A stretch of DNA of 64,000 nt from Bacteroides sp. (GTDB taxonomy: Bacteria > Bacteroidota > Bacteroidia > Bacteroidales > UBA7960), in assembly GCA_036351255.1 (NCBI GenBank), contig JAZBOS010000087.1, positions 25,490 to 89,489 on the forward strand. The letters are read 5' to 3'. The translations under genes were made by a program, and so were the position numbers. The first letter of the stretch is position 1, and every line of letters begins with the position of its first letter. Shown here one piece after another: positions 1-64,000 of this stretch. Under the pieces are notes generated by a model, which was not told the origin of the DNA, did not search any database, and worked only from the letters and a program-made list of their open reading frames with translations.

Positions 1-1694
1 ACACCAAAAAGGAAGCTAATGCTTTCCTGGAGCAATGCACCGATGCCACCTTTACGGTTGAACAAATCGAAACCAAGCCGGGCAAAAAATCGCCGGCACC
101 CCCGTTTACCACTTCGACGCTGCAGCAGGAGGCCAGCCGCAAGCTTGGCTTCTCGGTAGCCCGCACCATGACGGTGGCCCAGAAACTCTATGAGTCGGGG
201 AAGATCACCTATATGCGTACCGACTCGGTAAATCTTTCGGGTACCGCCATTGCCATGGCCAAAAAAGAAATAGAAAAGAACTTTGGGCCTGAATATATCA
301 AGGTCAGGAAGTATGCCACCAAAACCAAGGGTGCACAGGAAGCCCACGAAGCCATTCGCCCTGTGTATATGAACGTGATGAATGCAGGTGCCGACGCTTC
401 TGAGCAGCGCCTCTACGAGCTGATCTGGAAACGGACCCTGGCATCGCAAATGGCGGATGCCCTCCTGGAAAAGACCAATGTCACCATCGGGATATCGACT
501 AACAAAGAAAAGCTTGTTGCCACGGGCGAAGTGCTGAAGTTTGACGGTTTTCTGAAAGTGTACCTTGAGTCGACCGATGATGAGGACGAGGAAGCCGCAG
601 AAGGGATCCTGCCGCCCTTCAAAGTAGGGCAGCTCCTTCCCCTGATGGAAATGGATGCCACGGAACGCTTTACGAAATCACCGCCTCGCTATACGGAAGC
701 CAGCCTGGTAAAAAAACTGGAGGACCTGGGCATCGGGCGCCCATCGACTTATGCGCCCACCATCAGCACCATTCAAAAAAGGGAATATGTGGTGAAAGAA
801 AACCGGGATGGCGAAAAACGACCATACGATTACCTGCTGCTGAAAAAGGGCAAGATCACCGAAAGCATTAAAACAGAAGTCGTTGGGCAGGAGAAGAACA
901 AACTCTTCCCGACGGATATCGGAACCGTTGTGAACAGTTTCCTGCTGGAATATTTCAGGGATATCCTGGATTATAACTTCACGGCCAATGTGGAGAAAGA
1001 GTTTGATGAGATTGCCAGCGGACAAAAGGCCTGGAATCTTGTGATCAAAGAGTTTTACTGGCCCTTTCACAAGCAGGTAGAAGAGACTATGAAGACCTCG
1101 GAGAAGTTCAGCGGTGAGCGCCTGCTGGGCAAGGACCCCAAGACTGGAAGGAACGTTTATGCAAAGATCGGGCGGTTTGGACCGATGATCCAGATCGGGG
1201 ATGCCGAAGAGGAGGAGAAGCCGCAGTTTTCGAGTATGCGTAAAGACCAGGGACTTGAGACCATCACCCTGGAACAGGCCCTTGAACTGTTTAAGCTGCC
1301 TCGCACTGTTGGGGAATATGAAGGTAAGGAGATGGTGGCGTCTGCAGGCCGTTTCGGACCTTATATCCGCCACGATGGGCAGTTCGTTTCCATCCCCAAG
1401 GAGGAGGATCCGCTGACCATTGAAACCGGACGGGCCATTGAGCTTATCGAAGAGAAACGCGAAGCAGACCGTCAGAAAGTGATTAAGGAATTCCCTGAGA
1501 ACCCCGACATGAAGATCCTTAAAGGCCGATGGGGAGCTTATCTGTCGGCTGGCGGGAATAACTATAAACTTCCGAAAACCAAAAAGCCTGAAGAGTATTC
1601 AATGGAAGATTGCCTAAATATCATCAAAGAGGGAACCTCAACGAAAAAAACCCGTACAACCAAAAAAACGACAGCCCGAAAGAAGGGTAAATAA
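1..1694 (+). CDS. topA: DNA topoisomerase I, C-terminal portion (5' end lies upstream of the window)
   Basis: Frame 3 is open from nt 3 (TKKEANAFLEQC...PFTTSTLQQEASRKLGFS precedes the listed Met). Type IA topoisomerase motifs are present (ITYMRTDS, RPVY, PPRYTEASLVKKLE, GIGRPSTYA). Cys-less C-terminal repeats (GRFGPMIQ, GRFGPYIRH, GRWGAYLS) and a Lys-rich tail follow. Confidence 0.9.
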   Translation, partial: TKKEANAFLEQCTDATFTVEQIETKPGKKSPAPPFTTSTLQQEASRKLGFSVARTMTVAQKLYESGKITYMRTDSVNLSGTAIAMAKKEIEKNFGPEYIKVRKYATKTKGAQEAHEAIRPVYMNVMNAGADASEQRLYELIWKRTLASQMADALLEKTNVTIGISTNKEKLVATGEVLKFDGFLKVYLESTDDEDEEAAEGILPPFKVGQLLPLMEMDATERFTKSPPRYTEASLVKKLEDLGIGRPSTYAPTISTIQKREYVVKENRDGEKRPYDYLLLKKGKITESIKTEVVGQEKNKLFPTDIGTVVNSFLLEYFRDILDYNFTANVEKEFDEIASGQKAWNLVIKEFYWPFHKQVEETMKTSEKFSGERLLGKDPKTGRNVYAKIGRFGPMIQIGDAEEEEKPQFSSMRKDQGLETITLEQALELFKLPRTVGEYEGKEMVASAGRFGPYIRHDGQFVSIPKEEDPLTIETGRAIELIEEKREADRQKVIKEFPENPDMKILKGRWGAYLSAGGNNYKLPKTKKPEEYSMEDCLNIIKEGTSTKKTRTTKKTTARKKGK

Positions 1695-1704
1695 GAAGTG
1701 ATTT

Positions 1705-2901
1705 TTGGCACGTATGGAAATCGTTGATTTTTTTGAACCGCTTGACCTGAAGAAGCTGCAGGGCAACCATAAGCAGCATCCCCTGGCCCTTGGCCGTATC
1801 ATTAACAGTTATACCGCCGAAACCGGTTTTCCGGAGCTGGAAGGGGTTGACATTGCCATTCTGGGGGTAAAGGAAGACCGCAACGCCCTGAATAATGAAG
1901 GCTGCGGACTTGCCCCCGACTTTGTCCGCAAATATCTGTACCAGTTGTTTCAAGGGCCTTTTAAGGTAAAAATTGCCGACCTGGGAAACATCAGGGCTGG
2001 CGACCAGGTAAATGACACCTATTTTGCCGTTAAGACAACGGTGGCAGAACTGATTAGGAATAAGATCATCCCGGTCATTATCGGGGGGAGCCAGGACCTG
2101 ACCTATGCGAATTACATGGCTTATGAAGCCCTGGGACAAATCATCAATATCGTATCCGTTGATTCGACATTTGATTTGGGCCTGCGGCGCAATGAAGAAA
2201 TCAATCACCGGAATTTCCTGAGTACCATATTGACCCATCAGCCCAACTACCTGTTCAATTTTACGAACCTGGGCTACCAGACTTACCTGGTGGATCAGGA
2301 TGCCATCGAGTTGATGGAAAAATTGTATTTTGATGTTTACCGGCTGGGGGTGGTCAGGAAAGACCTGGAAGAAGTAGAGCCGGTAGTCAGGAGTGCTGAT
2401 ATGATCTCATTCGACATTTCGAGCATCCGGCAGTCGGATGCCCCGGGTAATGTCAACGTTTCTCCAAATGGATTTTATGGGGAAGAGGCCTGCCAGATCG
2501 TTCGCTATGCAGGATTGAGCGACAAGCTTTCTTCCATCGGTTTTTACGAGATCAATCCTGCTTTTGACCATGGGGAGCAGACCGCCCACCTGGTAGCCCA
2601 GATGATCTGGTATTTCTTTGATGGCTATTATCACCGGAAAAACGACATGCCCGACCGTCAGCGCAAAGACTCGGGCGAATATATAAAGTATGTGGTATCG
2701 CTAAAGGAATTCAAAAACGAGATCATATTTTATAAAAGCAAGAAAAGTGACCGGTGGTGGATGGAAGTCCCTTGCCCTGTGGGGTTGCAGTTAAAATACG
2801 AAAGACAATTCCTTGTACCTTGTTCCTACAGGGAGTATCAGGCGGCGTGCCAGGATGAAATTCCCGAGAAGTGGTTGCAGGTGTACCAAAAATTTCTTTA
2901 A
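1705..2901 (+). CDS. Arginase/formimidoylglutamase-fold protein with divergent metal-site motifs and a C-terminal extension
   Basis: Ureohydrolase-like layout: DIAILGVKEDRN..., IIGGSQDLTY, VSVDSTFDLG, ISFDISSIRQSDAPG...SPNGF. It starts 10 nt after the topA stop. Confidence 0.6.
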   Translation: MARMEIVDFFEPLDLKKLQGNHKQHPLALGRIINSYTAETGFPELEGVDIAILGVKEDRNALNNEGCGLAPDFVRKYLYQLFQGPFKVKIADLGNIRAGDQVNDTYFAVKTTVAELIRNKIIPVIIGGSQDLTYANYMAYEALGQIINIVSVDSTFDLGLRRNEEINHRNFLSTILTHQPNYLFNFTNLGYQTYLVDQDAIELMEKLYFDVYRLGVVRKDLEEVEPVVRSADMISFDISSIRQSDAPGNVNVSPNGFYGEEACQIVRYAGLSDKLSSIGFYEINPAFDHGEQTAHLVAQMIWYFFDGYYHRKNDMPDRQRKDSGEYIKYVVSLKEFKNEIIFYKSKKSDRWWMEVPCPVGLQLKYERQFLVPCSYREYQAACQDEIPEKWLQVYQKFL

Positions 2902-3279
2902 AAGGTAAGTTTTCTGAAAATAAAAGGTCAAAAATTAAGTATCTTTACGCCTTTTAATAGAACAAAACCACGTTACCGGTGATATTATCAAAAAAATCCA
3001 AAGAATTCCCTTGCAATAACCACGTATTATTACGGATAAAATTCATTGCTAGTCCTAATATTTTTGTTTGGTTGATTTTTGGCTCTGACAGATTTTAAGC
3101 CAGTAAGCTCTTTGACATGTTGATTCTGAAAAATTTCACTACGGTCCTGTACGAAGAAAATTCATGTTACTTTTAATTTTCATGGAAAACAGGCAATGAA
3201 GTGGTTTCAAATTTTCAGCTTTTTATCAATAATCCCTTTATTTTTGCGTTACAAAAATAATAAGGAGAAAACACCGACC

Positions 3280-4233
3280 ATGAGATTTTGGGGTCTAGCC
3301 GTAATTGTTATCAGCATCCTGTACAGTCCGGCGGTTTTTGCACAGCAAGAACCCCAGTTTAGCCACAACATGTTTAACAACATGGGCATCAACCCGGGTT
3401 ATGCGGGATTGCGCGGCGCCATATGCGCCACAGGCCTGGCAAGGCAACAATGGTTAGGGTTTAACGATGCTGAAGAGAACCGCCTCAACCCTGAGACCTA
3501 CCTGCTGAATGTGGATGCCCCCCTTCCATTTTTAAAGGGAGGATTGGCGCTGGGTTTTATGCAGGACAAACTGGGATATGAAAACAGCGTGGGAGTCAAG
3601 ATCTCTTATGCATACCATATTAAGATGTATGGCGGCAAACTGGGCATCGGAGCACAGTTAGGATTTTTGGACAAGCGCATTGATTTCAGCCAGTTTACCC
3701 CCATCTCGGAAGGAGACCCTGTTTTGACAGGCAGCGCTGAAGAGACGCATATGTTCACCGACTTTTCACTGGGCGCTTTCTTCCTTACCAACCAACGTTC
3801 GTGGGCCGGCCTTTCCTTCACCCAGTTAAGGCAAGCCAAAGGACAGATCGGGGAAAGCAACCATATACTGAAGCGCCATGCTTACCTGACAGGTGGTTAT
3901 AACATGACACTTCCCAACAATCCGAGTTTTGAGCTGACCCCTTCCTTGCTGGTAAAAACAGACCTTGCATCGGTGCAATTGGACATAAACGCCATGGTCA
4001 CATACAATAAAAGGTTTTGGGGTGGCGTTAGTTACAGGCTGCAAGATGCCGTAGTGTTTCTTTTCGGACTCAATATCGAGCAGATCAGCGTGGGGTATTC
4101 CTACGACTTTACGACCTCCCCCCTGGGAAGAAGAGGCCGCAGTTTTGGAAGCCACGAAATCATGCTCCAGTATTGCTTCGACCTGGATCTGGATAAAATC
4201 AGGGAAATACAAAGAAATGTACGTTTTCTCTGA
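3280..4233 (+). CDS. porP: Type IX secretion system membrane protein, PorP/SprF family
   Basis: Signal peptide MRFWGLAVIVISILYSPAVFAQQ is followed by PQFSHNMFNNMGINPGYAG, the family's N-terminal signature, and the rest is beta-barrel-like. I prefer the ATG at 3280 to the upstream 3196 start because it yields a canonical signal peptide. Confidence 0.85.
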   Translation: MRFWGLAVIVISILYSPAVFAQQEPQFSHNMFNNMGINPGYAGLRGAICATGLARQQWLGFNDAEENRLNPETYLLNVDAPLPFLKGGLALGFMQDKLGYENSVGVKISYAYHIKMYGGKLGIGAQLGFLDKRIDFSQFTPISEGDPVLTGSAEETHMFTDFSLGAFFLTNQRSWAGLSFTQLRQAKGQIGESNHILKRHAYLTGGYNMTLPNNPSFELTPSLLVKTDLASVQLDINAMVTYNKRFWGGVSYRLQDAVVFLFGLNIEQISVGYSYDFTTSPLGRRGRSFGSHEIMLQYCFDLDLDKIREIQRNVRFL

Positions 4234-4310
4234 GAGCCTTTCAGAAACAAAAAAAGCATTTAAACCAATAGATCAACATAATAAAAGTGGTCAATTAACT
4301 TGAAGTTACC

Positions 4311-5609
4311 ATGAAAAAACTGATTTTTATTGCTGTGGCGACGGTTCTTTTTGCCAGCTGTGATCAATCAAGTCGCGGACACCTCACCGGGGTGCTTGAC
4401 CGACCGGATTCATATTACGCCGATCCTCCCGGGATGGTATTTGTCCCTATGGGCAGTTTCATTATGGGGCCCTCGGATGAGGATGTAGCTTATTCGCACA
4501 ACGCCATCTCAAAAACCATCTCCATGCCTGCATTTTACATGGATGAGACAGAGATCACCAATAACCAGTACCGTCAATTTGTGTTCTGGGTGCGTGACTC
4601 GCTCGCTCACAACCTGCTGGCAGCGTTGGACGAAAGCCACCTTATAGAGGAAGATGATTTTGGCAATTTGCTGGATCCTCCCCTGGTAAACTGGGAAACC
4701 CGGATCCGCTGGGATGGTGAAGAAGAGCGTGAAGTGCTGGCCGAACTCTATCTGCCCGAGCATGAGCGTTTTTTCAACCGCCGCGAAATCGACTCCCGTA
4801 AATTGATCTATCGGTATTATACAATCGACCTGACCAGGGCAGCCCGACGTTCGGAGCGAAACACACCCCGCAGCGAGTTAGTTTACGAATACCAGACACC
4901 GGTATATCCTGACACGCTGGCCTGGATCCACGACTTTACCTATTCGTATAACGAGCCCATGACGGAAAAATATTTCTGGCATCCCACCTATGATCACTAC
5001 CCGGTGGTTGGAGTAAACTGGCTGCAAGCCCGTGCTTTCACCATCTGGAGGACCCAGTACCTGAACAGTTACCTGGCCAGCCGTGAACGTCCCTTTGCCA
5101 TGGAGTTCTCGCTGCCCTCAGAAGCTCAATGGGAATATGCCGCCAGGGGTGGACTCGACCTAAACCCTTATCCGTGGGGAGGCCCTTACATCCGCAATCA
5201 GGACGGTTGCTTCCTGGCCAATTTCAAACCGCTCAGGGGTAACTACATTGACGATGGAGGCTATCAGACCGTTATCGTGGGTCACTATCCTCCCAATGAC
5301 TTTGGCCTGTATGACATGTCGGGTAACGTGGCCGAATGGACCCGTAACGCTTATGATGAATCGTTTTATGTGTTTGGTCATGACATGAACCCCGACTACC
5401 AATACGAAGCCAAGCCCGATGATCCTGAAACGATGAAGCGCAAGGTGGTCCGCGGTGGTTCGTGGAAAGATGTCGGATACTTCCTCCAGGTAAGCACCCG
5501 TGCATACGAATACCAGGATACGGCGAAGTCATACATCGGTTTCCGTTGCATCCAGACTTATCCCGGACGTGACCGTAACGATGGGCGCGGAGCCTCCAAT
5601 GTGTACTAA
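4311..5609 (+). CDS. gldK: Gliding motility/T9SS lipoprotein GldK (PorK), FGE-sulfatase fold
   Basis: Lipoprotein signal MKKLIFIAVATVLFASC. SUMF1/FGE-like motifs are present (MVFVPMGSFIMG, YMDETEITNNQYRQF, PVVGVNW, RGGSWKD). It sits directly before gldL/M/N. Confidence 0.9.
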   Translation: MKKLIFIAVATVLFASCDQSSRGHLTGVLDRPDSYYADPPGMVFVPMGSFIMGPSDEDVAYSHNAISKTISMPAFYMDETEITNNQYRQFVFWVRDSLAHNLLAALDESHLIEEDDFGNLLDPPLVNWETRIRWDGEEEREVLAELYLPEHERFFNRREIDSRKLIYRYYTIDLTRAARRSERNTPRSELVYEYQTPVYPDTLAWIHDFTYSYNEPMTEKYFWHPTYDHYPVVGVNWLQARAFTIWRTQYLNSYLASRERPFAMEFSLPSEAQWEYAARGGLDLNPYPWGGPYIRNQDGCFLANFKPLRGNYIDDGGYQTVIVGHYPPNDFGLYDMSGNVAEWTRNAYDESFYVFGHDMNPDYQYEAKPDDPETMKRKVVRGGSWKDVGYFLQVSTRAYEYQDTAKSYIGFRCIQTYPGRDRNDGRGASNVY

Positions 5610-5672
5610 AATTCATTAAACCTTTTGTAAATCCATTTCTGTTCATTTATTAACCCTTTCAGAAAAAGCCTT

Positions 5673-6707
5673 ATGAAATTCGTAAAAACCAAAGCATGGA
5701 AAGTCTTCATGTCCAGACTATATGGATGGGGCGCCTCAATTGTTATTCTTGGTGCGTTATTTAAAATTCAGCACTATCCTTTTGCCGGCGCTATGTTGAT
5801 AGTAGGTATGGTAACTGAGGCCATTGTATTCTTCTTCTCCGCATTCGAGCCTATCCATGAAGAGCCCGACTGGAGCCTGGTGTATCCGGAACTTGCCGGC
5901 CTTGAAGATGTAGAACCCCGCAAGCAGAATGGCCACAGGCTGGTATCCCAGAATGTGACCCTGTCGAATACACTTGACAAATTGCTGGAAGACGCCAAAA
6001 TCGGGCCTGAACTCATCGGCAACTTAAGCAAGGGGCTGCAGAACCTGAGTGATAATGCCGCTAAAATGGCTGATCTTTCCAATGCTGCCGTGGTAACCAA
6101 TGGCTACATCCAGAATGTTGAGACAGCTTCAAGGTCTGTTGTGGAACTTAGCCAGTCCTATAAAAATGCGGCTGAATTCCTGAAGCATGATCTTAGCCTC
6201 TCGCAAGAATACGGCAACAGCCTCAAGAGTGCTGTAAGCTCAATGAATCAGTTGAGCGAAACGTATCAGAAGACTGCTACGACAGCCAAGGAAAGCCTGG
6301 ACGTATCGTCTCAATTTAACAATAGCATTAAGAATGTTACCACATACACCGATCAGCTTGGGGAAAGTTACAGCAAGAATGCTGCCTTGCTGACCAAGGC
6401 TGTTGAGGCACTGGAAGGCAATGCCAACAGTGGGAAGACCTACAGTGAGCAACTTCAGAAAACTGCCAACAACCTGATGGCCCTGAATACTGCCTATGAG
6501 TTGCAGTTGCAGGCTGCCGGAAACCAGTCAGAATCCAGTGAGAAACTGCAGAAAGCTGTGGGCTCGCTCGTTGACAACATCAACGAATCGCTGACCAACA
6601 CCAAGCAGTATAAGGAGGAAATTGAAAAGCTGAATGCTAACATTCGCGCTCTTAACAGCGTGTATGGCAACATGCTTTCAGCCATGAATTTCAATACCCC
6701 TCGCTAA
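5673..6707 (+). CDS. gldL: Gliding motility/T9SS protein GldL (PorL)
   Basis: Two N-terminal TM helices carry the family signature YGWGASIVILGALFKIQHYPFAG...EAIVFFFSAFEP...EPDWSLVYPEL. A long Ser/Asn/Gln-rich helical cytoplasmic tail ends in NSVYGNMLSAM. Confidence 0.85.
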   Translation: MKFVKTKAWKVFMSRLYGWGASIVILGALFKIQHYPFAGAMLIVGMVTEAIVFFFSAFEPIHEEPDWSLVYPELAGLEDVEPRKQNGHRLVSQNVTLSNTLDKLLEDAKIGPELIGNLSKGLQNLSDNAAKMADLSNAAVVTNGYIQNVETASRSVVELSQSYKNAAEFLKHDLSLSQEYGNSLKSAVSSMNQLSETYQKTATTAKESLDVSSQFNNSIKNVTTYTDQLGESYSKNAALLTKAVEALEGNANSGKTYSEQLQKTANNLMALNTAYELQLQAAGNQSESSEKLQKAVGSLVDNINESLTNTKQYKEEIEKLNANIRALNSVYGNMLSAMNFNTPR

Positions 6708-6755
6708 GGATAAAACATTTGTTAAAGGTTATCTTACAAAGAAAGGATATAAATT

Positions 6756-8348
6756 ATGGCAGCAGGTAAGCTAACACCCAGGCAAAGGATGATCAACCTT
6801 ATGTACCTGGTCTTCCTGGCCCTGATGGCGCTCAACGTCTCGGTTGAGGTGCTGGACTCCTTCCCCCTGATTAACAAGGGGATCGAGCAAACTAACACCA
6901 ACCTCGACCAGAAGATCCAGACCGTCATGAGTGACTTTGATCAGCAAAAAGCCATTAGTGCCGAAAAGGTCCAGCCTTATTATGATCAAGCACAGGAAGT
7001 CAGACAACTTTCCAATGAGCTGATCGAATACATCTCTGAAAGCAGGGCCTCTATGATCTCTGTCGTGGATGGCATTCCCCTTGAGCAAGCAGCGAATTTA
7101 AATTTGCTTGACCTGAGTAATAAGGATAATTACAGCGTATCATCCAGGTTCTGGCTCCAGGATAACAACCAGGATCCCTTGCAACCGGGCGGCCGGGGCA
7201 CCCGTGCGTATGAACTTCACCAGAAACTGCTGGACTTCAGGACCGCGCTCGAAGGCATACTTGAAGAACATGAACTTCAGGATGCCGTCAACCTCGGGCT
7301 TGATCTGGAAGGGCCTTATTATCTTCCCAACAGTTCGGTAGAGATTAATTGGCAGCAGCATATGTTTGACAGAGTAATCCCCGTTGCTGTGGCCACCAAC
7401 CTCACCCGTATCGTCACAGAAGTCCGCAATGCTGAATTTGACGTGGTGAACACCTTGTATGGTTCCATTTCGGCCGATGACTTTAAGTTTGACAATATTG
7501 CAGCCAGGGTTGTTCCCAACAGCCAGATCGTTCTGGCAGGCGAAAGCTATGAGGCTGACATCTTCGTGGCTGCTTACGACTCAAAACAGCAGCCTGAAAT
7601 TATTGTGAACGGCCAGCGTATTCCGGCTGAAGGTGGTGTGGGTAAACTCCGCATCCCTGCTTCAGGAACGGGATCGAGGTCCTTCAGCGGGGTGATCAGG
7701 GTAACCAACCCTGCCGGTATCCCGCAGGAGTATCCCTTCCAGAGCAGTTTCATGGTTCAGCAGCCTTCGGTAACGGTTTCTGCTGATAAGATGAATCTGT
7801 TTTACATTGGGGTAGAAAACCCGGTATCTATTTCAGTTCCCGGTGTTCCCACTGAGAACATTCGTCCTTCCATTTCTTCGGGAGCAACACTCACCCCAAG
7901 AGGTGGCACCGGATATACTGTCAGAGTCAGCCCCGGCACGACTGAAGTGCGCATTACGGTTAATGCTGTGGTTGAAGGCAGCAGCCGTAGCATGGGTACC
8001 TCGGTATTCAGAGTCAGAAACGTTCCCGACCCGGTTGCATACATTGCCGGTCGTCGCGAAGGTCGTATATCACGCGAAGAACTTGCTTTGGCAGGAGCTA
8101 TTATCCCACGCCTGGAGAACTTCGAATTCGACATGAACTTCGAAATCGCCAACTTCACCATGGCAACACAAATTGCAGGTGACTTCAGGACTTTCCAGGG
8201 CGCAGGAAACCGCTTCACACAGGAAATGATGCAGGTCATTAACAACGCTTCCCGTGGACAACGTGTGATCTTTGAAAACATCACAACCCGGCCAGGTCCT
8301 GATGGAAGAACCAGGACCCTGTCGCCCATAACTTTTACAATTAACTAA
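6756..8348 (+). CDS. gldM: Gliding motility/T9SS protein GldM (PorM)
   Basis: N-terminus KLTPRQRMINLMYLVFLALMALNVS is typical of GldM. A single TM helix precedes a long periplasmic region. Operon position is between gldL and gldN. Confidence 0.9.
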   Translation: MAAGKLTPRQRMINLMYLVFLALMALNVSVEVLDSFPLINKGIEQTNTNLDQKIQTVMSDFDQQKAISAEKVQPYYDQAQEVRQLSNELIEYISESRASMISVVDGIPLEQAANLNLLDLSNKDNYSVSSRFWLQDNNQDPLQPGGRGTRAYELHQKLLDFRTALEGILEEHELQDAVNLGLDLEGPYYLPNSSVEINWQQHMFDRVIPVAVATNLTRIVTEVRNAEFDVVNTLYGSISADDFKFDNIAARVVPNSQIVLAGESYEADIFVAAYDSKQQPEIIVNGQRIPAEGGVGKLRIPASGTGSRSFSGVIRVTNPAGIPQEYPFQSSFMVQQPSVTVSADKMNLFYIGVENPVSISVPGVPTENIRPSISSGATLTPRGGTGYTVRVSPGTTEVRITVNAVVEGSSRSMGTSVFRVRNVPDPVAYIAGRREGRISREELALAGAIIPRLENFEFDMNFEIANFTMATQIAGDFRTFQGAGNRFTQEMMQVINNASRGQRVIFENITTRPGPDGRTRTLSPITFTIN

Positions 8349-8379
8349 TACCAGATTAAAATATTTGGAGGTTATTCCT

Positions 8380-9225
8380 ATGGCTAAAAATGCAATAGTA
8401 ATCACGATGCTGGGACTCTTATTCTCCCTGCAATCCATTGCCCAGGTTATTGAAACAACGCGCGACGGCTTCTATGACAAGGTAATGATAGAAGAAAAAG
8501 AACCCGCCGCCTTACCCTACGTTAGGGAAGCCGATGTATTCATGGCAAAAAGGGTATGGCAGGTCATTGATATGAGAGAGAAAATGAACCAGCCCCTGTA
8601 TTTCCCCATCACACCCACCAACAGCCGCCGCAGTCTTATGCAGGTATTGGTCGATGGAATCAGGGAGGGATCCATAACCGCCTATAGTGTGGATAATGAT
8701 GAGTTTACCATCCCCATGACGCCAGAACAACTGTTCTCGCAGCTTGAGCGGACACAGACCATTACCATGCAGCGGCCAGAACCTCCGTACCTGGAATTTG
8801 ACACCACATTTAGTATTCCTTTTAATCCGGCTGACGTAATACGATTCAGGATCAAAGAAGAATGGTTCTTTGACAGCAAACGTTCTGTCCTTGATGTCAG
8901 GGTTCTTGGGATTTGCCCCGTTAGGGACAACATTGATCCCCTCACCGGCGAATCCCGTGGAGATGAACCCCTGTTCTGGGTCTATTATCCGGACGCCAGG
9001 AAAACCCTTGCGAATTCCGAGGTGTTTAACCGTCACAATGATGCACAGCGCATGTCCTACGATGATATGTTCCTGCGCAGATTCTTCAGTAGTTATGTAT
9101 ACAAGGAGTCGAATGTTCATGACCGCCGTATACAGGAATACTATTCAGGCCTGGATGCCCTGCTCGAATCAGAAAGGGTGAAAGAAGCCATACGTAATTT
9201 CGAACACGACCTATGGGAATATTAG
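8380..9225 (+). CDS. gldN: Gliding motility/T9SS protein GldN (PorN)
   Basis: Signal peptide MAKNAIVITMLGLLFSLQSIAQ. Conserved GldN-like segments are present (RVWQVIDMREKMNQPLYFP, FRIKEEWFFDSKRS). It is the last gene of the gldKLMN block. The ATG at 8380 has GGAGG 8 nt upstream, and the TTG at 8365 is an alternative start. Confidence 0.85.
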   Translation: MAKNAIVITMLGLLFSLQSIAQVIETTRDGFYDKVMIEEKEPAALPYVREADVFMAKRVWQVIDMREKMNQPLYFPITPTNSRRSLMQVLVDGIREGSITAYSVDNDEFTIPMTPEQLFSQLERTQTITMQRPEPPYLEFDTTFSIPFNPADVIRFRIKEEWFFDSKRSVLDVRVLGICPVRDNIDPLTGESRGDEPLFWVYYPDARKTLANSEVFNRHNDAQRMSYDDMFLRRFFSSYVYKESNVHDRRIQEYYSGLDALLESERVKEAIRNFEHDLWEY

Positions 9226-9242
9226 TATTGCCCGGTATAATC

Positions 9243-9285
9243 AAAAAAGCTGCCACCTGAAGGTGAGCAGCTTTTTTGTTTTTTA
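9243..9285. terminator. Bidirectional rho-independent terminator between gldN (+) and fumC (-)
   Basis: AAAAAAGCTGCCACC-TGAA-GGTGAGCAGCTTTTTTGTTTTTT: a GC-rich stem flanked by an A-run and a T-run, between convergent genes. Confidence 0.6.
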
Positions 9286-9290
9286 AGGAA

Positions 9291-10670
9291 TCATACCATT
9301 TTTGAAGGATCTACCCAACGATCGAAATCCATAGCGGTCACTAAACCAAGCTGAACTGCTGCTTCTTTCAGGCTCAGGTTTTCCTCAAAGGCTTTTTTTG
9401 CCACCCTGGCGGCATTATCATATCCAATATGCGGATTCAGTGCGGTAACCAGCATCAGTGAGTTATTCAGGTGGTGGCTGATCCGCTCATTGCTGGCCTC
9501 AATGCCAGCAACCGCATTATCGGTAAAGGAATGGCATACATCGGCAATCAGCTGTGCGGACTGCAGAAGGTTATAGATCATAAGAGGCTTGAACACATTC
9601 AACTGAAAATGACCATTCATCCCTCCTACTGCAATGGCAGCATCGTTTCCGATCACCTGGGCGGCTACCATAGTCACGGCTTCGGACTGGGTTGGGTTTA
9701 CCTTACCCGGCATAATGGAACTTCCCGGCTCATTGGCCGGAAGGGTAATCTCACCGATGCCACAACGGGGTCCTGAAGCCAGCATACGGATATCATTGGC
9801 GATCTTCATCAGGCTTACGGCGATTGTTTTGAGGGCCCCACTGGTTGACACTATCGCATCATGAGCGGCAAGGGCTTCAAACTTATTGGGTGCCGTAACA
9901 AAAGGGTGGACTGTTAACTCGGCTATCTTCCCGGCAACTTTCTTGTCAAAACCTTTGGGGGCATTGATCCCCGTCCCCACAGCTGTACCCCCCAAGGCCA
10001 GTTCACTTAAATGATCCAAGGTATTCTTCAATGCCCGGATGCCATGTTCAATTTGCGAAGCAAACCCTGAAAATTCCTGACCAAGCGTCAGGGGTGTGGC
10101 ATCCATAAAATGGGTCCGGCCGATCTTTACAATATCATTAAAGGCCTCTGCTTTCTGGTCAAGGGCGTGCTGAAGTTTTTTCAGGGCAGGGATGGTTTTC
10201 TCCACGATCATGGAATAGGCAGCAATATGCATGGCAGCCGGAAATGTATCATTGGAGGACTGAGACTTATTTACATGATCATTGGGATGCACCTTTTTCT
10301 CCCGTTCTCCCAGCTTGCCACCCATAATCTCGTGCGCACGGTTGGCAATGACCTCGTTGAGGTTCATATTGGTTTGTGTCCCACTGCCTGTTTGCCACAC
10401 CACCAGGGGAAAGTTCCCTTCAAGCTGACCCTCGAGAATCTCATCACAAGCCTGAACAATGGGCCCCAGCAAGTCTTTTGAGAGAACGCCCATTTCGTGA
10501 TTGACGATGGCAGCAGCCTTTTTCAATATGGCAAAAGCGCGGATCACCTCCCCTGGCATCAACTCCTCCCCTATTTTGAAGTTTTGAAGGGAACGCTGGG
10601 TTTGTGCACCCCAATAACGGTTATCGGGAACTTCTAATGATCCCATGGTATCATATTCCGTCCTGTACAT
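9291..10670 (-). CDS. fumC: Class II fumarate hydratase
   Basis: The fumarate lyase signature [13 protein letters not shown] is present, along with [10 protein letters not shown] and the overall aspartase/fumarase layout, at 459 aa. Confidence 0.95.
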
Positions 10671-10690
10671 ATCTGTTCTGTTTTTTGGTC

Positions 10691-10725
10691 AACAAAAAAC
10701 CATCCCGGGTCCTTCCCCGGGATGG
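10691..10725 (-). terminator. Rho-independent terminator after the class I fumarase, immediately upstream of fumC
   Basis: On the minus strand the sequence reads CCATCCCGGG-GAAGGA-CCCGGGATGG followed by TTTTTTGTT. This is a 10-bp GC-rich stem at 10700-10709 / 10716-10725. Confidence 0.55.
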
Positions 10726-10782
10726 TATAATCCCTGGAATGATCTTTAAACGAATGCCGGGCTGATGTTGTTCATCCAATTC

Positions 10783-12399
10783 TCAGGCCATCCTGTAAAA
10801 ATCATTGCCTTTATCATCCACCAGAATGAATGCGGGGAAGTTCTCCACTTCAATGCGGTAAATGGCTTCCATTCCCAGTTCGGGATATTCGAGCAGTTCG
10901 ACCTTGCGAATGTTTTCCTCAGCCAATACGGCAGCCGGGCCGCCAATGCTGCCCAAATAAAAACCGCCATATTTCTTACAGGCATCTGTCACCTGCTGGC
11001 TGCGGTTGCCTTTAGCGATCATAATCATACTTCCCCCGTGCTGCTGGAACAGGTCCACATAGGAATCCATCCTGCCAGCTGTAGTAGGACCGAAAGATCC
11101 TGAAGGCAAACCTTGTGGGGTTTTGGCCGGACCGGCATAATAAATGGGGTGGTCTTTCAGATACTGCGGAAGGCCTTCGCCACTATCCAAACGTTCTTTC
11201 AGTTTGGCATGGGCAATATCGCGACCAACGATAATTGTACCCGTAAGCGATAAGCGGGTGCCAACCGGATGGCTGGAAAGCAGGGCAAGAATATCCTTCA
11301 TGGGCTGGTTGAGGTCGACTTTTACGCCTCCACCTTCTCCAGCCTGGCGATAAGCATCAGGGATAAAATGACCAGGATTATCTTCAAGTTTTTCTATCCA
11401 AAGGCCATCCTTATTGATCTTTGCTTTGATGTTCCGGTCAGCCGAACAGGAAACCCCCATGCCTACCGGACAGGAGGCACCGTGGCGGGGCAAACGTATG
11501 ATGCGAATGTCAAGAGCAAAGTATTTCCCCCCGAATTGTGCACCAATACCCAGTTTTTGCGAAGCTTTCAACACTCTTTCTTCCAGCTCAAGATCACGAA
11601 AAGCCCTCCCGTGTTCATTGCCCGAACCAGGCAAATGGTCGTAATACCGAGCACTAGCCAGCTTAACTGTTTTCAGGCAGGCTTCAGCCGAAGTGCCTCC
11701 AATTACGAAAGCCACATGATAAGGAGGGCATGCCGCCGTTCCCAGCGAGCGAAGCTTCTCGACCAGGAAAGACTCCAGTTTTTCAGGGTTAAGCAGCGCC
11801 TTGGTTTCCTGAAACAGGGACGTTTTATTGGCCGAACCACCTCCTTTGGCAACAAAAAGAAACTCATATTCCATACCTTCGCTGGTCCGTAAGTCTATTT
11901 GGGCCGGTAAATTGGTGCCGGAGTTCTTTTCTTTATACATATCCAAGGGCACTGTTTGTGAATAACGAAGGTTCTCTTCGGTATAAACCTGATAAACCCC
12001 TTTTGAGATGGCTTCGTAATCATCTACTCCGGTCCACACCTGCTGCCCCTTATGGGCAAAAATAGTGGCAGTGCCAGTATCCTGGCAAAATGGTAGTACC
12101 CCTTTGGCGGAAATTTCAGCATTGCGCAACAGGGTTAGGGCAACATATTTATCATTGTCGCTGGCTTCAGGATCATCGAGAATAGCAGCCACCTGTTTCA
12201 GATGAATGGGGCGCAGCAAAAAAGAAGCATCGCGAAGGGCTGCCCGGGTAAGCATCGTCAGGGCTTCTGCAGAAATCTTCAGGATGGGCTTTCCTTCAAA
12301 TTCCGTAAGACTCACATGATCGCCACTGAGTTTGTAATATTGGGTGTCGTCTGGACCTAATGGGTAAGGATCTTGATAAAAAAATGCGGGTGTTGCCAT
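10783..12399 (-). CDS. Class I (Fe-S dependent) fumarate hydratase, single-polypeptide form
   Basis: The 538-aa protein has the FumA/TtdA-like N-domain (CQDTGTA, ...GGGSANK) and the FumB/TtdB-like C-domain (GPTTAGRMD..., GKG). Confidence 0.9.
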
Positions 12400-12561
12400 A
12401 GCTGATGGGTTTTTTTGTTTTGGGCATGAATTAAAATGGATGCCTAAAAATAGGGCAAAATTTCAAACTATCACAATATTTGAAACCATAAAAACCTGAA
12501 ATCCATTTAAATTTGTCTTTGAGCCAAATGACCCAAAGGCTTCCGCGGCCTGATTTTTAAC

Positions 12562-12569
12562 TATCTTTG
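12562..12569 (+). promoter_or_regulatory. Candidate Bacteroidota -7 box (TATCTTTG) for rbfA
   Basis: It matches TAnnTTTG and ends 5 nt before the rbfA ATG at 12575. No good -33 TTTG lies at the usual spacing. Confidence 0.35.
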
Positions 12570-12574
12570 CACCT

Positions 12575-12910
12575 ATGGAAACAAACCGACAAAAAAGGAT
12601 CTCCCGCCTGTTGCAAAAAGACCTGGGTGAGATCCTGCAACAAGAAGGGCGCGCCTGGTTTCCTGGCGCCCTGATTACCGTCACTAAGGTTCAAGTTACC
12701 AGTGATCTGGGACTTGCTAAAACCTATCTCAGCATCTTTGGAAAAGGAGCCCCGGAAACCTTAAAACTGGTTGAAACCCACACCAAAGAAATCCGTCACC
12801 AGCTGGGTCTGCGGGTAAAAAACCAACTCCGCCATATTCCCGATCTACGGTTTTATATTGACGACAGCCTAGATTATATCGAGAACATTGAACGTCTACT
12901 TAAAGAATAA
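12575..12910 (+). CDS. rbfA: Ribosome-binding factor A
   Basis: 111 aa. RISRLLQKDLGEIL...ITVTKVQVTSDLGLAKTYLS...R..P.L.F..D is the typical RbfA pattern. Confidence 0.9.
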   Translation: METNRQKRISRLLQKDLGEILQQEGRAWFPGALITVTKVQVTSDLGLAKTYLSIFGKGAPETLKLVETHTKEIRHQLGLRVKNQLRHIPDLRFYIDDSLDYIENIERLLKE

Positions 12911-12921
12911 CTTTGGGCTTC

Positions 12922-13743
12922 ATGAATTACGACCCCATAAAGAAAACCCTCGGCAGGCTGTTCAACCAATCCGCTTTTTTGCGGAAGGTTTTTTATCATT
13001 TGCTTGATATCCTTTTGTTACGAACCTGGCATGTGCATAAGGCATTGCGCATTTTTGCCAGAATTAAACCAACGGGAAGGGTGCAGGTATTGGACGCAGG
13101 AAGCGGGTTCGGGCAATACACTTATTACATGGCGCGAAAAAATCCTGAGTGGGATGTTTTAGCCCTTGATGTAAAAGCAGAAGAAATTGCGGCCTGCAGG
13201 GCTTTTTTCAAGAAGGCAGGCCTTAACAACGCTCAGTTCCGGGAAGGCGACCTTACCATTTACCGTCAGGAAAAGGCTTTTGACCTGATCCTCTCCGTGG
13301 ATGTAATGGAGCACATTGAACCAGATGAGCAGGTATTTAGCAACTTCTTCTATTCTTTAAGGGAAGGAGGTATGTTGCTGATCAGCACTCCTTCTGATCA
13401 GGGTGGAAGCGACGTGCACGATCCAGAGGAGGAATCCTTCATCGGAGAACATGTTCGCGATGGATACGGAAAGCAGGAAATAGAAGAAAAACTCAAAGGG
13501 GCTGGATTTTCTAAAGTGGAAACCCAATATACTTATGGAATTCCGGGCAAGATATCATGGAAATTCTCCATGAAATACCCCATCCTTCTTTTGGGCGTTT
13601 CAAAATGGTTTCTAATAACTCTTCCAGTTTATTTTCTTTTGGTCATGCCTTTTGCCCTGTTGCTTAATGCCCTCGATGTGCAAAAAAGTCACAAAACAGG
13701 TACGGGATTATTGGTCAAAGCTTATAAACTCAATCAAAAATAA
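12922..13743 (+). CDS. Class I SAM-dependent methyltransferase with a C-terminal membrane segment
   Basis: Motif I VLDAGSGFGQYT, post-I LALDV and motif II DLILSVDVMEHI are present. Hydrophobic helices lie at the C-terminus. The ORF track starts at TTG 12913, and the first ATG is at 12922. Confidence 0.75.
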   Translation: MNYDPIKKTLGRLFNQSAFLRKVFYHLLDILLLRTWHVHKALRIFARIKPTGRVQVLDAGSGFGQYTYYMARKNPEWDVLALDVKAEEIAACRAFFKKAGLNNAQFREGDLTIYRQEKAFDLILSVDVMEHIEPDEQVFSNFFYSLREGGMLLISTPSDQGGSDVHDPEEESFIGEHVRDGYGKQEIEEKLKGAGFSKVETQYTYGIPGKISWKFSMKYPILLLGVSKWFLITLPVYFLLVMPFALLLNALDVQKSHKTGTGLLVKAYKLNQK

Positions 13744-13745
13744 CA

Positions 13746-14969
13746 TTGAAGTTCCCCTTTTTCATAGCACGGCGGTATTTGTTTGCGAAAAAGTCGCACA
13801 ATGCCATTAATATTATCACCCTGGTTTCCATGATCGGGGTGGCTGTGGGCACTATGGCGCTGGTCGTGGTGCTTTCGGTTTTCAACGGCTTTGAAAAACT
13901 CATCCTTTCTTTGTTTAATGCTTTCAATCCCGACATGGAGATCCGGCTGACGGAAGGAAAGGTGTTTTCTTTGGAAGACATCCCCCTCGAAGACTTGAAA
14001 AACATTCAGGGCGTTGCCCTTTACAGTGAGATCCTTGAAGAAACCGCCCTGATCACCTACCGCGACAAGCAGCACCTGGTCACCATGCGTGGGGTCAATG
14101 AGACCTATATAAAAATCACCGGGATAGACACGATGCTGGTTGCTGGCCAGTTGATTCTGGAGGACGGCGATGCCGATTACCTGATATTGGGGCAAGGGGT
14201 TGAGTATGTGCTTGGGGCCAACATCAATGACTTTCTCAACCCCCTCAATCTTTATGTTCCCCGGCGGGGAAGGAGTACGGGTTTGCAGCCCTCACAGGCC
14301 TTTCATGCTTCCAGCAACTATGCCAGCGGGGTTTTCGGGATTCAAGCCGAGTTCGATATGGAATATATCCTGGTACCCTTGCGCCTTGCCCGCAGCCTCC
14401 TAGACTATGATACGGAGGTTACCTCCCTGGTCGTTGGCATCGAAGCCAATGCCAGCCTTTCCCGGGTTCAAAGGGAAGTTGAGGATCTGCTGGGACCCTC
14501 TTTCCAGGTGAGGAATCGTCTGCAGCAGCAAGACTTTCTTTACAAAGTGATGCGTTCTGAGAAATGGGCTATCTTCCTCATCCTTTCCTTTATCCTCATC
14601 ATTGCTTCCTTCAATGTGATCGGTTCACTGACTATGCTGGTGATCGAAAAAACACATGACATCCGCATCCTCCACAACATGGGGGCATCCAAAAAAGTAA
14701 TCAGGCAAATTTTCCTCATGGAAGGCGTTCTTATCAGCCTGGGTGGCGCTCTGGCTGGCATTGTCCTTGGCGGGATTGTCAGCTGGCTCCAAATGCGTTT
14801 TGGCATAATATCCATTCAAGCGGAGGGCACTTTTATCATCGATGCCTATCCCGTCCAAATCAAAGCAATCGACTTTCTCCTGGTTGCCATTACCGTTTTT
14901 GGCATCGGCTGGCTTGCCTCTGTATTGCCCGTTCGCAACATTTCCCTTCTGCTCGATAAAAAAGATTAG
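13746..14969 (+). CDS. FtsX-like ABC transporter permease (LolC/LolE-like)
   Basis: N-terminus FFIARRYLFAKKSHNAINIITLVSMIGVAVGTMALVVVLSVFNGF is typical of LolC/E. A large periplasmic loop is followed by 3 C-terminal TM helices (FtsX domain). The TTG start is 3 nt after the preceding stop. Confidence 0.8.
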   Translation: MKFPFFIARRYLFAKKSHNAINIITLVSMIGVAVGTMALVVVLSVFNGFEKLILSLFNAFNPDMEIRLTEGKVFSLEDIPLEDLKNIQGVALYSEILEETALITYRDKQHLVTMRGVNETYIKITGIDTMLVAGQLILEDGDADYLILGQGVEYVLGANINDFLNPLNLYVPRRGRSTGLQPSQAFHASSNYASGVFGIQAEFDMEYILVPLRLARSLLDYDTEVTSLVVGIEANASLSRVQREVEDLLGPSFQVRNRLQQQDFLYKVMRSEKWAIFLILSFILIIASFNVIGSLTMLVIEKTHDIRILHNMGASKKVIRQIFLMEGVLISLGGALAGIVLGGIVSWLQMRFGIISIQAEGTFIIDAYPVQIKAIDFLLVAITVFGIGWLASVLPVRNISLLLDKKD

Positions 14970-15216
14970 TGCTGGAAGCATGCCATCTCTTTCCTTTAGC
15001 ATTCTGCATAAGCGAAACAGTCTTAATATTCAATTCAATCCAATTGATTTAAGGGGGTTTTAACTTTCTCTTTTTTGAAAGCCCGCTCTTTATTCTGTTT
15101 TTAAATAAGCAGGCCAAGGAAAACGCTGAAAAATACGGTTGGATATTCAGATCAATTTTCGTACTTTTAGCGCGCCAACAAACACAATTTTTTAATTTCC
15201 AATTAATTAATTAATC

Positions 15217-18200
15217 ATGAAGAGATTTCTACCCCTTTTGCCAGTTGCAAAGGTTCTATTGCTGCTGGTTATGGTTATTGGATGGCAGCATGTCAATGCA
15301 CAGGCTGCCCGCATTGACTTCAGGAGTGATGTCAGCGCCGCTGAAGTCAAAGCAAATGATTTTCAAAGGACCAAAATTGATTTTAAATTTCAGGGTGTAA
15401 GTGCCATTGATGTTAAAACTGAGCAGGGAACCTTTTCCGAGCTAATGCTCGATCAGGGCTATTCCATTGGAGATCTGGGCACTCCTAAACTCCCAGCCGA
15501 CAAGCGCCTGATTGAAGTTCCATTCGGAGCAGATGTAGAAGTGGAAGTGGTAAAATACACTACGACCGAGTATCGCCTGTCTGATTTCGGGATCAATAAC
15601 CCGCTGATGCCTGTTCAGCCCTCCCTGCGTAAAGACCAGGAAGCCAGCCAGGTTCCTTTCGAGTTCAAAGCGGAAAGTTTCAATAAAAACCAGTTTACTG
15701 AAAACCCCATTGCAAAGGTGGAGATCCTAGGTGTGATGCGCGGTGTTCGTATCGCACGCCTTACCATTGCTCCCGTGAGCTACAACCCCGTACAGGGAAC
15801 CATTAAGGTTTACAACAACATTGAGGTTGAAGTCAGATATCCTGGCGCTGATATGGCACTCACAAGCCACATTAAGACCTCTACTTTTTCCCCATATTTC
15901 GATGTCGTTTACGGAAAAGTGCTGAATCCTTATGGCCTTAAAGATGTTTACGACGATCACCCCGACCTTACCAAAAACCCTGTGAAGATGGTCGTGGTTG
16001 CTAACCGTATGTTTGAAGAAACACTCCAGCCTTACCTTGACTGGAAAACCCAGCAGGGCTTCTTCCTCACTGTAGCTTATACAGATGAAATCGGTACCAA
16101 CGCCACTGCCATTAAAAACTATATTCACGCGCAGTATAATGCAGCTACACCGGATGACCCGGCCCCGACATTCCTTGTTTTAGTCGGCGACCGCGCCCGT
16201 ATGCCTGAATCAGCAATGGGTAGTTCCTCTGCCAAAGTAACTGACCTTTATTATGCCTCGGTTGATGGCGACTACTTCCCCGAAATGTACTACGGTCGTC
16301 TTTCGGCAGGAACAGTAGAACAACTCCAAAACCAGATCGACAAAATTTTGTATTATGAAAAATACGAGTTTACCGATCCCACCTACCTGAACGATGTTAC
16401 CCTGATTGCAGGAGCAGATGGAACCTGGAACCCTGCCGTTGGTCAACCCACCATTCATTATGGAACCCAGAACTATTTTAACGCCGCCCACGGCTTTACC
16501 AACGTCAACGCCTATCTTACAAATTATACCGGTTGTTACGACAACGAAAGAATTTCGGTAAGTTTGATTAATTACACGGCTCACTGTAGTGAAACTTCCT
16601 GGGGCACGCCTAACTTGACAGTTTCAGGAGTTCATAACATGACCAATACAGCCAAATATCCCCTGGCCGTTGGTAACTGCTGCCTGAGCAGTAACTTTGG
16701 TTATGGTTCGGAGAGTATTGGTGAAGCTTGGGTAAGAGCAGCCAACAAGGGGGGTATAGCTTATGTAGGCTCAGCACCTAGCACCTATTGGTTTGAAGAC
16801 TTTTACTGGGCCGTTGGCGCATTTCCAATTACCGGAAACAACAGCGGATATGTACCTACCGCCATTGAAACCACCCTTGGTGTTTACGATGCCCCCTTCA
16901 TGTCTGATTACGTTGCAGTAGCTGCCTTGAAGTTCGTGGGTAACCTCGCTGTTACCGAAGTAGATATTCAGAATTATCCCAGTCACTCCAGCCCTCTTTA
17001 TTACTGGCAAGCTTATCACACTTTCGGCGATCCCTCCACATTCATTTACCTGACAGAAGGAGAAGAAAACCAGGTAAGCCATATGCCCATACTGCCCATT
17101 GGCCTTGACACCTATACTGTCACCGCCCTCCCCGGCTCTTATGTGGCCATCTCGAAAGATGGCGTACTTCACGGTGCTTCATTCGTAGACGATAGTGGCG
17201 AAGTGGAAGTTCCCATTGAACCTGTTTTGGACGGTGGCGATGTCCGCATTGTGGTCACCAAATACCAGCATATCCCCTATGTTGCTGATATCCCGGCCGC
17301 AGCGCTCGAAGGTCCCTTTATTGTCCTTGACAGCTATATCGTAAACGATGATGAAGGCAATGCCAACGAAATGGCCGATTACGGCGAGGCGTTCAGCCTC
17401 CACCTAACCCTTAAAAACGTTGGCGCAGATCCTGTTGAGGATGTATCTGTCACTCTCCTGGGCGAAGACTCCTACTTTAGCCTGATGAATGCAGGTGAAA
17501 CCGTAACTTTTGCGGGTATGCAGGCAGGCGAAGAAGACAATACCTCTACCGTTGAGAATGCCTTCTCGATGGCTGTTGACCCCAGCGTTCCCAATCAGCA
17601 CAAGGCTACTTTCCAGGTGAAGGTTGTAAATGGTGATGATGAATGGATCTCCAACCTTCGCATCACCGCATTTGCTCCCCAGTTCTCCATTGACCCCGCT
17701 TTTATTGTGGATGATAGCGAAACCGGCGACAATAACAACCGTCTTGATCCTGGTGAAACCGGGAACCTGGTATTCAGCCTCACCAACAATGGTGATGCAA
17801 CGGCCAACCTTCCCGTGATTGAAATCCAGGGCGACTCCCCTTATCTTAACATTACACAGGGTATCCTCGAACTGGCTCCCCTGGCTGCTGGTGAAACCGT
17901 CGAGGTACCTTTTGAGGTAGCCGCACATCCCTCTGTAATCGATGGCACTTTCGTAAACCTTGACGTGGAAGTGGAAGATGGTGACTTTTTTGGTGTGGAA
18001 CCAGTACTGGTCATTGGCCAGGTTCCCGAAGCTGAAATAGGTGAAGGAAACGCACAATCTGCCCAGTATCCTTTCTACAATTACTACAAGGCCAACCGCA
18101 CCCAGATGCTTTACAGGGCCAGTGATTTGGGCGCAGGTGAAAAAGTAATCACCGAACTTGGATTCAATATTGTTCAGGTTGCAAACAATTATCGCGATCT

Positions 18201-19293
18201 TCCCAACTTCAAGATCCTTATCAAGCCCACTACCCTTACCAGCATGCCCAGCGGGTCATTCCAGGATATGAGCGGTGCTGTCGAGGTATTCTCTGCTGCC
18301 GCATACAGCATGCCCGATGCTACCGGATGGCATGCCTGGGACATCCAGGACTTTACTTATGATGGCGAATCCAACCTCATTATTGAAGTAGTCTGGGGTC
18401 AACTTCCCAACTGGACTTCAACTTATTACAAAGTGGCTTGTACTACCTATCCCGAAAACCTGGTAGCCTATGGTTACAGCGACACCCAGATCGTACCCAG
18501 CTACAATGGGGTTACCGGGAACAGGCCCAACTTGTTCCTGGCATTTGCTGCTGAGCAGACCGAAGAAGCCCAGGAAGTGGTCTTTGTTGCCAAAGCCGGC
18601 GATGAATTCCTGGAAGATGCAGCCGTGAAAATTGGTTCTTCAGAACAGCATACCAGTAACGAAGGAACCACTACCTTTAACCTGATGCCCGGAACCTATG
18701 CCTATACCGCAACGGCTGGCATCATGGATCCCATTAGCGGTTCCATTGAAATAACAGACCAGGCAGAGGAAATCATCCTTAATTTCATTCCCCTGTACAA
18801 TGTGGTTTTCAGCATTGACGACACCTGGGGCAACGTGGTAGATGATGCCGTGATTATGGTAGATGATGAGACCCACAATGCCGGTGTATATGATATCGTG
18901 GGCATGCCTGCAGGAATCCATAACTACACAATTTCCCGCGAAAGTTATTTTGATTATACCGGTACCTTTGAAATTATGGATGAAAACCTCGAAATGGATA
19001 TTACCCTGACTCCTGACGGAACTACGATCACCGAACTCAATGAAGGATTGACCTTAGATGTATATCCCAACCCAACCCGCGGGCCCATCAGCCTGCTAGT
19101 GAATGCTGGCGGTGAAGGTGCAATGGTCAGCCTTACGAATTACCAGGGACAAACCCTCAGCCAGGAATTGCTTACTCCCCACTTTGGAGAAACCCAACTT
19201 GATTTAAATCTGCGTGGATATGCCAGCGGAATATACTACATAAAAGTGGTGGCCGGTGATCATACCCTGATCCAGAAAATCATCCTTCAATAA
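15217..19293 (+). CDS. Peptidase C25 (gingipain-like cysteine protease) with Ig-like, unknown and CarboxypepD_reg-like modules and a T9SS type A C-terminal domain
   Basis: It has a signal peptide, a propeptide-like N-region, and a C25 core (VVVANRMFEETLQPYLDWK..., LVLVGD, His segment INYTAHCSE, Cys segment AVGNCCLSS). The C-terminus (LDVYPNPTRGPISL...GIYYIKVV...) is a T9SS sorting domain. Confidence 0.85.
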   Translation: MKRFLPLLPVAKVLLLLVMVIGWQHVNAQAARIDFRSDVSAAEVKANDFQRTKIDFKFQGVSAIDVKTEQGTFSELMLDQGYSIGDLGTPKLPADKRLIEVPFGADVEVEVVKYTTTEYRLSDFGINNPLMPVQPSLRKDQEASQVPFEFKAESFNKNQFTENPIAKVEILGVMRGVRIARLTIAPVSYNPVQGTIKVYNNIEVEVRYPGADMALTSHIKTSTFSPYFDVVYGKVLNPYGLKDVYDDHPDLTKNPVKMVVVANRMFEETLQPYLDWKTQQGFFLTVAYTDEIGTNATAIKNYIHAQYNAATPDDPAPTFLVLVGDRARMPESAMGSSSAKVTDLYYASVDGDYFPEMYYGRLSAGTVEQLQNQIDKILYYEKYEFTDPTYLNDVTLIAGADGTWNPAVGQPTIHYGTQNYFNAAHGFTNVNAYLTNYTGCYDNERISVSLINYTAHCSETSWGTPNLTVSGVHNMTNTAKYPLAVGNCCLSSNFGYGSESIGEAWVRAANKGGIAYVGSAPSTYWFEDFYWAVGAFPITGNNSGYVPTAIETTLGVYDAPFMSDYVAVAALKFVGNLAVTEVDIQNYPSHSSPLYYWQAYHTFGDPSTFIYLTEGEENQVSHMPILPIGLDTYTVTALPGSYVAISKDGVLHGASFVDDSGEVEVPIEPVLDGGDVRIVVTKYQHIPYVADIPAAALEGPFIVLDSYIVNDDEGNANEMADYGEAFSLHLTLKNVGADPVEDVSVTLLGEDSYFSLMNAGETVTFAGMQAGEEDNTSTVENAFSMAVDPSVPNQHKATFQVKVVNGDDEWISNLRITAFAPQFSIDPAFIVDDSETGDNNNRLDPGETGNLVFSLTNNGDATANLPVIEIQGDSPYLNITQGILELAPLAAGETVEVPFEVAAHPSVIDGTFVNLDVEVEDGDFFGVEPVLVIGQVPEAEIGEGNAQSAQYPFYNYYKANRTQMLYRASDLGAGEKVITELGFNIVQVANNYRDLPNFKILIKPTTLTSMPSGSFQDMSGAVEVFSAAAYSMPDATGWHAWDIQDFTYDGESNLIIEVVWGQLPNWTSTYYKVACTTYPENLVAYGYSDTQIVPSYNGVTGNRPNLFLAFAAEQTEEAQEVVFVAKAGDEFLEDAAVKIGSSEQHTSNEGTTTFNLMPGTYAYTATAGIMDPISGSIEITDQAEEIILNFIPLYNVVFSIDDTWGNVVDDAVIMVDDETHNAGVYDIVGMPAGIHNYTISRESYFDYTGTFEIMDENLEMDITLTPDGTTITELNEGLTLDVYPNPTRGPISLLVNAGGEGAMVSLTNYQGQTLSQELLTPHFGETQLDLNLRGYASGIYYIKVVAGDHTLIQKIILQ

Positions 19294-19308
19294 TTCAAAA
19301 TCTTTTCG

Positions 19309-19343
19309 GCACTGGGCTTAATGAGCCCGGTGCTTCTTTTTCT
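19309..19343 (+). terminator. Candidate terminator between the two C25 peptidase genes
   Basis: GCACTGGGCT-TAATG-AGCCCGGTGC (one G.U pair) followed by TTCTTTTTCTT. Confidence 0.5.
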
Positions 19344-19362
19344 TACCCAAGAAACCAGTACA

Positions 19363-22300
19363 ATGAAGAAATCCATTTTCCCCTTTTGTCTTGTCTTGTT
19401 GGGCCTGGTAGGTGTCCTTTCTGCACAGTCTTCCTGGGTGGGCATTGGACAATCCCATCCCCAGCCTGCTGACATTACCTTGATCAACAGTAATATCCAG
19501 ACCACACAAATTCAGTTCTCGGTCGATGGGTTCTTATCCACTGACATCAGGACTCCCCAAGGCATCCAGCAACTTATCAGCCTGGAGAATGGAGTTCAGA
19601 TCATAGAAAAGGGAGCTCCCGATCTGGCCAAACTCTATACCTCTATTATCATCCCGGATACTGAGGAGATGGAAGTAAGGGTGGTGCGCTCAAGCTACGA
19701 GGATTTCGAAAACATCGAAGTCCTTCCCTCCAAGGGCCATTTTACCCGCGATATCAACCCCGATGATGTTCCCTACACCTATAGCGAGGTATATCAAAAC
19801 GATGCATTCTGGCCCGGCATTCTGGCCCAGTTGGAAGACCCCTTCATCATCCGCGATTTCAGGGGCCAGACTGTAACCATTTTCCCATTCCAGTACAACC
19901 CCGTGACGAAAACCCTCAGGGTATATACCGATATTGTCGTTGAAGTGACCAGTACCGGCAGGCCCGGCGAAAACATCCTGGCACGTTCCAAGGACCTGTC
20001 GCAACTGGAAAGCGAATTTCGCCAGATCTATAACCATATGTTCCTCAATATGGAATATTATGAAACTGGGAAATACATTATTGATGAAGAAGGCAGCATG
20101 CTGATCATCGTATTCGACGATTTTGCGGAAGCCATGCAACCCTTTGTAAACTGGAAGCGTACCATCGGTCGCAAAACCGAAATGGTCCTCAAATCTGAAG
20201 CAGGCTCTACGGCAGCTGCCATCAAGACATTCGTACAAAATTACTACACCGAAAACGAGGACTTTACTTATCTGCTCCTGGTGGGCGACGCACCGCAAAT
20301 CCCCGCCAATAGTACCTCTAACGGTGCTTCCGATAATGCCTACGGATATCTTGTAGGGACCGACTCCTACAATGAGATTTTTGTCGGCCGCTTTTCAGCC
20401 GAAAACATCGGCAATGTTGAAACCCAGGTCGAACGTATGATCCATTACGAAAGGGACATCAACGAAACCGACACCTGGCTGAACACCGGCATGGGTGTTG
20501 CACGTAATGAAGGGGCCGGACAAGGTCACAATGGCGAAGCTGACTATCAGCATATGGACCTAATCCGCGACACGCTTCTGAACTTCACTTATGATGTAGT
20601 TTACAGGGAATATGACGGAAACGTTCCTGGCGTTACCAATACCACTGCAGCCCAAATCTCTGCAGGGATCAACAACGGGGTTTCCATCATCAATTATATC
20701 AACCACGGTTCAATCGATGGCTGGAGCGTTGCCAACTACAACATCGCACATGTCAATCAGCTAACCAACATCAACAAGCTCCCCTTTATTTGGTCAGTAG
20801 CCTGTGTCAACGGTTCTTTCGTCAGCAACTTTTGCTTTGCTGAAGCCTGGATGCGAGCAACCCACGAAGGTCAGCCAACCGGAGCCATTGGTACGCTTAT
20901 GTCCACGATCAATCAGGCCTGGACACCCCCGATGACCGGGCAGGATGAAATGGTAACGATCATGGCAGAAAAACGTGACCACATCAAGCGCACCTATGGC
21001 GGCCTTTCTATCAACGGAAGTATGATTATGATTGCCTCGCATGGAAGCAGCGGAATCGAAACTCACGACACCTGGAACCTCTTTGGCGACCCAAGCCTCC
21101 AAGTACGTACCGATGTTCCTATACCCATTATGGCTACCTATAACCCAGTGATCCTGATCGGCCTTTCAGAGTTTGAAATTTCTGTAGAAAATGCTGATGG
21201 CGCTACAGTTGCCCTTTCACGCTACAACGAAATAGATGATGTCATTGAAATCATTGGAACAGCAGTAGTTGAAAACGGCACTGCCACTGTTACCTTTGCA
21301 GAACCCCTTACTGAGCCCGGAACCCTTACCCTGGCAGTAACAGGTTTCAATAAGGTCACCCTGATTGACGAGGAAATCCAGGTGATTCCTCCCGATGGTC
21401 CTTATGTGATCTTCAATCAGCTCCTTGTCGAAGATGAATTGTGGAATGACAATAACCAGGCTGACTATGGAGAAACCCTTAACCTGAACGTTGCCCTGAA
21501 GAACGTTGGCATAGACCCCGCACAGGAAGTGCAAGCCACACTGACCACCGAAAGCCCTTATGTAACAATCCTTCAGGATGAACAAGCCTATGGTCTGATT
21601 GAGGAAGACGGAATCGAAATGGTGGAAGGAGCTTTCATGGTGAAAATTGCCCAAGTGATTCCCGACAATCATTCCGTGTTGTTTACCCTTAACATCATTG
21701 ATGCTGAAGAGAACACCTGGTCATCCAACTTCATCATGCGGATCTATTCGCCCATGTTTACCATTGGCGAACTGGCCGTTGCCGATGGGGAAGGCGATGG
21801 TAACAACCGTCTCGATCCCGGTGAAACGGCCGACCTGGTCGTGCGTTATACGAACAACGGGGGAGCTCCTGCCATGTCACCCATTGCCCTGTTCCTGGCC
21901 GAAAACCCCTACTTCACCGTTCACGAGTATGAAACCGAACTCCCTGTCATCCCTGCTGGCGAATTTCTTGATGTCCCTTATACCGTCACCGCCCACCAGG
22001 CCGTAGTCGAAGGAACCATGCTCCCCGTGCTATTTTCCATTGAAGACGGACACCTGTTTGAATCACAGCAGGATCTCATCATCGGGCAAGTACCCGAAAC
22101 AACCCTTGGAACCGGAAATGCCACTTCTGCTCAATACCCATTCTATAATTATTACAAAGCCAACCGCAGCCAGATGATCTACTTGTCCAGCGAAATGGGT
22201 GAAGGCGAGAAAACCATCCTTGAACTGGGCTTCAACATTGTCCAGGTAGCCAATCAGTACAACAACCTGCCCAACTTCAACATCCGGATCAAGCATATTG

Positions 22301-23358
22301 AACAGGAAGCCTTCACCACGAACGCTTACATTGATATGAGCGATGCCGAGGTGGTTTTCACCGCAGATGCTTATCAGATGCCCACCGTCACCGGTTGGCA
22401 CACCTGGGAAATCGAGCCTTTTGCTTATGATGGCCAAAGCAACCTGGTAGTTGAGATTACCTGGGGCTTGCTTCCAAACTGGACATCAACCTATTATAAG
22501 GTTGCGACGACTAACCAGTCTGCCAATTTGGTGGCATACGGATACAGTGACACCAACCCCCTCCCCGCCATTAACGGAACCACCGCCAACAGACCCAATC
22601 TGTGGCTTGCCTTTGCTGCCGATGATCCCGCCGATGAACAGCTAATCACCTTCGTGATAAACAACCAAATGGGTGAAATCCTCGAAGGCGCTCAAATTGC
22701 TGTGGGAAGCCTCAGCCAGCTCACCAACGCAGAAGGGCAGACTGAGTTTACCCTGATGACCAGCCCCGATTTTTACAGGTACACGGCTACGGCTGAAAAT
22801 CACCGGCCCATCATTGGCCAGCAATTCAACGTGGAAGAAGAGGCCAAGACCATTGAGGTAACCCTCGACAGGGTCTTTAATTTGGCCTTCTCTGTGATCG
22901 ACGAATGGGATAACGTCCTGACCAATGCCACAATACAAGTTGGTGATCAGACTTTTGAAGCAGGCAAATACCTGGTTGACGACCTGTTGCCCGGCACTTA
23001 CGACATTGTGGTTGAACACGAATACTACTTCCCCTATGAAGGCACTGTTGAAATTGTGGATATTGACCAAGAGGTTCAAATCACTCTGTATGCCGATGGC
23101 ACTGGCGTGGAAGAAAGCCTTGCCGGACAGACCCGGGTATATCCCAATCCAGCCCGCGATCAATTCACCCTTGAATTGCCTGCCGACAAAACGGCTGATG
23201 TTTACCTGGTGAACACGCTGGGTCAGACACTGGAAAGCTTCAATGATCTCAGTGGAAGCACTAACATCAGCACGCGTTCACTGAAAACCGGATACTATTT
23301 CATCCGAATTGTGGACCAGGATGGTATTATAGTTAAGAAACTCAGCATTGTTGAGTAG
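19363..23358 (+). CDS. Peptidase C25 (gingipain-like), paralogue of the upstream gene, with a T9SS type A C-terminal domain
   Basis: The ATG at 19363 yields the signal peptide MKKSIFPFCLVLLGLVGVLSAQ. C25 core: LLLVGD, His segment INYINHGSIDGW, Cys segment WSVACVNGSF. The domain order matches 15217-19293. C-terminus: RVYPNPARDQFTLEL...GYYFIRIV. Confidence 0.85.
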   Translation: MKKSIFPFCLVLLGLVGVLSAQSSWVGIGQSHPQPADITLINSNIQTTQIQFSVDGFLSTDIRTPQGIQQLISLENGVQIIEKGAPDLAKLYTSIIIPDTEEMEVRVVRSSYEDFENIEVLPSKGHFTRDINPDDVPYTYSEVYQNDAFWPGILAQLEDPFIIRDFRGQTVTIFPFQYNPVTKTLRVYTDIVVEVTSTGRPGENILARSKDLSQLESEFRQIYNHMFLNMEYYETGKYIIDEEGSMLIIVFDDFAEAMQPFVNWKRTIGRKTEMVLKSEAGSTAAAIKTFVQNYYTENEDFTYLLLVGDAPQIPANSTSNGASDNAYGYLVGTDSYNEIFVGRFSAENIGNVETQVERMIHYERDINETDTWLNTGMGVARNEGAGQGHNGEADYQHMDLIRDTLLNFTYDVVYREYDGNVPGVTNTTAAQISAGINNGVSIINYINHGSIDGWSVANYNIAHVNQLTNINKLPFIWSVACVNGSFVSNFCFAEAWMRATHEGQPTGAIGTLMSTINQAWTPPMTGQDEMVTIMAEKRDHIKRTYGGLSINGSMIMIASHGSSGIETHDTWNLFGDPSLQVRTDVPIPIMATYNPVILIGLSEFEISVENADGATVALSRYNEIDDVIEIIGTAVVENGTATVTFAEPLTEPGTLTLAVTGFNKVTLIDEEIQVIPPDGPYVIFNQLLVEDELWNDNNQADYGETLNLNVALKNVGIDPAQEVQATLTTESPYVTILQDEQAYGLIEEDGIEMVEGAFMVKIAQVIPDNHSVLFTLNIIDAEENTWSSNFIMRIYSPMFTIGELAVADGEGDGNNRLDPGETADLVVRYTNNGGAPAMSPIALFLAENPYFTVHEYETELPVIPAGEFLDVPYTVTAHQAVVEGTMLPVLFSIEDGHLFESQQDLIIGQVPETTLGTGNATSAQYPFYNYYKANRSQMIYLSSEMGEGEKTILELGFNIVQVANQYNNLPNFNIRIKHIEQEAFTTNAYIDMSDAEVVFTADAYQMPTVTGWHTWEIEPFAYDGQSNLVVEITWGLLPNWTSTYYKVATTNQSANLVAYGYSDTNPLPAINGTTANRPNLWLAFAADDPADEQLITFVINNQMGEILEGAQIAVGSLSQLTNAEGQTEFTLMTSPDFYRYTATAENHRPIIGQQFNVEEEAKTIEVTLDRVFNLAFSVIDEWDNVLTNATIQVGDQTFEAGKYLVDDLLPGTYDIVVEHEYYFPYEGTVEIVDIDQEVQITLYADGTGVEESLAGQTRVYPNPARDQFTLELPADKTADVYLVNTLGQTLESFNDLSGSTNISTRSLKTGYYFIRIVDQDGIIVKKLSIVE

Positions 23359-23377
23359 TCTGACCACTATACTCTTA

Positions 23378-23412
23378 AAGAGGCTGTGTCTGAAGGCACA
23401 GCCTCTTTTTTA
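23378..23412 (+). terminator. Rho-independent terminator after the second C25 peptidase
   Basis: AAAGAGGCTGTG-TCTGAAGG-CACAGCCTCTTTTTT. Confidence 0.65.
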
Positions 23413-23471
23413 TCCAAAAACTTCGGCTTTTCGCGTTTTTTTGCTATTTTGCATGTAAATGACATAAAATC

Positions 23472-24191
23472 ATGAAAAAATTCTTTCCCGTATTTCTGAT
23501 CTGCTTGCTGATGCTCTCCCAAGAGTCGCTGGCCCAGAAATCGCAGAGCATACGCCTGGTAGGTGGGCAGGTGGCCGTTGAAGAAGTAGCTGATTCGTCC
23601 CTGATATTCCTGTTTCCCGCCATGCAGGAGGCCGAAATTACCCATACCAATGGAAGCACGTATACCGCAAGCGTAAATTACAACATCCTGGGCGATGTGA
23701 TAGAAATCCAAACCCGACGCGGCATTCAAATCATAGATCCCACCGAGTTCAGCAAAATGAAGGTAAAGGGCTCTACCTTTATTCACCTGCCTGATGTGGG
23801 GTACCTTGAAGTCTTGTCGGAAGGGAAACTTCCCCTTTATCAGAAACGCAGCATCAACGTATCGGCCAGGCCAGTAGTCCGTGGAGCCTACGGAACCATT
23901 GACAACACCTCCTCCATCGATCAGGCCACCTATATTCATACCGGCCCCAGCGGTGAGTTTTACCTGCTCAACAGTTCGAACCAGGAAATTGAAATCACCC
24001 TCAGGTACAACGAAAAATTCATGATAGGGAAAGACAAAACCCTTGTCGAAGTAAAAAACCAGCGACAATTACTGCGCGATTTTCCTGAATTCAGAAAGGA
24101 ACTTCGCGACTTCATCCAAAAGAAGAATACAGATTTTTCCAACCCCAGCCACTTGACCGAACTGGTCATGTTTTTGGAACAACTTCCATAG
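23472..24191 (+). CDS. Hypothetical secreted protein
   Basis: Signal peptide MKKFFPVFLICLLMLSQESLAQ. I recognise no family motif. The coding call rests on ORF length and plausible composition only. Confidence 0.5.
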   Translation: MKKFFPVFLICLLMLSQESLAQKSQSIRLVGGQVAVEEVADSSLIFLFPAMQEAEITHTNGSTYTASVNYNILGDVIEIQTRRGIQIIDPTEFSKMKVKGSTFIHLPDVGYLEVLSEGKLPLYQKRSINVSARPVVRGAYGTIDNTSSIDQATYIHTGPSGEFYLLNSSNQEIEITLRYNEKFMIGKDKTLVEVKNQRQLLRDFPEFRKELRDFIQKKNTDFSNPSHLTELVMFLEQLP

Positions 24192-24513
24192 CTCAGCACC
24201 AAAAAACCTAAGCTTTTCTCATCATCCCTTTCTCCTGCTTTTTGCAGACAAAGCAATCGGGGCAACCACTAACCCACCAACGACCTACCATGGTCGTGTG
24301 TACACAAACCTTATCTGAAGACGGTAGGACCATTACACGAGCATGGTACGACCATGGTGTGGCAGGTTATGATTTTTTTTACCTGAATGTGTATGTTTTT
24401 AAGACTAAAAACAAAATGAGACACAAATACAAACAAATGATTATCAATCAGTTCGTTTGTTTCAAAAAAAATGAATAAAACCAACTGGGGTTGATCACCT
24501 GTTGAATGGAAAT

Positions 24514-26979
24514 CTATTTCCTGATTTCGGCGCCGAGTTCCTTTTCGAAGTTCCAGGCAAGTTTTTGCATGATCTTATCGATCTCTTTATCGGTAAGGGT
24601 CTTGCGCTCATCGAGCAGGATAAAACTCACGGCATACGATTTTTTGTGCTGTCCCAGGCGTTCGTCCTGGTACACATCGAAGAGGCGAACGGCTTTCAGC
24701 ATTTTACGTTCGGTATGGAAAGCCAGTTTCTCGATTTGCGCGAATTTCACCGAACGGTCGATGAGCAGGGCCAGGTCGCGGCGCACTTCAGGGAACTTAG
24801 AGATCTCGGCGTAGAGCACTTGCTGCCGGTCGGCATGCTTCATCAGGGATTCCCACTCGATGGTGGCATAATACACATCCTGTTTGATGTCGAAGTTTTT
24901 CAACAGCTTTCTTCCGACCTTGCCCAGGGAGGTCACCTCTTTGTTATTGAGAGAATAAACGAGGCCATATTCAAATACCGGGTTAAGGTTTTCGTCGGTT
25001 GCCTGCAACATCTGTTCAGGAACGCCCATGCGGGTGAACACGCTGTGAACGGCTGCTTTCAGATCGAAGAAATCAACCTCAGCCTCTTTCACACGCCAGG
25101 TTTCGGGTTGCTGCTGCCCGGTAATGAAAAGACTGAGCAGCATCTTTTCGCCGAAAGGCGCCAGGGCATTACCGGTAGCATCCTTCTCTGGGTCTTTCCA
25201 GTATATGTTGCCAAACTCGTAGAGCTTCATATCGGTGACCTTGCGGTTCTGGTTGTAGGCTATGGTTTCAAGGCCTCCAAACAGCAGGGTCTGGCGCATC
25301 ACGTTAAGGTCCTGACTCAGGGGGTTAAGGATCTGCACCGAACGGCGGGGATCAAAACCATCGGCTTCGAAATAAGAACCCTTGGTCAGCGAGTTGTTCA
25401 TGATCTCGTTAAAGCCGCGGGCGGTAAGCATATCGGAAATGGTATTCTGCAGTTTCTCCTTGTCGGGCCTGGGCGTAAGTACCATGGAGGAATACAGGCG
25501 TTCGGGCAGTTCAACGTTGTTATAACCGTAAATGCGTAATAATTCTTCAATCACATCTGCTTCACGGGTCACATCAACCCTATAGGTGGGAATGGACAGC
25601 CTGAGCACATCGCCCTGATTGTCCAACACCCGGATATCCAGACTTTCAAGGATACCGATCACTTCCTGGCGTGGGATGTCCTTGCCAATCAGCACGGCGG
25701 CGCGTTCAAGATTAAGGTGAACAACAGCGGGTTCAATCCTTTTTGGATATTCATCCACAATCTCAGAGGAGATCTGACCGCCGGCCACTTCCTTGATCAG
25801 CAATGCGGCGCGCTTGAGGGCCTCGAGGGTGATAGAGGGATCGGCTCCACGTTCAAAACGGAAGGAGGCATCAGTCTTGAGACCATGGGCTTTTGAGGTC
25901 TTGCGTATGCTGACAGGGTTGAAAAAAGCACTTTCGAGAAAGACACAAGTGGTGTTTTGAGTCACGCCTGAATGAACACCGCCCATCACACCACCTATAC
26001 ACATGGGAGTTGTGGCGCTGCAAATCATCAGATCCTCACCGGTGAGCTTGCGTTCTTCCTGGTCGAGGGTCACAAACAGGGTGTCTTTCTCAGGTTTCCT
26101 GACCACTACTTTCTGCCCTTCGATCTTGTCGGCATCAAAAGCATGGAGGGGATGGCCCATTTCCTGCAAAACGAAATTGGTAACATCGACCACGTTGTTG
26201 ATGGGTTTATGTCCAATGGCCATCAATTTTTCCTTCAACCAGGCGGGCGATTCGCCAACCCGTACCCCAGAAATGGTCAGGGCGCTGTAACGCGGACAGG
26301 CCTCAGGGTCATCGATGATGACCGGGATATGGCGGTCGTCGTTGTCCACCTTGAAATGTTCTGTGGAAGGCTTTTTTAAGCTCAGGGCGCCTTTGCCCTG
26401 ACGGTGGTTGATGACAGCCACCACGTCACGTGCCACGCCAAAATGGCTGGCTGCATCGATGCGGTTCGGGGTGAGTCCAATCTCAAAGACGTGATCGGTT
26501 TTAACCTCAAGATATTGGGCAGCAGGAATCCCGACAGGGGCATCGGGGGGTAGTTCAATGATGCCCTCGTGGTCGTCGCCCAGACCCAGTTCATCTTCAG
26601 CACAAATCATACCCTCAGAAAACTCGCCGCGGATCTTCACTTTTTTTAGCTCCAGCTCGCCCTTGGGGGTATAGAGTGTGGTGCCAACGGTTGCAACAAA
26701 CACCTTCTGACCTGCAGCCACATTGGGCGCTCCGCAAACAATGGGCAGCAGCGAGCCCGTGCCAATATCAACAGTGGTCACCGAAAGCCGGTCGGCATCA
26801 GGGTGCGGATGGCAGGTTTTCACCTCACCGACAAATACGCCCTGCAGGCCTCCCTTCAAGGTTTCATATTTCTCCAGTGCTTCCACTTCCAGTCCGCAAT
26901 CCGTCAGGATTACACCCAATGCTTCAGGGCTCTCCCGGAAATCAGCATAGTCTTTCAGCCAGTTATAGGAAATTTTCAT
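24514..26979 (-). CDS. pheT: Phenylalanine--tRNA ligase beta subunit
   Basis: 821 aa. It starts MKISYNWLKDY and carries the tRNA-binding, B3/4, B5 and FDX-ACB domain order typical of PheT. Confidence 0.95.
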   Translation of the reverse strand: MKISYNWLKDYADFRESPEALGVILTDCGLEVEALEKYETLKGGLQGVFVGEVKTCHPHPDADRLSVTTVDIGTGSLLPIVCGAPNVAAGQKVFVATVGTTLYTPKGELELKKVKIRGEFSEGMICAEDELGLGDDHEGIIELPPDAPVGIPAAQYLEVKTDHVFEIGLTPNRIDAASHFGVARDVVAVINHRQGKGALSLKKPSTEHFKVDNDDRHIPVIIDDPEACPRYSALTISGVRVGESPAWLKEKLMAIGHKPINNVVDVTNFVLQEMGHPLHAFDADKIEGQKVVVRKPEKDTLFVTLDQEERKLTGEDLMICSATTPMCIGGVMGGVHSGVTQNTTCVFLESAFFNPVSIRKTSKAHGLKTDASFRFERGADPSITLEALKRAALLIKEVAGGQISSEIVDEYPKRIEPAVVHLNLERAAVLIGKDIPRQEVIGILESLDIRVLDNQGDVLRLSIPTYRVDVTREADVIEELLRIYGYNNVELPERLYSSMVLTPRPDKEKLQNTISDMLTARGFNEIMNNSLTKGSYFEADGFDPRRSVQILNPLSQDLNVMRQTLLFGGLETIAYNQNRKVTDMKLYEFGNIYWKDPEKDATGNALAPFGEKMLLSLFITGQQQPETWRVKEAEVDFFDLKAAVHSVFTRMGVPEQMLQATDENLNPVFEYGLVYSLNNKEVTSLGKVGRKLLKNFDIKQDVYYATIEWESLMKHADRQQVLYAEISKFPEVRRDLALLIDRSVKFAQIEKLAFHTERKMLKAVRLFDVYQDERLGQHKKSYAVSFILLDERKTLTDKEIDKIMQKLAWNFEKELGAEIRK

Positions 26980-27133
26980 TCCAGATCTTTTTCAATTTAA
27001 TCTTCGTAAACAACAGGAACCGGTGCGCGCGCCAAGAGGGGATTTAACCGGATCGGGTGTCCCTTCATTGGAGCCAAATGCAAAAGTAATCATTTTGCAA
27101 AAAGGATTTGGTCAAGGTTGGACCTGACTTAAA

Positions 27134-27163
27134 CAAAAAAACCGGCCCAGGCCGGTTTTTTTC
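27134..27163 (-). terminator. Rho-independent terminator after the coiled-coil gene pair (the palindromic flanks could act in both directions)
   Basis: AAAAAAACCGGCC-CAG-GCCGGTTTTTTT, lying between the 27179 stop codon and the pheT start. Confidence 0.6.
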
Positions 27164-27178
27164 TAAAGGAAAGATATT

Positions 27179-28126
27179 CTAATTCAATTCAAACAACTGT
27201 GTTCCCAATTCGCGCTTTTCGCCATAAATGGTCACGCGGTAGATTCCCTTTTCCAGGTCGGCCTGGGGGAGGAAATTCATGCAGGCCACCAGTTGCTGGT
27301 TCTGATAATCAAATACCTTGGAAACGGTATAAGGCACCTGGCTTTCGATCAACTGAAAGGTTTCGGCCTGGCCATTGGAAAGCAGTTCACCTCCGGGACC
27401 GGTTATCCGGATATAGAAGGTTCGGTTACCAGGTGCGGAAAGAATGTTCTCGAGGATGGTGAAGCAAGTCTGTATCTTTTCCACGCGGCCGGCACGCGAG
27501 GTTTCGCGTTCACCCCTTCGGGCAGAGCGGGTGGTAATCACTTCAATATTCATGATTTGCAACCCGCTGGCACTTTCAATCTGGTTGGTAAGGCTTTGGT
27601 TCTTCAACTCCAGTTCAATGATCTGTTCTTCGGTGAGGGCAAGAGTATTTTTCACCCGTTGATTTTCACTGGAGAGCTGGGTGTTTTCTTCCGAAAGGAT
27701 CTGTGCTTTTTCCTGGTACTCGGCAAGTTGCGTTTCCAGTTCTTCCACATGGGCTTTGACTTCGGCGATAGTCTGATTACCAGCAAGCTGAAGAATCTGA
27801 CCTTTAAGGCGGTTGATTTCGATTCGTTGCTGGTTGGCCAGGTTTTCCATTTCGGAATGCTCTCGGCTAAGACTTTGGAAGGCGGCATCCAGTTCATTGA
27901 GTTTTACCATCAGGCTATCGGCACGAGCCTGGCATTCATTGCGCTCCACAGCGGTTGCAACAGCCAGTTCGCGGGCCTCAAAAAACTGGCGCAACACCAA
28001 AGCGACAGAAATGGCCAACACCAGGGCGATGACCGAAAGAAAGACTATAGGCGCTATGTTTGCAGAACTGGAAGTACGAGAAAACCCTTTTCGCTGGGAA
28101 GTGTCAGATAGTCTCTGTTTACCCAT
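27179..28126 (-). CDS. Membrane-anchored coiled-coil protein with a conserved C-terminal beta-rich domain (unknown family)
   Basis: An N-terminal TM helix (IAPIVFLSVIALVLAISVALVL) is followed by about 150 aa of heptad-rich sequence and a roughly 110-aa C-domain shared with the neighbouring gene. The likely start is ATG 28126 (MGKQRL); the ORF track starts at 28168. Confidence 0.6.
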   Translation of the reverse strand: MGKQRLSDTSQRKGFSRTSSSANIAPIVFLSVIALVLAISVALVLRQFFEARELAVATAVERNECQARADSLMVKLNELDAAFQSLSREHSEMENLANQQRIEINRLKGQILQLAGNQTIAEVKAHVEELETQLAEYQEKAQILSEENTQLSSENQRVKNTLALTEEQIIELELKNQSLTNQIESASGLQIMNIEVITTRSARRGERETSRAGRVEKIQTCFTILENILSAPGNRTFYIRITGPGGELLSNGQAETFQLIESQVPYTVSKVFDYQNQQLVACMNFLPQADLEKGIYRVTIYGEKRELGTQLFELN

Positions 28127-28216
28127 ATAGATTTTGTTTTGATTACTCAAAAGTAAGGAATTGAGCAAACCAAACTACAAAAAAGGCAGAAAAAATAGCA
28201 AAAAAGGGCCTAAAAC

Positions 28217-29119
28217 CTACTTCAGGGTAATGGCTGCTTCGCCGAGACGAAAATCATCGGTAAACAGAGAGATGAGATAAAGTCCGGGTTCAAATTCTTC
28301 TATTCGCTGCCAGTAAAGGCAGGCATCGGTAACCTGGTTCTGGTAGTCGACTACCGTTTTGGAAGAATACTGAAGCGTATCACCCTCTATTACAAATGAA
28401 TAAGCTTCGTCGTCGCTAACGCGCAGAATAGATCCATCGGGTTTTGCAATTCGCAGATAGACATTATGTTCCCCGGTACGTGCAACGGGGTTATCGGGGA
28501 GAGTAAAGCAAACTTTGATCTGTTCGGCGCGGCTGGCCCGGTCGGTAGCTTCCTCCCGGCCACGACTCCGGATGCGAATGGCTTCGGCACTGATTTGGTA
28601 GGCGCGCAGTGCAGAAGCAACCTCAACCTTGGATGTAAGTTCATCCTTATCCTGTTCCAGTTCGGTGGTACGGATAGTTGCCCGTTGTATTTCTTCCTGG
28701 AAGGCAATGTTTTCATCCTTCAGCACTTGGTTGAGGGTCACCAGGCTATCAATATCGCGAACATAATTCTGGGTGACCTCCTGCAGCAGGTTCAGTTGGC
28801 GGCGAATACGGTAGTAATCAGCCTGTGATGAAATAAGCTTTTGAATCTCTTCGGCATTGGCCATGATGATGCTGTCCTTGTCCACCAGGACGCTGTCGTA
28901 TTCCAGTTTAACCAAATTGTATTCTGCCATCAGCGAATCGAGTTCTTCCTGTAGTTCCGTGTTGACCACAGTGGCGGCTTCCCTTTCTACCTTGAAAGAC
29001 TGTCGGCTGGTAAAAAGCATAACGGCCAGTACGCCAATAATCAGCAAAAGAACAACAATGGTTCCTTTGTAGATTTTTTCATTTCTTTTGTCCGAACCAG
29101 GTTGGCTTTGGTTTTCCAT
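28217..29119 (-). CDS. Membrane-anchored coiled-coil protein, paralogue of 27179-28126
   Basis: It has the same TM helix, coiled coil and C-domain architecture. Shared C-domain motifs are listed in the findings. Confidence 0.6.
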   Translation of the reverse strand: MENQSQPGSDKRNEKIYKGTIVVLLLIIGVLAVMLFTSRQSFKVEREAATVVNTELQEELDSLMAEYNLVKLEYDSVLVDKDSIIMANAEEIQKLISSQADYYRIRRQLNLLQEVTQNYVRDIDSLVTLNQVLKDENIAFQEEIQRATIRTTELEQDKDELTSKVEVASALRAYQISAEAIRIRSRGREEATDRASRAEQIKVCFTLPDNPVARTGEHNVYLRIAKPDGSILRVSDDEAYSFVIEGDTLQYSSKTVVDYQNQVTDACLYWQRIEEFEPGLYLISLFTDDFRLGEAAITLK

Positions 29120-29400
29120 GTCAGCTTGTTTTTTAGTTTATTCTTTCGTTGGTTATTTTGTCTGGTTGATTATTTCCGGGTCTAAAACGCAAAAAGGCTT
29201 AACCGAATTGCGAATATAAAGCGGTTTTGGCAAGTTATTATATACGAGCGATTATTTAATTTTGATTTTTGTTGAAAAAAAGTCAAATTTGATTGAACCA
29301 AAATGACCACTTGACAAAATAGCGGTTTTTATTATGTTTTTGCCTGAGCCTTAAGTTTTTGCAAATTTAACTATTTTTAGGGAGAAATACGGCAACAAGC

Positions 29401-30096
29401 ATGAAAGCGGGTATTTATCTAAAGGAATTTTTCAGTTTGTTTTTTCCGCGCATCTGCCCGGCATGCAGCGAGAGCCTGGTAGCTAAGGGAAGTTTACTTT
29501 GCACCGCTTGCCAGGCACAGCTGCCATTTGCTCATTTGGCAAAGGAAAAGGAAAACCTCATGACGCAACTATTCTGGGGAAGGGTTCCGATTGAAACTGG
29601 TGCCCCCTTGTTTTATTTCAGCAAAGGCAGCAAGGTACAACACTTGATTCACCGGTTTAAATACCAGGGCTATCGTGAGATAGGCCCTTATCTTGGCCGC
29701 CTGCATGGGCAGGAACTGAAACGTTCACCGCATTACCAAGAGTTGGATATGGTGGTGCCAGTGCCACTGCACCCACGAAAAGAACGCCGGAGAGGCTACA
29801 ACCAAAGCGTACTTTTTGGACTGGGCCTAGCCGAGAGCCTGGAGATCCCATTGGTTGAAAACCGCCTCCTGCGCATCGTTCCCACGGCTTCCCAAACCCG
29901 CAAGACCCGATTCAGGCGCTGGGAGAATGTGGAGTCAGTCTTTCATATTCCTGATTTGTCGGTTTTTGAAAATAAACACGTTTTACTGGTGGACGACGTG
30001 GTTACTACAGGCTCAACTCTGGAAGCCTGTTGCCAGAAACTTCAGGAAGCCCGGGGCGTAAAGATATACCTGGCCACCATTGCTCTGGCACAATAA
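29401..30096 (+). CDS. comF: ComF family protein (phosphoribosyltransferase domain)
   Basis: N-terminal Cys pairs (CPACSE...CTAC) and the PRTase motif VLLVDDVVTTGSTL are present. Confidence 0.85.
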   Translation: MKAGIYLKEFFSLFFPRICPACSESLVAKGSLLCTACQAQLPFAHLAKEKENLMTQLFWGRVPIETGAPLFYFSKGSKVQHLIHRFKYQGYREIGPYLGRLHGQELKRSPHYQELDMVVPVPLHPRKERRRGYNQSVLFGLGLAESLEIPLVENRLLRIVPTASQTRKTRFRRWENVESVFHIPDLSVFENKHVLLVDDVVTTGSTLEACCQKLQEARGVKIYLATIALAQ

Positions 30097-30173
30097 CAAA
30101 GGGGAAATGAAAAAATATAATTAAGCAGAATATTGCGGACTGGCAAGATCCTAAAGAAACTATATACTCCAGC

Positions 30174-32783
30174 TTACAACTTCCCTCCCAAAACAGCCGT
30201 CCTTCGAATCCTCTTTACATTCCCCTCCAGGTCCATGATCTCCAGATGAATAAGATACATGCCAATGGGAGCCTTTAGGTGTTTATCGGTGGTACCGTCC
30301 CAGGTAAAGATGCCTTCAGCGGCAAGCAATTCGGCCTGCACAAGGCGTCGAATCAGGCGGCCGCGGCTGTCGAACACCAGAAGGCTTGCCACATAACCCG
30401 GTTTCTCAAAACGGTAATGGATGCCTAACAAATCCTCGTGGCCATCGTTATCCGGAGAAAAGATCTCTGGGCTTACTACGACCTCCCCTTCAACGGGTTC
30501 CAGAGTGGCATGGTATTGTGAATTCTGATAGCCGGGAGTTCCAAAGCCAACACTTTGGGCTGCCGAGTGCCAGTTGGAACGGTCCTGAGTAGGCTGATGA
30601 TAGTTGACCCTTTCGAGGGCTACCCCTTTCAAGGTGGTAAGTAAGGCAAAATGCATGTCTTCGTGACAGGTAAGCAGGTCGATTTCTTCAAGATTTGTCC
30701 TTGCCAGGGCCAACACTCCGCCGGTGTTGGTCATGGAAGGAAGGGCTGCCAGTTTAATAAAGGCGTTGGGGCGGTTGGTCATAAACGTCTTTCTTACGGC
30801 TTCCGGGTCAGTGGTCAGCACAGTGAAGTCGCCCGGGAACAACAGGCTGCTTTCCGGGTTGATGGGGCACAGATGGGTCAAAAAACCCTGTATCGTGTCC
30901 TTCGAGGCAAGGATCAGGTCTTTGAGGTCAATGACTTTTTCTGAGCGATTATACAGCTCAATAAATCGGCTGCCTCCTTCTGGTGGATTGAACAACACCT
31001 CGTTGATCACGACGTCAAAGGCTTGCGCCTGTTTAGGAACAGCCACTTTTGCTGTTTTTCCTTCCAATGGGTTTCCAGCGCAGTCGGTAAGGAAAGCAGG
31101 CAAGTCAATTTCATAAATATTGCCCGGGATCAGTGGGCTTTCCAAAACAAGCAATGCTGAGGAAAAATCGGGCAGCTGGGGGCACACTGACAACACATTC
31201 CCCGCTCCGAAATCACCCGATTGTGACAGGGACAAAAGCCCGGCTTCATCCATGGATTCACTGAAATACAATTTAATGGAGTCTTCTGCAAGGTATCCTG
31301 TTCTTAGTAATACGGGAGGTGTAACATCAGGATTGGGGGCCAAAACAGTATTTGGACCAGCCGGGGTACCTCCCAGAGGATCGTTGGAAGCGGTCCAGTT
31401 GTTTGGACCCTCACAAAAATTCAGGGGGTCAATTTTTTCGATAGACCAGCCACCCTGGCTTTTTGCTGGCTGACCATACCAGCCTTCGCTGTAGTTTACA
31501 AAAGCCACCAGGCGTTCTTCAGGATCGAATAATAGCAGGCTGTTACCCGCGTTGGTCAGGGCATTGGCCGGCAAGCCAGGAACGCTGGCGACAGGTCCAA
31601 AAGATTGGAGCGAAGGAAAGGCATCTTCACAGGCGAGTAAAAGATACCCCCCAGACTCAATAAATATGAATGGAAGCGTTCGCCTGCTATCGCCATGCTG
31701 CAGAATCCATCCATTGAGATTGACGTTAAAACCGGAAGTGTTGAATAATTCAATGTATTCGTGAGGAGGCAGGCCAACCTGGGGCGTGGGGTCAACCAGC
31801 AATTCATTAAAAACCACATCGAAACGCTGGGGCACGTAAAAAACGAAAGGAAGGAAAGTGGTTTCCATTGCATTTCCGGCAAGATCTTCAACAAGGCTAA
31901 TCTGGAGGGCATATTGGATGTTCTCCTGGAAGTTCTGCGCAAAGACCAGGCTAACAAGATTGGGTTGCTGGGGGTCGCGGCTGGCGATCATAGGGGCTCC
32001 GACTCCCTGGCTAACCTGATAGTTTCCGGTAGTTTCAGCAGAAATAGGCTCCACCGGTTCGCTGAAATGCAGTATAAGCTGATTGGCCGATGCTAATTCT
32101 AAAAGTGTCACGGCTGGTGGCTCAACATCAGGGACCAGTTCCTGCACAATAAAATCGTCAAAATAAAAGCGATTGCAATTGGAAACGGTGTAATTGCAAA
32201 CCAGTCCAAACCATCCCGAGGTGTTATAGGTCATATCGACAGCACTTCCCTGTTGCACGAAGAGTTGGCCTCCTGTGGCATCGGCAGCCACCTCCCACAA
32301 ACCCTGATTGTTACGGGTGACACGAATCCGAATTATATTATTGGTTAAAGCGGCCAGGTTCTGTGTTCCAGCCAGGATTTCAAGGGTTTCCTCTCCATCC
32401 TGACGAACCAGGAAAAGTTTTTTGTTTTCGCCCCCATTTTTGCCAATCTGGATAAAATATCCGTGCAGCGGTCCTTTCAAATCGGGAGCATCGCTGGCGA
32501 GATAAATTTTGGGATGGTTATTGTCGGTAGGCGTAAAGGCAAGCCTGACCCAAAACTCCCACTGAACCTCAAGGGCAAGGGTGCTGGCGGTGGCAAGACA
32601 AGCCTGTCCGGCCTCCTGGTCGGTAAGGCGAAGTAACCCTTCCTGTACAGCAAAAACGTTACTATCGCCTACCCATTCAGGGTTGGAGGTAAAGTTCCCA
32701 TCACTGAAGTCGTCAGAAAGCTGGGCTTTAACCACCACAGGAAGAAAAAGTACCAGCAAGAGGATTTCCCGCCTGATCATCAT
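30174..32783 (-). CDS. Secreted lamin-tail-domain (LTD) protein with an N-terminal ConA/LamG-like region and a C-terminal FlgD-Ig/CHU_C-like domain
   Basis: Signal peptide present. There are two LTD signatures (VVFNELLVDPTP...EYIELFNTSG and VVINEVLFNPPEGGSRFIELYNRS). The C-terminus reads FSPDNDGHEDLL...LLVFDSRGRLIRRL...FTWDG...GMYLIHLEI. Confidence 0.75.
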   Translation of the reverse strand: MMIRREILLLVLFLPVVVKAQLSDDFSDGNFTSNPEWVGDSNVFAVQEGLLRLTDQEAGQACLATASTLALEVQWEFWVRLAFTPTDNNHPKIYLASDAPDLKGPLHGYFIQIGKNGGENKKLFLVRQDGEETLEILAGTQNLAALTNNIIRIRVTRNNQGLWEVAADATGGQLFVQQGSAVDMTYNTSGWFGLVCNYTVSNCNRFYFDDFIVQELVPDVEPPAVTLLELASANQLILHFSEPVEPISAETTGNYQVSQGVGAPMIASRDPQQPNLVSLVFAQNFQENIQYALQISLVEDLAGNAMETTFLPFVFYVPQRFDVVFNELLVDPTPQVGLPPHEYIELFNTSGFNVNLNGWILQHGDSRRTLPFIFIESGGYLLLACEDAFPSLQSFGPVASVPGLPANALTNAGNSLLLFDPEERLVAFVNYSEGWYGQPAKSQGGWSIEKIDPLNFCEGPNNWTASNDPLGGTPAGPNTVLAPNPDVTPPVLLRTGYLAEDSIKLYFSESMDEAGLLSLSQSGDFGAGNVLSVCPQLPDFSSALLVLESPLIPGNIYEIDLPAFLTDCAGNPLEGKTAKVAVPKQAQAFDVVINEVLFNPPEGGSRFIELYNRSEKVIDLKDLILASKDTIQGFLTHLCPINPESSLLFPGDFTVLTTDPEAVRKTFMTNRPNAFIKLAALPSMTNTGGVLALARTNLEEIDLLTCHEDMHFALLTTLKGVALERVNYHQPTQDRSNWHSAAQSVGFGTPGYQNSQYHATLEPVEGEVVVSPEIFSPDNDGHEDLLGIHYRFEKPGYVASLLVFDSRGRLIRRLVQAELLAAEGIFTWDGTTDKHLKAPIGMYLIHLEIMDLEGNVKRIRRTAVLGGKL

Positions 32784-32811
32784 TAATCTTTTTTCTGGGC
32801 ATTAAATATAG

Positions 32812-32819
32812 TAATTTTG
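32812..32819 (+). promoter_or_regulatory. Candidate -7 box (TAATTTTG) upstream of asd
   Basis: It matches TAnnTTTG and lies about 55 nt upstream of ATG 32875. Confidence 0.3.
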
Positions 32820-32874
32820 CAGGAATTTGTTTTTGTGCACTCCCAAAAAAACGAACCCTAAAACACTGAGTCTT

Positions 32875-33867
32875 ATGAAGATTGCACTGGTAGGAGCCAC
32901 CGGCCTTGTGGGCACTGTCATGATAAAGGTGCTGGAAGAAATGAATTTCCCCTGTACGGAATTTATCCCGGCCGCCTCCGAACGGTCAGTAGGAAAAACG
33001 GTGACATTCAGGGGAAAGGAGCATACCATCGTCAGCCTTCAGAATGCTGTGGATGCCCGACCAGCCCTGGCCATCTTCTCTGCAGGAGGCTCAGTATCGA
33101 AACAATGGGCCGAAAAGTTCGCTGCCAATGGCACATACGTGGTTGACAACTCTTCAGCCTGGCGAATGGACGAGCACGTTCCCCTTGTGGTCCCGGAGGT
33201 GAATGCCCACGCCCTGAAGAAAGATACGCTCATCATTGCCAATCCCAACTGCAGCACCATTCAAATGGTCCTTGCACTGGCTCCCCTGCATAAGGCCTAC
33301 GGCATCAGGCGGCTGGTGGTGTCAACCTACCAGTCGGTGACGGGTACCGGAATGAAAGCGGTGAAGCAAATGGAAGATGAGCGTGCAGGTATTGAAGGTG
33401 AAAAAGCTTATCCCCACCCCATTGATCTGAACTGCTTCCCTCATGGAGGAGATTTTTCTGACAATGGCTACACCACCGAAGAGCTGAAACTACTGAATGA
33501 AACCCGGAAGATCCTGGATGCCCCTGAGTTAAAGGTAACGGCCACCGTAGTCCGTATTCCGGTTGTTGGAGGGCATTCAGAAGCAATTAATGTCGAGTTT
33601 GAAAGAGATTTTGATCTGGGTGAGGTTCGTAAACTGCTGGAAGACATGCCGGGTATTGTTGTAAAGGATGATCCCGCCAGCAACCTTTATCCCATGCCGC
33701 TTACTGCTCAAGAAAAGAATGAAGTGTTTGTGGGACGTCTGAGGCGGGACACTACTATTCCCTATGGGCTGGATCTCTGGGTCGTAGCTGATAATCTACG
33801 CAAAGGAGCCGCCACAAATGCAATCCAGATTGCCTTTAAACTGCTTGAAAAAAGGTTCATCCAATAG
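32875..33867 (+). CDS. asd: Aspartate-semialdehyde dehydrogenase
   Basis: MKIALVGATGLVG (NAD(P)-binding), the active-site segment IANPNCSTI, and SGAG-like/QSVTGTG segments are present. The ATG at 32875 is preferred over the upstream ORF start. Confidence 0.95.
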   Translation: MKIALVGATGLVGTVMIKVLEEMNFPCTEFIPAASERSVGKTVTFRGKEHTIVSLQNAVDARPALAIFSAGGSVSKQWAEKFAANGTYVVDNSSAWRMDEHVPLVVPEVNAHALKKDTLIIANPNCSTIQMVLALAPLHKAYGIRRLVVSTYQSVTGTGMKAVKQMEDERAGIEGEKAYPHPIDLNCFPHGGDFSDNGYTTEELKLLNETRKILDAPELKVTATVVRIPVVGGHSEAINVEFERDFDLGEVRKLLEDMPGIVVKDDPASNLYPMPLTAQEKNEVFVGRLRRDTTIPYGLDLWVVADNLRKGAATNAIQIAFKLLEKRFIQ

Positions 33868-33988
33868 GGTATAAGGATTCTTTCTTTTGGATTTTTCGCA
33901 ATAGACTGAGGTTGACCTAATTTTCGTATTTTTGCACTCTGCAAAAAACGGAGGTCATCCTGTTTGGCTATAACACAAAAAGCCTCAT

Positions 33989-34945
33989 ATGATTAATTCA
34001 CAATTAAAAGAATGGCTGGTAGTGGTCAATCCCAATGCCGGCATAGGTAGGGGGAAAAAGGACTGGGGAAAAATCAGTCAGCTCCTGGATGAAAATGGGT
34101 TTGACTATCATCCGGTCTTTACCGAAAGGAAGCTTCACGCCATTGAGCTGGTCATCCAAAACATTGTAACGGGATACCGGAAAATCATTGTTGTGGGTGG
34201 CGACGGGACCATGAATGAGGTGGTCAACGGAATCTTTTCCCAACAGGAAGTACCAACCACGGCGATCACCCTGGGAATGATTTCTATAGGCACCGGCAAT
34301 GACTGGGTGCGAACCTATAACATTCCACTCGATTACCAGCAAGCCATCGAGATCATAAAAAGGGAAAACACCCTGGAGCAGGATGCCGGAATCGTTCAGT
34401 ATTCAACCGGAAACGGAACAGCCAAACGTTATTTTGCCAATATGGCCGGCCTTGGATTTGATGGACTGGTTGCCAAAAAAACCAATGCCGATAAGGAAAG
34501 GGGAAGCATCTTGCCTATGCTTTTCCTGGTTAATCTGGTGAGTTCCATGTTCTCTTACAACTCATCAAATATCCGGATTAACATTGACGGGCGCGAGATC
34601 AAGGCCAGGGTCTTTAGCATTGGCGTTGGTATTGGCCAATACAACGGGGGCGGAATGATGCAGGCACCGGATGCCTTGCCCAATGATGGCCTGCTCGACT
34701 TGACCATCATAAAACACATATCTGTTTTGTCGATCCTCGCAAATATCCGCAGGCTCTACGACGGAAAAATTCGTAAGGTAAAACAAGTCGTTTTGCTGAC
34801 CGGAAAAAACATTCGCATTGAATCTGATGTGCCCATCCCACTGGAAACAGACGGGGAATTCCTGGGGAATTCTCCTTTCGAGTTCAACATCGTTCCCAAA
34901 AGCATTAAAATCATAATGAATCACCTGGGCAAAACTGCCCAATAA
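33989..34945 (+). CDS. Diacylglycerol/lipid kinase family protein (YegS/BmrU-like)
   Basis: DAGK catalytic-domain motifs are present: VVVNPNAG..., IIVVGGDGTMNEVVNG, LGMISIGTGNDW. Confidence 0.85.
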   Translation: MINSQLKEWLVVVNPNAGIGRGKKDWGKISQLLDENGFDYHPVFTERKLHAIELVIQNIVTGYRKIIVVGGDGTMNEVVNGIFSQQEVPTTAITLGMISIGTGNDWVRTYNIPLDYQQAIEIIKRENTLEQDAGIVQYSTGNGTAKRYFANMAGLGFDGLVAKKTNADKERGSILPMLFLVNLVSSMFSYNSSNIRINIDGREIKARVFSIGVGIGQYNGGGMMQAPDALPNDGLLDLTIIKHISVLSILANIRRLYDGKIRKVKQVVLLTGKNIRIESDVPIPLETDGEFLGNSPFEFNIVPKSIKIIMNHLGKTAQ

Positions 34946-34959
34946 AGACTTGAATCTGC

Positions 34960-36492
34960 ATGACCAAAGGAGAAGAAACTTTCAAGAAGATCATTTCGCA
35001 TTGTAAGGAATACGGGTTTATCTTTCCCTCCAGTGAGATTTATGACGGGTTGAGTGCCGTATACGATTACGGCCAGAACGGTGCTATCCTGAAAAATAAT
35101 ATCAAGGATTACTGGTGGCGTTCCATGGTACAGTACCATGAAAACATTGTTGGCATTGACGCGGCTATCTTTATGCACCCAACGGTATGGAAAGCTTCGG
35201 GGCACGTAGATGCTTTCAATGATCCTCTCATTGACAACAAGGACTCGAAAAAACGCTACCGCGCTGACGTCCTCATTGAGGATTATCTTGAAAAACTTAA
35301 CCAGAAGATCGAAAAAGAGGTAGATAAGGCCGCCAAGCGTTTTGGTGACAGTTTTGACGAGGCGATGTTCCGGAAGACCAACCCGCGGGTACAGGAGAAC
35401 CAGGAAAAGATAGAAACCATAAATCGCCGCTTTGTATCTGCACTGGAAGAAAACCGCCTGGGCGACGTCAAAGCCCTTATTGAGGAATTAGGCATCGTTT
35501 GCCCCATCTCTGGATCACGCAATTGGACCGATGTCAGACAGTTTAACCTGATGTTCAGCACCCAAATGGGCTCTGTCAGCGAGGATACCAACCAGATATT
35601 CCTGCGTCCTGAAACCGCCCAGGGGATCTTTGTAAACTACCTCAACGTGCAGAAAACCGGCCGGATGAAACTTCCCTTTGGCATTGCCCAAATCGGCAAG
35701 GCTTTCCGCAATGAAATCGTGGCCCGACAGTTCATTTTCCGTATGCGGGAATTTGAACAGATGGAGATGCAGTTTTTTGTGAAACCCGGGCAGGAAAGGG
35801 AATGGTATGATTACTGGAAACAGGAACGGCTACGCTGGCACCTGGCACTGGGCATCCCTTCAGAAAAATATCGTTTCCACGATCATGAAAAGCTTGCCCA
35901 TTATGCCAATGCGGCTGCAGACATTGAATTTGAGTTCCCGTTCGGGTTTAAGGAACTGGAAGACATTCACTCGCGCACCGACTATGATCTGGGTGCCCAT
36001 CAGCAATACAGCGGCAAGAAACTTCAGTATTTTGACCCGGAAACGAATGAGAGCTATGTGCCTTATGTCGTTGAAACTTCCATAGGGCTCGACCGCACCT
36101 TCCTTGCCGTGCTTTCGTATGCCTACCGTGAAGAGAAACTTGAGGATGGTTCTGAGCGTGTGGTGCTAAGCATTCCTCCGGTACTGGCTCCCATCAAGGT
36201 GGCCGTATTGCCCCTGGTGAAAAAGGATGGCATGCCTGAAAAGGCACGCGAGATCTTCGACAGGTTGAAATATGATTATATGTGCCAGTACGATGAAAAG
36301 GATGCCATCGGGCGCCGTTACCGCAGGCAGGACGCCATTGGAACCCCCTATTGCATCACCGTTGACCATCAGACTCTGCAAGACAATACCGTGACCATCC
36401 GTGAACGCGATAGCATGAAACAGGACCGTATTGCCATTGATGAGATTGCACAGGTGGTGGCACGCCGTACTGACATCCGTCCGCTTTCATAA
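34960..36492 (+). CDS. glyQS: Glycine--tRNA ligase (homodimeric GlyQS type)
   Basis: Class II aaRS motifs (FLRPETAQGIF, FRNEI.PR..IFRMREFEQMEMQFF, VVETSIGLDR) and the C-terminal anticodon-binding domain are present. Confidence 0.95.
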   Translation: MTKGEETFKKIISHCKEYGFIFPSSEIYDGLSAVYDYGQNGAILKNNIKDYWWRSMVQYHENIVGIDAAIFMHPTVWKASGHVDAFNDPLIDNKDSKKRYRADVLIEDYLEKLNQKIEKEVDKAAKRFGDSFDEAMFRKTNPRVQENQEKIETINRRFVSALEENRLGDVKALIEELGIVCPISGSRNWTDVRQFNLMFSTQMGSVSEDTNQIFLRPETAQGIFVNYLNVQKTGRMKLPFGIAQIGKAFRNEIVARQFIFRMREFEQMEMQFFVKPGQEREWYDYWKQERLRWHLALGIPSEKYRFHDHEKLAHYANAAADIEFEFPFGFKELEDIHSRTDYDLGAHQQYSGKKLQYFDPETNESYVPYVVETSIGLDRTFLAVLSYAYREEKLEDGSERVVLSIPPVLAPIKVAVLPLVKKDGMPEKAREIFDRLKYDYMCQYDEKDAIGRRYRRQDAIGTPYCITVDHQTLQDNTVTIRERDSMKQDRIAIDEIAQVVARRTDIRPLS

Positions 36493-36566
36493 TTAAGCGA
36501 ACTTTATGCAACATTATTTGTTGTGTTTAATATAATTTTATATCGCGCAAACCGAGGTTCCGGATT

Positions 36567-37538
36567 ATGACCCTGAATGAAATCAAAGCGCCTGTTGAGG
36601 AACACCTGAAAGCTTTTGAGGCTCTTTTCAGGGAATCCATCAAAAGCAATATTCCACTGCTAAACATCATCATGCGTTACATCGTAAAACGCAAGGGTAA
36701 GCAGATGCGGCCGCTTTTTGTATTTTTCTCTGCAGGGCTTTTTTCTGAAATAAACGACAGAACCCTCCGGGCTGCTACCCTCATTGAAATGCTTCACACC
36801 GCAACGCTTATTCACGATGATGTGGTGGACGATAGCAACGAACGCCGAGGTTTCTTTTCGCTCAATGCCCTGTGGAAAAACAAAATCTCCGTTTTGGTTG
36901 GTGACTTTCTCCTCTCGCGAGGCTTACTTTTGGCCCTTGACCATGATGATTTCGACCTGCTCAAAATCGTTTCCAATTCTGTAAGGGAAATGAGTGAAGG
37001 CGAGTTGCTGCAGATCGAAAAAGCCCGAACCCTTGACATCGAGGAGTCGGTATATTTTGAGATCATCCGCAAAAAAACAGCCTCCCTGATCGCATCCTGT
37101 CTCGCGAGTGGCACGGCAGCAACAGGAGCAGACCCAGAAGACATTGAAAAGATGCGGCAGATTGGCGAGAAAATTGGCATCGCCTTCCAGATCAAAGACG
37201 ACATCCTTGACTTTGATCTCAGTGCCGACAAGGGAAAACCCTCTGGAGTGGATATCAAGGAACGGAAAATGACCCTGCCACTGATTTACATTCTCAATAA
37301 ATCAAGTAATTTGCAAAAACGGAAGATCATCAACATTGTCAAGAATCATAATAACAACCGGGAAAAGGTAGATTGGCTCATGCAGGAGGTGTTGGAGGGC
37401 GGTGGTATTGATTATGCCGTGGAAAAGATGACCCAATACCGGAACGAGGCTCTTGAGATGCTTGAGCATATGCCCGATACACCCGCAAGGGAATCCCTCA
37501 GGCAGCTCATTGACTTTACCATCCAGCGAAAAAGCTGA
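36567..37538 (+). CDS. Polyprenyl diphosphate synthase (trans-IPPS, long-chain type)
   Basis: The first Asp-rich motif LIHDDVVDD, the second motif FQIKDDILD, and GKQMRP are present. Confidence 0.9.
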   Translation: MTLNEIKAPVEEHLKAFEALFRESIKSNIPLLNIIMRYIVKRKGKQMRPLFVFFSAGLFSEINDRTLRAATLIEMLHTATLIHDDVVDDSNERRGFFSLNALWKNKISVLVGDFLLSRGLLLALDHDDFDLLKIVSNSVREMSEGELLQIEKARTLDIEESVYFEIIRKKTASLIASCLASGTAATGADPEDIEKMRQIGEKIGIAFQIKDDILDFDLSADKGKPSGVDIKERKMTLPLIYILNKSSNLQKRKIINIVKNHNNNREKVDWLMQEVLEGGGIDYAVEKMTQYRNEALEMLEHMPDTPARESLRQLIDFTIQRKS

Positions 37539-37611
37539 TCTTTTTTCTCGCCCTGATAAATATTTCGTCTGCGATTTGTTGAAAAAAGGCAGAAACCAAA
37601 GATTAAACCCC

Positions 37612-39144
37612 ATGATGAAAAACCCGTTTTCTTTTTTTCTTAAGAAAAGCCTGTTGACTTTTTGCATCTTTTTATTCACCAGCCTCATTATGCAGGCCCA
37701 GGACCTTCCCGAGATCAAAAAGCATGATCCCTCACTGATTGGCAAAGGAACCACCCTTGACGGAATTAAACAAGGCTTGTGGAATTACTTTAATGAGGAA
37801 GGAATCCTGCTTGAAAGCGGCCATTATGCTGGTGAAGAACGCACAGGCCTTTGGATCTTTTTTGACGAGCAGCAACAAAAGGCAGCACAAATAGATTATG
37901 ACAGTTTATACTATCGCGAATTCTTCCCCAACGGCGATATTGCAGGACAAGGCGCTTTGACAGACAAGCTGGAGAAAACCGGCTTGTGGACCTATTATCA
38001 CCTGAGCGAAAAGATCTGGGCACAGGGACAATACCGCGACGGAAAACAAACCGGAGAATGGTTATTCTGGTATGCGGAGGGCAATAAAAACGCCGAAGTC
38101 GCCATGGACAATGGCATCACAACCTGGTGGTATCCCGATGGAACGGTCGAAATGACCGGGCCAGTGAAAGCAGGACAACTCGATGGTGAATGGTCATACT
38201 ATTATACATCGGGCACACTTCGCGAAAAAAGTGTATTTAAGGAAGGTAAAAAAGAAGGTGCCTCACGCTTATATTATGAAAACGGCAATCCTGAATTTGA
38301 AGGCAATTTTAAGGAAGGCCTGCTTAATGGATTCTCAATGTGGTATTATGAAGACGGGCAACTTGAATCGGCAGGGAAGTCAGTTATGGATGTGCAGGAT
38401 AGTACCTGGACCTATTATTTTCAGAACGGGAACACTTCCTCTGAAGGAGATTTTGTGAATGGCAAAGAAAATGGTGTCTGGACCTTTTTATACACTACTG
38501 GTGAGAAACTGCGCCAGGGTCCAATGGTTGACGGCCAGCGGCACGGCGAATGGACCACCTGGTATCCCGGGGGAGAAATAAGCCACCAGGGTCCTTTTGT
38601 GAATGACCAGGAATACGGAACATGGACCAGTTGGTATGATAATGGCCAGATGCAGGATCGTGGCACCTTCACCCGGGGAAAAATGGATGAGCTCTGGGAG
38701 GGCTGGTTTGCAAACGGGACAAAACGTTATGAGGTCCGGTATGTGAATGGCGAACGCCACGGCTTGTCAAGCCATTGGTACGAAAACGGTAAGGCCCGCC
38801 AGTCAGCAAATTACGAAAATGGCCTCAACCATGGCATCTGGATTCGCTGGCAAGATAATGGCAACATGCTTGAAGAAGGCCAGTTTACCCAGGGTGAGCG
38901 CTCAGGGTTATGGGTTTACTATGATGGCAGCGGCACCAAATACCGCGAGCAGGAATACAGTGCGAGCAAAGCCCATGGCCACTTCACCACCTTTTACCCC
39001 GACGGCAGCAAAGAACAGGAAGGCTATTTTGTAGAAGGCCAGCGTCACGGAAACTGGACCTACTGGGACCCGGAAGGAAAGGTGATACGTACCATGCAGT
39101 TTGATAGAGGGAAAATGGTCAACCAAAAGGACTACAACAGGTAA
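37612..39144 (+). CDS. Secreted MORN-variant repeat protein (YwqK-like repeats)
   Basis: Signal peptide MMKNPFSFFLKKSLLTFCIFLFTSLIMQAQ. More than 15 tandem copies of the roughly 23-aa G.W..YY.NG......G.Y..G...G.W pattern follow. The upstream part of the ORF (37453-37611) overlaps the previous gene and was not used. Confidence 0.75.
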   Translation: MMKNPFSFFLKKSLLTFCIFLFTSLIMQAQDLPEIKKHDPSLIGKGTTLDGIKQGLWNYFNEEGILLESGHYAGEERTGLWIFFDEQQQKAAQIDYDSLYYREFFPNGDIAGQGALTDKLEKTGLWTYYHLSEKIWAQGQYRDGKQTGEWLFWYAEGNKNAEVAMDNGITTWWYPDGTVEMTGPVKAGQLDGEWSYYYTSGTLREKSVFKEGKKEGASRLYYENGNPEFEGNFKEGLLNGFSMWYYEDGQLESAGKSVMDVQDSTWTYYFQNGNTSSEGDFVNGKENGVWTFLYTTGEKLRQGPMVDGQRHGEWTTWYPGGEISHQGPFVNDQEYGTWTSWYDNGQMQDRGTFTRGKMDELWEGWFANGTKRYEVRYVNGERHGLSSHWYENGKARQSANYENGLNHGIWIRWQDNGNMLEEGQFTQGERSGLWVYYDGSGTKYREQEYSASKAHGHFTTFYPDGSKEQEGYFVEGQRHGNWTYWDPEGKVIRTMQFDRGKMVNQKDYNR

Positions 39145-39150
39145 TCTTCC

Positions 39151-39861
39151 CTATTCCTCTTTTTTTTCAAGAAATGCCTTGAGCTTCTGCTCAATCAGAA
39201 GGGCATGTTCTTCATTGATTGCCGAAAATTTTATTTCAAGGCAAGGCTGATTGTTGGCGTCTTTAACAAGGTTTATCAGGGGCTCATTTTCCAGAATGAT
39301 CCAGGGCATGTTAAAAAGCTCCTGTTTCACTTCTTCCGTCAAACCCGGTCTATCCTGCCCCTGCTTCAGGCAAAGCTTCAGCATCTGGCTATGGCCATGG
39401 CCTTTCTCAGGTGGGCTGGAAATAATGGCGTCACCAAGCTTCGAAAAGGGAACACGCACCTTCTCCCCTTTTTCGGTTTCAAGATGTAGGGTTCGGTAAC
39501 CTACCCTGAACACTTTGCCCGAAACCATCGGTGACTTAATAATTTGCCCCTTTTTAAACTCACTTTCAGTTTTAAGTAAAATACCACTGAGAAAATCCCT
39601 GAGGACATACCAGCCCATGGCCAGTACCAGCACCAGGGCCATTGCGCTTTCCACCACGCCTCGATAAGGCAATCCAGAAAAAACAATACGAGCGGCCCAA
39701 AATGCAAAGGCAAGCCATACCACAAATTCCACGAGGGGCAAAGAACGGAGCAAAAGGCTCCGCCAACGACTCTCTCCTGGAATGAGCAGGGCCAGGCGAT
39801 TAATCAGCTGCAGGGCAAAAAACAGCGCAAAACCCAGAATTACAATATACAGCAGATTCAT
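39151..39861 (-). CDS. Minimal MscS-like mechanosensitive channel family protein
   Basis: Three N-terminal TM helices are followed by LRDFLSGILLKTESEFKKGQIIKSPMVSGKVFRVGYRTLHLETEKGEKVRVPFSKL. This aligns by eye with the MscS pore-helix/beta-domain core (L.N..aG..l...rPf..GD.i.....G.V..i..r.T.l.t.dg..v.iPN..l). Its ATG overlaps the upstream stop codon. Confidence 0.65.
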   Translation of the reverse strand: MNLLYIVILGFALFFALQLINRLALLIPGESRWRSLLLRSLPLVEFVVWLAFAFWAARIVFSGLPYRGVVESAMALVLVLAMGWYVLRDFLSGILLKTESEFKKGQIIKSPMVSGKVFRVGYRTLHLETEKGEKVRVPFSKLGDAIISSPPEKGHGHSQMLKLCLKQGQDRPGLTEEVKQELFNMPWIILENEPLINLVKDANNQPCLEIKFSAINEEHALLIEQKLKAFLEKKEE

Positions 39862-42800
39862 AACAGGTTTTTCTTTTTTAATTGTTCCACCAGGTAAATA
39901 TCAAGGGCCGGATTAATGGCATATACCCCTTCAAATTTCTCAATAATCAATGCGGCGCGAAGCAGATCATTCACCTGATCTTTAACGATTGACTCAGAAA
40001 TCTGCAGGCTCAAGGCAAGGCTGCTCACTGAAAAACGCCGATGCATGATAAACTGCAAGATATAAAACAACTGCTCCTGGGTAAGCATTTCAAAAACACT
40101 ATCCGGAGGCACCTGGATAGGTTCCATATAAATGGTTCTTGCCGTAATCTTTTTGATGGAACTCAGCCAAAGAGAAATCTGCAGCCCCGGATTACCAAAT
40201 GACTGGTCAAAATAACGGTTAAACATCCTGGCATAATCCCAGGCAGTCATTTTACTCTCTTCTTTCTTGTTATACACAAACTTTAGCCCGCCAGCATGGT
40301 GCCTGAGCAGGATAATGTCCTGAAGTTCACGGGCATCGAAGGGCTTACATACCACCGCAGCCAGTGAATAGTTCAATATTCCCGTTGACTTATCAACGAT
40401 CTTGAGCGAATGCTCATTGATATTTATAATAAACAAGAATTTTCTTCCATACAAGTCAATGATCTCCTTGATCCATTCAATCACCTGCAACCCCCCCGGT
40501 TTTCTTTCCCACCAAAGCTCAAGATCGTGTATGATAAAGACTTTCCCTGCCGGCAGGGCGCTCATTACATCCACAAGCTTATCGGGCTGCACATGTAAGG
40601 TTTGGGCAATAGCTTCCTTGAAGGCTCCCAGATCAGCCTCGCAGGATTTCGGAGCCCGGATACTGTGGATATGCTCCTGGGCAAAATGTTTTCTGGCCAG
40701 GTATTTTGAAAGACTTGACTTGCCAGAACTGCGCTCGCCGGTAATAACCAATATTCCGGGAATCCCCACCTTGAAGCGTGCAATGGCTTGGGTACCCTCG
40801 GCAATCTGCTCATTCATGCCTACCCAGAAGTCATCGCTGGTGCCTGACAAACCCGAGAAAAGCGTGGCATAATAATAGGGTAGCTCCTTCATAATTTGAG
40901 CACGCGGGGTAACAGCCTCAACAAATGAGAGCAAGTCGCGGTTAGCCAGTTTTCCTGTCTGGCTTTTCTCAAAACGATTAGCCCAGACTATCCCTTCGCT
41001 TTTGCTATAGAGGAGGTTCACCAGGTTTTTCTGACCGAATTCCCTGAACTGTTCTGCCTGATGGTTGACCCACCTTGAGAATCGGCCATTCCCCTTCTCA
41101 CGCATTTTCTTCTTCAGATCTATATTGGTCTGGTTGATCACAGCAGATGACAAAGGCTCAAAAGATTGACGCAGACCTTCCTCAAAAGTCTTGAAAAACC
41201 CACTCAGGAATGTCCTGACCTTGTTTTCTTCCTCTTTAAGTCTGCTTGAAAAGTCCTTTAGCAGTTTTGCCGTTTCATCAGGGTAACTTTCTTTTTCTTC
41301 CCCTTCCGTCTGCTCAACGTCCATTTGCAAACTGAAATTAATCAGGCGCAGCAGATCCTTGATCCGGTTAACGCTTAACTGAAACTGGTATTCCGTATCC
41401 TGACCCTGCCCCTTAACCTTGTCAATTAGCAGGCTGCTAAGATAAAACCCGGATAACTTCCTGACTTTTACCACCACGGGATCAGGTTCGGGTAAAGCCC
41501 CTTTTTCAATTGCATCGGTAAAATTCTGCCCACTGATTTCAATTTCTTCCGGCATCTCCCCCAGAAGCTCCTTGACTTCCTCGAAGAATCCGGCATATAA
41601 CTTAAGCACTTGGGGCGTATTCAAGAGACTGTGATCCAATTGTTTTTCAACGGGTTCTCCTTTTTCGCTTGCTTCAAGAGCCTGAAGCAAATCAGCCTGG
41701 TAGGCTTTCAGCGGCCTGAGCATATTGGTTTCGATAAGCTGGCTGAAGTCCAGGTTATACTTCCTGATCTTCGAGTGGATGCGGCTGCGCAATGAAAGGA
41801 ACATGAAGTCGAGGACACCCTTATTGATGAACAGGTTCATGCTTTTCTCCCAAAGGGCTGGCAATTCCAGGAAAGTGACCTCCTGCTCCTGTTTTTTTTC
41901 AATCAGGGCCTTGAGGAATTTCTTCATGCGCGGATTCGTGCCAGCATTGTCCAGGTAATTGCTGAACTGCTGAAGGTCGTCAAGCAGACTATCAAACAAT
42001 TTGTTGCCTGCTTCAATACGGAAAGCGCGGGCTTCCGACTCCAGCAAAGACAGCTGGGCTTTTATTCTGTCCTTCTCAAGGTTAAGCTTTTCAAGGGCTT
42101 TGTCCTTGTCGCCAGCTTCAATCCGGGTCATTTCAATGACCTCGTGCAGGCTGGTAAAGATCTTACGCAGTGCAACAACGTCGCCAAATGCATCAATGGC
42201 ATAATCATTCATCAGCTCGCCAGCTACTTCCATTCGCCGCAGGTAAAGAAAATAACGGGCCACTTCCGATACCCTGATTTTTTTCGTGATTTGCTTTCCC
42301 CTTAGCTTGACCCGGAAACGCTGGAATGATTTATACGTACTGGTCCAAAACTTGTCGCGGCTTACGGTCTCAAAATCTTCCTTTTTTAATTGGATGCGCA
42401 GATACTCTGGCAGCGACTCCAGCATTAGTTTACTGTCTCTTACGTATACCTTATTGGCCGTTTCAAGGTGCTGTTCCTGGGTATGGACAATGATGCCTTT
42501 CAAAAAATCGATGCGTTTCCTGGCCTGGAAAGAGAAATCGTTCAGGATACGCAGAAATGCCTTGGGCTGTGCAGTGGGTTCAACAGTCTTGATTACCTTT
42601 CTCAACTGTTCAATTATTTTCCCCACATAGTTGCCCAAATCAGAATAAAAGGAAAATACATCGCCTGAAACCGCTTCATAAGCTTCTGAGTAATATCGCG
42701 AGGTCATGTCCTCAAGGGTCTCTCCTAAGTTGAAAACTTCTTTGGCCACAATATGCCTTGAAGGAGAAGTCAGTTTGGCCAATACATTAGGAGTGTGTTT

Positions 42801-45005
42801 TTCCATGGTTTCAGGATCTTTCTCCTTAATGGTTCTGCCAGGACTAAGGTTAATCTCATCAAAAAAGGTGGAGGCCCGAACCAAAAGGCAGGTTTTTAGG
42901 TCTTTCACCAAATCATTGGTTTTTTCATTGATTGAGACTCCTTTCTTGCTGGGTTCGGGCAATTCCAGGATTGTGAGGTCGGTGGCAGTAGATTCGGACA
43001 GGATGATTTCATTTTCAGGCAGTTGTTCAACCCCGTTATTGATCACTTTTACCGAGGCCTGCAAGCGGCTCTGATCCAGCAACTGCTGAACCAGGTGGTA
43101 AAGGCTTTCAGTCTTCGAACTGTCCTGGTTGATTACCAGAATACGAAGACTAGCGTTCATCCATTCCTTGCTGGAAGTAATGAACCGAAGTAATGTAAGA
43201 GCCAGCGAAAGGTTACGCCCGCTTCCGGTCCACCAGAAATCAATTTGTTTATAATTCCCAAAGCCTGCATCAGAATTATAATTCAGAAATACCGTGTTGT
43301 AATCCTGTTTTTTGAAGTTTTCCAGCAGTTGCGCAAATTTTTGGGGGTCCCGGGTTTTCCGGCCCCAGCCCATGAATATGGTGTTGGGCTCAAAACCTGA
43401 AAAACCATATACCCTGGAAATCAAATCGATCCCTTCATAAAAATCCCGGCAATGATGACGACGGGTAAAAACCCCTTCCTTGCGTAAAACCGGGGCGTTA
43501 AAGGTATTTTTATCATGCTCACGGAAAATAGCATCCGAATTAGGGTCTTCCACCAGCTCAAAGTTGGTAAAGATGCCCAGTTTACCCACAAGCGATTTCC
43601 CCATTTCGATCAGGTGGGGCCGGCTTAGTTCGCCACCGCTGAACAGGATCACATTGGGCCTCCAGTTGCGCGACTCGCGGCTGCTCGCCGTGAGTTTCTC
43701 CAGCCCGGTTTTCACCACCGAGGTCCATACACTGTTCCAGGTGTCTCCCGTCTGAAGGGTCAACTCTTTGCGCTTCAGAAAAAGGAAAAGGGCCATGAGA
43801 ACTACTGAGGCTACCAACAGGGCGATAATATCCAGCTGAATCATCACCACAATACATGCCAGGGCGCCAATGATACTAACAAAACGGGGAATTTTGAATG
43901 AAGGTCTAAAATCACTGCTGGCCCAGCTTTCAACTGCATAGGTAATGTTCAGGAAACCATACGTGATGATAAAGAAAATGGTAACCACGCGGGCTATCAC
44001 ATTTAATTCCCCGATCAGGATCCCTGCCTGAGCAATTACGTATGTAATCATCAGGGCATTCCGCGGCTCATTCGACGGACCATAACCTTTGCCTAAGAAA
44101 CGGGGAATAATGCGATCGATAGCCACTGCCTGAAGGATCCTTGGTGCCCCGAGAATGCTCCCCAAAGCAGAAGAAAGCGTGGCGCCAAGGATACCTGCAA
44201 TGACCAGTTGCGGAATCCAGGAAATGTTAAACAAGACATTGGGATCATTGACCAGCAAGTCGCGTTCAACGGTATGGGAAAAGAAAAACGCCAAACCAAT
44301 ATATACTACCAAACCCACCAAAATAGCAGAAATGGTACCTAATGGGATATCCTTTCGGGCATTTTTCAGGTCACCTGACATGGAAACCCCTGCCTCAAAT
44401 CCGGTCACCGCAGGAAAATAAATGGCGAACAAGGCGATCCAGGGAAGGGCACCTCTCATACCCTGAAAAAGGGGTTCTGCGGGAACAAAATCATGACGTC
44501 CAAAAAATACAGACACCAAAGAAAGCACCATGGCAGTCATTATCAGGTACTGGGTCTTGATCGCCAGTGAAGTACTGATAAAGGTAACTAAGGCCACTAA
44601 AAACAAAATGATCGACCCGGCAATACGAATGGTGAAAAGGCTAACTTCAAACCCAAAATAGGAAAGAAATGTCTCAGCAAAACCAATCAAATAAAGGCTT
44701 ACGCTAAAGGAAAGTCCCACAAAAAGGGCCAAACCCAATGTCCCCCCAATAGAAAGGCCGAGGCTGCGCGAAATAATGTAATAACTCCCCCCTGTTTCCA
44801 CTTGTTTATCGGTGGCCACCGAGGCTACGCTCAATCCTGTACTTAAGGAAATGATATGAGCCACCAGGATAATCCCCAGGGTCGCCCAAAGACCCGCCTG
44901 TCCAATGATCCAGGGCAAACGTAAATACATGATTACACCCAGAATAGTCAATATGGAAGGGGTAAATACCCCGCCAAATGCACCGAACTTCTTTGCTTTT
45001 ACCAC
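39858..45005 (-). CDS. 1715-aa fusion protein: SLC12/APC-type cation-chloride-cotransporter-like permease, then the SLC12 cytosolic C-domain, a long helical region, a P-loop (AAA+/ORC-Cdc6- or Arch_ATPase-like) NTPase and a wHTH-like tail
   Basis: It is a single uninterrupted ORF. The N-terminus FGAFGGVFTPSILTILGVIMYLRLPWIIGQAGL is the hallmark start of CCC/SLC12 permeases. About 11-12 hydrophobic helices run to roughly residue 412. NWRPNVILFSGG...FEPNTIFMGWG...IDFWW resembles the SLC12 C-domain. Walker A GERSSGKS and Walker B VFIIHDLE lie near residues 1423 and 1494. Confidence 0.8.
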   Translation of the reverse strand: MVKAKKFGAFGGVFTPSILTILGVIMYLRLPWIIGQAGLWATLGIILVAHIISLSTGLSVASVATDKQVETGGSYYIISRSLGLSIGGTLGLALFVGLSFSVSLYLIGFAETFLSYFGFEVSLFTIRIAGSIILFLVALVTFISTSLAIKTQYLIMTAMVLSLVSVFFGRHDFVPAEPLFQGMRGALPWIALFAIYFPAVTGFEAGVSMSGDLKNARKDIPLGTISAILVGLVVYIGLAFFFSHTVERDLLVNDPNVLFNISWIPQLVIAGILGATLSSALGSILGAPRILQAVAIDRIIPRFLGKGYGPSNEPRNALMITYVIAQAGILIGELNVIARVVTIFFIITYGFLNITYAVESWASSDFRPSFKIPRFVSIIGALACIVVMIQLDIIALLVASVVLMALFLFLKRKELTLQTGDTWNSVWTSVVKTGLEKLTASSRESRNWRPNVILFSGGELSRPHLIEMGKSLVGKLGIFTNFELVEDPNSDAIFREHDKNTFNAPVLRKEGVFTRRHHCRDFYEGIDLISRVYGFSGFEPNTIFMGWGRKTRDPQKFAQLLENFKKQDYNTVFLNYNSDAGFGNYKQIDFWWTGSGRNLSLALTLLRFITSSKEWMNASLRILVINQDSSKTESLYHLVQQLLDQSRLQASVKVINNGVEQLPENEIILSESTATDLTILELPEPSKKGVSINEKTNDLVKDLKTCLLVRASTFFDEINLSPGRTIKEKDPETMEKHTPNVLAKLTSPSRHIVAKEVFNLGETLEDMTSRYYSEAYEAVSGDVFSFYSDLGNYVGKIIEQLRKVIKTVEPTAQPKAFLRILNDFSFQARKRIDFLKGIIVHTQEQHLETANKVYVRDSKLMLESLPEYLRIQLKKEDFETVSRDKFWTSTYKSFQRFRVKLRGKQITKKIRVSEVARYFLYLRRMEVAGELMNDYAIDAFGDVVALRKIFTSLHEVIEMTRIEAGDKDKALEKLNLEKDRIKAQLSLLESEARAFRIEAGNKLFDSLLDDLQQFSNYLDNAGTNPRMKKFLKALIEKKQEQEVTFLELPALWEKSMNLFINKGVLDFMFLSLRSRIHSKIRKYNLDFSQLIETNMLRPLKAYQADLLQALEASEKGEPVEKQLDHSLLNTPQVLKLYAGFFEEVKELLGEMPEEIEISGQNFTDAIEKGALPEPDPVVVKVRKLSGFYLSSLLIDKVKGQGQDTEYQFQLSVNRIKDLLRLINFSLQMDVEQTEGEEKESYPDETAKLLKDFSSRLKEEENKVRTFLSGFFKTFEEGLRQSFEPLSSAVINQTNIDLKKKMREKGNGRFSRWVNHQAEQFREFGQKNLVNLLYSKSEGIVWANRFEKSQTGKLANRDLLSFVEAVTPRAQIMKELPYYYATLFSGLSGTSDDFWVGMNEQIAEGTQAIARFKVGIPGILVITGERSSGKSSLSKYLARKHFAQEHIHSIRAPKSCEADLGAFKEAIAQTLHVQPDKLVDVMSALPAGKVFIIHDLELWWERKPGGLQVIEWIKEIIDLYGRKFLFIININEHSLKIVDKSTGILNYSLAAVVCKPFDARELQDIILLRHHAGGLKFVYNKKEESKMTAWDYARMFNRYFDQSFGNPGLQISLWLSSIKKITARTIYMEPIQVPPDSVFEMLTQEQLFYILQFIMHRRFSVSSLALSLQISESIVKDQVNDLLRAALIIEKFEGVYAINPALDIYLVEQLKKKNLL
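39861..40865 (-). other. Domain: P-loop NTPase plus helical lid plus wHTH-like tail (about aa 1381-1715)
   Basis: Walker A GERSSGKS is at 40716-40739 (I verified the codons GGC GAG CGC AGT TCT GGC AAG TCA). Walker B VFIIHDLE is at 40518-40538. A sensor-1-like FLFIININ and a lid-like KPFDARELQDIILLRH follow. The terminal roughly 80 aa (LTQEQLFYILQFI...SLALSLQISESIVKDQVNDLLRAALIEK) looks like a winged helix. Confidence 0.6.
42846..43673 (-). other. Domain: SLC12-like cytosolic C-terminal domain (about aa 445-720)
   Basis: NWRPNVILFSGG, GFEPNTIFMGWG and IDFWWTGSGRNLSLALTL...LRILV give a Rossmann-like alternating pattern like the CCC C-domain. Boundaries are approximate. Confidence 0.5.
43770..45005 (-). 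other. Domain: APC/SLC12-type transmembrane permease module (about aa 1-412 of the fusion protein)
   Basis: The segment is continuously hydrophobic and helix-rich, with CCC-like motifs (GGSYYIISRSLG, AVTGFEAGVSMSGDLK, ATLSSALGSILGAPRILQA). Confidence 0.7.
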
Positions 45006-45033
45006 TTTGGTTTTATTATTGGTTTCTTCTATT

Positions 45034-45041
45034 CAAAGATA
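45034..45041 (-). promoter_or_regulatory. Candidate -7 box (TATCTTTG on the minus strand) for the fusion gene
   Basis: It matches TAnnTTTG about 29 nt upstream of the start at 45005. No clear -33 TTTG is present. Confidence 0.35.
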
Positions 45042-45129
45042 AAATAAATTAAACGGTTTATATTTCCATTCGTCCTTTTAATTGTCAGTTTAAACCTTTG
45101 GGGCTTAAAAACAATGGAGATAAATTTAT

Positions 45130-45137
45130 TAATTTTG
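45130..45137 (+). promoter_or_regulatory. Candidate -7 box (TAATTTTG) for the CPA1-like gene
   Basis: It matches TAnnTTTG about 77 nt upstream of ATG 45214. Confidence 0.35.
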
Positions 45138-45213
45138 TTTGACTTGAATGAAAAACAGAATCAGGCAAAAGAAGAACAATCAGGAAAAACCTTAGACTGA
45201 AAAAAATCACCCT

Positions 45214-46446
45214 ATGGACATTCAAACCACATTAATCATTGTTTTTGTCGGGGTGTTGGTTTTTCTTGCCCATCTTTTTGCCGAATTTTTTCGCAGCCAG
45301 AAAATTCCTGATGTCCTTTTGCTGATCATTATCGGATTGGTGCTGGGGCCCTTTACCGGACTTGTTGACCCACAGTTTTTTGGAGGCATCGGGAGTGTCT
45401 TTACCAATATCACCCTGGTGGTTATCCTCTTTGAAGGAGGCACCAACCTGCGGTTCGATGTCTTGAGAAATGTCATCAAAGGTACAGCCAGCCTCACCAC
45501 CGTTAACTTTATTATCAGCAGCATACTGGTTGGGCTGGTTTCACTGGTCGTATTCGATTTTGATCCTGCCATGTCGTTTATGCTGGGCGCCTTTATTGGC
45601 GGAACAGCCTCGTCCATCGTAATCCCCATGGTGGCACAATTAAAGATTAACCAGGAATCCAAAACCATCCTCATCCTTGAATCTGCTGTCGGCAATGTCC
45701 TTAGCCTGGTCGTGGGTCTTACCTTTTTTGAGGCCCTAAAGTTGGGCCAGGTGAATTTTGGATTGATGCTCGGAAGCATTATGGCAGGTTTTCTGTTCTC
45801 CAGTGTCATTGGCGTGGTGGGCGGCATCGTCTGGTCTTTCCTGATCGACCATATGCGCAACCTGCAAAACTCCATATTCACCACCCCGGCTTTTGTGTTC
45901 ATCATCTATGGCATTGCCGAATTGCTTGGCTTCAGCGGAGCCATTGCTGCCCTAATGTTTGGTATCACCCTGGCAAATACCGATATGGTGCCACAACCCG
46001 TGGTGCAACGTTATACAAGCATTATTCCAAAGTCGCTGAACGAAATTGAGCGCGTGTTTTTTGCTGAGGTGGTTTTTTTACTCAAAACTTTTTTCTTTGT
46101 TTACATTGGGGTTTCCATCATGCTCACCGATTTCTTCTCCATTGCCGTAGGGACCATCCTGACCCTCCTGCTTTTCGCTTTCCGCATCCCTATTGTGAAA
46201 ATGTCGGTAAAACCTTCTATCCCACTCGATGACCGGGTCGTTATGTCGATGATGGTACCCAAAGGGCTTGCTTCGGCGGTGCTGGCTTCCCTACCAGCCC
46301 AGGCCGGAATGCCCGGAGGCGAATTGATTCAGAACATCACCTATTCGACCGTCCTGATCAGCATTGTCCTCAATTCAACCCTCATCATGCTCAACAACCG
46401 ATTCCCCATGATCGGAAAATCCTATGGCTACCTGTTAAAACCTTAA
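45214..46446 (+). CDS. Cation:proton antiporter (CPA1/NhaP-like fold) family protein, atypical ion-site motifs
   Basis: It has the Na_H_Exchanger layout: KIPDVLLLIIIGLVLGP, ILFEGG, GAFIGGTASSIVIP, ILESAVGNVLSLV, VPKGLASAVLA. About 12-13 TM helices, 410 aa. Confidence 0.8.
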   Translation: MDIQTTLIIVFVGVLVFLAHLFAEFFRSQKIPDVLLLIIIGLVLGPFTGLVDPQFFGGIGSVFTNITLVVILFEGGTNLRFDVLRNVIKGTASLTTVNFIISSILVGLVSLVVFDFDPAMSFMLGAFIGGTASSIVIPMVAQLKINQESKTILILESAVGNVLSLVVGLTFFEALKLGQVNFGLMLGSIMAGFLFSSVIGVVGGIVWSFLIDHMRNLQNSIFTTPAFVFIIYGIAELLGFSGAIAALMFGITLANTDMVPQPVVQRYTSIIPKSLNEIERVFFAEVVFLLKTFFFVYIGVSIMLTDFFSIAVGTILTLLLFAFRIPIVKMSVKPSIPLDDRVVMSMMVPKGLASAVLASLPAQAGMPGGELIQNITYSTVLISIVLNSTLIMLNNRFPMIGKSYGYLLKP

Positions 46447-46522
46447 ACGGGTCATTCTTGGATTTTTAGTTAAAAGCGACGGAAAAAATGATTGCGTGGG
46501 ATAGTCAGTAAGCCCGGGTGGT

Positions 46523-46553
46523 TTTGCCCTTTGCCCATCTTTCTGTACTTTTG
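46523..46553 (+). promoter_or_regulatory. Candidate Bacteroidota sigma-A promoter (TTTG-N19-TACTTTTG) for the MscS gene
   Basis: TTTG lies at 46523-46526 and TACTTTTG at 46546-46553, with a 19-nt spacer. The ATG is at 46601. Confidence 0.5.
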
Positions 46554-46600
46554 TAATCATTCATCCGAACCCAGCGTTTCGTTTCGATAAATCCAATGGC

Positions 46601-48259
46601 ATGCGTTTTAAAAACTCCTTTCCCGCGTTTGGTCTCATTCTGTTTTTTCTTGGGTTAATTTTTTTTCCTTTTCTTGATGGATTTGGGCAGGAGCCTTCTC
46701 TGCCTGAGGCAAACCAGGAAGCCAGCGTCAATCTGAGTAGTCCTTACCACAGCATTCGCACCCACCTCGATTTCCTGGAAGCCGAAAATTATTATCCCGA
46801 CTCTGCTGCCCGGGCTTTTATGTATCCCGGCGTGAAACCAGAGCAGGCCCGCGAAGCTGCCATCAAGCTGAAGCAGATCCTCGACGGGCGCGGTTACCTC
46901 ATCGACCCCGAGCAAATTCCCCAAAACACGCACTATACCGATACAGTCACAGGGAACATGGTATTTGCTCCTCTTACCCAGTTTCCCGACATTTACCTGA
47001 TCAAAAGGGAAGGGAAATGGACCTACAGCCTCCATAGCATCAAAGAAATCGAAAAATTACACAACGAGGTATTTCCCTTTGGCATCGACCGCTTCCTCGA
47101 AGTGCTGCCCCACTCAGGCACCAGGCAATTTATCGGTTTGTATTTCTGGCAGTACCTGGGCATCCTGATCATTATTCTCCTGAGTTTTCTGCTGCATAAA
47201 CTGCTGACCTGGGTGTTCAGCAGGCTGCTCTATCGCGGTGCCTCCCAGCTGGGATACGACCGCCTGGTAAGGCCCTATCTGCTGCCCGTGGCCAAACCCC
47301 TGAGCCTGTTTATGGTGTTTGTGTTCATTGGTATCGTATTCCCGGTATTGCAGCTTCCCGTGGAGGTCTCAAAATATTTCATTTTCGCTTTCAAAGCCAT
47401 CCTGCCTTTCTTTGCCACTTTTGTGGTATACCGATTGGTGGATGTGTTTTCGCTTTACCTTGAAAGGCTTTCAGGAAAAAGCGACTCTAACCTTGAAAAC
47501 CACGTGGTTCCTCTTATCAGGAAGGTACTCAGGGTGTTTGTGATCATTATAGGCGGGCTCGTCATCTTGCAGAGCATCGGCGTGAACATCACCGCCTTGC
47601 TGGCAGGGATATCCATCGGGGGCCTGGCCCTGGCCCTGGCCGCCCAGGACACCCTCAAAAACCTGTTCGGCTCATTTATGATCTTTCTCGACAAGCCCTT
47701 CTCTGTAGGACACTGGATCACCAGCGGCGACATCGACGGTACGGTAGAGGAAGTGGGGTTTCGTTCCACCCGCGTGCGAACCTTCCGCAACTCGCTGACC
47801 TATGTCCCCAACGGCAAATTGGCCGATGCCACCATCGACAATCACGGCCTGCGACAGTACCGCCGTTTTTATATGCACATTGCCATAACCTACGATACCC
47901 CACCCGACCTGATCGAAGTATTTGTTGAAGGACTGCGCAAAATCGTGGATCGCAGCCCCAAAACCCGTAAAGACTTTTACATCATCGAGTTCAACGAAAT
48001 GGGCGACTTCGCCCTGAAGATCATGTTTTACATCTTCTTTACGGTGCCCACCTGGCCCGAAGAACTAAAGGCCCGTCACGAAATCCTCATTGAAATCGTC
48101 CGGCTGGCCGAAAAATTGGGCATCCGCTTTGCATTCCCCACCCAAACCCTGCACATGGAAAACTTCCCTGAAAAACGTTCGCAAACCCCACAGTACGACA
48201 TGGATATGAACGAATTCAGGAAGGTAATGGAAGACTATTTCAAAGAAAGTCAGCCATAA
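46601..48259 (+). CDS. Mechanosensitive ion channel family protein (MscS family, large N-terminal extension)
   Basis: A signal/TM helix, a periplasmic region and TM helices are followed by the MscS core LAAQDTLKNLFGSFMIFLDKPFSVGHWITSGDIDGTVEEVGFRSTRVRTFRNSLTYVPNGKL and the C-terminal alpha/beta domain. Confidence 0.9.
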   Translation: MRFKNSFPAFGLILFFLGLIFFPFLDGFGQEPSLPEANQEASVNLSSPYHSIRTHLDFLEAENYYPDSAARAFMYPGVKPEQAREAAIKLKQILDGRGYLIDPEQIPQNTHYTDTVTGNMVFAPLTQFPDIYLIKREGKWTYSLHSIKEIEKLHNEVFPFGIDRFLEVLPHSGTRQFIGLYFWQYLGILIIILLSFLLHKLLTWVFSRLLYRGASQLGYDRLVRPYLLPVAKPLSLFMVFVFIGIVFPVLQLPVEVSKYFIFAFKAILPFFATFVVYRLVDVFSLYLERLSGKSDSNLENHVVPLIRKVLRVFVIIIGGLVILQSIGVNITALLAGISIGGLALALAAQDTLKNLFGSFMIFLDKPFSVGHWITSGDIDGTVEEVGFRSTRVRTFRNSLTYVPNGKLADATIDNHGLRQYRRFYMHIAITYDTPPDLIEVFVEGLRKIVDRSPKTRKDFYIIEFNEMGDFALKIMFYIFFTVPTWPEELKARHEILIEIVRLAEKLGIRFAFPTQTLHMENFPEKRSQTPQYDMDMNEFRKVMEDYFKESQP

Positions 48260-48380
48260 GCTTTCAATCATTCACTGTCAGCAAAAATTCCTGAAACGCC
48301 CCTGTCAATGATATGAAAACCGGGATTATTATACCCTTATTGAAGGGTTTTCTCCCCTTTTAAAGTCATATCTGGCCCAT

Positions 48381-48444
48381 AGTTAATACGGAGTTAATAC
48401 GGAGTTTATACGGTTTAAACCGTATAAACTCCGTATTAACTCCG
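48381..48444. repeat. Perfect 56-bp palindrome (48389-48444) built from 11-bp units AGTTAATACGG / AGTTTATACGG (3 direct, 2 inverted) around a TTTAAA centre
   Basis: I checked it base by base: 48389-48416 pairs perfectly with 48417-48444. Direct units lie at 48381, 48392 and 48403, and inverted units at 48420 and 48431. Confidence 0.9.
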
Positions 48445-48540
48445 ACTCAGATAATAAGCTGGTAAGCGGCATAAAAGCCCCATATTGGACTTTATGATCT
48501 GAAAATCAATAAAATAAGAAGAAATGGCTATTGCATAAAA

Positions 48541-48591
48541 AGAAGCATAAAAAGAGAGGCCGTCGGCAGATCAGTTTCTGCGACGGCCTCT
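48541..48591 (-). terminator. Rho-independent terminator of the encapsulin operon
   Basis: An 11-bp stem AGAGGCCGTCG / CGACGGCCTCT (48555-48565 / 48581-48591) with a 15-nt loop is followed on the minus strand by CTTTTTATGCTTCT. Confidence 0.6.
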
Positions 48592-48615
48592 TAGGCTTAG
48601 CCGATTGAAAGCGCT

Positions 48616-49407
48616 TTACTTGATCACAATGATGGCTGCGGAATCGATCACCTGGAAGGTAAACGATTCGGTAAAGTAAAGCTGAACGGATTTATTGTTA
48701 TGCGACTCGTAACCAATGGAGAGGTCTTGTCCGATCACCATTTTGAAATCGCCTCCTCTTTCAGATACCAAATAGGCATCCTTAATGAAAGGGGCCAGGA
48801 TGATGGAACCGCCCAGCAGATTTTCGATCTGTTTGCGCAGGGGGTAGCCGCGCATAAAGCTGTTCACCATTTGCCATTTTTCGCTGTTGAGCACCAGGGT
48901 ATAGGGGCCTTCGATGGCATTGGCGTTGAATTTTGCCAGGGCCTGGGTAATGACACCCATAATTTCCTCAGCAGTTTCGGGGAAAGTCAATGCATCGTAA
49001 TCTGAGCTGTTTTTAAGCCCCGTGATGTTGCCGGGCTTAAAACCATCGTAAATGGCTTTTTCCTCAAATTGTGCAATCTTACGGGCGGCTTCTTCCATGG
49101 GGCCAAGGTCAATGTCTTCGGCACCGCGCGCCACATTGTCCAGTTCCCAAACGTTCAACTCAAAGGGAATGCGAGCCTCTACCAGGGGAAGAACCTGGTG
49201 AATGCCATATTTGACAGCATCCTTTTGGTTGGCAGGTACCTGGATGCGGCCGGTGGAAAGGGCGGCAAAATCCAGGCCTTTGGGGCCTTCAACATCTACA
49301 AATTTGCGGGCAGAGAGCGCTGCCGTGAGCACTTCTTTCGCGGTATCATTAATTTCGTCCCAAGCTTTTTGCGAAATGGGCGCCAGTGATTTTCTTAAAA
49401 TATCCAT
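48616..49407 (-). CDS. Family 1 encapsulin nanocompartment shell protein (HK97 fold, linocin M18-like)
   Basis: 263 aa. The N-terminus MDILRKSLAPISQKAWDEINDTAKEVL closely resembles the T. maritima-type encapsulin N-terminus as I recall it. It lies directly downstream of a cargo gene that carries a targeting peptide. Confidence 0.9.
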   Translation of the reverse strand: MDILRKSLAPISQKAWDEINDTAKEVLTAALSARKFVDVEGPKGLDFAALSTGRIQVPANQKDAVKYGIHQVLPLVEARIPFELNVWELDNVARGAEDIDLGPMEEAARKIAQFEEKAIYDGFKPGNITGLKNSSDYDALTFPETAEEIMGVITQALAKFNANAIEGPYTLVLNSEKWQMVNSFMRGYPLRKQIENLLGGSIILAPFIKDAYLVSERGGDFKMVIGQDLSIGYESHNNKSVQLYFTESFTFQVIDSAAIIVIK

Positions 49408-49421
49408 TGTTTTCCTCCTTT

Positions 49422-49793
49422 TTATTTTTTGATTTTTCCTAATCCTAATGAATCGTCGTCAGCTTTGGGGGCATCGTCATGGTCGTGGTCATCGTGCTCG
49501 TGGTCATCGCCATGCGCGCCCATGATATCCCCTTCCTTGAACAACCAGTTGCGCAACTCCTCATCCCAGCCGGGCATATTGCGCCGCAGCCATTCGAGGG
49601 TCATGCAGGCATGTTCAATTTCTTCATCGCGGTTGTGGGCCATAATATCGGCCAAGTCCTTATCGTTGGTAGTGACCACACGCTGATGGTACCAGTCAAC
49701 GGCTTCAATTTCTTCTTTCAGGCTGTTTAATGCACGCGAAAAATTACGCGCTTCCTGAGTTAACTCTTCGGTGGGTTCGTGATAGTTCGACAT
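49422..49793 (-). CDS. Encapsulated ferritin-like protein (EncFtn-type cargo) with a C-terminal encapsulin targeting peptide
   Basis: EEIEAVDWYHQR and AHNRDEEIEHACMTLEWLRRN match the EncFtn core (compare R. rubrum EncFtn). A His/Asp-rich linker is followed by the terminal DDSLGLGKIKK. Confidence 0.9.
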   Translation of the reverse strand: MSNYHEPTEELTQEARNFSRALNSLKEEIEAVDWYHQRVVTTNDKDLADIMAHNRDEEIEHACMTLEWLRRNMPGWDEELRNWLFKEGDIMGAHGDDHEHDDHDHDDAPKADDDSLGLGKIKK

Positions 49794-49885
49794 ATTAAAT
49801 CTGATTTTGGTGAATATTTTGAATGAAAATAATTTTTACACAAGGTCTTTGGCCTTCAGGAAATAACCAAAAAATGCAATAAATA

Positions 49886-49893
49886 CAAATTTA
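49886..49893 (-). promoter_or_regulatory. Candidate -7 box (TAAATTTG on the minus strand) for the EncFtn-encapsulin operon
   Basis: It matches TAnnTTTG about 93 nt upstream of the EncFtn ATG at 49793. Confidence 0.3.
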
Positions 49894-50282
49894 ATCTTTT
49901 CAGGAGTTATCAAAAAATCTGTAACCGTTTTTTGCCTGAGAATGAATTTTGCGAATATTATTGCAAGCATGCTATATGATAAACAACAATATGCCCTTTT
50001 TGTTGAAATTTATCCTGATTATTTCACTATGTAGTGCCTTTAAAATTTTCTATTATAGCAGTTTTTTGACCCGATAAATACAGACAAATGTTCTGATGCT
50101 TTTTAAAAATTGGTGCTTCTTCAAATGCCTTTTCAATTATCATGAGCGATGGGTTGGAAATTCTGAAAAACCTTTCAAAAGGAAAACATACCACTATTCA
50201 AAAAGCAAACCAGATTTTCCAGGCCTTAGCATGGCCGCCCCATCCGAATTCTTTATACTTTTATGGTCAAAAAAAAGGGCCA

Positions 50283-51038
50283 ATGATCAATGGCAAAAAG
50301 GTTGTGGTGGTGCTTCCGGCCTATAATGCAGGGAAGACGCTGGAGGCGACCTACAATGAGATAGATTTTTCGGTAGTGGATGAGGTGATCCTGGTGGATG
50401 ACCTGAGCAAGGATGATACGCTGGAAGTGGCGCGGCGGCTGGGCATCCGCCATATTGTTGAGCACGCGCGCAACAAGGGCTACGGGGGTAACCAGAAATC
50501 CTGCTATAACAAAGCCCTGCAGATCGGGGGGGATATTGTGATCATGCTTCATCCCGATTATCAGTATACGCCAAAGCTGATTCCTGCCATGGCCCACCTG
50601 ATCGCCTCGGGTCTTTATCACGTGGTCCTTGGTTCGCGAATTCTGGGCAAAGGAGCCCTGGCAGGGGGCATGCCCATGATCAAGTATTTAGCCAACCGGG
50701 GGCTGACCTTTATTCAGAACCTCCTGATGAATGCCAAATTATCGGAGTACCATACGGGTTACAGGGCTTTCTCGCGCGAGGTGCTGGAAAGGGTTAATTT
50801 CATGGCCAATTCCGATAATTTCGTTTTCGACAACCAGATGCTTGCCCAGATCTGGTATGCGGGCTACGAAATTGCCGAGATCACCTGCCCGACCAAATAT
50901 TTTGACGATGCCTCAAGTATCAATTTGAAGAACAGTTCCATATACGGGCTAGGGGTGTTGAAAACCTCGCTGCAATACCGCCTTCAGAAATGGGGCTGGA
51001 TGAAATTCAAAATATTTGACCATGAAGCGGTTCATTGA
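50283..51038 (+). CDS. Family 2 glycosyltransferase (polyprenol-phosphate sugar transferase, DPM1/ArnC-like)
   Basis: VVVLPAYNAGKTLE, ILVDDLSKDDT and HPDYQY (DxD-like) are present. The start could be 50142, but the ATG at 50283 gives the typical short N-terminus. Confidence 0.8.
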   Translation: MINGKKVVVVLPAYNAGKTLEATYNEIDFSVVDEVILVDDLSKDDTLEVARRLGIRHIVEHARNKGYGGNQKSCYNKALQIGGDIVIMLHPDYQYTPKLIPAMAHLIASGLYHVVLGSRILGKGALAGGMPMIKYLANRGLTFIQNLLMNAKLSEYHTGYRAFSREVLERVNFMANSDNFVFDNQMLAQIWYAGYEIAEITCPTKYFDDASSINLKNSSIYGLGVLKTSLQYRLQKWGWMKFKIFDHEAVH

Positions 51039-52683
51039 AAAACTTCCCGCGGCACGGGTGGCCCTGCTGTTGATCTTTCCCCTGCTGTACATTGTGTTTG
51101 CAGCCTATTTTCGTCACCTGCTCGGCAACCTTTCCCTGCGCTCAAGCGATCCTGAGTATATTTATTTTATGAGCGGGCTCACCCTATCGGAGGGAACCCT
51201 GAAGCTGGCCCACGTAGATAATCCCGGAACCCCCCTGCAGCTTCTCGTAGCCCTGGTGTTTCGCCTGACCTGGCTGGTAAGGGGCCTGCCAAAACCTTAT
51301 GTGGAGGATGTTTTCCTGCATCCCGACCTCTACCTTTCCGTGACCAGCCTTTTCATTGCTGCCCTTACTGCCGGACTGCTCTGGTATGCCGGAAAGAAAA
51401 CCCTCCAGTATACAAACTCTGTTTTTTATGCCTTGCTGGTTCAAACGGCCCCCTTCCTGCCAGTCATCTGGTATGACCTGATTGGCAGGGTAGCCCCTGA
51501 ACTGATGATGCCATTTCCGCTGGTGTTGCTGACGGTGCTGTTGATCAAGGTGCAGTACCAGGAAAAACCGGTTGACAATACCCAGCTTTTTCTGTTTGCC
51601 CTGCTTTCAGCCTTCGGGCTTTCCATCAAGCTCACCTTTCTGCCGGTATGGATCATTCCTTTCCTGTTCATCGAAGGATGGAAAAGAAAACTGTGTTATG
51701 TCGGCCTGTCGCTTTTGCTGTTTTTCATCATCGCTTTTCCGGTGACTCTGCGCCTGAATGTCTTCTGGGGATGGATCAAGGCTTTGTTTATGCACAGCGG
51801 TCAGTATGGCGGGGGCGAATCAAACATTATCGACCTGGCTTCGCTGAGGGGAAACCTGAGGGAACTGATCGGACTGGAGAAACGTTTCTTTTACCTCTTC
51901 CTGGTGCTGACCGCCTCCCTTGCAGCTTTCCTGGCCTGGTTCAGGAAGCAAGCCGACCGGCGCATCCTCATCCTGGGGCTGGCAGTAGTTTTGTCCGTCG
52001 GTCTGCAGGTCCTGATGGTAGGGAAACACTATGCCCACCGCTATTTCATCCCGGTATTGCTGCTTTCCCCCCTGATGGCCATTATCATTGCAGAACTCGT
52101 TAAAAAAAGCTTTCCCCGCAAGGGAGCCATCCTGTTCATCAACCTGGCCATACTTTTCCTGTTTGCGATCAACATCAGGCACCACGCCCAATGGCTGCCC
52201 ATCAAAACCCAGGCCATGGAGAGCGACATTGAGATTCGCATACCCACCTGGCATTTTGCCCAATTGCTTGAGAACGACAGCTACCGCATCATCACCTCGC
52301 AAAACTATGGCTCGCCTTTTATTGAATACACCCTGACTTACAGCCACGTCTGGGGAACCGGTAAAAAACGTGCGGAATACGCCCCAATACTCGATAAACT
52401 TTATCCCAACACCTATAATTACTTCACTTGGGACAACACCCTGAAATATTGGGTTAAGCCTTTTGACGCAAGGGAAATCATCGATTCGGGAAAACCTGTC
52501 TATCTTTACCTGGAACGAGATGAGCAGGAGCTTTACGATAAGACCCTTGCCAAGCTGCAGGAGGAAAGCACCACGGCATTTAGTGCCAGCAAAGAATTGC
52601 TGTTTCACAACCCTGCAACGGGGGAAGTGATTTACAAGCTGTTGCTCAGCTTCCGCGAAAGCGAAGAATTGCCAAAAGAATAA
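51022..52683 (+). CDS. Polytopic membrane protein, putative GT-C fold (ArnT/PMT-like) glycosyltransferase
   Basis: It has about 11 hydrophobic helices, an acidic first-loop motif (SSDPEYIYF) and a soluble C-terminal domain. It overlaps the GT2 gene by 17 nt. The family assignment is tentative. Confidence 0.55.
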   Translation: MKRFIEKLPAARVALLLIFPLLYIVFAAYFRHLLGNLSLRSSDPEYIYFMSGLTLSEGTLKLAHVDNPGTPLQLLVALVFRLTWLVRGLPKPYVEDVFLHPDLYLSVTSLFIAALTAGLLWYAGKKTLQYTNSVFYALLVQTAPFLPVIWYDLIGRVAPELMMPFPLVLLTVLLIKVQYQEKPVDNTQLFLFALLSAFGLSIKLTFLPVWIIPFLFIEGWKRKLCYVGLSLLLFFIIAFPVTLRLNVFWGWIKALFMHSGQYGGGESNIIDLASLRGNLRELIGLEKRFFYLFLVLTASLAAFLAWFRKQADRRILILGLAVVLSVGLQVLMVGKHYAHRYFIPVLLLSPLMAIIIAELVKKSFPRKGAILFINLAILFLFAINIRHHAQWLPIKTQAMESDIEIRIPTWHFAQLLENDSYRIITSQNYGSPFIEYTLTYSHVWGTGKKRAEYAPILDKLYPNTYNYFTWDNTLKYWVKPFDAREIIDSGKPVYLYLERDEQELYDKTLAKLQEESTTAFSASKELLFHNPATGEVIYKLLLSFRESEELPKE

Positions 52684-52698
52684 AGTAAAATAAAAACT

Positions 52699-53241
52699 AT
52701 GAATTTTGACCAACTGGTAATCGAGCGGGAGAGCACTCGTCGCTATGCTGACCGCCCCGTGGAAGCTGAAAAGATCGAAGCCATCCTTGAGGCATGCCGG
52801 CTGGCGCCTTCAGCCTGCAACAGCCAGCCCTGGAAGTTTGTGATGGTCACCGATCGGGCACTAAGCCTTGAGGTAGCCAAGGCCACCTTCAGCCCGATGC
52901 TTCAGTTCAATCGTTTCGCGGTACTGGCCCCGGTGATGGCAGTATTGGTGATGGAACCGGCAAAAATGCTTTCAAAAATTGGCAGCACCGTGAAAGACAA
53001 GGACCTGTCAATGATCGACACTGGCATCGTGGCCTCTCACTTTTGCCTGCAAGCGGCCGAACTGGGCCTGGGAACCTGTATGCTGGGCTGGTTCGACGAG
53101 AAAAAGGTGCGCAAGCTGCTGAACATTCCCAGGACAAAACGAATCCCCCTGATCATTACCCTGGGCTACCCGGTTGACGAGAAAAAGCGCCGGAAGATCA
53201 GAAAAAGACCGGACGAAATGGCCTCTTTCAACCAATATTGA
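52699..53241 (+). CDS. Nitroreductase family protein
   Basis: RESTRRY...APSACNSQPW.F is the typical nitroreductase N-terminal motif. 180 aa. Confidence 0.85.
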   Translation: MNFDQLVIERESTRRYADRPVEAEKIEAILEACRLAPSACNSQPWKFVMVTDRALSLEVAKATFSPMLQFNRFAVLAPVMAVLVMEPAKMLSKIGSTVKDKDLSMIDTGIVASHFCLQAAELGLGTCMLGWFDEKKVRKLLNIPRTKRIPLIITLGYPVDEKKRRKIRKRPDEMASFNQY

Positions 53242-53310
53242 AGTAATTTTAACCATTGAAATCAAGTTTATAAACCAATACATAATCATCCCAATCAAAA
53301 GAACCCCGCA

Positions 53311-55359
53311 ATGAAAAAATTAATGCTGACCTGCGGCATCCTGATGGCCTTGTTTTTTACGGCCTGCAAACAGGAGGCTCCCCGCGAAAAAAATGAAGAC
53401 ATGGGCGTAATTACAGAAACGACTGTTCAGTCGGTGATTGACCAGCTGACGGAAAAATACGGTGCAGATCGTAATGATCTTATCCAGCGTGGCGTGAGCC
53501 AGGTGGCTGCCCTCTGGAAAGAAGAGGATGGCAAGGCTGAAGATTTTGAAGCCTTTTGCCTGGAAAACTATCAGGGCAATGAAGAAGCCCGCAAAACGCT
53601 GTTCGATAGGTTGTCGAGAAATTATGAGCTGATCTGGGGCCACATGAACCAAATGAGCCTGGAACTGAATAAGCCCCTGCACCTCGACTGGGGGCCCATC
53701 GAACCGGTGGACGTGATGTTTGGCAGCTATTCGCCTTCGGCCCACCTGGACGACGACTTCTTCGGCAATAAACTTGCTTTCATGACCATCCTCAACTTTC
53801 CCTTTTACAAACTGGAGGAAAAAGCTGAACTGGGTCCGGACTGGAACAGGCTTGAGTGGGCCTATGCCCGGATGGGCGACATTTACAATTCGCGCGTGCC
53901 TTCACACATCAACCAGGAAGCTTCCAGGATCAGTACCGAATCGGACAATTACATCTCGGAGTACAACATCATCATGGATAAGCTGGTGAACGATGAGGGC
54001 GAAGCCCTGTTCCCGGAAAACCTGCACCTGATCACTCACTGGGGCTTGCGCGACGAGATCAAGAGCAACTACGCCCTTGCCGAAGGCCTCGAAAAGCAGG
54101 AGATGATCTACCAGGTGATGCAACGCATCATTGCCCAGGACATCCCCGAAATGGTGATCAACAATCCTGAAGTACTGTGGAATCCTTACACCAACGAGGT
54201 TTTCAAAGATGGCCAGGCCGTGGAAACCACCCCGGAGCCCGACACCCGCTACCAATACCTGCTCAGCAACTTCCAGGCAGCAAAAGAGGCTGACCCCTAT
54301 TCACCCAATTACCCTACGGCCATCGACCGGGCCTTTAATGCAGGCCTTGAGCTGACGCAACAGGAGGTGGAAGAACTGTTTGTACAGCTGGTCAGTTCGC
54401 CCCAGGCCAAGGCGGTCGGTGAACTCATCAGCCAAAGGCTGGGACGCTCGCTGAAGCCCTTCGACATCTGGTATGATGGCTTCAAATCGCGCAGCAGCAT
54501 ATCAGAACAACTTAACGAAATCGTTGGGGCAAAATACCCCACACGGGAAGCCTTCGAAGCCGATCTGCCCAATATCCTGGTAAAGCTGGGCTGGAGTGCC
54601 GATCGTGCCAAATCCATTGCATCCAAGGTGAAGGTTGAAAGTTCGCGCGGTGCTGGCCACGCCTGGGGAGCCCAGATGCGCGAGCAGAATTCATATCTGC
54701 GCACCCGCATCGGGGAAAATGGCATGGACTATAAAGGCTATAACATTGCCGTTCACGAATTTGGCCACAACCTTGAGCAGACCATCACCCTGCATGATGT
54801 GGATTATTTCATGATGAGCGGAGTACCCAATACGGCTTTTACTGAGACCACCGCATTCCTTTTCCAGATGCGTGACCTGAAGCTGCTGGGCATCGACACC
54901 GACGACCCCAATGCAGATCATATGCGTGCCCTCGACAACTTCTGGAGTTGCTATGAGATTATGGGCGTTTCGCTGGTGGATATGGCGGTGTGGCAATGGA
55001 TGTATGAGAACCCCGAAGCAACACCTGCCCAGCTGAAAGAGAAAACCATGGAGATCGCCATCGATACCTGGAACAAATATTACGCACCGGTGTTCGGCCT
55101 GGAAGACTCGCCCATCCTGGCCATTTACTCGCATATGATCAGCTATCCCCTTTACCTGAGCGCTTATCCCCTAGGGCACCTCATCGAGTTCCAGGTCGAA
55201 AGCCAGCTGAAAGGCAAAAACCTGGCCAGTGAAATCGACAGGATGTATACCGTTGGGCGACTGATCCCTCAGGAATGGATGAAACTGGCCGTGGGTGAAC
55301 CCATCTCAAGCCAGCCCATCCTCAATGCTGTTGAAGAGGCCCTGAAACACATACAATAA
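53311..55359 (+). CDS. Lipoprotein, gluzincin-type zinc metallopeptidase-like (HEXXH plus E)
   Basis: Lipobox LMALFFTAC. HEFGH is followed about 25 aa later by FTETTAF, a candidate third ligand Glu. The subfamily is not recognised. Confidence 0.55.
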   Translation: MKKLMLTCGILMALFFTACKQEAPREKNEDMGVITETTVQSVIDQLTEKYGADRNDLIQRGVSQVAALWKEEDGKAEDFEAFCLENYQGNEEARKTLFDRLSRNYELIWGHMNQMSLELNKPLHLDWGPIEPVDVMFGSYSPSAHLDDDFFGNKLAFMTILNFPFYKLEEKAELGPDWNRLEWAYARMGDIYNSRVPSHINQEASRISTESDNYISEYNIIMDKLVNDEGEALFPENLHLITHWGLRDEIKSNYALAEGLEKQEMIYQVMQRIIAQDIPEMVINNPEVLWNPYTNEVFKDGQAVETTPEPDTRYQYLLSNFQAAKEADPYSPNYPTAIDRAFNAGLELTQQEVEELFVQLVSSPQAKAVGELISQRLGRSLKPFDIWYDGFKSRSSISEQLNEIVGAKYPTREAFEADLPNILVKLGWSADRAKSIASKVKVESSRGAGHAWGAQMREQNSYLRTRIGENGMDYKGYNIAVHEFGHNLEQTITLHDVDYFMMSGVPNTAFTETTAFLFQMRDLKLLGIDTDDPNADHMRALDNFWSCYEIMGVSLVDMAVWQWMYENPEATPAQLKEKTMEIAIDTWNKYYAPVFGLEDSPILAIYSHMISYPLYLSAYPLGHLIEFQVESQLKGKNLASEIDRMYTVGRLIPQEWMKLAVGEPISSQPILNAVEEALKHIQ

Positions 55360-55398
55360 GTCTGGAAGACCTGTATTAAAGGGCGCTGCATCACTTTC

Positions 55399-55465
55399 AA
55401 GCCCCCTTTGCAAATCCTTGAATGACCCTCTTGGGGCTCATACAAGATGAAGCAAAGGGGGTTTT
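55399..55465 (+). terminator. Candidate terminator (long composite hairpin plus T-run) after the metallopeptidase gene
   Basis: CCCCCTTTGC (55402-55411) pairs with GCAAAGGGGG (55452-55461). An inner ATGACCC/GGGGCTCAT stem is present, followed by TTTT. Confidence 0.45.
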
Positions 55466-55533
55466 AATGCCCGGTAGCTTTTTTTCCAAAAGCTTTCTTT
55501 CGATTTTTTTCAATCCTTTCAGGGTCCTTGCAT

Positions 55534-55617
55534 ATTCATACCACGGTCGTAGTTTATACGGGTTTCAGTCGGTTTTTAGTCGTTTTAAAACGGCTAAAAC
55601 CCGACTGAACTATGAAT
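55534..55617. repeat. Imperfect palindromic element containing the same AGTTTATACGG unit as the 48.4-kb palindrome
   Basis: AGTTTATACGG lies at 55551-55561. Arms 55564-55586 and 55587-55609 pair with 2 mismatches and 1 G.U around the TTTTAAAA centre. Outer arms ATTCATA / TATGAAT lie at 55534-55540 and 55611-55617. Confidence 0.6.
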
Positions 55618-55808
55618 GAAACAGGATGCAAGTCTTGATCCGATCAGGGGTTAATCGCAGGATCATAAGAAGGGGTGGCCGGAAAAACGAGAGAGACCCG
55701 GGTAAAATAAACTTTCAGGCATCTCCCGAAAACAATAAGAGATGCGGATATAAAAGGAGGAATCCCGGGCTTAAAATTTTACTTTTATCCGATTCGTAAT
55801 GGGCCAGC

Positions 55809-56402
55809 TTATACAATGATTTTCCGGACCAGTTCTTCCACCACGCGGGGATAATGCTTATATTCAAGCTGGTGGGTTTTTAAAGCGATGGTTTCAGGGG
55901 TATCATCGGGCTCAATATCGAAACCGGCCTGGAAGATGATCTCTCCCTCGTCGTAACGTTCGTTGACATAGTGAATGGAAATTCCTGTCTGATATTCACC
56001 CTGGCGGATCACTTCCTCGTGAACACGCATACCGTACATCCCCTTGCCGCCAAATTTGGGCAATAGTGCGGGATGAATATTCACAATCCTTCCGGGAAAC
56101 TCCAGGATGAGATAGGAAGGGACAAGGGAAAGGAAGCCAGCCAGTACGACAAAATCGATCTGGGCCTGCCGGAAAAGACCCATCACCAGCTCCTGATCCT
56201 TCCATTGCTCCTTATGAACCACTACATGCGGCACCTGCGTTTTGGCTGCACGCTTCAGTACCATGGCATCAGGATTATCGGACACCACCAGGGCCACTTC
56301 TATAATATCATGCAGGCGGAAATACTCGATAAAATTGGCTACATTCGTACCACTGCCTGAAGCCAGCATGGCAAGCCTTATTTTAGCACCTTTATGCAGC
56401 AT
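55809..56402 (-). CDS. purN: Phosphoribosylglycinamide formyltransferase
   Basis: LASGSGTN, VVLAGF, IVNIHPALLPKFGGKGMYG and H..V are present. The ATG at 56402 is preferred to the longer ORF start at 56462. Confidence 0.9.
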   Translation of the reverse strand: MLHKGAKIRLAMLASGSGTNVANFIEYFRLHDIIEVALVVSDNPDAMVLKRAAKTQVPHVVVHKEQWKDQELVMGLFRQAQIDFVVLAGFLSLVPSYLILEFPGRIVNIHPALLPKFGGKGMYGMRVHEEVIRQGEYQTGISIHYVNERYDEGEIIFQAGFDIEPDDTPETIALKTHQLEYKHYPRVVEELVRKIIV

Positions 56403-56638
56403 TATTGATAAACATTTTTTAAATATTTGACAAATTTGGCCAAAAATTGTCAGAAAATACAATAAAAACCCATGATTTTTTAAAGAATTTTGCTTTTAAA
56501 CTAAGGTTTTAGTTATATGCAAAATTGTGTAAAACAATATATTACAGCGATTTAGTGAAATTAGGGATGGAAAAAGTTGGTTAATTTCAATTAAATAATT
56601 TTCTTTGCATCCTGTTTTAAACAAAAAAAGGAGAAACC

Positions 56639-56872
56639 ATGTCAGACATTTCAACAAGAGTAAAAGCTATCATCGTTGATAAGCTTGGTGTAGATGAGAA
56701 AGAAGTTACCCCTGAAGCAAGCTTCACCAATGATTTGGGAGCAGATTCACTGGATACTGTTGAGCTCATCATGGAATTTGAAAAAGAATTCAACCTTGCC
56801 ATTCCTGACGATCAAGCTGAGAAGATCAGCACTGTAGGTGATGCTATTGCATATATTGAAAAAAATCAATAA
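56639..56872 (+). CDS. acpP: Acyl carrier protein
   Basis: 77 aa with the phosphopantetheine attachment motif [19 protein letters not shown] lies 6 nt upstream of the ATG. Confidence 0.95.
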
Positions 56873-56893
56873 GTAGAACCTAAAGCGCTTTAG

Positions 56894-58147
56894 ATGAACC
56901 TCAGAAGAGTAGTAGTTACAGGATTAGGCGCTCTTACTCCTATAGGCAATACCGTTCCAGAATTCTGGAACGGTTTGCTTAATGGTGTCAGTGGGGCAGC
57001 TCCAATAACCCGATTTGACGCTTCGAAATTTAAGACCCGGTTTGCCTGCGAAATCAAAGGTTTTGATACGACAGCCTATTTTGACCGGAAAGAGATCCGG
57101 AAATACGATCCCTATGCCCAGTATGCCCTCATTGCTGCAGATGAAGCAATAAAGGATGCGGGCATTGATCCTGAAAAGGTCAATGCTGACCGGGTCGGGA
57201 TTATCTGGGGCAGTGGCATTGGCGGGCTTCAGACTTTTCTGGAGGCCATTACCGAATTTGCTCAGGGCGATGGAACCCCGCGTTTCAGTCCCTTCTTTAT
57301 TCCCAAAATGATTTCGGATATCGCCGCCGGACATATTTCTATAAAATATGGATTCAGGGGCCCCAACTATACCACCACCTCTGCGTGTGCTTCGGCCGCC
57401 AATGCGCTGGTTGATAGTTTCAACCTGATTCGAATGGGAAAAGCGGATATCATTTTTAGCGGTGGCTCAGAGGCCGCCATTAATGAAGCTGGTGTTGGTG
57501 GATTTGGCGCCATGAAGGCCATCAGCGAGCGCAATGATGATCCTGCTACTGGTTCAAGACCTTTCGACAAGGACCGTGATGGTTTTGTGATCGGTGAGGG
57601 TGCCGGTTGTATCATCCTTGAAGAATTGGATCATGCATTGGCTAGGGGTGCAAAGATCTATGCAGAAATGGTTGGAGGTGGCCTTTCGGCCGATGCTTAC
57701 CACATGACCAGTCCCCATCCCGATGGACTGGGTGCCTTTAATGTTATGAAATATACCCTCGAAGATGGTGGCCTGAAACGCGAAGATGTGGATCACATCA
57801 ACACCCATGGGACTTCAACCCCTTTGGGCGACATTTCCGAACCCAGGGCCATCGTAAATCTTTTTGGGGAACACGCATACAAAATCAGCATTAACTCCAC
57901 CAAGTCGATGACGGGGCATTTATTGGGGGCGGCAGGGGCCATTGAAGCCATTGCCACCATCCTGGCCATGAAATACAGCATCGTTCCCCCCACCATCAAC
58001 CAGTTCAACCTTGACCCGGAAATTGACCCGAAGCTTGATTTCACCTTTCACAAACCAGTGAAACGGGAGATTAATGTAGCTTTGAGCAATACGTTTGGGT
58101 TTGGTGGACACAATGCTTGCGTAGCCTTCAGAAAATTTCTGCAATAG
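56894..58147 (+). CDS. fabF: Beta-ketoacyl-ACP synthase II
   Basis: RRVVVTGLG, active-site SACASA, the HGTSTP His segment, and the GHLLGAAG...GFGGHN C-terminus are present. Confidence 0.95.
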   Translation: MNLRRVVVTGLGALTPIGNTVPEFWNGLLNGVSGAAPITRFDASKFKTRFACEIKGFDTTAYFDRKEIRKYDPYAQYALIAADEAIKDAGIDPEKVNADRVGIIWGSGIGGLQTFLEAITEFAQGDGTPRFSPFFIPKMISDIAAGHISIKYGFRGPNYTTTSACASAANALVDSFNLIRMGKADIIFSGGSEAAINEAGVGGFGAMKAISERNDDPATGSRPFDKDRDGFVIGEGAGCIILEELDHALARGAKIYAEMVGGGLSADAYHMTSPHPDGLGAFNVMKYTLEDGGLKREDVDHINTHGTSTPLGDISEPRAIVNLFGEHAYKISINSTKSMTGHLLGAAGAIEAIATILAMKYSIVPPTINQFNLDPEIDPKLDFTFHKPVKREINVALSNTFGFGGHNACVAFRKFLQ

Positions 58148-58157
58148 GAATACGGTT

Positions 58158-58901
58158 TTGCGCTTTTTTCATTCCATTCTAAGAAAAACCCACGCTTCTG
58201 ACAAAGCGCTGGGAGATGCCTTAAAGAACATTTTAGGTTATTATCCCGGTAACCTGGCCTTGTATAAGCTGGCCCTGAGACACCGTTCAGCAGCCACCCC
58301 TCTGACCAATGGATTCAAGCATAGCAATGAGCGGCTTGAATATTTGGGCGATGCTGTATTAGGCTCCATCATTGCTGATTTTCTTTTTAAAAAGTTTCCC
58401 TATAAGGATGAGGGGTTTCTGACAGAAATGCGCTCGCGCATCGTGAGTCGCTCCAATCTTAATGCCCTCTCAAAAAAACTGGGCCTGAACCGACTGATTG
58501 AAACAAGTATTGATGGAAAGATTGCCGGATCATCCATCCCTGGCGATGCCTTTGAAGCACTGGTGGGAGCCATATACCTTGACAAGGGTTACAGGTTTAC
58601 GCAAAAGATCCTGATCCACCAGATCATTGCCTGCCACCTCGACATGGAAGAGCTTGTCAGCAAGGAAATCAACTTCAAAAGCAAGATCATTGAATGGAGC
58701 CAGAAGGAAAGGAAAACGGCAGATTTTGTCCTGGTGGAAGAAATTGAAAACGGGAAGAAGAACCGCCTTTATTTGGTGAACCTTTTAGTGGATGGACAAG
58801 TTGCAGGCAGCGGCCAGGATTATTCTATCAAAAAAGCAGAACAAAAAGCTGCGGCAGAGGCCTGGGAAAAACTTGTGAATAATGGCGATCAGGGGGAATG
58901 A
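58158..58901 (+). CDS. rnc: Ribonuclease III
   Basis: The RNase III signature NERLEYLGDAVL, FEALVGAIYLD and a C-terminal dsRBD (KK.AEQ.AA..A) are present. The start is a TTG. Confidence 0.9.
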   Translation: MRFFHSILRKTHASDKALGDALKNILGYYPGNLALYKLALRHRSAATPLTNGFKHSNERLEYLGDAVLGSIIADFLFKKFPYKDEGFLTEMRSRIVSRSNLNALSKKLGLNRLIETSIDGKIAGSSIPGDAFEALVGAIYLDKGYRFTQKILIHQIIACHLDMEELVSKEINFKSKIIEWSQKERKTADFVLVEEIENGKKNRLYLVNLLVDGQVAGSGQDYSIKKAEQKAAAEAWEKLVNNGDQGE

Positions 58902-58969
58902 TTTCTTTTCCATAAGGTAATCTTCCTTACTTTTGCAAGAAAGCCATTCAGCCAAAGGCCATCTGATTT

Positions 58970-59425
58970 ATGCCGAAAAAAATTGCTTTAAAGCTTGGTT
59001 ACGAATCCCCTTTTACGGTTTTCTCGGTGTTTACCACCCAGAAGGATTACCGCCTGGCCTGGCTTATGAACCAGCAGCTGAGTATTGAACTCAAGCGAAT
59101 CGGCGATTACACCCATTCCTTTTCGGAAAGCCAGAAAGCCGGTTTCCCTTTATACCATTTTCATTACCGGCAATACCGCATGCCTATATTCCTGCTGGGC
59201 AACAAAAGCACCGAGGGGGCCATCGTTACCGACACGCCCGTCCCTGACTTCCTGGTTCTTTTCTGTAATGTGAGTGAGTTTTTCGACTTGAAACAATTCC
59301 AGAAGGAAATGCGTAAGATCAAGCAGGTGCAGACCCTGGCGCCCCTTGATGAGAAAGCGCGTAATAAATACGAAGATTTCTTTTACGATCTGGAGTATTT
59401 TTTAACTGAACAGCACGTAATCTGA
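58970..59425 (+). CDS. Conserved hypothetical protein (possibly the Bacteroidota IPExxxVDY family; uncertain)
   Basis: 151 aa. The DYRLAWLMNQQL segment resembles what I recall of that family, but I cannot verify it. A TACTTTTG -7 box lies at 58928-58935. Confidence 0.45.
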   Translation: MPKKIALKLGYESPFTVFSVFTTQKDYRLAWLMNQQLSIELKRIGDYTHSFSESQKAGFPLYHFHYRQYRMPIFLLGNKSTEGAIVTDTPVPDFLVLFCNVSEFFDLKQFQKEMRKIKQVQTLAPLDEKARNKYEDFFYDLEYFLTEQHVI

Positions 59426-59438
59426 GGCTCGGCATCGA

Positions 59439-61043
59439 TTATCGTGAAAAAACCAGAAGCCTGGCAGAGGCCTTTCCCTCTTTTGATTTTGCTACAATAT
59501 AATAAACGCCTTTACGCAGGCCTGAAGCCGGCAGATCGAGTTTGAACTCATAACTCCCGGGCTCCAGTAAACCATCGTAAACCCTGCCTGCCAGTTGGCC
59601 CCTGGTATCGAATACCAGCACTTGAACTGGCCCGGGAATGGCATTATGAAGGCGGATGGAAGTATGATCCAAAGCCGGGTTAGGGAAAACCTGGATGTCA
59701 AGGACCTTTGTTTCAATAATGGGTACAGCAGTGTGCAGGATACTATCGGCTTCAAAGGCACCCATATCAATGCGCCCCAGTTGAATGCGGGGAGTCCCTG
59801 AAAGGTCAAATTCGGGAAGCATCAAGAAGCCAGGATCTTCACTGCCTGCATTAATGGCGGGCGACTGCGGTTCAAGCTGCCATGGCCATTGACCTTCTCC
59901 TGAAAAGACCGGATCTGTGCTGATATTCCCAATAAACTCACCCTGAAAGGCTGCTCCATCAAAAAGTTCCTGGCCCCCGTCAATGGTGCAATTATAAAAA
60001 TTAGGGATGGAGTTGGAATCCCAAATAAAGACCGAACCACCGGTAGTACTGTTGGCCCAGTTGCCCCACAGGATGGTGTTGTACACCTTGACGAATGCCT
60101 CAGCATTAAAATACAGTCCGCCCCCATAACCTCCATAATTCCCGACAATGGTATTGTTTGAAATATTGGCGCGGGTGTTGATCAGCGCCATACCGCCGCC
60201 AAAGAACATGGCGGTATTGTGGAGGACCAAATTGTTGGAGATAGTACCTGAAACCTGGGAGCGCAGGATGCCTAATCCTCCGCCGAGTGGGCTGCCGTTG
60301 GCTTCAAAAATATTGTGCTCAATGATGGGGTCACCTTCGTCAATACTCATCCCCCCGCCAATTCCTGTGGAAGCATTTCCAGTGAAGACATTTCCCCGGA
60401 TGACCGCTTTGGTGTTCAGGCCGCAAAGCCCGCCCCCATAACCATATTGTTCTTCCAGGGGAGGGGTATGACCAGCCTGATTTTCCGAAAAGATACACCG
60501 TTCGACCCTTGGAGAGGTGCTGTTAAAATACATCCCCGCCCCGCTCAAATAGGTCCGGTTTTGGGCGAAGGAGCAGTTCAAAAAAGTGGCTTCCACCGGC
60601 CCGGACATATAGATGGCACCCCCGTGATGCAAAGTATCGCCCTGCCAGGCCTTGGCATATTCAAAATGGGCGTATTCAAAATAGGCATTAACCCAATTCT
60701 TTTCAGGTGTGGCCATCAGGGAAATGCCATTCCAGCCCCCGGCTGGCGTATTCAGTTCATACAAACCCGTGGTATCGCTGACGGTGAACAATACGGGGTT
60801 ATCAGGAACCCCAAGTACCTGGATATCGCCAAGAACAAGCAAGTTGAAATAACCCTGAAACTGCACCACCACACCTGAGCCAATCATCAGTGTGGATCCC
60901 TCGGCTATGTGAATATCGCCGGTCACTTTTACGGTATCATAATTCCACAAACCCATCACTTCACCCTCAACAGTGATGGTCTGGCCTGAAGAAGCCTGGG
61001 TAGCCAGAAAAAGGCTACAAAATGCAAGAATATAAATACGCAC
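59439..61043 (-). CDS. Secreted right-handed beta-helix protein with Pmp-like GG[AG][LIM]/FxxN repeats and a T9SS type A C-terminal domain
   Basis: Signal peptide present. Repeats: GGAIYMSG...FAQN, GAGMYFNS...FSEN, GGGLCGLN...FTGN, GGGMSIDE...FEAN, GGGLGILR, GGGMALIN, GGGLYFNA. C-terminus: VFPNPALDHTSIRL...GVYYIVAKS. Confidence 0.7.
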   Translation of the reverse strand: MRIYILAFCSLFLATQASSGQTITVEGEVMGLWNYDTVKVTGDIHIAEGSTLMIGSGVVVQFQGYFNLLVLGDIQVLGVPDNPVLFTVSDTTGLYELNTPAGGWNGISLMATPEKNWVNAYFEYAHFEYAKAWQGDTLHHGGAIYMSGPVEATFLNCSFAQNRTYLSGAGMYFNSTSPRVERCIFSENQAGHTPPLEEQYGYGGGLCGLNTKAVIRGNVFTGNASTGIGGGMSIDEGDPIIEHNIFEANGSPLGGGLGILRSQVSGTISNNLVLHNTAMFFGGGMALINTRANISNNTIVGNYGGYGGGLYFNAEAFVKVYNTILWGNWANSTTGGSVFIWDSNSIPNFYNCTIDGGQELFDGAAFQGEFIGNISTDPVFSGEGQWPWQLEPQSPAINAGSEDPGFLMLPEFDLSGTPRIQLGRIDMGAFEADSILHTAVPIIETKVLDIQVFPNPALDHTSIRLHNAIPGPVQVLVFDTRGQLAGRVYDGLLEPGSYEFKLDLPASGLRKGVYYIVAKSKEGKASARLLVFSR

Positions 61044-61137
61044 TAAACAGCTTTTTTCATTATAATTATTAAAGACTTATTCCACAACATTCCCCGAAAG
61101 AAGCTTCAGGGAATCATGGGAATCCTTCAGGGCTCAT

Positions 61138-62322
61138 TTACCTTAATATATGTGTTTCCTTGCCAAACCATCTTACACAGAACAAAACAGAAATGGTAGC
61201 ATAGGTGATAAGCGATACAATGGTAATCAACAACAGGGGCGTTTGAATGGTTCCTGCAAGGATTTCCTTGGTAGCCAGCGAAATATTGACAATGGGGATG
61301 AGGGCCGTAACCGTGGTTAACTCAATACCGGGCATTAAGCCAATGACGGCAGGAAAAATCACAAAGAAGGTCATTGGTGACAAGATGCTTTGGGCTTCCT
61401 TGAACGTTTTGGCATAAATGGTGAGCGGCACCATGACCCCTGCAAAGAAAATGGTAAGGGGCACGAGCATGGCCAGAAGCAGTAATACAAATTTAACAGA
61501 CAACATCCCTGAAATCATTCCGGCAAAGATGTCGGGCATACCGACAGTGGTGCGAACGGCGACAAAAAGACCGACGATGGCAAGCACTGCTGACAGCAGG
61601 CCACTACTGACGACTACTGCCATTTTGCCCACCAAAATCTCAAGGCGGGAAACCGGCGAGGTGAGCAATGTTTCAAGGGTTTTGCGTTCCTTTTCACCCG
61701 TGAACAGGTCGATGGCGGGATACATGGACCCCATAAAACAAAAGATCACAAACAGGTAGGGCAAAAATCCCCCGGCCAGCTTTCCGATGACTTCCTGCTC
61801 GGAGGCTACGTTGATATATTCGGTTTTGACCGGTTCGATGAAACTTTCTTCAAGGCCCTGGGAAGCAATCCGGTCTTTGAGGATCTGTGAGACATACACA
61901 TTCAGAAGGCCGGAAAAGCGCTCCCTGATGGTTAGTTTGGTTTCAGAATACAGAACGTTTACTTTGGCGCTTTTTAGGTTGACAAGATTCTCGGTAAAGC
62001 CTTCTTCAATGATAACACCAATCTGCAAGCTGTCCTTGCGAATCAGTTGTTCCAGCTGGGCCTGATCCTGAACAGAGACAATGGTGAGTGCTTCATGACC
62101 TTTTAGAAATTTCTCCAGGCCATTCTCCTGATCAAGGTTAATGACTCCTGTGACCAGCGAGCTTCGTTGTTCTTTATTAATGACGTTTTGCTGTAGTTTA
62201 GTGATCAACGAAAAAATTAAAGGGAAGATCAGAATGGGGATAATGACCATCATGATCAGGGTGCGCTTGTCGCGCAGGGTATCCAGAAATTCTTTGGAGG
62301 CTATGGTAATGATATTTTTCAT
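61138..62322 (-). CDS. ABC-2 type transporter permease (NatB-like)
   Basis: One N-terminal TM helix, a large extracytoplasmic loop and 5 C-terminal TM helices. It is paired with the upstream ATPase gene. Confidence 0.8.
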   Translation of the reverse strand: MKNIITIASKEFLDTLRDKRTLIMMVIIPILIFPLIFSLITKLQQNVINKEQRSSLVTGVINLDQENGLEKFLKGHEALTIVSVQDQAQLEQLIRKDSLQIGVIIEEGFTENLVNLKSAKVNVLYSETKLTIRERFSGLLNVYVSQILKDRIASQGLEESFIEPVKTEYINVASEQEVIGKLAGGFLPYLFVIFCFMGSMYPAIDLFTGEKERKTLETLLTSPVSRLEILVGKMAVVVSSGLLSAVLAIVGLFVAVRTTVGMPDIFAGMISGMLSVKFVLLLLAMLVPLTIFFAGVMVPLTIYAKTFKEAQSILSPMTFFVIFPAVIGLMPGIELTTVTALIPIVNISLATKEILAGTIQTPLLLITIVSLITYATISVLFCVRWFGKETHILR

Positions 62323-62358
62323 TTTTAAGAGACTTTTTTGGTGATGCTTAAACCCGGA

Positions 62359-63144
62359 TTAATTGCTTTCTGCGACCACACGGATGAATTCTTCAGTGAT
62401 ATTGTCGGTTTTCATTTCCTTACGGAAAAGTTCCATGGTGTCGTTAAACAGAATGCGCCCCTGGTGGATAATGGCCAGATCATCGCAGAGCAGGTCAACC
62501 TCACTCATAATATGCGAGGAGAAGATCACCGTATTGTTTTTGTTTTTGCAATCGCGTATCAGCTCGATGATGTTTTTAGCTGCGATCACATCGAGTCCTG
62601 CGGTAGGTTCATCAAACACAATCACTTCGGGGTCGTGAATCATGGTACGGGCAATGCTCACCTTTTGTTTCATCCCGGTGGAAAGCTTCCCAATGCGTTT
62701 TTTGGCAAAATCGTGCATGCCCAGCAGCGTGTACAATTCTTCTCTGCGCTTTTCATAAACCGGCTTTTCAATGCCATTGAGTTTTGCAAAGTACGCGATG
62801 AGTTCGTCAGGGGTCAGCCTTTCGTAAAGGCCGGTGGTTCCGGTAAGAAAGCCAATAAGACTTCTGACCTTTGAGCCGTCCCTGCTTGGGTCGTAGCCGC
62901 AGACCTTTACAGAGCCACCGCTTGGAGCAAGGATGGTGGAGATGATCCGCAGGGTGGTGGTTTTACCTGCTCCATTGGGTCCCAGCAGGCTAAAAATGCG
63001 GCCGGGTTTGCATTCAAAGCTAATATTATCCAAAACCCGAAGGCTGGAGGTTTGTGCACCTGCCTCAGCCATTTGTTTTTTGGATAAGGAAAATTCCTTA
63101 GTTAATTGTTCTACTTTAATCATGGTTGTAAAATTTGTTGCCAA
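62359..63144 (-). CDS. ABC transporter ATP-binding protein (NatA-like)
   Basis: Walker A GPNGAGKTT, signature LSTGMKQK, Walker B VIVFDEPTAGLD and an H-loop SSHIM are present. The true start may be the internal MIKVEQL. Confidence 0.9.
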   Translation of the reverse strand: MATNFTTMIKVEQLTKEFSLSKKQMAEAGAQTSSLRVLDNISFECKPGRIFSLLGPNGAGKTTTLRIISTILAPSGGSVKVCGYDPSRDGSKVRSLIGFLTGTTGLYERLTPDELIAYFAKLNGIEKPVYEKRREELYTLLGMHDFAKKRIGKLSTGMKQKVSIARTMIHDPEVIVFDEPTAGLDVIAAKNIIELIRDCKNKNNTVIFSSHIMSEVDLLCDDLAIIHQGRILFNDTMELFRKEMKTDNITEEFIRVVAESN

Positions 63145-63222
63145 AGATATTGTTTTACAAAATACTTGTTGAAAAAAAACAAAAAAAAGGGCTTTAAAGG
63201 CCCTTCAGAAGAAAAAGAATCA

Positions 63223-63999
63223 TTATTCATAATCCTTTGCTTCGTTCCAGAAGACATCCATCTCTGATAGACTCATTTTTTTCAATTCCTTGCCGGATTT
63301 TGCGGCTTTCTCCTCAAGGTAGGAAAAACGGTGGATAAACTTTTTGTTGGTACGCTCGAGGGCACTCTCAGGGTTCACATGAATAAAACGGGAGTAGTTA
63401 ATGAGAGCGAAAAGCAGGTCACCAAATTCTTCTTCAATTTTTTGATGGCTGGTACCTTTCTCGATCTCTTCGCGCAATTCATTAAGCTCCTCCTGTACTT
63501 TTTCCCACACCTGTCCTGGATGTTCCCAGTCAAAGCCAATACCACGAGCCTTATCCTGTATCCGGTAAGCCTTCACCATCGCAGGCAGCGAGTTGGGAAC
63601 CCCCGACAAGACCCTCTTTTTTCCTTCCTTCAGCTTGATCTTTTCCCAGTTTTCCTTTACCTGTTCATCGGTATTGGCTTCGACATCGCCATAAATATGG
63701 GGATGGCGCCGTATCAACTTCTCATTGATGCCTTCGAGCACATCGGCAATATCGAAGGCTCCTTTTTCACTTCCAATCTTGGCATAAAAAACAATGTGAA
63801 GCATCAGGTCGCCAAGCTCTTTCTTTATTTCTTCCAGGTCATTCTCAAGGATGGCATCAGCCAGTTCATACGTTTCCTCAATGGTTAAATGGCGGAGGCT
63901 TTCCAGGGTTTGTATTTTATCCCAGGGACATTTTGCCCGCAGGTCATCCATGATTTGGAGCAGTTCTGCAAACTTGCTTAATCGTTTATCCATCATCAA
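63223..63999 (-). CDS. mazG: Nucleoside triphosphate pyrophosphohydrolase MazG
   Basis: Tandem MazG domains carry the EE.YE...AI and E.GDLLF motifs (ETYELADAI, ELGDLMLHI, EFGDLLFAL). The start is 1-2 nt from the window end. Confidence 0.9.
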   Translation of the reverse strand: MMMDKRLSKFAELLQIMDDLRAKCPWDKIQTLESLRHLTIEETYELADAILENDLEEIKKELGDLMLHIVFYAKIGSEKGAFDIADVLEGINEKLIRRHPHIYGDVEANTDEQVKENWEKIKLKEGKKRVLSGVPNSLPAMVKAYRIQDKARGIGFDWEHPGQVWEKVQEELNELREEIEKGTSHQKIEEEFGDLLFALINYSRFIHVNPESALERTNKKFIHRFSYLEEKAAKSGKELKKMSLSEMDVFWNEAKDYE

Positions 64000-64000
64000 A

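Follow-up and report, generated by a model that had tools for sequence, protein, structure and literature searches.

Background

Cation-chloride cotransporters (CCCs, SLC12) are dimers held together through their C-domains, and AAA+ modules of the ORC/Cdc6/STAND kind serve as slow nucleotide-dependent switches rather than motors. To our knowledge, CCC homologues of prokaryotes, for example MaCCC of Methanosarcina acetivorans, stop after the C-domain, and no described SLC12 protein has a stalk-AAA+-winged-helix extension. The MaCCC C-terminal domain is of the alpha/beta type and mediates dimerization (PMC4301019).

The window is the whole 64,000-nucleotide stretch of Bacteroides sp. DNA that was analyzed. 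On its minus strand, as a first-pass annotation had reported, a single frame runs without internal stops through a CCC permease and into a C-terminal ATPase; it opens with GTG. We see about an even chance that this gene and its downstream neighbor form a two-gene ion/osmotic homeostasis operon of Bacteroidota, with a cotransporter controlled by a nucleotide switch. The features are as follows.

39858..45005, minus strand: whole fused gene, an uninterrupted ORF of 1715 codons (1715 aa) in the order CCC permease, SLC12 C-domain, helical stalk, AAA+, winged helix
43770..45005, minus strand: residues 1-412, 12-TM APC/LeuT-fold CCC (SLC12) transport domain (Pfam AA_permease; NKCC-type Na+, K+ and 2 Cl- site residues)
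42846..43673, minus strand: residues 445-720, SLC12-type cytosolic C-terminal domain (TIGR00930, Pfam SLC12, KCC chains)
40839..42845, minus strand: residues 721-1389, elongated all-alpha stalk with short beta-hairpin inserts (AlphaFold2 model)
40110..40838, minus strand: residues 1390-1632, AAA+ alpha/beta base and helical lid, ORC/Cdc6-, AAA_16- and STAND-like (AlphaFold2, Foldseek, weak Pfam)
40716..40739, minus strand: Walker A/P-loop GERSSGKS, residues 1423-1430 (conserved in the 102-member set)
40518..40541, minus strand: Walker B VFIIHDLE, residues 1489-1496, then a conserved WWER (conserved in the 102-member set)
39861..40109, minus strand: residues 1633-1715, C-terminal winged-helix domain (modeled as helix-helix-helix followed by a beta-hairpin wing)
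39151..39861, minus strand: MscS-like partner gene, 236 aa, 3 predicted TM helices and a beta-domain (Pfam MS_channel_2nd, YnaI alignment)
45214..46446, plus strand: divergent CPA-type cation/H+ antiporter (Pfam Na_H_Exchanger, E=1e-35; context, not universal)
46601..48259, plus strand: second, canonical MscS-family channel, 552 aa (Pfam MS_channel_1st, 2nd and 3rd; context, not universal)

The transporter half

The first-pass annotation assigned residues 1-412 to a CCC permease and the region that follows to an SLC12 cytosolic C-domain, and database searches bear out both assignments. Pfam AA_permease matches residues 13-411 (E=4.5e-45); the K-Cl cotransporter model TIGR00930 of NCBIfam reaches E=1.7e-110, most strongly over residues 262-667; and Pfam SLC12 scores 25.4 bits at residues 586-666, slightly below its 27-bit cut-off. 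A sequence search of the PDB recovers NKCC1 and KCC1-4 (1e-72 to 1e-65), and the KCC alignments extend to residue 656; 6vwa, the isolated C-domain of a K+/Cl- cotransporter, also matches the C-domain region (E=0.0034).

Human NKCC1 can be aligned from TM1 through TM12. The NKCC1 Na+ site residues A610, S613, and S614 correspond to A275, S278, and S279 of the fused protein, the K+ site residues Y383, P496, and T499 to Y76, P198, and T201, and the Cl- site residues G301-V302-M303, G500, and Y686 to G23-V24-I25, G202, and Y349 (NKCC1 sites from PMC7889885). Ion-site residues are kept in 91-102 of the 102 full-length members on which all family conservation counts are based; the sole variable position aligns with NKCC1 L502, a backbone-mediated ligand. 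Since these residues are conserved and no part of the protein is better conserved than the membrane domain (median identity 65%), the permease looks functional at the sequence level. Gene 1 most likely encodes a working cation-chloride cotransporter of the Na+/K+/2Cl- type, its transport direction and stoichiometry being presumed.

The stalk and the AAA+ head

Residues 721-1389, previously described as helical sequence with no recognizable motif, indeed match nothing in Pfam, PADLOC, or PDB sequences. The AlphaFold2 model (pLDDT 79.8, pTM 0.70) is all-helical apart from the short beta-hairpins, with helices up to 77 residues long, and Foldseek relates it to no known fold in the PDB (best E=0.36). 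The sequence evolves fast (median identity to the window protein of 16% over residues 721-1320) and the length is conserved (602-736 aa across the 102 members). With no known homologue as a guide, the stalk is hard to interpret. It places ~670 aa between ATPase and transporter, a long path for a signal.

For the C-terminal third, the first-pass annotation predicted a P-loop NTPase whose lid resembles that of ORC/Cdc6 and whose end is winged-helix-like, and made the presence of the P-loop fold one test of its proposal; modeling and Foldseek confirm an AAA+ fold. The AlphaFold2 model of residues 1325-1715 (pLDDT 88.6, pTM 0.84) finds its best PDB matches in Cdc6, archaeal Orc1/Cdc6, RuvB, and Apaf-1 (E ~2e-8 to 1e-7, probability 1.00), and ZAR1, CED-4, and NOD2 are also among the matches. 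Pfam matches are weak. Among 30 members, AAA_16 is detected in 29, AAA_14 in 20, AAA_22 in 19, and ATPase_2 and nSTAND3 in 17 each, and all the AAA matches of the window protein fall under their gathering thresholds.

The Walker A motif lies exactly where it had been placed and Walker B is likewise present. G1423 and G1428 are found in 102/102 members, K1429 in 96/102, and S/T1430 in 100/102; Walker B residues D1494 and E1496 are each kept in 94/102. Within the WWER sequence, W1498 is conserved in 98, W1499 in 100, and R1501 in 90 of the 102, and R1568 is invariant (102/102). Because no fewer than 94 of the 102 members keep the Walker motifs and the AAA+/lid/winged-helix fold is confidently modeled and matches Cdc6/Orc1, RuvB, and Apaf-1, the ATPase looks competent. 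Hydrolysis and classical AAA+ ring oligomerization are uncertain, since an arginine finger was looked for in the AAA+ module and none was identified, and the family carries 'GNPG' at the position of the Cdc6 sensor-2 motif, which we take to be 'GDAR'.

The winged-helix profile weakly resembles MarR/ArsR-type wHTH chains in the PDB (E ~2e-3), and H1655 in the first long helix of the domain is near-invariant (99/102). This fold and its weak likeness to MarR/ArsR/HlyU regulators favor a membrane-tethered regulator, or 'transceptor', whose head would bind DNA or a cytosolic factor according to ion flux or transporter state; salt status would be coupled to transcription or another cytosolic process, with the transporter mainly a sensor and anchor. 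The best structural matches, Orc1/Cdc6, are DNA binders, and one source (JGI) labels a homologue 'amino acid transporter/biotin operon repressor'. However, the winged helix is not basic (median net charge 0 over 102 members) and residues 1671-1683, the predicted recognition helix, show little conservation and, R1683 excepted, are not basic either, so a switch or packing role fits better than DNA reading. The strongest conservation, moreover, lies in the transporter ion sites, which points to real transport, and apart from the MscS-like gene no conserved target gene is found nearby. We regard such a regulator as unlikely.

Integrity and distribution of the family

The fusion is genuine. Whether orthologues are fused or split had been posed as a check, and the permease and AAA+ halves occupy a single ORF at every related locus with at least 2.3 kb of upstream DNA. 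A scan of GTDB species genomes yielded 200 stretches that encode a relative, and a profile search gave 454 clusters (50% identity) at E<=1e-30. An assembly artefact is therefore excluded; chance falls far short of explaining a 1715-codon open frame kept in numerous independent assemblies, and the fused gene is both real and under selection. Of the best 150 among the 454 clusters, most are 1670-1830 aa long and match from about residue 730 to the end. Two shorter homologues are only apparently so: one is an artefact of a run of N, and the other comprises two overlapping gene calls, interpreted as a frameshift.

All 80 loci kept from the GTDB scan are from Bacteroidota (80/80), and one KSB1-labeled fragment is the sole named organism outside this phylum. 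The family appears to be large and essentially restricted to Bacteroidota; the first-pass annotation mentioned neither this distribution nor the MscS-like operon partner. It did say that it knew of no described transporter with this architecture, and our searches agree: the Pfam and NCBIfam matches include no named family for it and a literature search found no paper on it, so the design is apparently undescribed in the searchable literature.

The locus is not an island, as GC content is homogeneous and the GlyRS and polyprenyl synthase genes are syntenic neighbors in the window and in L001, which together with the 80 GTDB loci makes up our 81-locus counts. Polyprenyl synthase is present in 25/81 loci. 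The CPA-type antiporter, which NCBIfam K+/H+ antiporter models match under their cut-offs, adjoins the fused gene in only 5/80 GTDB loci and in L001; a Na_H_Exchanger gene adjoins the operon in L082 as well. The canonical MscS has a tblastn match in 17/81 loci, mostly full-length and upstream of the fused gene, and cation/H+ antiporter, second MscS, and TrkH/TrkA genes adjoin the operon in several genomes. Many host metagenome-assembled genomes bear CSSed, T3Sed, or B1Sed isolate names, presumably denoting soda-lake sediment samples. Gene context and these sample sources suggest an osmotic function.

The MscS-like partner

The fused gene and an MscS-like channel gene make up a conserved two-gene operon, with the fused gene in first place. 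In the window the partner ATG overlaps the stop codon of the fused gene (ATGA), and 79/81 loci have the MscS-like gene immediately downstream, in the same orientation (74/76 where there is more than 800 bp of room). The partner protein scores 37.2 bits against Pfam MS_channel_2nd (cut-off 20.2) and can be aligned with TM3b and the beta-domain of YnaI; it matches no NCBIfam MscS model.

A translationally coupled partner that is nearly always present, together with a rigid stalk that, in the model, may be long enough to reach an MscS-type channel at its cytoplasmic cage, would also suit a scaffold or assembly factor. Stalk and head would then serve to organize or remodel membrane complexes, whether the MscS-like heptamer or others, and the target of the ATPase would be the partner channel, not the transporter. 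Yet two loci have no MscS-like gene downstream of the fused gene, and we know of no ORC/Cdc6-type AAA+ proteins that are remodeling machines. This role seems quite unlikely.

Proposed mechanism

In the switch-controlled cotransporter that we prefer, the SLC12 C-domain runs into the rigid ~670-aa stalk, which bears the AAA+ and winged-helix head at its end. Binding and hydrolysis of ATP/ADP would alter the conformation or self-association of the head and, given that CCCs dimerize through their C-domains, a dimer would carry two stalks, each tipped by a head. Relayed along the stalk to the C-domain and membrane domain, the alteration in the head would switch salt uptake on or off. The small MscS-like channel would provide the matching release valve and possibly also a physical partner of the fused protein, such that the pair would regulate salt entry and exit. 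We infer the gating, the dimerization, and the contact with the channel.

Very unlikely, in our estimation, is a head that makes the secondary carrier ATP-driven or ATP-primed, as ArsA does ArsB. The conserved Walker motifs look catalytic, the covalent linkage is kept at every informative locus, and ArsAB is a generally known precedent for pairing carrier and ATPase, but the fold places the head in the ORC/Cdc6/STAND switch group and not among motor AAA+ clades or ABC/ArsA-type energizers, the stalk separates head from membrane domain, and every coupling-ion site of the gradient-driven NKCC is kept.

The first-pass annotation had left a regulated transporter and a conflict system side by side; the former is now favored, because PADLOC finds no significant match, no defense signature was seen at the locus, GC is homogeneous, the ion sites are conserved, and the neighbors are housekeeping or ion-transport genes. 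A STAND-like NTPase that would detect an invader and respond by opening the CCC and/or the MscS-like channel so that the cell collapses (abortive infection) is highly improbable: weak AAA_16/nSTAND3 matches, the WW after Walker B, Foldseek matches to Apaf-1, ZAR1, CED-4, and NOD2, and the general frequency of membrane effectors in conflict systems speak for it, but the protein ends at the winged helix with no sensor repeat domain beyond, conservation peaks in the effector part, whose substrate sites are retained, every organism named is from Bacteroidota but for the one fragment, and the loci compared show neither the patchiness nor the defense-island context typical of defense genes.

Comparison with known systems

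Eukaryotic SLC12 proteins (NKCC1, NCC, and KCC1-4; PDB sequence matches of 1e-72 to 1e-55) share the 12-TM LeuT-fold domain, the Na+/K+/two Cl- site residues, and the two-lobed cytosolic C-domain. The fused protein lacks their long N-terminal phospho-regulatory tail, starting 6 residues ahead of TM1 homology, has a short extracellular loop, and carries ~1000 extra C-terminal residues (stalk, AAA+, and winged helix). MaCCC-like prokaryotic CCCs likewise combine a CCC with a C-terminal domain, whereas the fused family runs ~1000 residues further, with an ATPase.

The head shares its AAA+ base, helical lid, and winged helix with Orc1/Cdc6 and the AAA_16/ATPase_2/STAND group, along with the pre-Walker-A 'FWVGR/M', Walker B 'hhhhxDLELWW', and lid 'CxPF..EL..I...RH' motifs. 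It differs in its attachment to a transporter via a long stalk, in its non-basic winged helix, and in the lack of TPR, WD40, or LRR sensor repeats (versus STAND proteins). The partner shares with the MscS family (E. coli MscS, YnaI) an above-cut-off MS_channel_2nd domain and the YnaI TM3b and beta-domain alignment, but is only 236 aa long and its gene nearly always follows that of the fused transporter. The ArsAB arsenite pump also joins a secondary carrier to a P-loop ATPase, but ArsA is a separate SIMIBI-class polypeptide that docks directly on ArsB, whereas the AAA+ switch-type domain is covalently linked and far from the carrier.

We favor an analogy with nucleotide-regulated ion transport (Trk/Ktr with RCK/KTN, Kef, KimA with c-di-AMP, and the KCC C-domain nucleotide site), in which cytosolic nucleotide binding gates ion flux; the likeness would be one of mode of action, not of family membership. 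In those systems the domain in question is a small one, of the Rossmann-like RCK, USP-like, or another type, whereas the fused protein would use an AAA+ switch at the tip of its stalk.

Integrity of the fused gene

The operon and the landmarks referred to in the text all lie on the minus strand of the window:

39858-45005 (-), fused gene: CCC permease, SLC12 C-domain, helical stalk, AAA+ domain and winged helix
39151-39861 (-), partner gene: 236-aa MscS-like protein
40839-42845 (-), stalk, residues 721-1389 of the fused protein
40716-40739 (-), Walker A motif GERSSGKS, residues 1423-1430
40185-40196 (-), lid motif GNPG, residues 1604-1607
40041-40043 (-), H1655 of the winged helix

The fused gene opens with GTG and runs through 1715 codons as a single ORF, free of internal stops. 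The first-pass annotation had read it as a cation-chloride cotransporter (CCC)-like permease joined to a P-loop NTPase with a winged-helix-like tail, and translation and profile searches find the ORF and every listed element, including the Walker A motif, at the positions claimed. The same annotation had raised the concern of an assembly or frameshift artefact and the question of whether the parts are fused or split in related Bacteroidota. In every related locus with at least 2.3 kb of upstream sequence, the permease and the C-terminal module share one ORF of 1655 to 1805 codons from stop to stop; a permease match is absent only where a contig end truncates the locus. Searches with the C-terminal 994 residues also recover full-length homologues of 1703-1738 aa, down to 38% identity, in independent NCBI, JGI, ENA and Logan assemblies. 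The fusion is genuine and not an artefact.

Among the short homologues, artefact tracing covered two. P0010 (933 aa) was considered as a stand-alone C-terminal half and rejected: its locus, L001, contains a run of N within one continuous ORF. P0174 (345 aa), a candidate for a separate short gene, overlaps a 1361-aa permease call and is read as a frameshift. The other short matches are mostly on short contigs, where they look like probable fragments of the fused family, with a few on contigs of 9-13 kb.

Transporter domain and SLC12-like C-domain

Pfam AA_permease covers residues 13-411 (E = 4.5e-45), and the NCBIfam K-Cl cotransporter model TIGR00930 matches at E = 1.7e-110, with its best stretch over residues 262-667. 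The score of 370.7 bits misses the curated whole-protein cut-off of 953.4 bits, so the fused protein is a CCC homologue that falls outside that curated subfamily. Among PDB sequences the strongest similarity is to NKCC1 (3.7e-72), followed by KCC1-4 (about 1e-69 to 1e-65), with no meaningful match in this database past residue 720. The membrane domain is alignable to human NKCC1 from TM1 through TM12 and is a 12-TM domain of the APC/LeuT fold, homologous to the SLC12/CCC class (TC 2.A.30). For the cytosolic C-domain, Pfam SLC12 scores 25.4 bits on residues 586-666, just under its 27-bit cut-off, alignments to KCC chains extend to residue 656, and 6vwa, a K+/Cl- cotransporter C-domain in isolation, is matched at E = 0.0034; by these alignments it is probably a divergent SLC12-type member. 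The Pfam, NCBIfam and PDB matches support the CCC permease and, less firmly, the SLC12-like C-domain of the initial description. Conservation was counted over 102 full-length members aligned with MAFFT, and identity to the window protein varies strongly by region.

Median identity to the window protein by region (102 members)
Region; residues; median identity
Membrane domain; 1-440; 65%
SLC12 C-domain; 441-720; 40%
Middle region; 721-1320; 16%
NTPase; 1321-1600; 34%
Winged helix; 1601-1715; 27%

The ion sites of NKCC1 are formed by L297, W300, A610, S613 and S614 (Na+), N298, I299, Y383, P496 and T499 (K+), G301, V302 and M303 (Cl-1), and G500, I501, L502 and Y686 (Cl-2) (PMC7889885). At the Na+ site, S278 and S279 (NKCC1 S613 and S614) are retained in 100 of the 102 members and A275 (A610) in 101. 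The K+-site equivalents are Y76 (Y383; 91/102, with Phe in 10), P198 (P496; 102/102) and T201 (T499; 99/102). The Cl- sites are represented by G23-V24-I25 (G301-V302-M303), present in at least 100 of 102, and by G202 (G500) and Y349 (Y686), each in 101. All of the side-chain ligands are thus conserved in the fused family; the ligands that differ are those that NKCC1 provides through the backbone only (N298 to T, W300 to L, and L502 to E or T). Since the ion-site side chains, P198, A275 and the glycines are maintained, the membrane domain looks, at the level of residue conservation, like a working NKCC-type carrier and not a decayed anchor.

Helical stalk

The AlphaFold2 model of residues 716-1395, built from 19 sequences (pLDDT 79.8, pTM 0.70), consists of very long helices, the longest with 77 residues, and of short β-hairpins at two places. 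This agrees with the charged, helical and motif-free middle region noted at first pass, and the stalk has no match in Pfam, PADLOC or PDB sequence searches. The model displays two similar units, each composed of paired long helices and a small β-hairpin, making an internal duplication possible. Foldseek detects no structural relative of this ~670-aa element in the PDB (no significant match, best E = 0.36); ClyA-type α-pore-forming toxins (SmhA, AhlB, NheA and MakA) were not taken as a match because their probability is at most 0.15. Despite fast sequence divergence, the length is held at 602-736 aa across the 102 members. On the strength of the model, we read the stalk as a presumptive rigid spacer with a fold so far undescribed.

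AAA+/winged-helix head

The head was modeled with AlphaFold2 over residues 1325-1715 using a 30-sequence alignment (pLDDT 88.6, pTM 0.84). It comprises a five-stranded α/β base, a helical lid and a winged helix. Foldseek identifies yeast Cdc6 (7tji_I, 1.9e-8), Aeropyrum ORC2 (1w5t, 3.7e-8) and RuvB (1in6, 5.1e-8) as the closest PDB structures, followed by Sulfolobus Orc1/Cdc6 (7.4e-8), Apaf-1 (3shf, 1.5e-7) and then ZAR1, CED-4 and NOD2, all with probability 1.00 and about 345-420 aligned columns. The model and these matches bear out the P-loop NTPase fold proposed earlier for the C-terminal third. At the level of Pfam, the window protein reaches the gathering score of none of AAA_16 (22.3 vs 32.6), AAA_22 (20.7 vs 27), ATPase_2 or nSTAND3 (16.9 vs 27.2); weak matches near AAA_16, AAA_14, AAA_22, ATPase_2 and nSTAND3 recur in 17-29 of 30 members. 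We place the head in the AAA+ clan, in the vicinity of ORC/Cdc6, AAA_16 and STAND but outside any defined Pfam family.

The nucleotide-binding motifs are well preserved in the 102 members. In Walker A (GxxxxGK[ST]), G1423 and G1428 are invariant, S/T1430 occurs in 100 and K1429 in 96; Walker B (hhhhD/E) has D1494 and E1496 in 94, followed by W1498, W1499 and R1501. The sensor-1-like segment carries N1528 (73/102) and N1530 (78/102), and the lid P1555 (92/102), H1569 (97/102) and R1568 of the lid helix (102/102). The lid motif 'CKPFDARELQDIILLRH' may correspond to 'FPPY...IL..R' of Orc1/Cdc6, and we treat this as a lead. In GNPG, residues G1604, P1606 and G1607 are invariant in a 12-member alignment. 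Cdc6 carries the sensor-2 'GDAR' at this place, and GNPG may also be likened to the GxP motif found in STAND proteins and in archaeal ATPase_2 proteins. Set against the arginine finger and sensor-2 arginine of classical oligomeric AAA+ and Orc1-Cdc6 proteins, the conserved arginines observed are R1568 in the lid helix and R1501 after Walker B. The most conserved feature of the winged helix is 'QF[VI]LH[KR]R' in its first long helix, with H1655 in 99 of 102. We presume candidate parallels, with positions assigned by sequence, between H1655 and the STAND MHD/His and between GNPG and the GxP nucleotide contacts. Because the protein ends at the winged helix, it has no STAND-type sensor repeat domain; Pfam finds no TPR, WD40 or LRR there.

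MscS-like partner and gene neighborhood

The ATG of the partner gene overlaps the stop codon of the fused gene (ATGA). Its 236-aa product has three hydrophobic segments within residues 3-96 and an MscS β-domain at residues 86-144 (Pfam MS_channel_2nd, 37.2 bits against a cut-off of 20.2), and aligns with YnaI residues 154-233, which span TM3b and the β-domain, in keeping with a pore-lining TM3 ahead of the β-domain. No NCBIfam model (MscS, MscK or MscM) matches at E ≤ 0.01, and a search for wider homologues returned close relatives alone, at 55-100% identity. As far as these profiles indicate, the protein is a member of a divergent small MscS subfamily. In 79 of 81 loci, or 74 of the 76 with more than 800 bp of room, the fused gene is immediately followed on its own strand by a partner homologue, and in many of them the two genes abut, with zero gap between aligned coordinates. 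The sole two loci without an MscS-like gene after the fused gene, L032 (8337-10100) and L080 (8623-10900), are genuine exceptions. A 229-aa multi-TM protein with no family assigned is encoded ~1.6 kb downstream of the fused gene in L080.

Ion-homeostasis genes near the operon are frequent but not universal. The window has a divergent cation/H+ antiporter and a 552-aa MscS, locus L001 has a Na+/H+ exchanger, TrkH and TrkA, and in locus L082 a Na+/H+ exchanger follows the partner gene. Rfam reveals no elements in the window from 36 to 50 kb, and so no regulatory RNA is seen around the operon. Other neighboring genes are:

37453-39144 (+), 563-aa MORN_2-repeat protein, convergent with the MscS-like gene and syntenic in 17 of 81 loci (tblastn)
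48616-49793 (-), encapsulin shell gene (Linocin_M18, E = 6.7e-87) with an EncFtn-like cargo gene (E = 2.5e-40) ahead of it
51016-52683 (+), 555-aa ORF without a Pfam match at E ≤ 1e-3
53311-55359 (+), 682-aa ORF, likewise

The encapsulin and EncFtn-like pair is an ordinary iron-storage nanocompartment operon beside the ion-transport cluster.

Distribution

A GTDB scan with one genome per GTDB species yielded 200 stretches encoding a relative of the fused protein. The 80 loci kept are all from Bacteroidota, most of them Bacteroidales MAGs, with Prolixibacteraceae, Marinilabiliaceae, Tenuifilaceae, Rikenellaceae, Muribaculaceae, Cyclobacteriaceae and Sphingobacteriia among the other labels. Many of the host MAGs bear isolate names with CSSed, T3Sed or B1Sed, which we take to be soda-lake sediment samples. 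The sole label seen from outside the phylum is that of P0176, a partial family member assigned to 'candidate division KSB1 bacterium', which may stem from lateral transfer or from a contig placed in the wrong bin. In some MAGs the CCC-AAA+ gene is present two or three times (JAWOHT01, loci L040, L043 and L053; CAYLYP01, loci L049 and L080), mostly each with its own MscS-like gene. These multiple copies suggest gene duplication, perhaps with specialization, though contaminated bins may also account for them.

When 1.84 billion cluster representatives were searched exhaustively with a profile, 1994 matched at E ≤ 1e-3, of which 1212 reached E ≤ 1e-10 and 454 reached E ≤ 1e-30. The best 150 of the 1994 are mostly 1670-1830 aa long and align from about residue 730 to the C-terminus; all are fused-family members, with no stand-alone NTPase relatives among them. 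Beyond these 150, the stalk and head may have remoter relatives or relatives with other fusion partners. A word-indexed search with a 30-sequence profile produced short matches at E ≤ 7e-84 that were considered as stand-alone NTPase modules and read instead as fused-family fragments. Source annotations of the homologues are 'hypothetical protein' or 'amino acid transporter', and 'ATP-binding protein' for fragments.

Proposed mechanism

An intact-looking NKCC-type carrier, a long stalk and an intact-looking AAA+ switch module are joined in one conserved polypeptide, and the fused gene forms a conserved operon with the MscS-like gene. Because its structural relatives Orc1/Cdc6 and the STAND proteins are nucleotide-dependent switches, we infer that the head is one as well. 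It would control salt cotransport through the stalk and C-domain, and the MscS-like protein would serve as a paired efflux valve. In the CCCs of animals, activity depends on the C-domain docking against the membrane domain, and dimers form through the C-domain (PMC4301019; PMC8280820). We give this overall reading, a nucleotide-switched salt cotransporter with a paired MscS-like valve, roughly an even chance.

The fused protein might instead be a membrane-tethered regulator, which we regard as improbable: DNA binding by the winged helix is disfavored by its charge, which is not basic (median net charge 0 over 102 members), and by poor conservation of the predicted recognition helix. That it acts as a scaffold or remodeller of the MscS-like channel is quite improbable, and that it is an ATP-energized pump is very improbable. 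A conflict system has hardly any likelihood and is rejected because any defense signature is absent, with no significant match in PADLOC-DB 2.0 (the best being wHTH-only matches to CasR and Csa3, E = 1e-3 to 1e-2) and even GC content across the window from 30 to 55 kb.

The switched cotransporter may be taken a step further. A dimeric cotransporter could bear two long helical arms tipped with AAA+/winged-helix heads, an arrangement reminiscent of SMC or Rad50 in which the membrane dimer would take the place of the hinge. By engaging in an ATP-dependent manner, the heads would clamp or let go of both the transporter and the MscS-like channel translated with it. We advance this new class of transporter control tentatively and consider it rather unlikely; if true, it would be a self-contained bacterial cell-volume regulator, with salt entry and exit both regulated in one complex.

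Comparison with known systems

CCC/SLC12 transporters are major drug targets, and those of animals are regulated by kinases acting on disordered tails; regulation of the bacterial homologues is, to our knowledge, almost unstudied. The fused family offers a natural CCC with a putative nucleotide switch built into the polypeptide, and its compact 12-TM domain, with the NKCC ion sites kept, could be a tractable model for structure and mechanism. The gene is common in anaerobic Bacteroidales of saline, alkaline and engineered habitats, and it may therefore contribute significantly to their salt adaptation, having escaped annotation until now.

The first-pass annotation knew of no transporter with this architecture, and our searches of the literature on prokaryotic and Bacteroidetes CCCs, SLC12 with AAA+, and cotransporter/mechanosensitive-channel operons likewise found no description of it. 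The head differs from STAND NTPases in having no C-terminal sensor repeats (TPR, WD40 or LRR). The protein resembles CCCs in fold and ion sites, and probably in its C-domain, but carries ~1000 residues more than every described member. It is, as far as we know, the first example in which a secondary transporter is joined to an AAA+ switch module of the ORC/Cdc6/STAND kind, and it comes with a dedicated, putative MscS-like valve. We see in it a CCC that is widespread in Bacteroidota and has two additions, a channel partner of its own and a built-in AAA+ regulatory apparatus without precedent.
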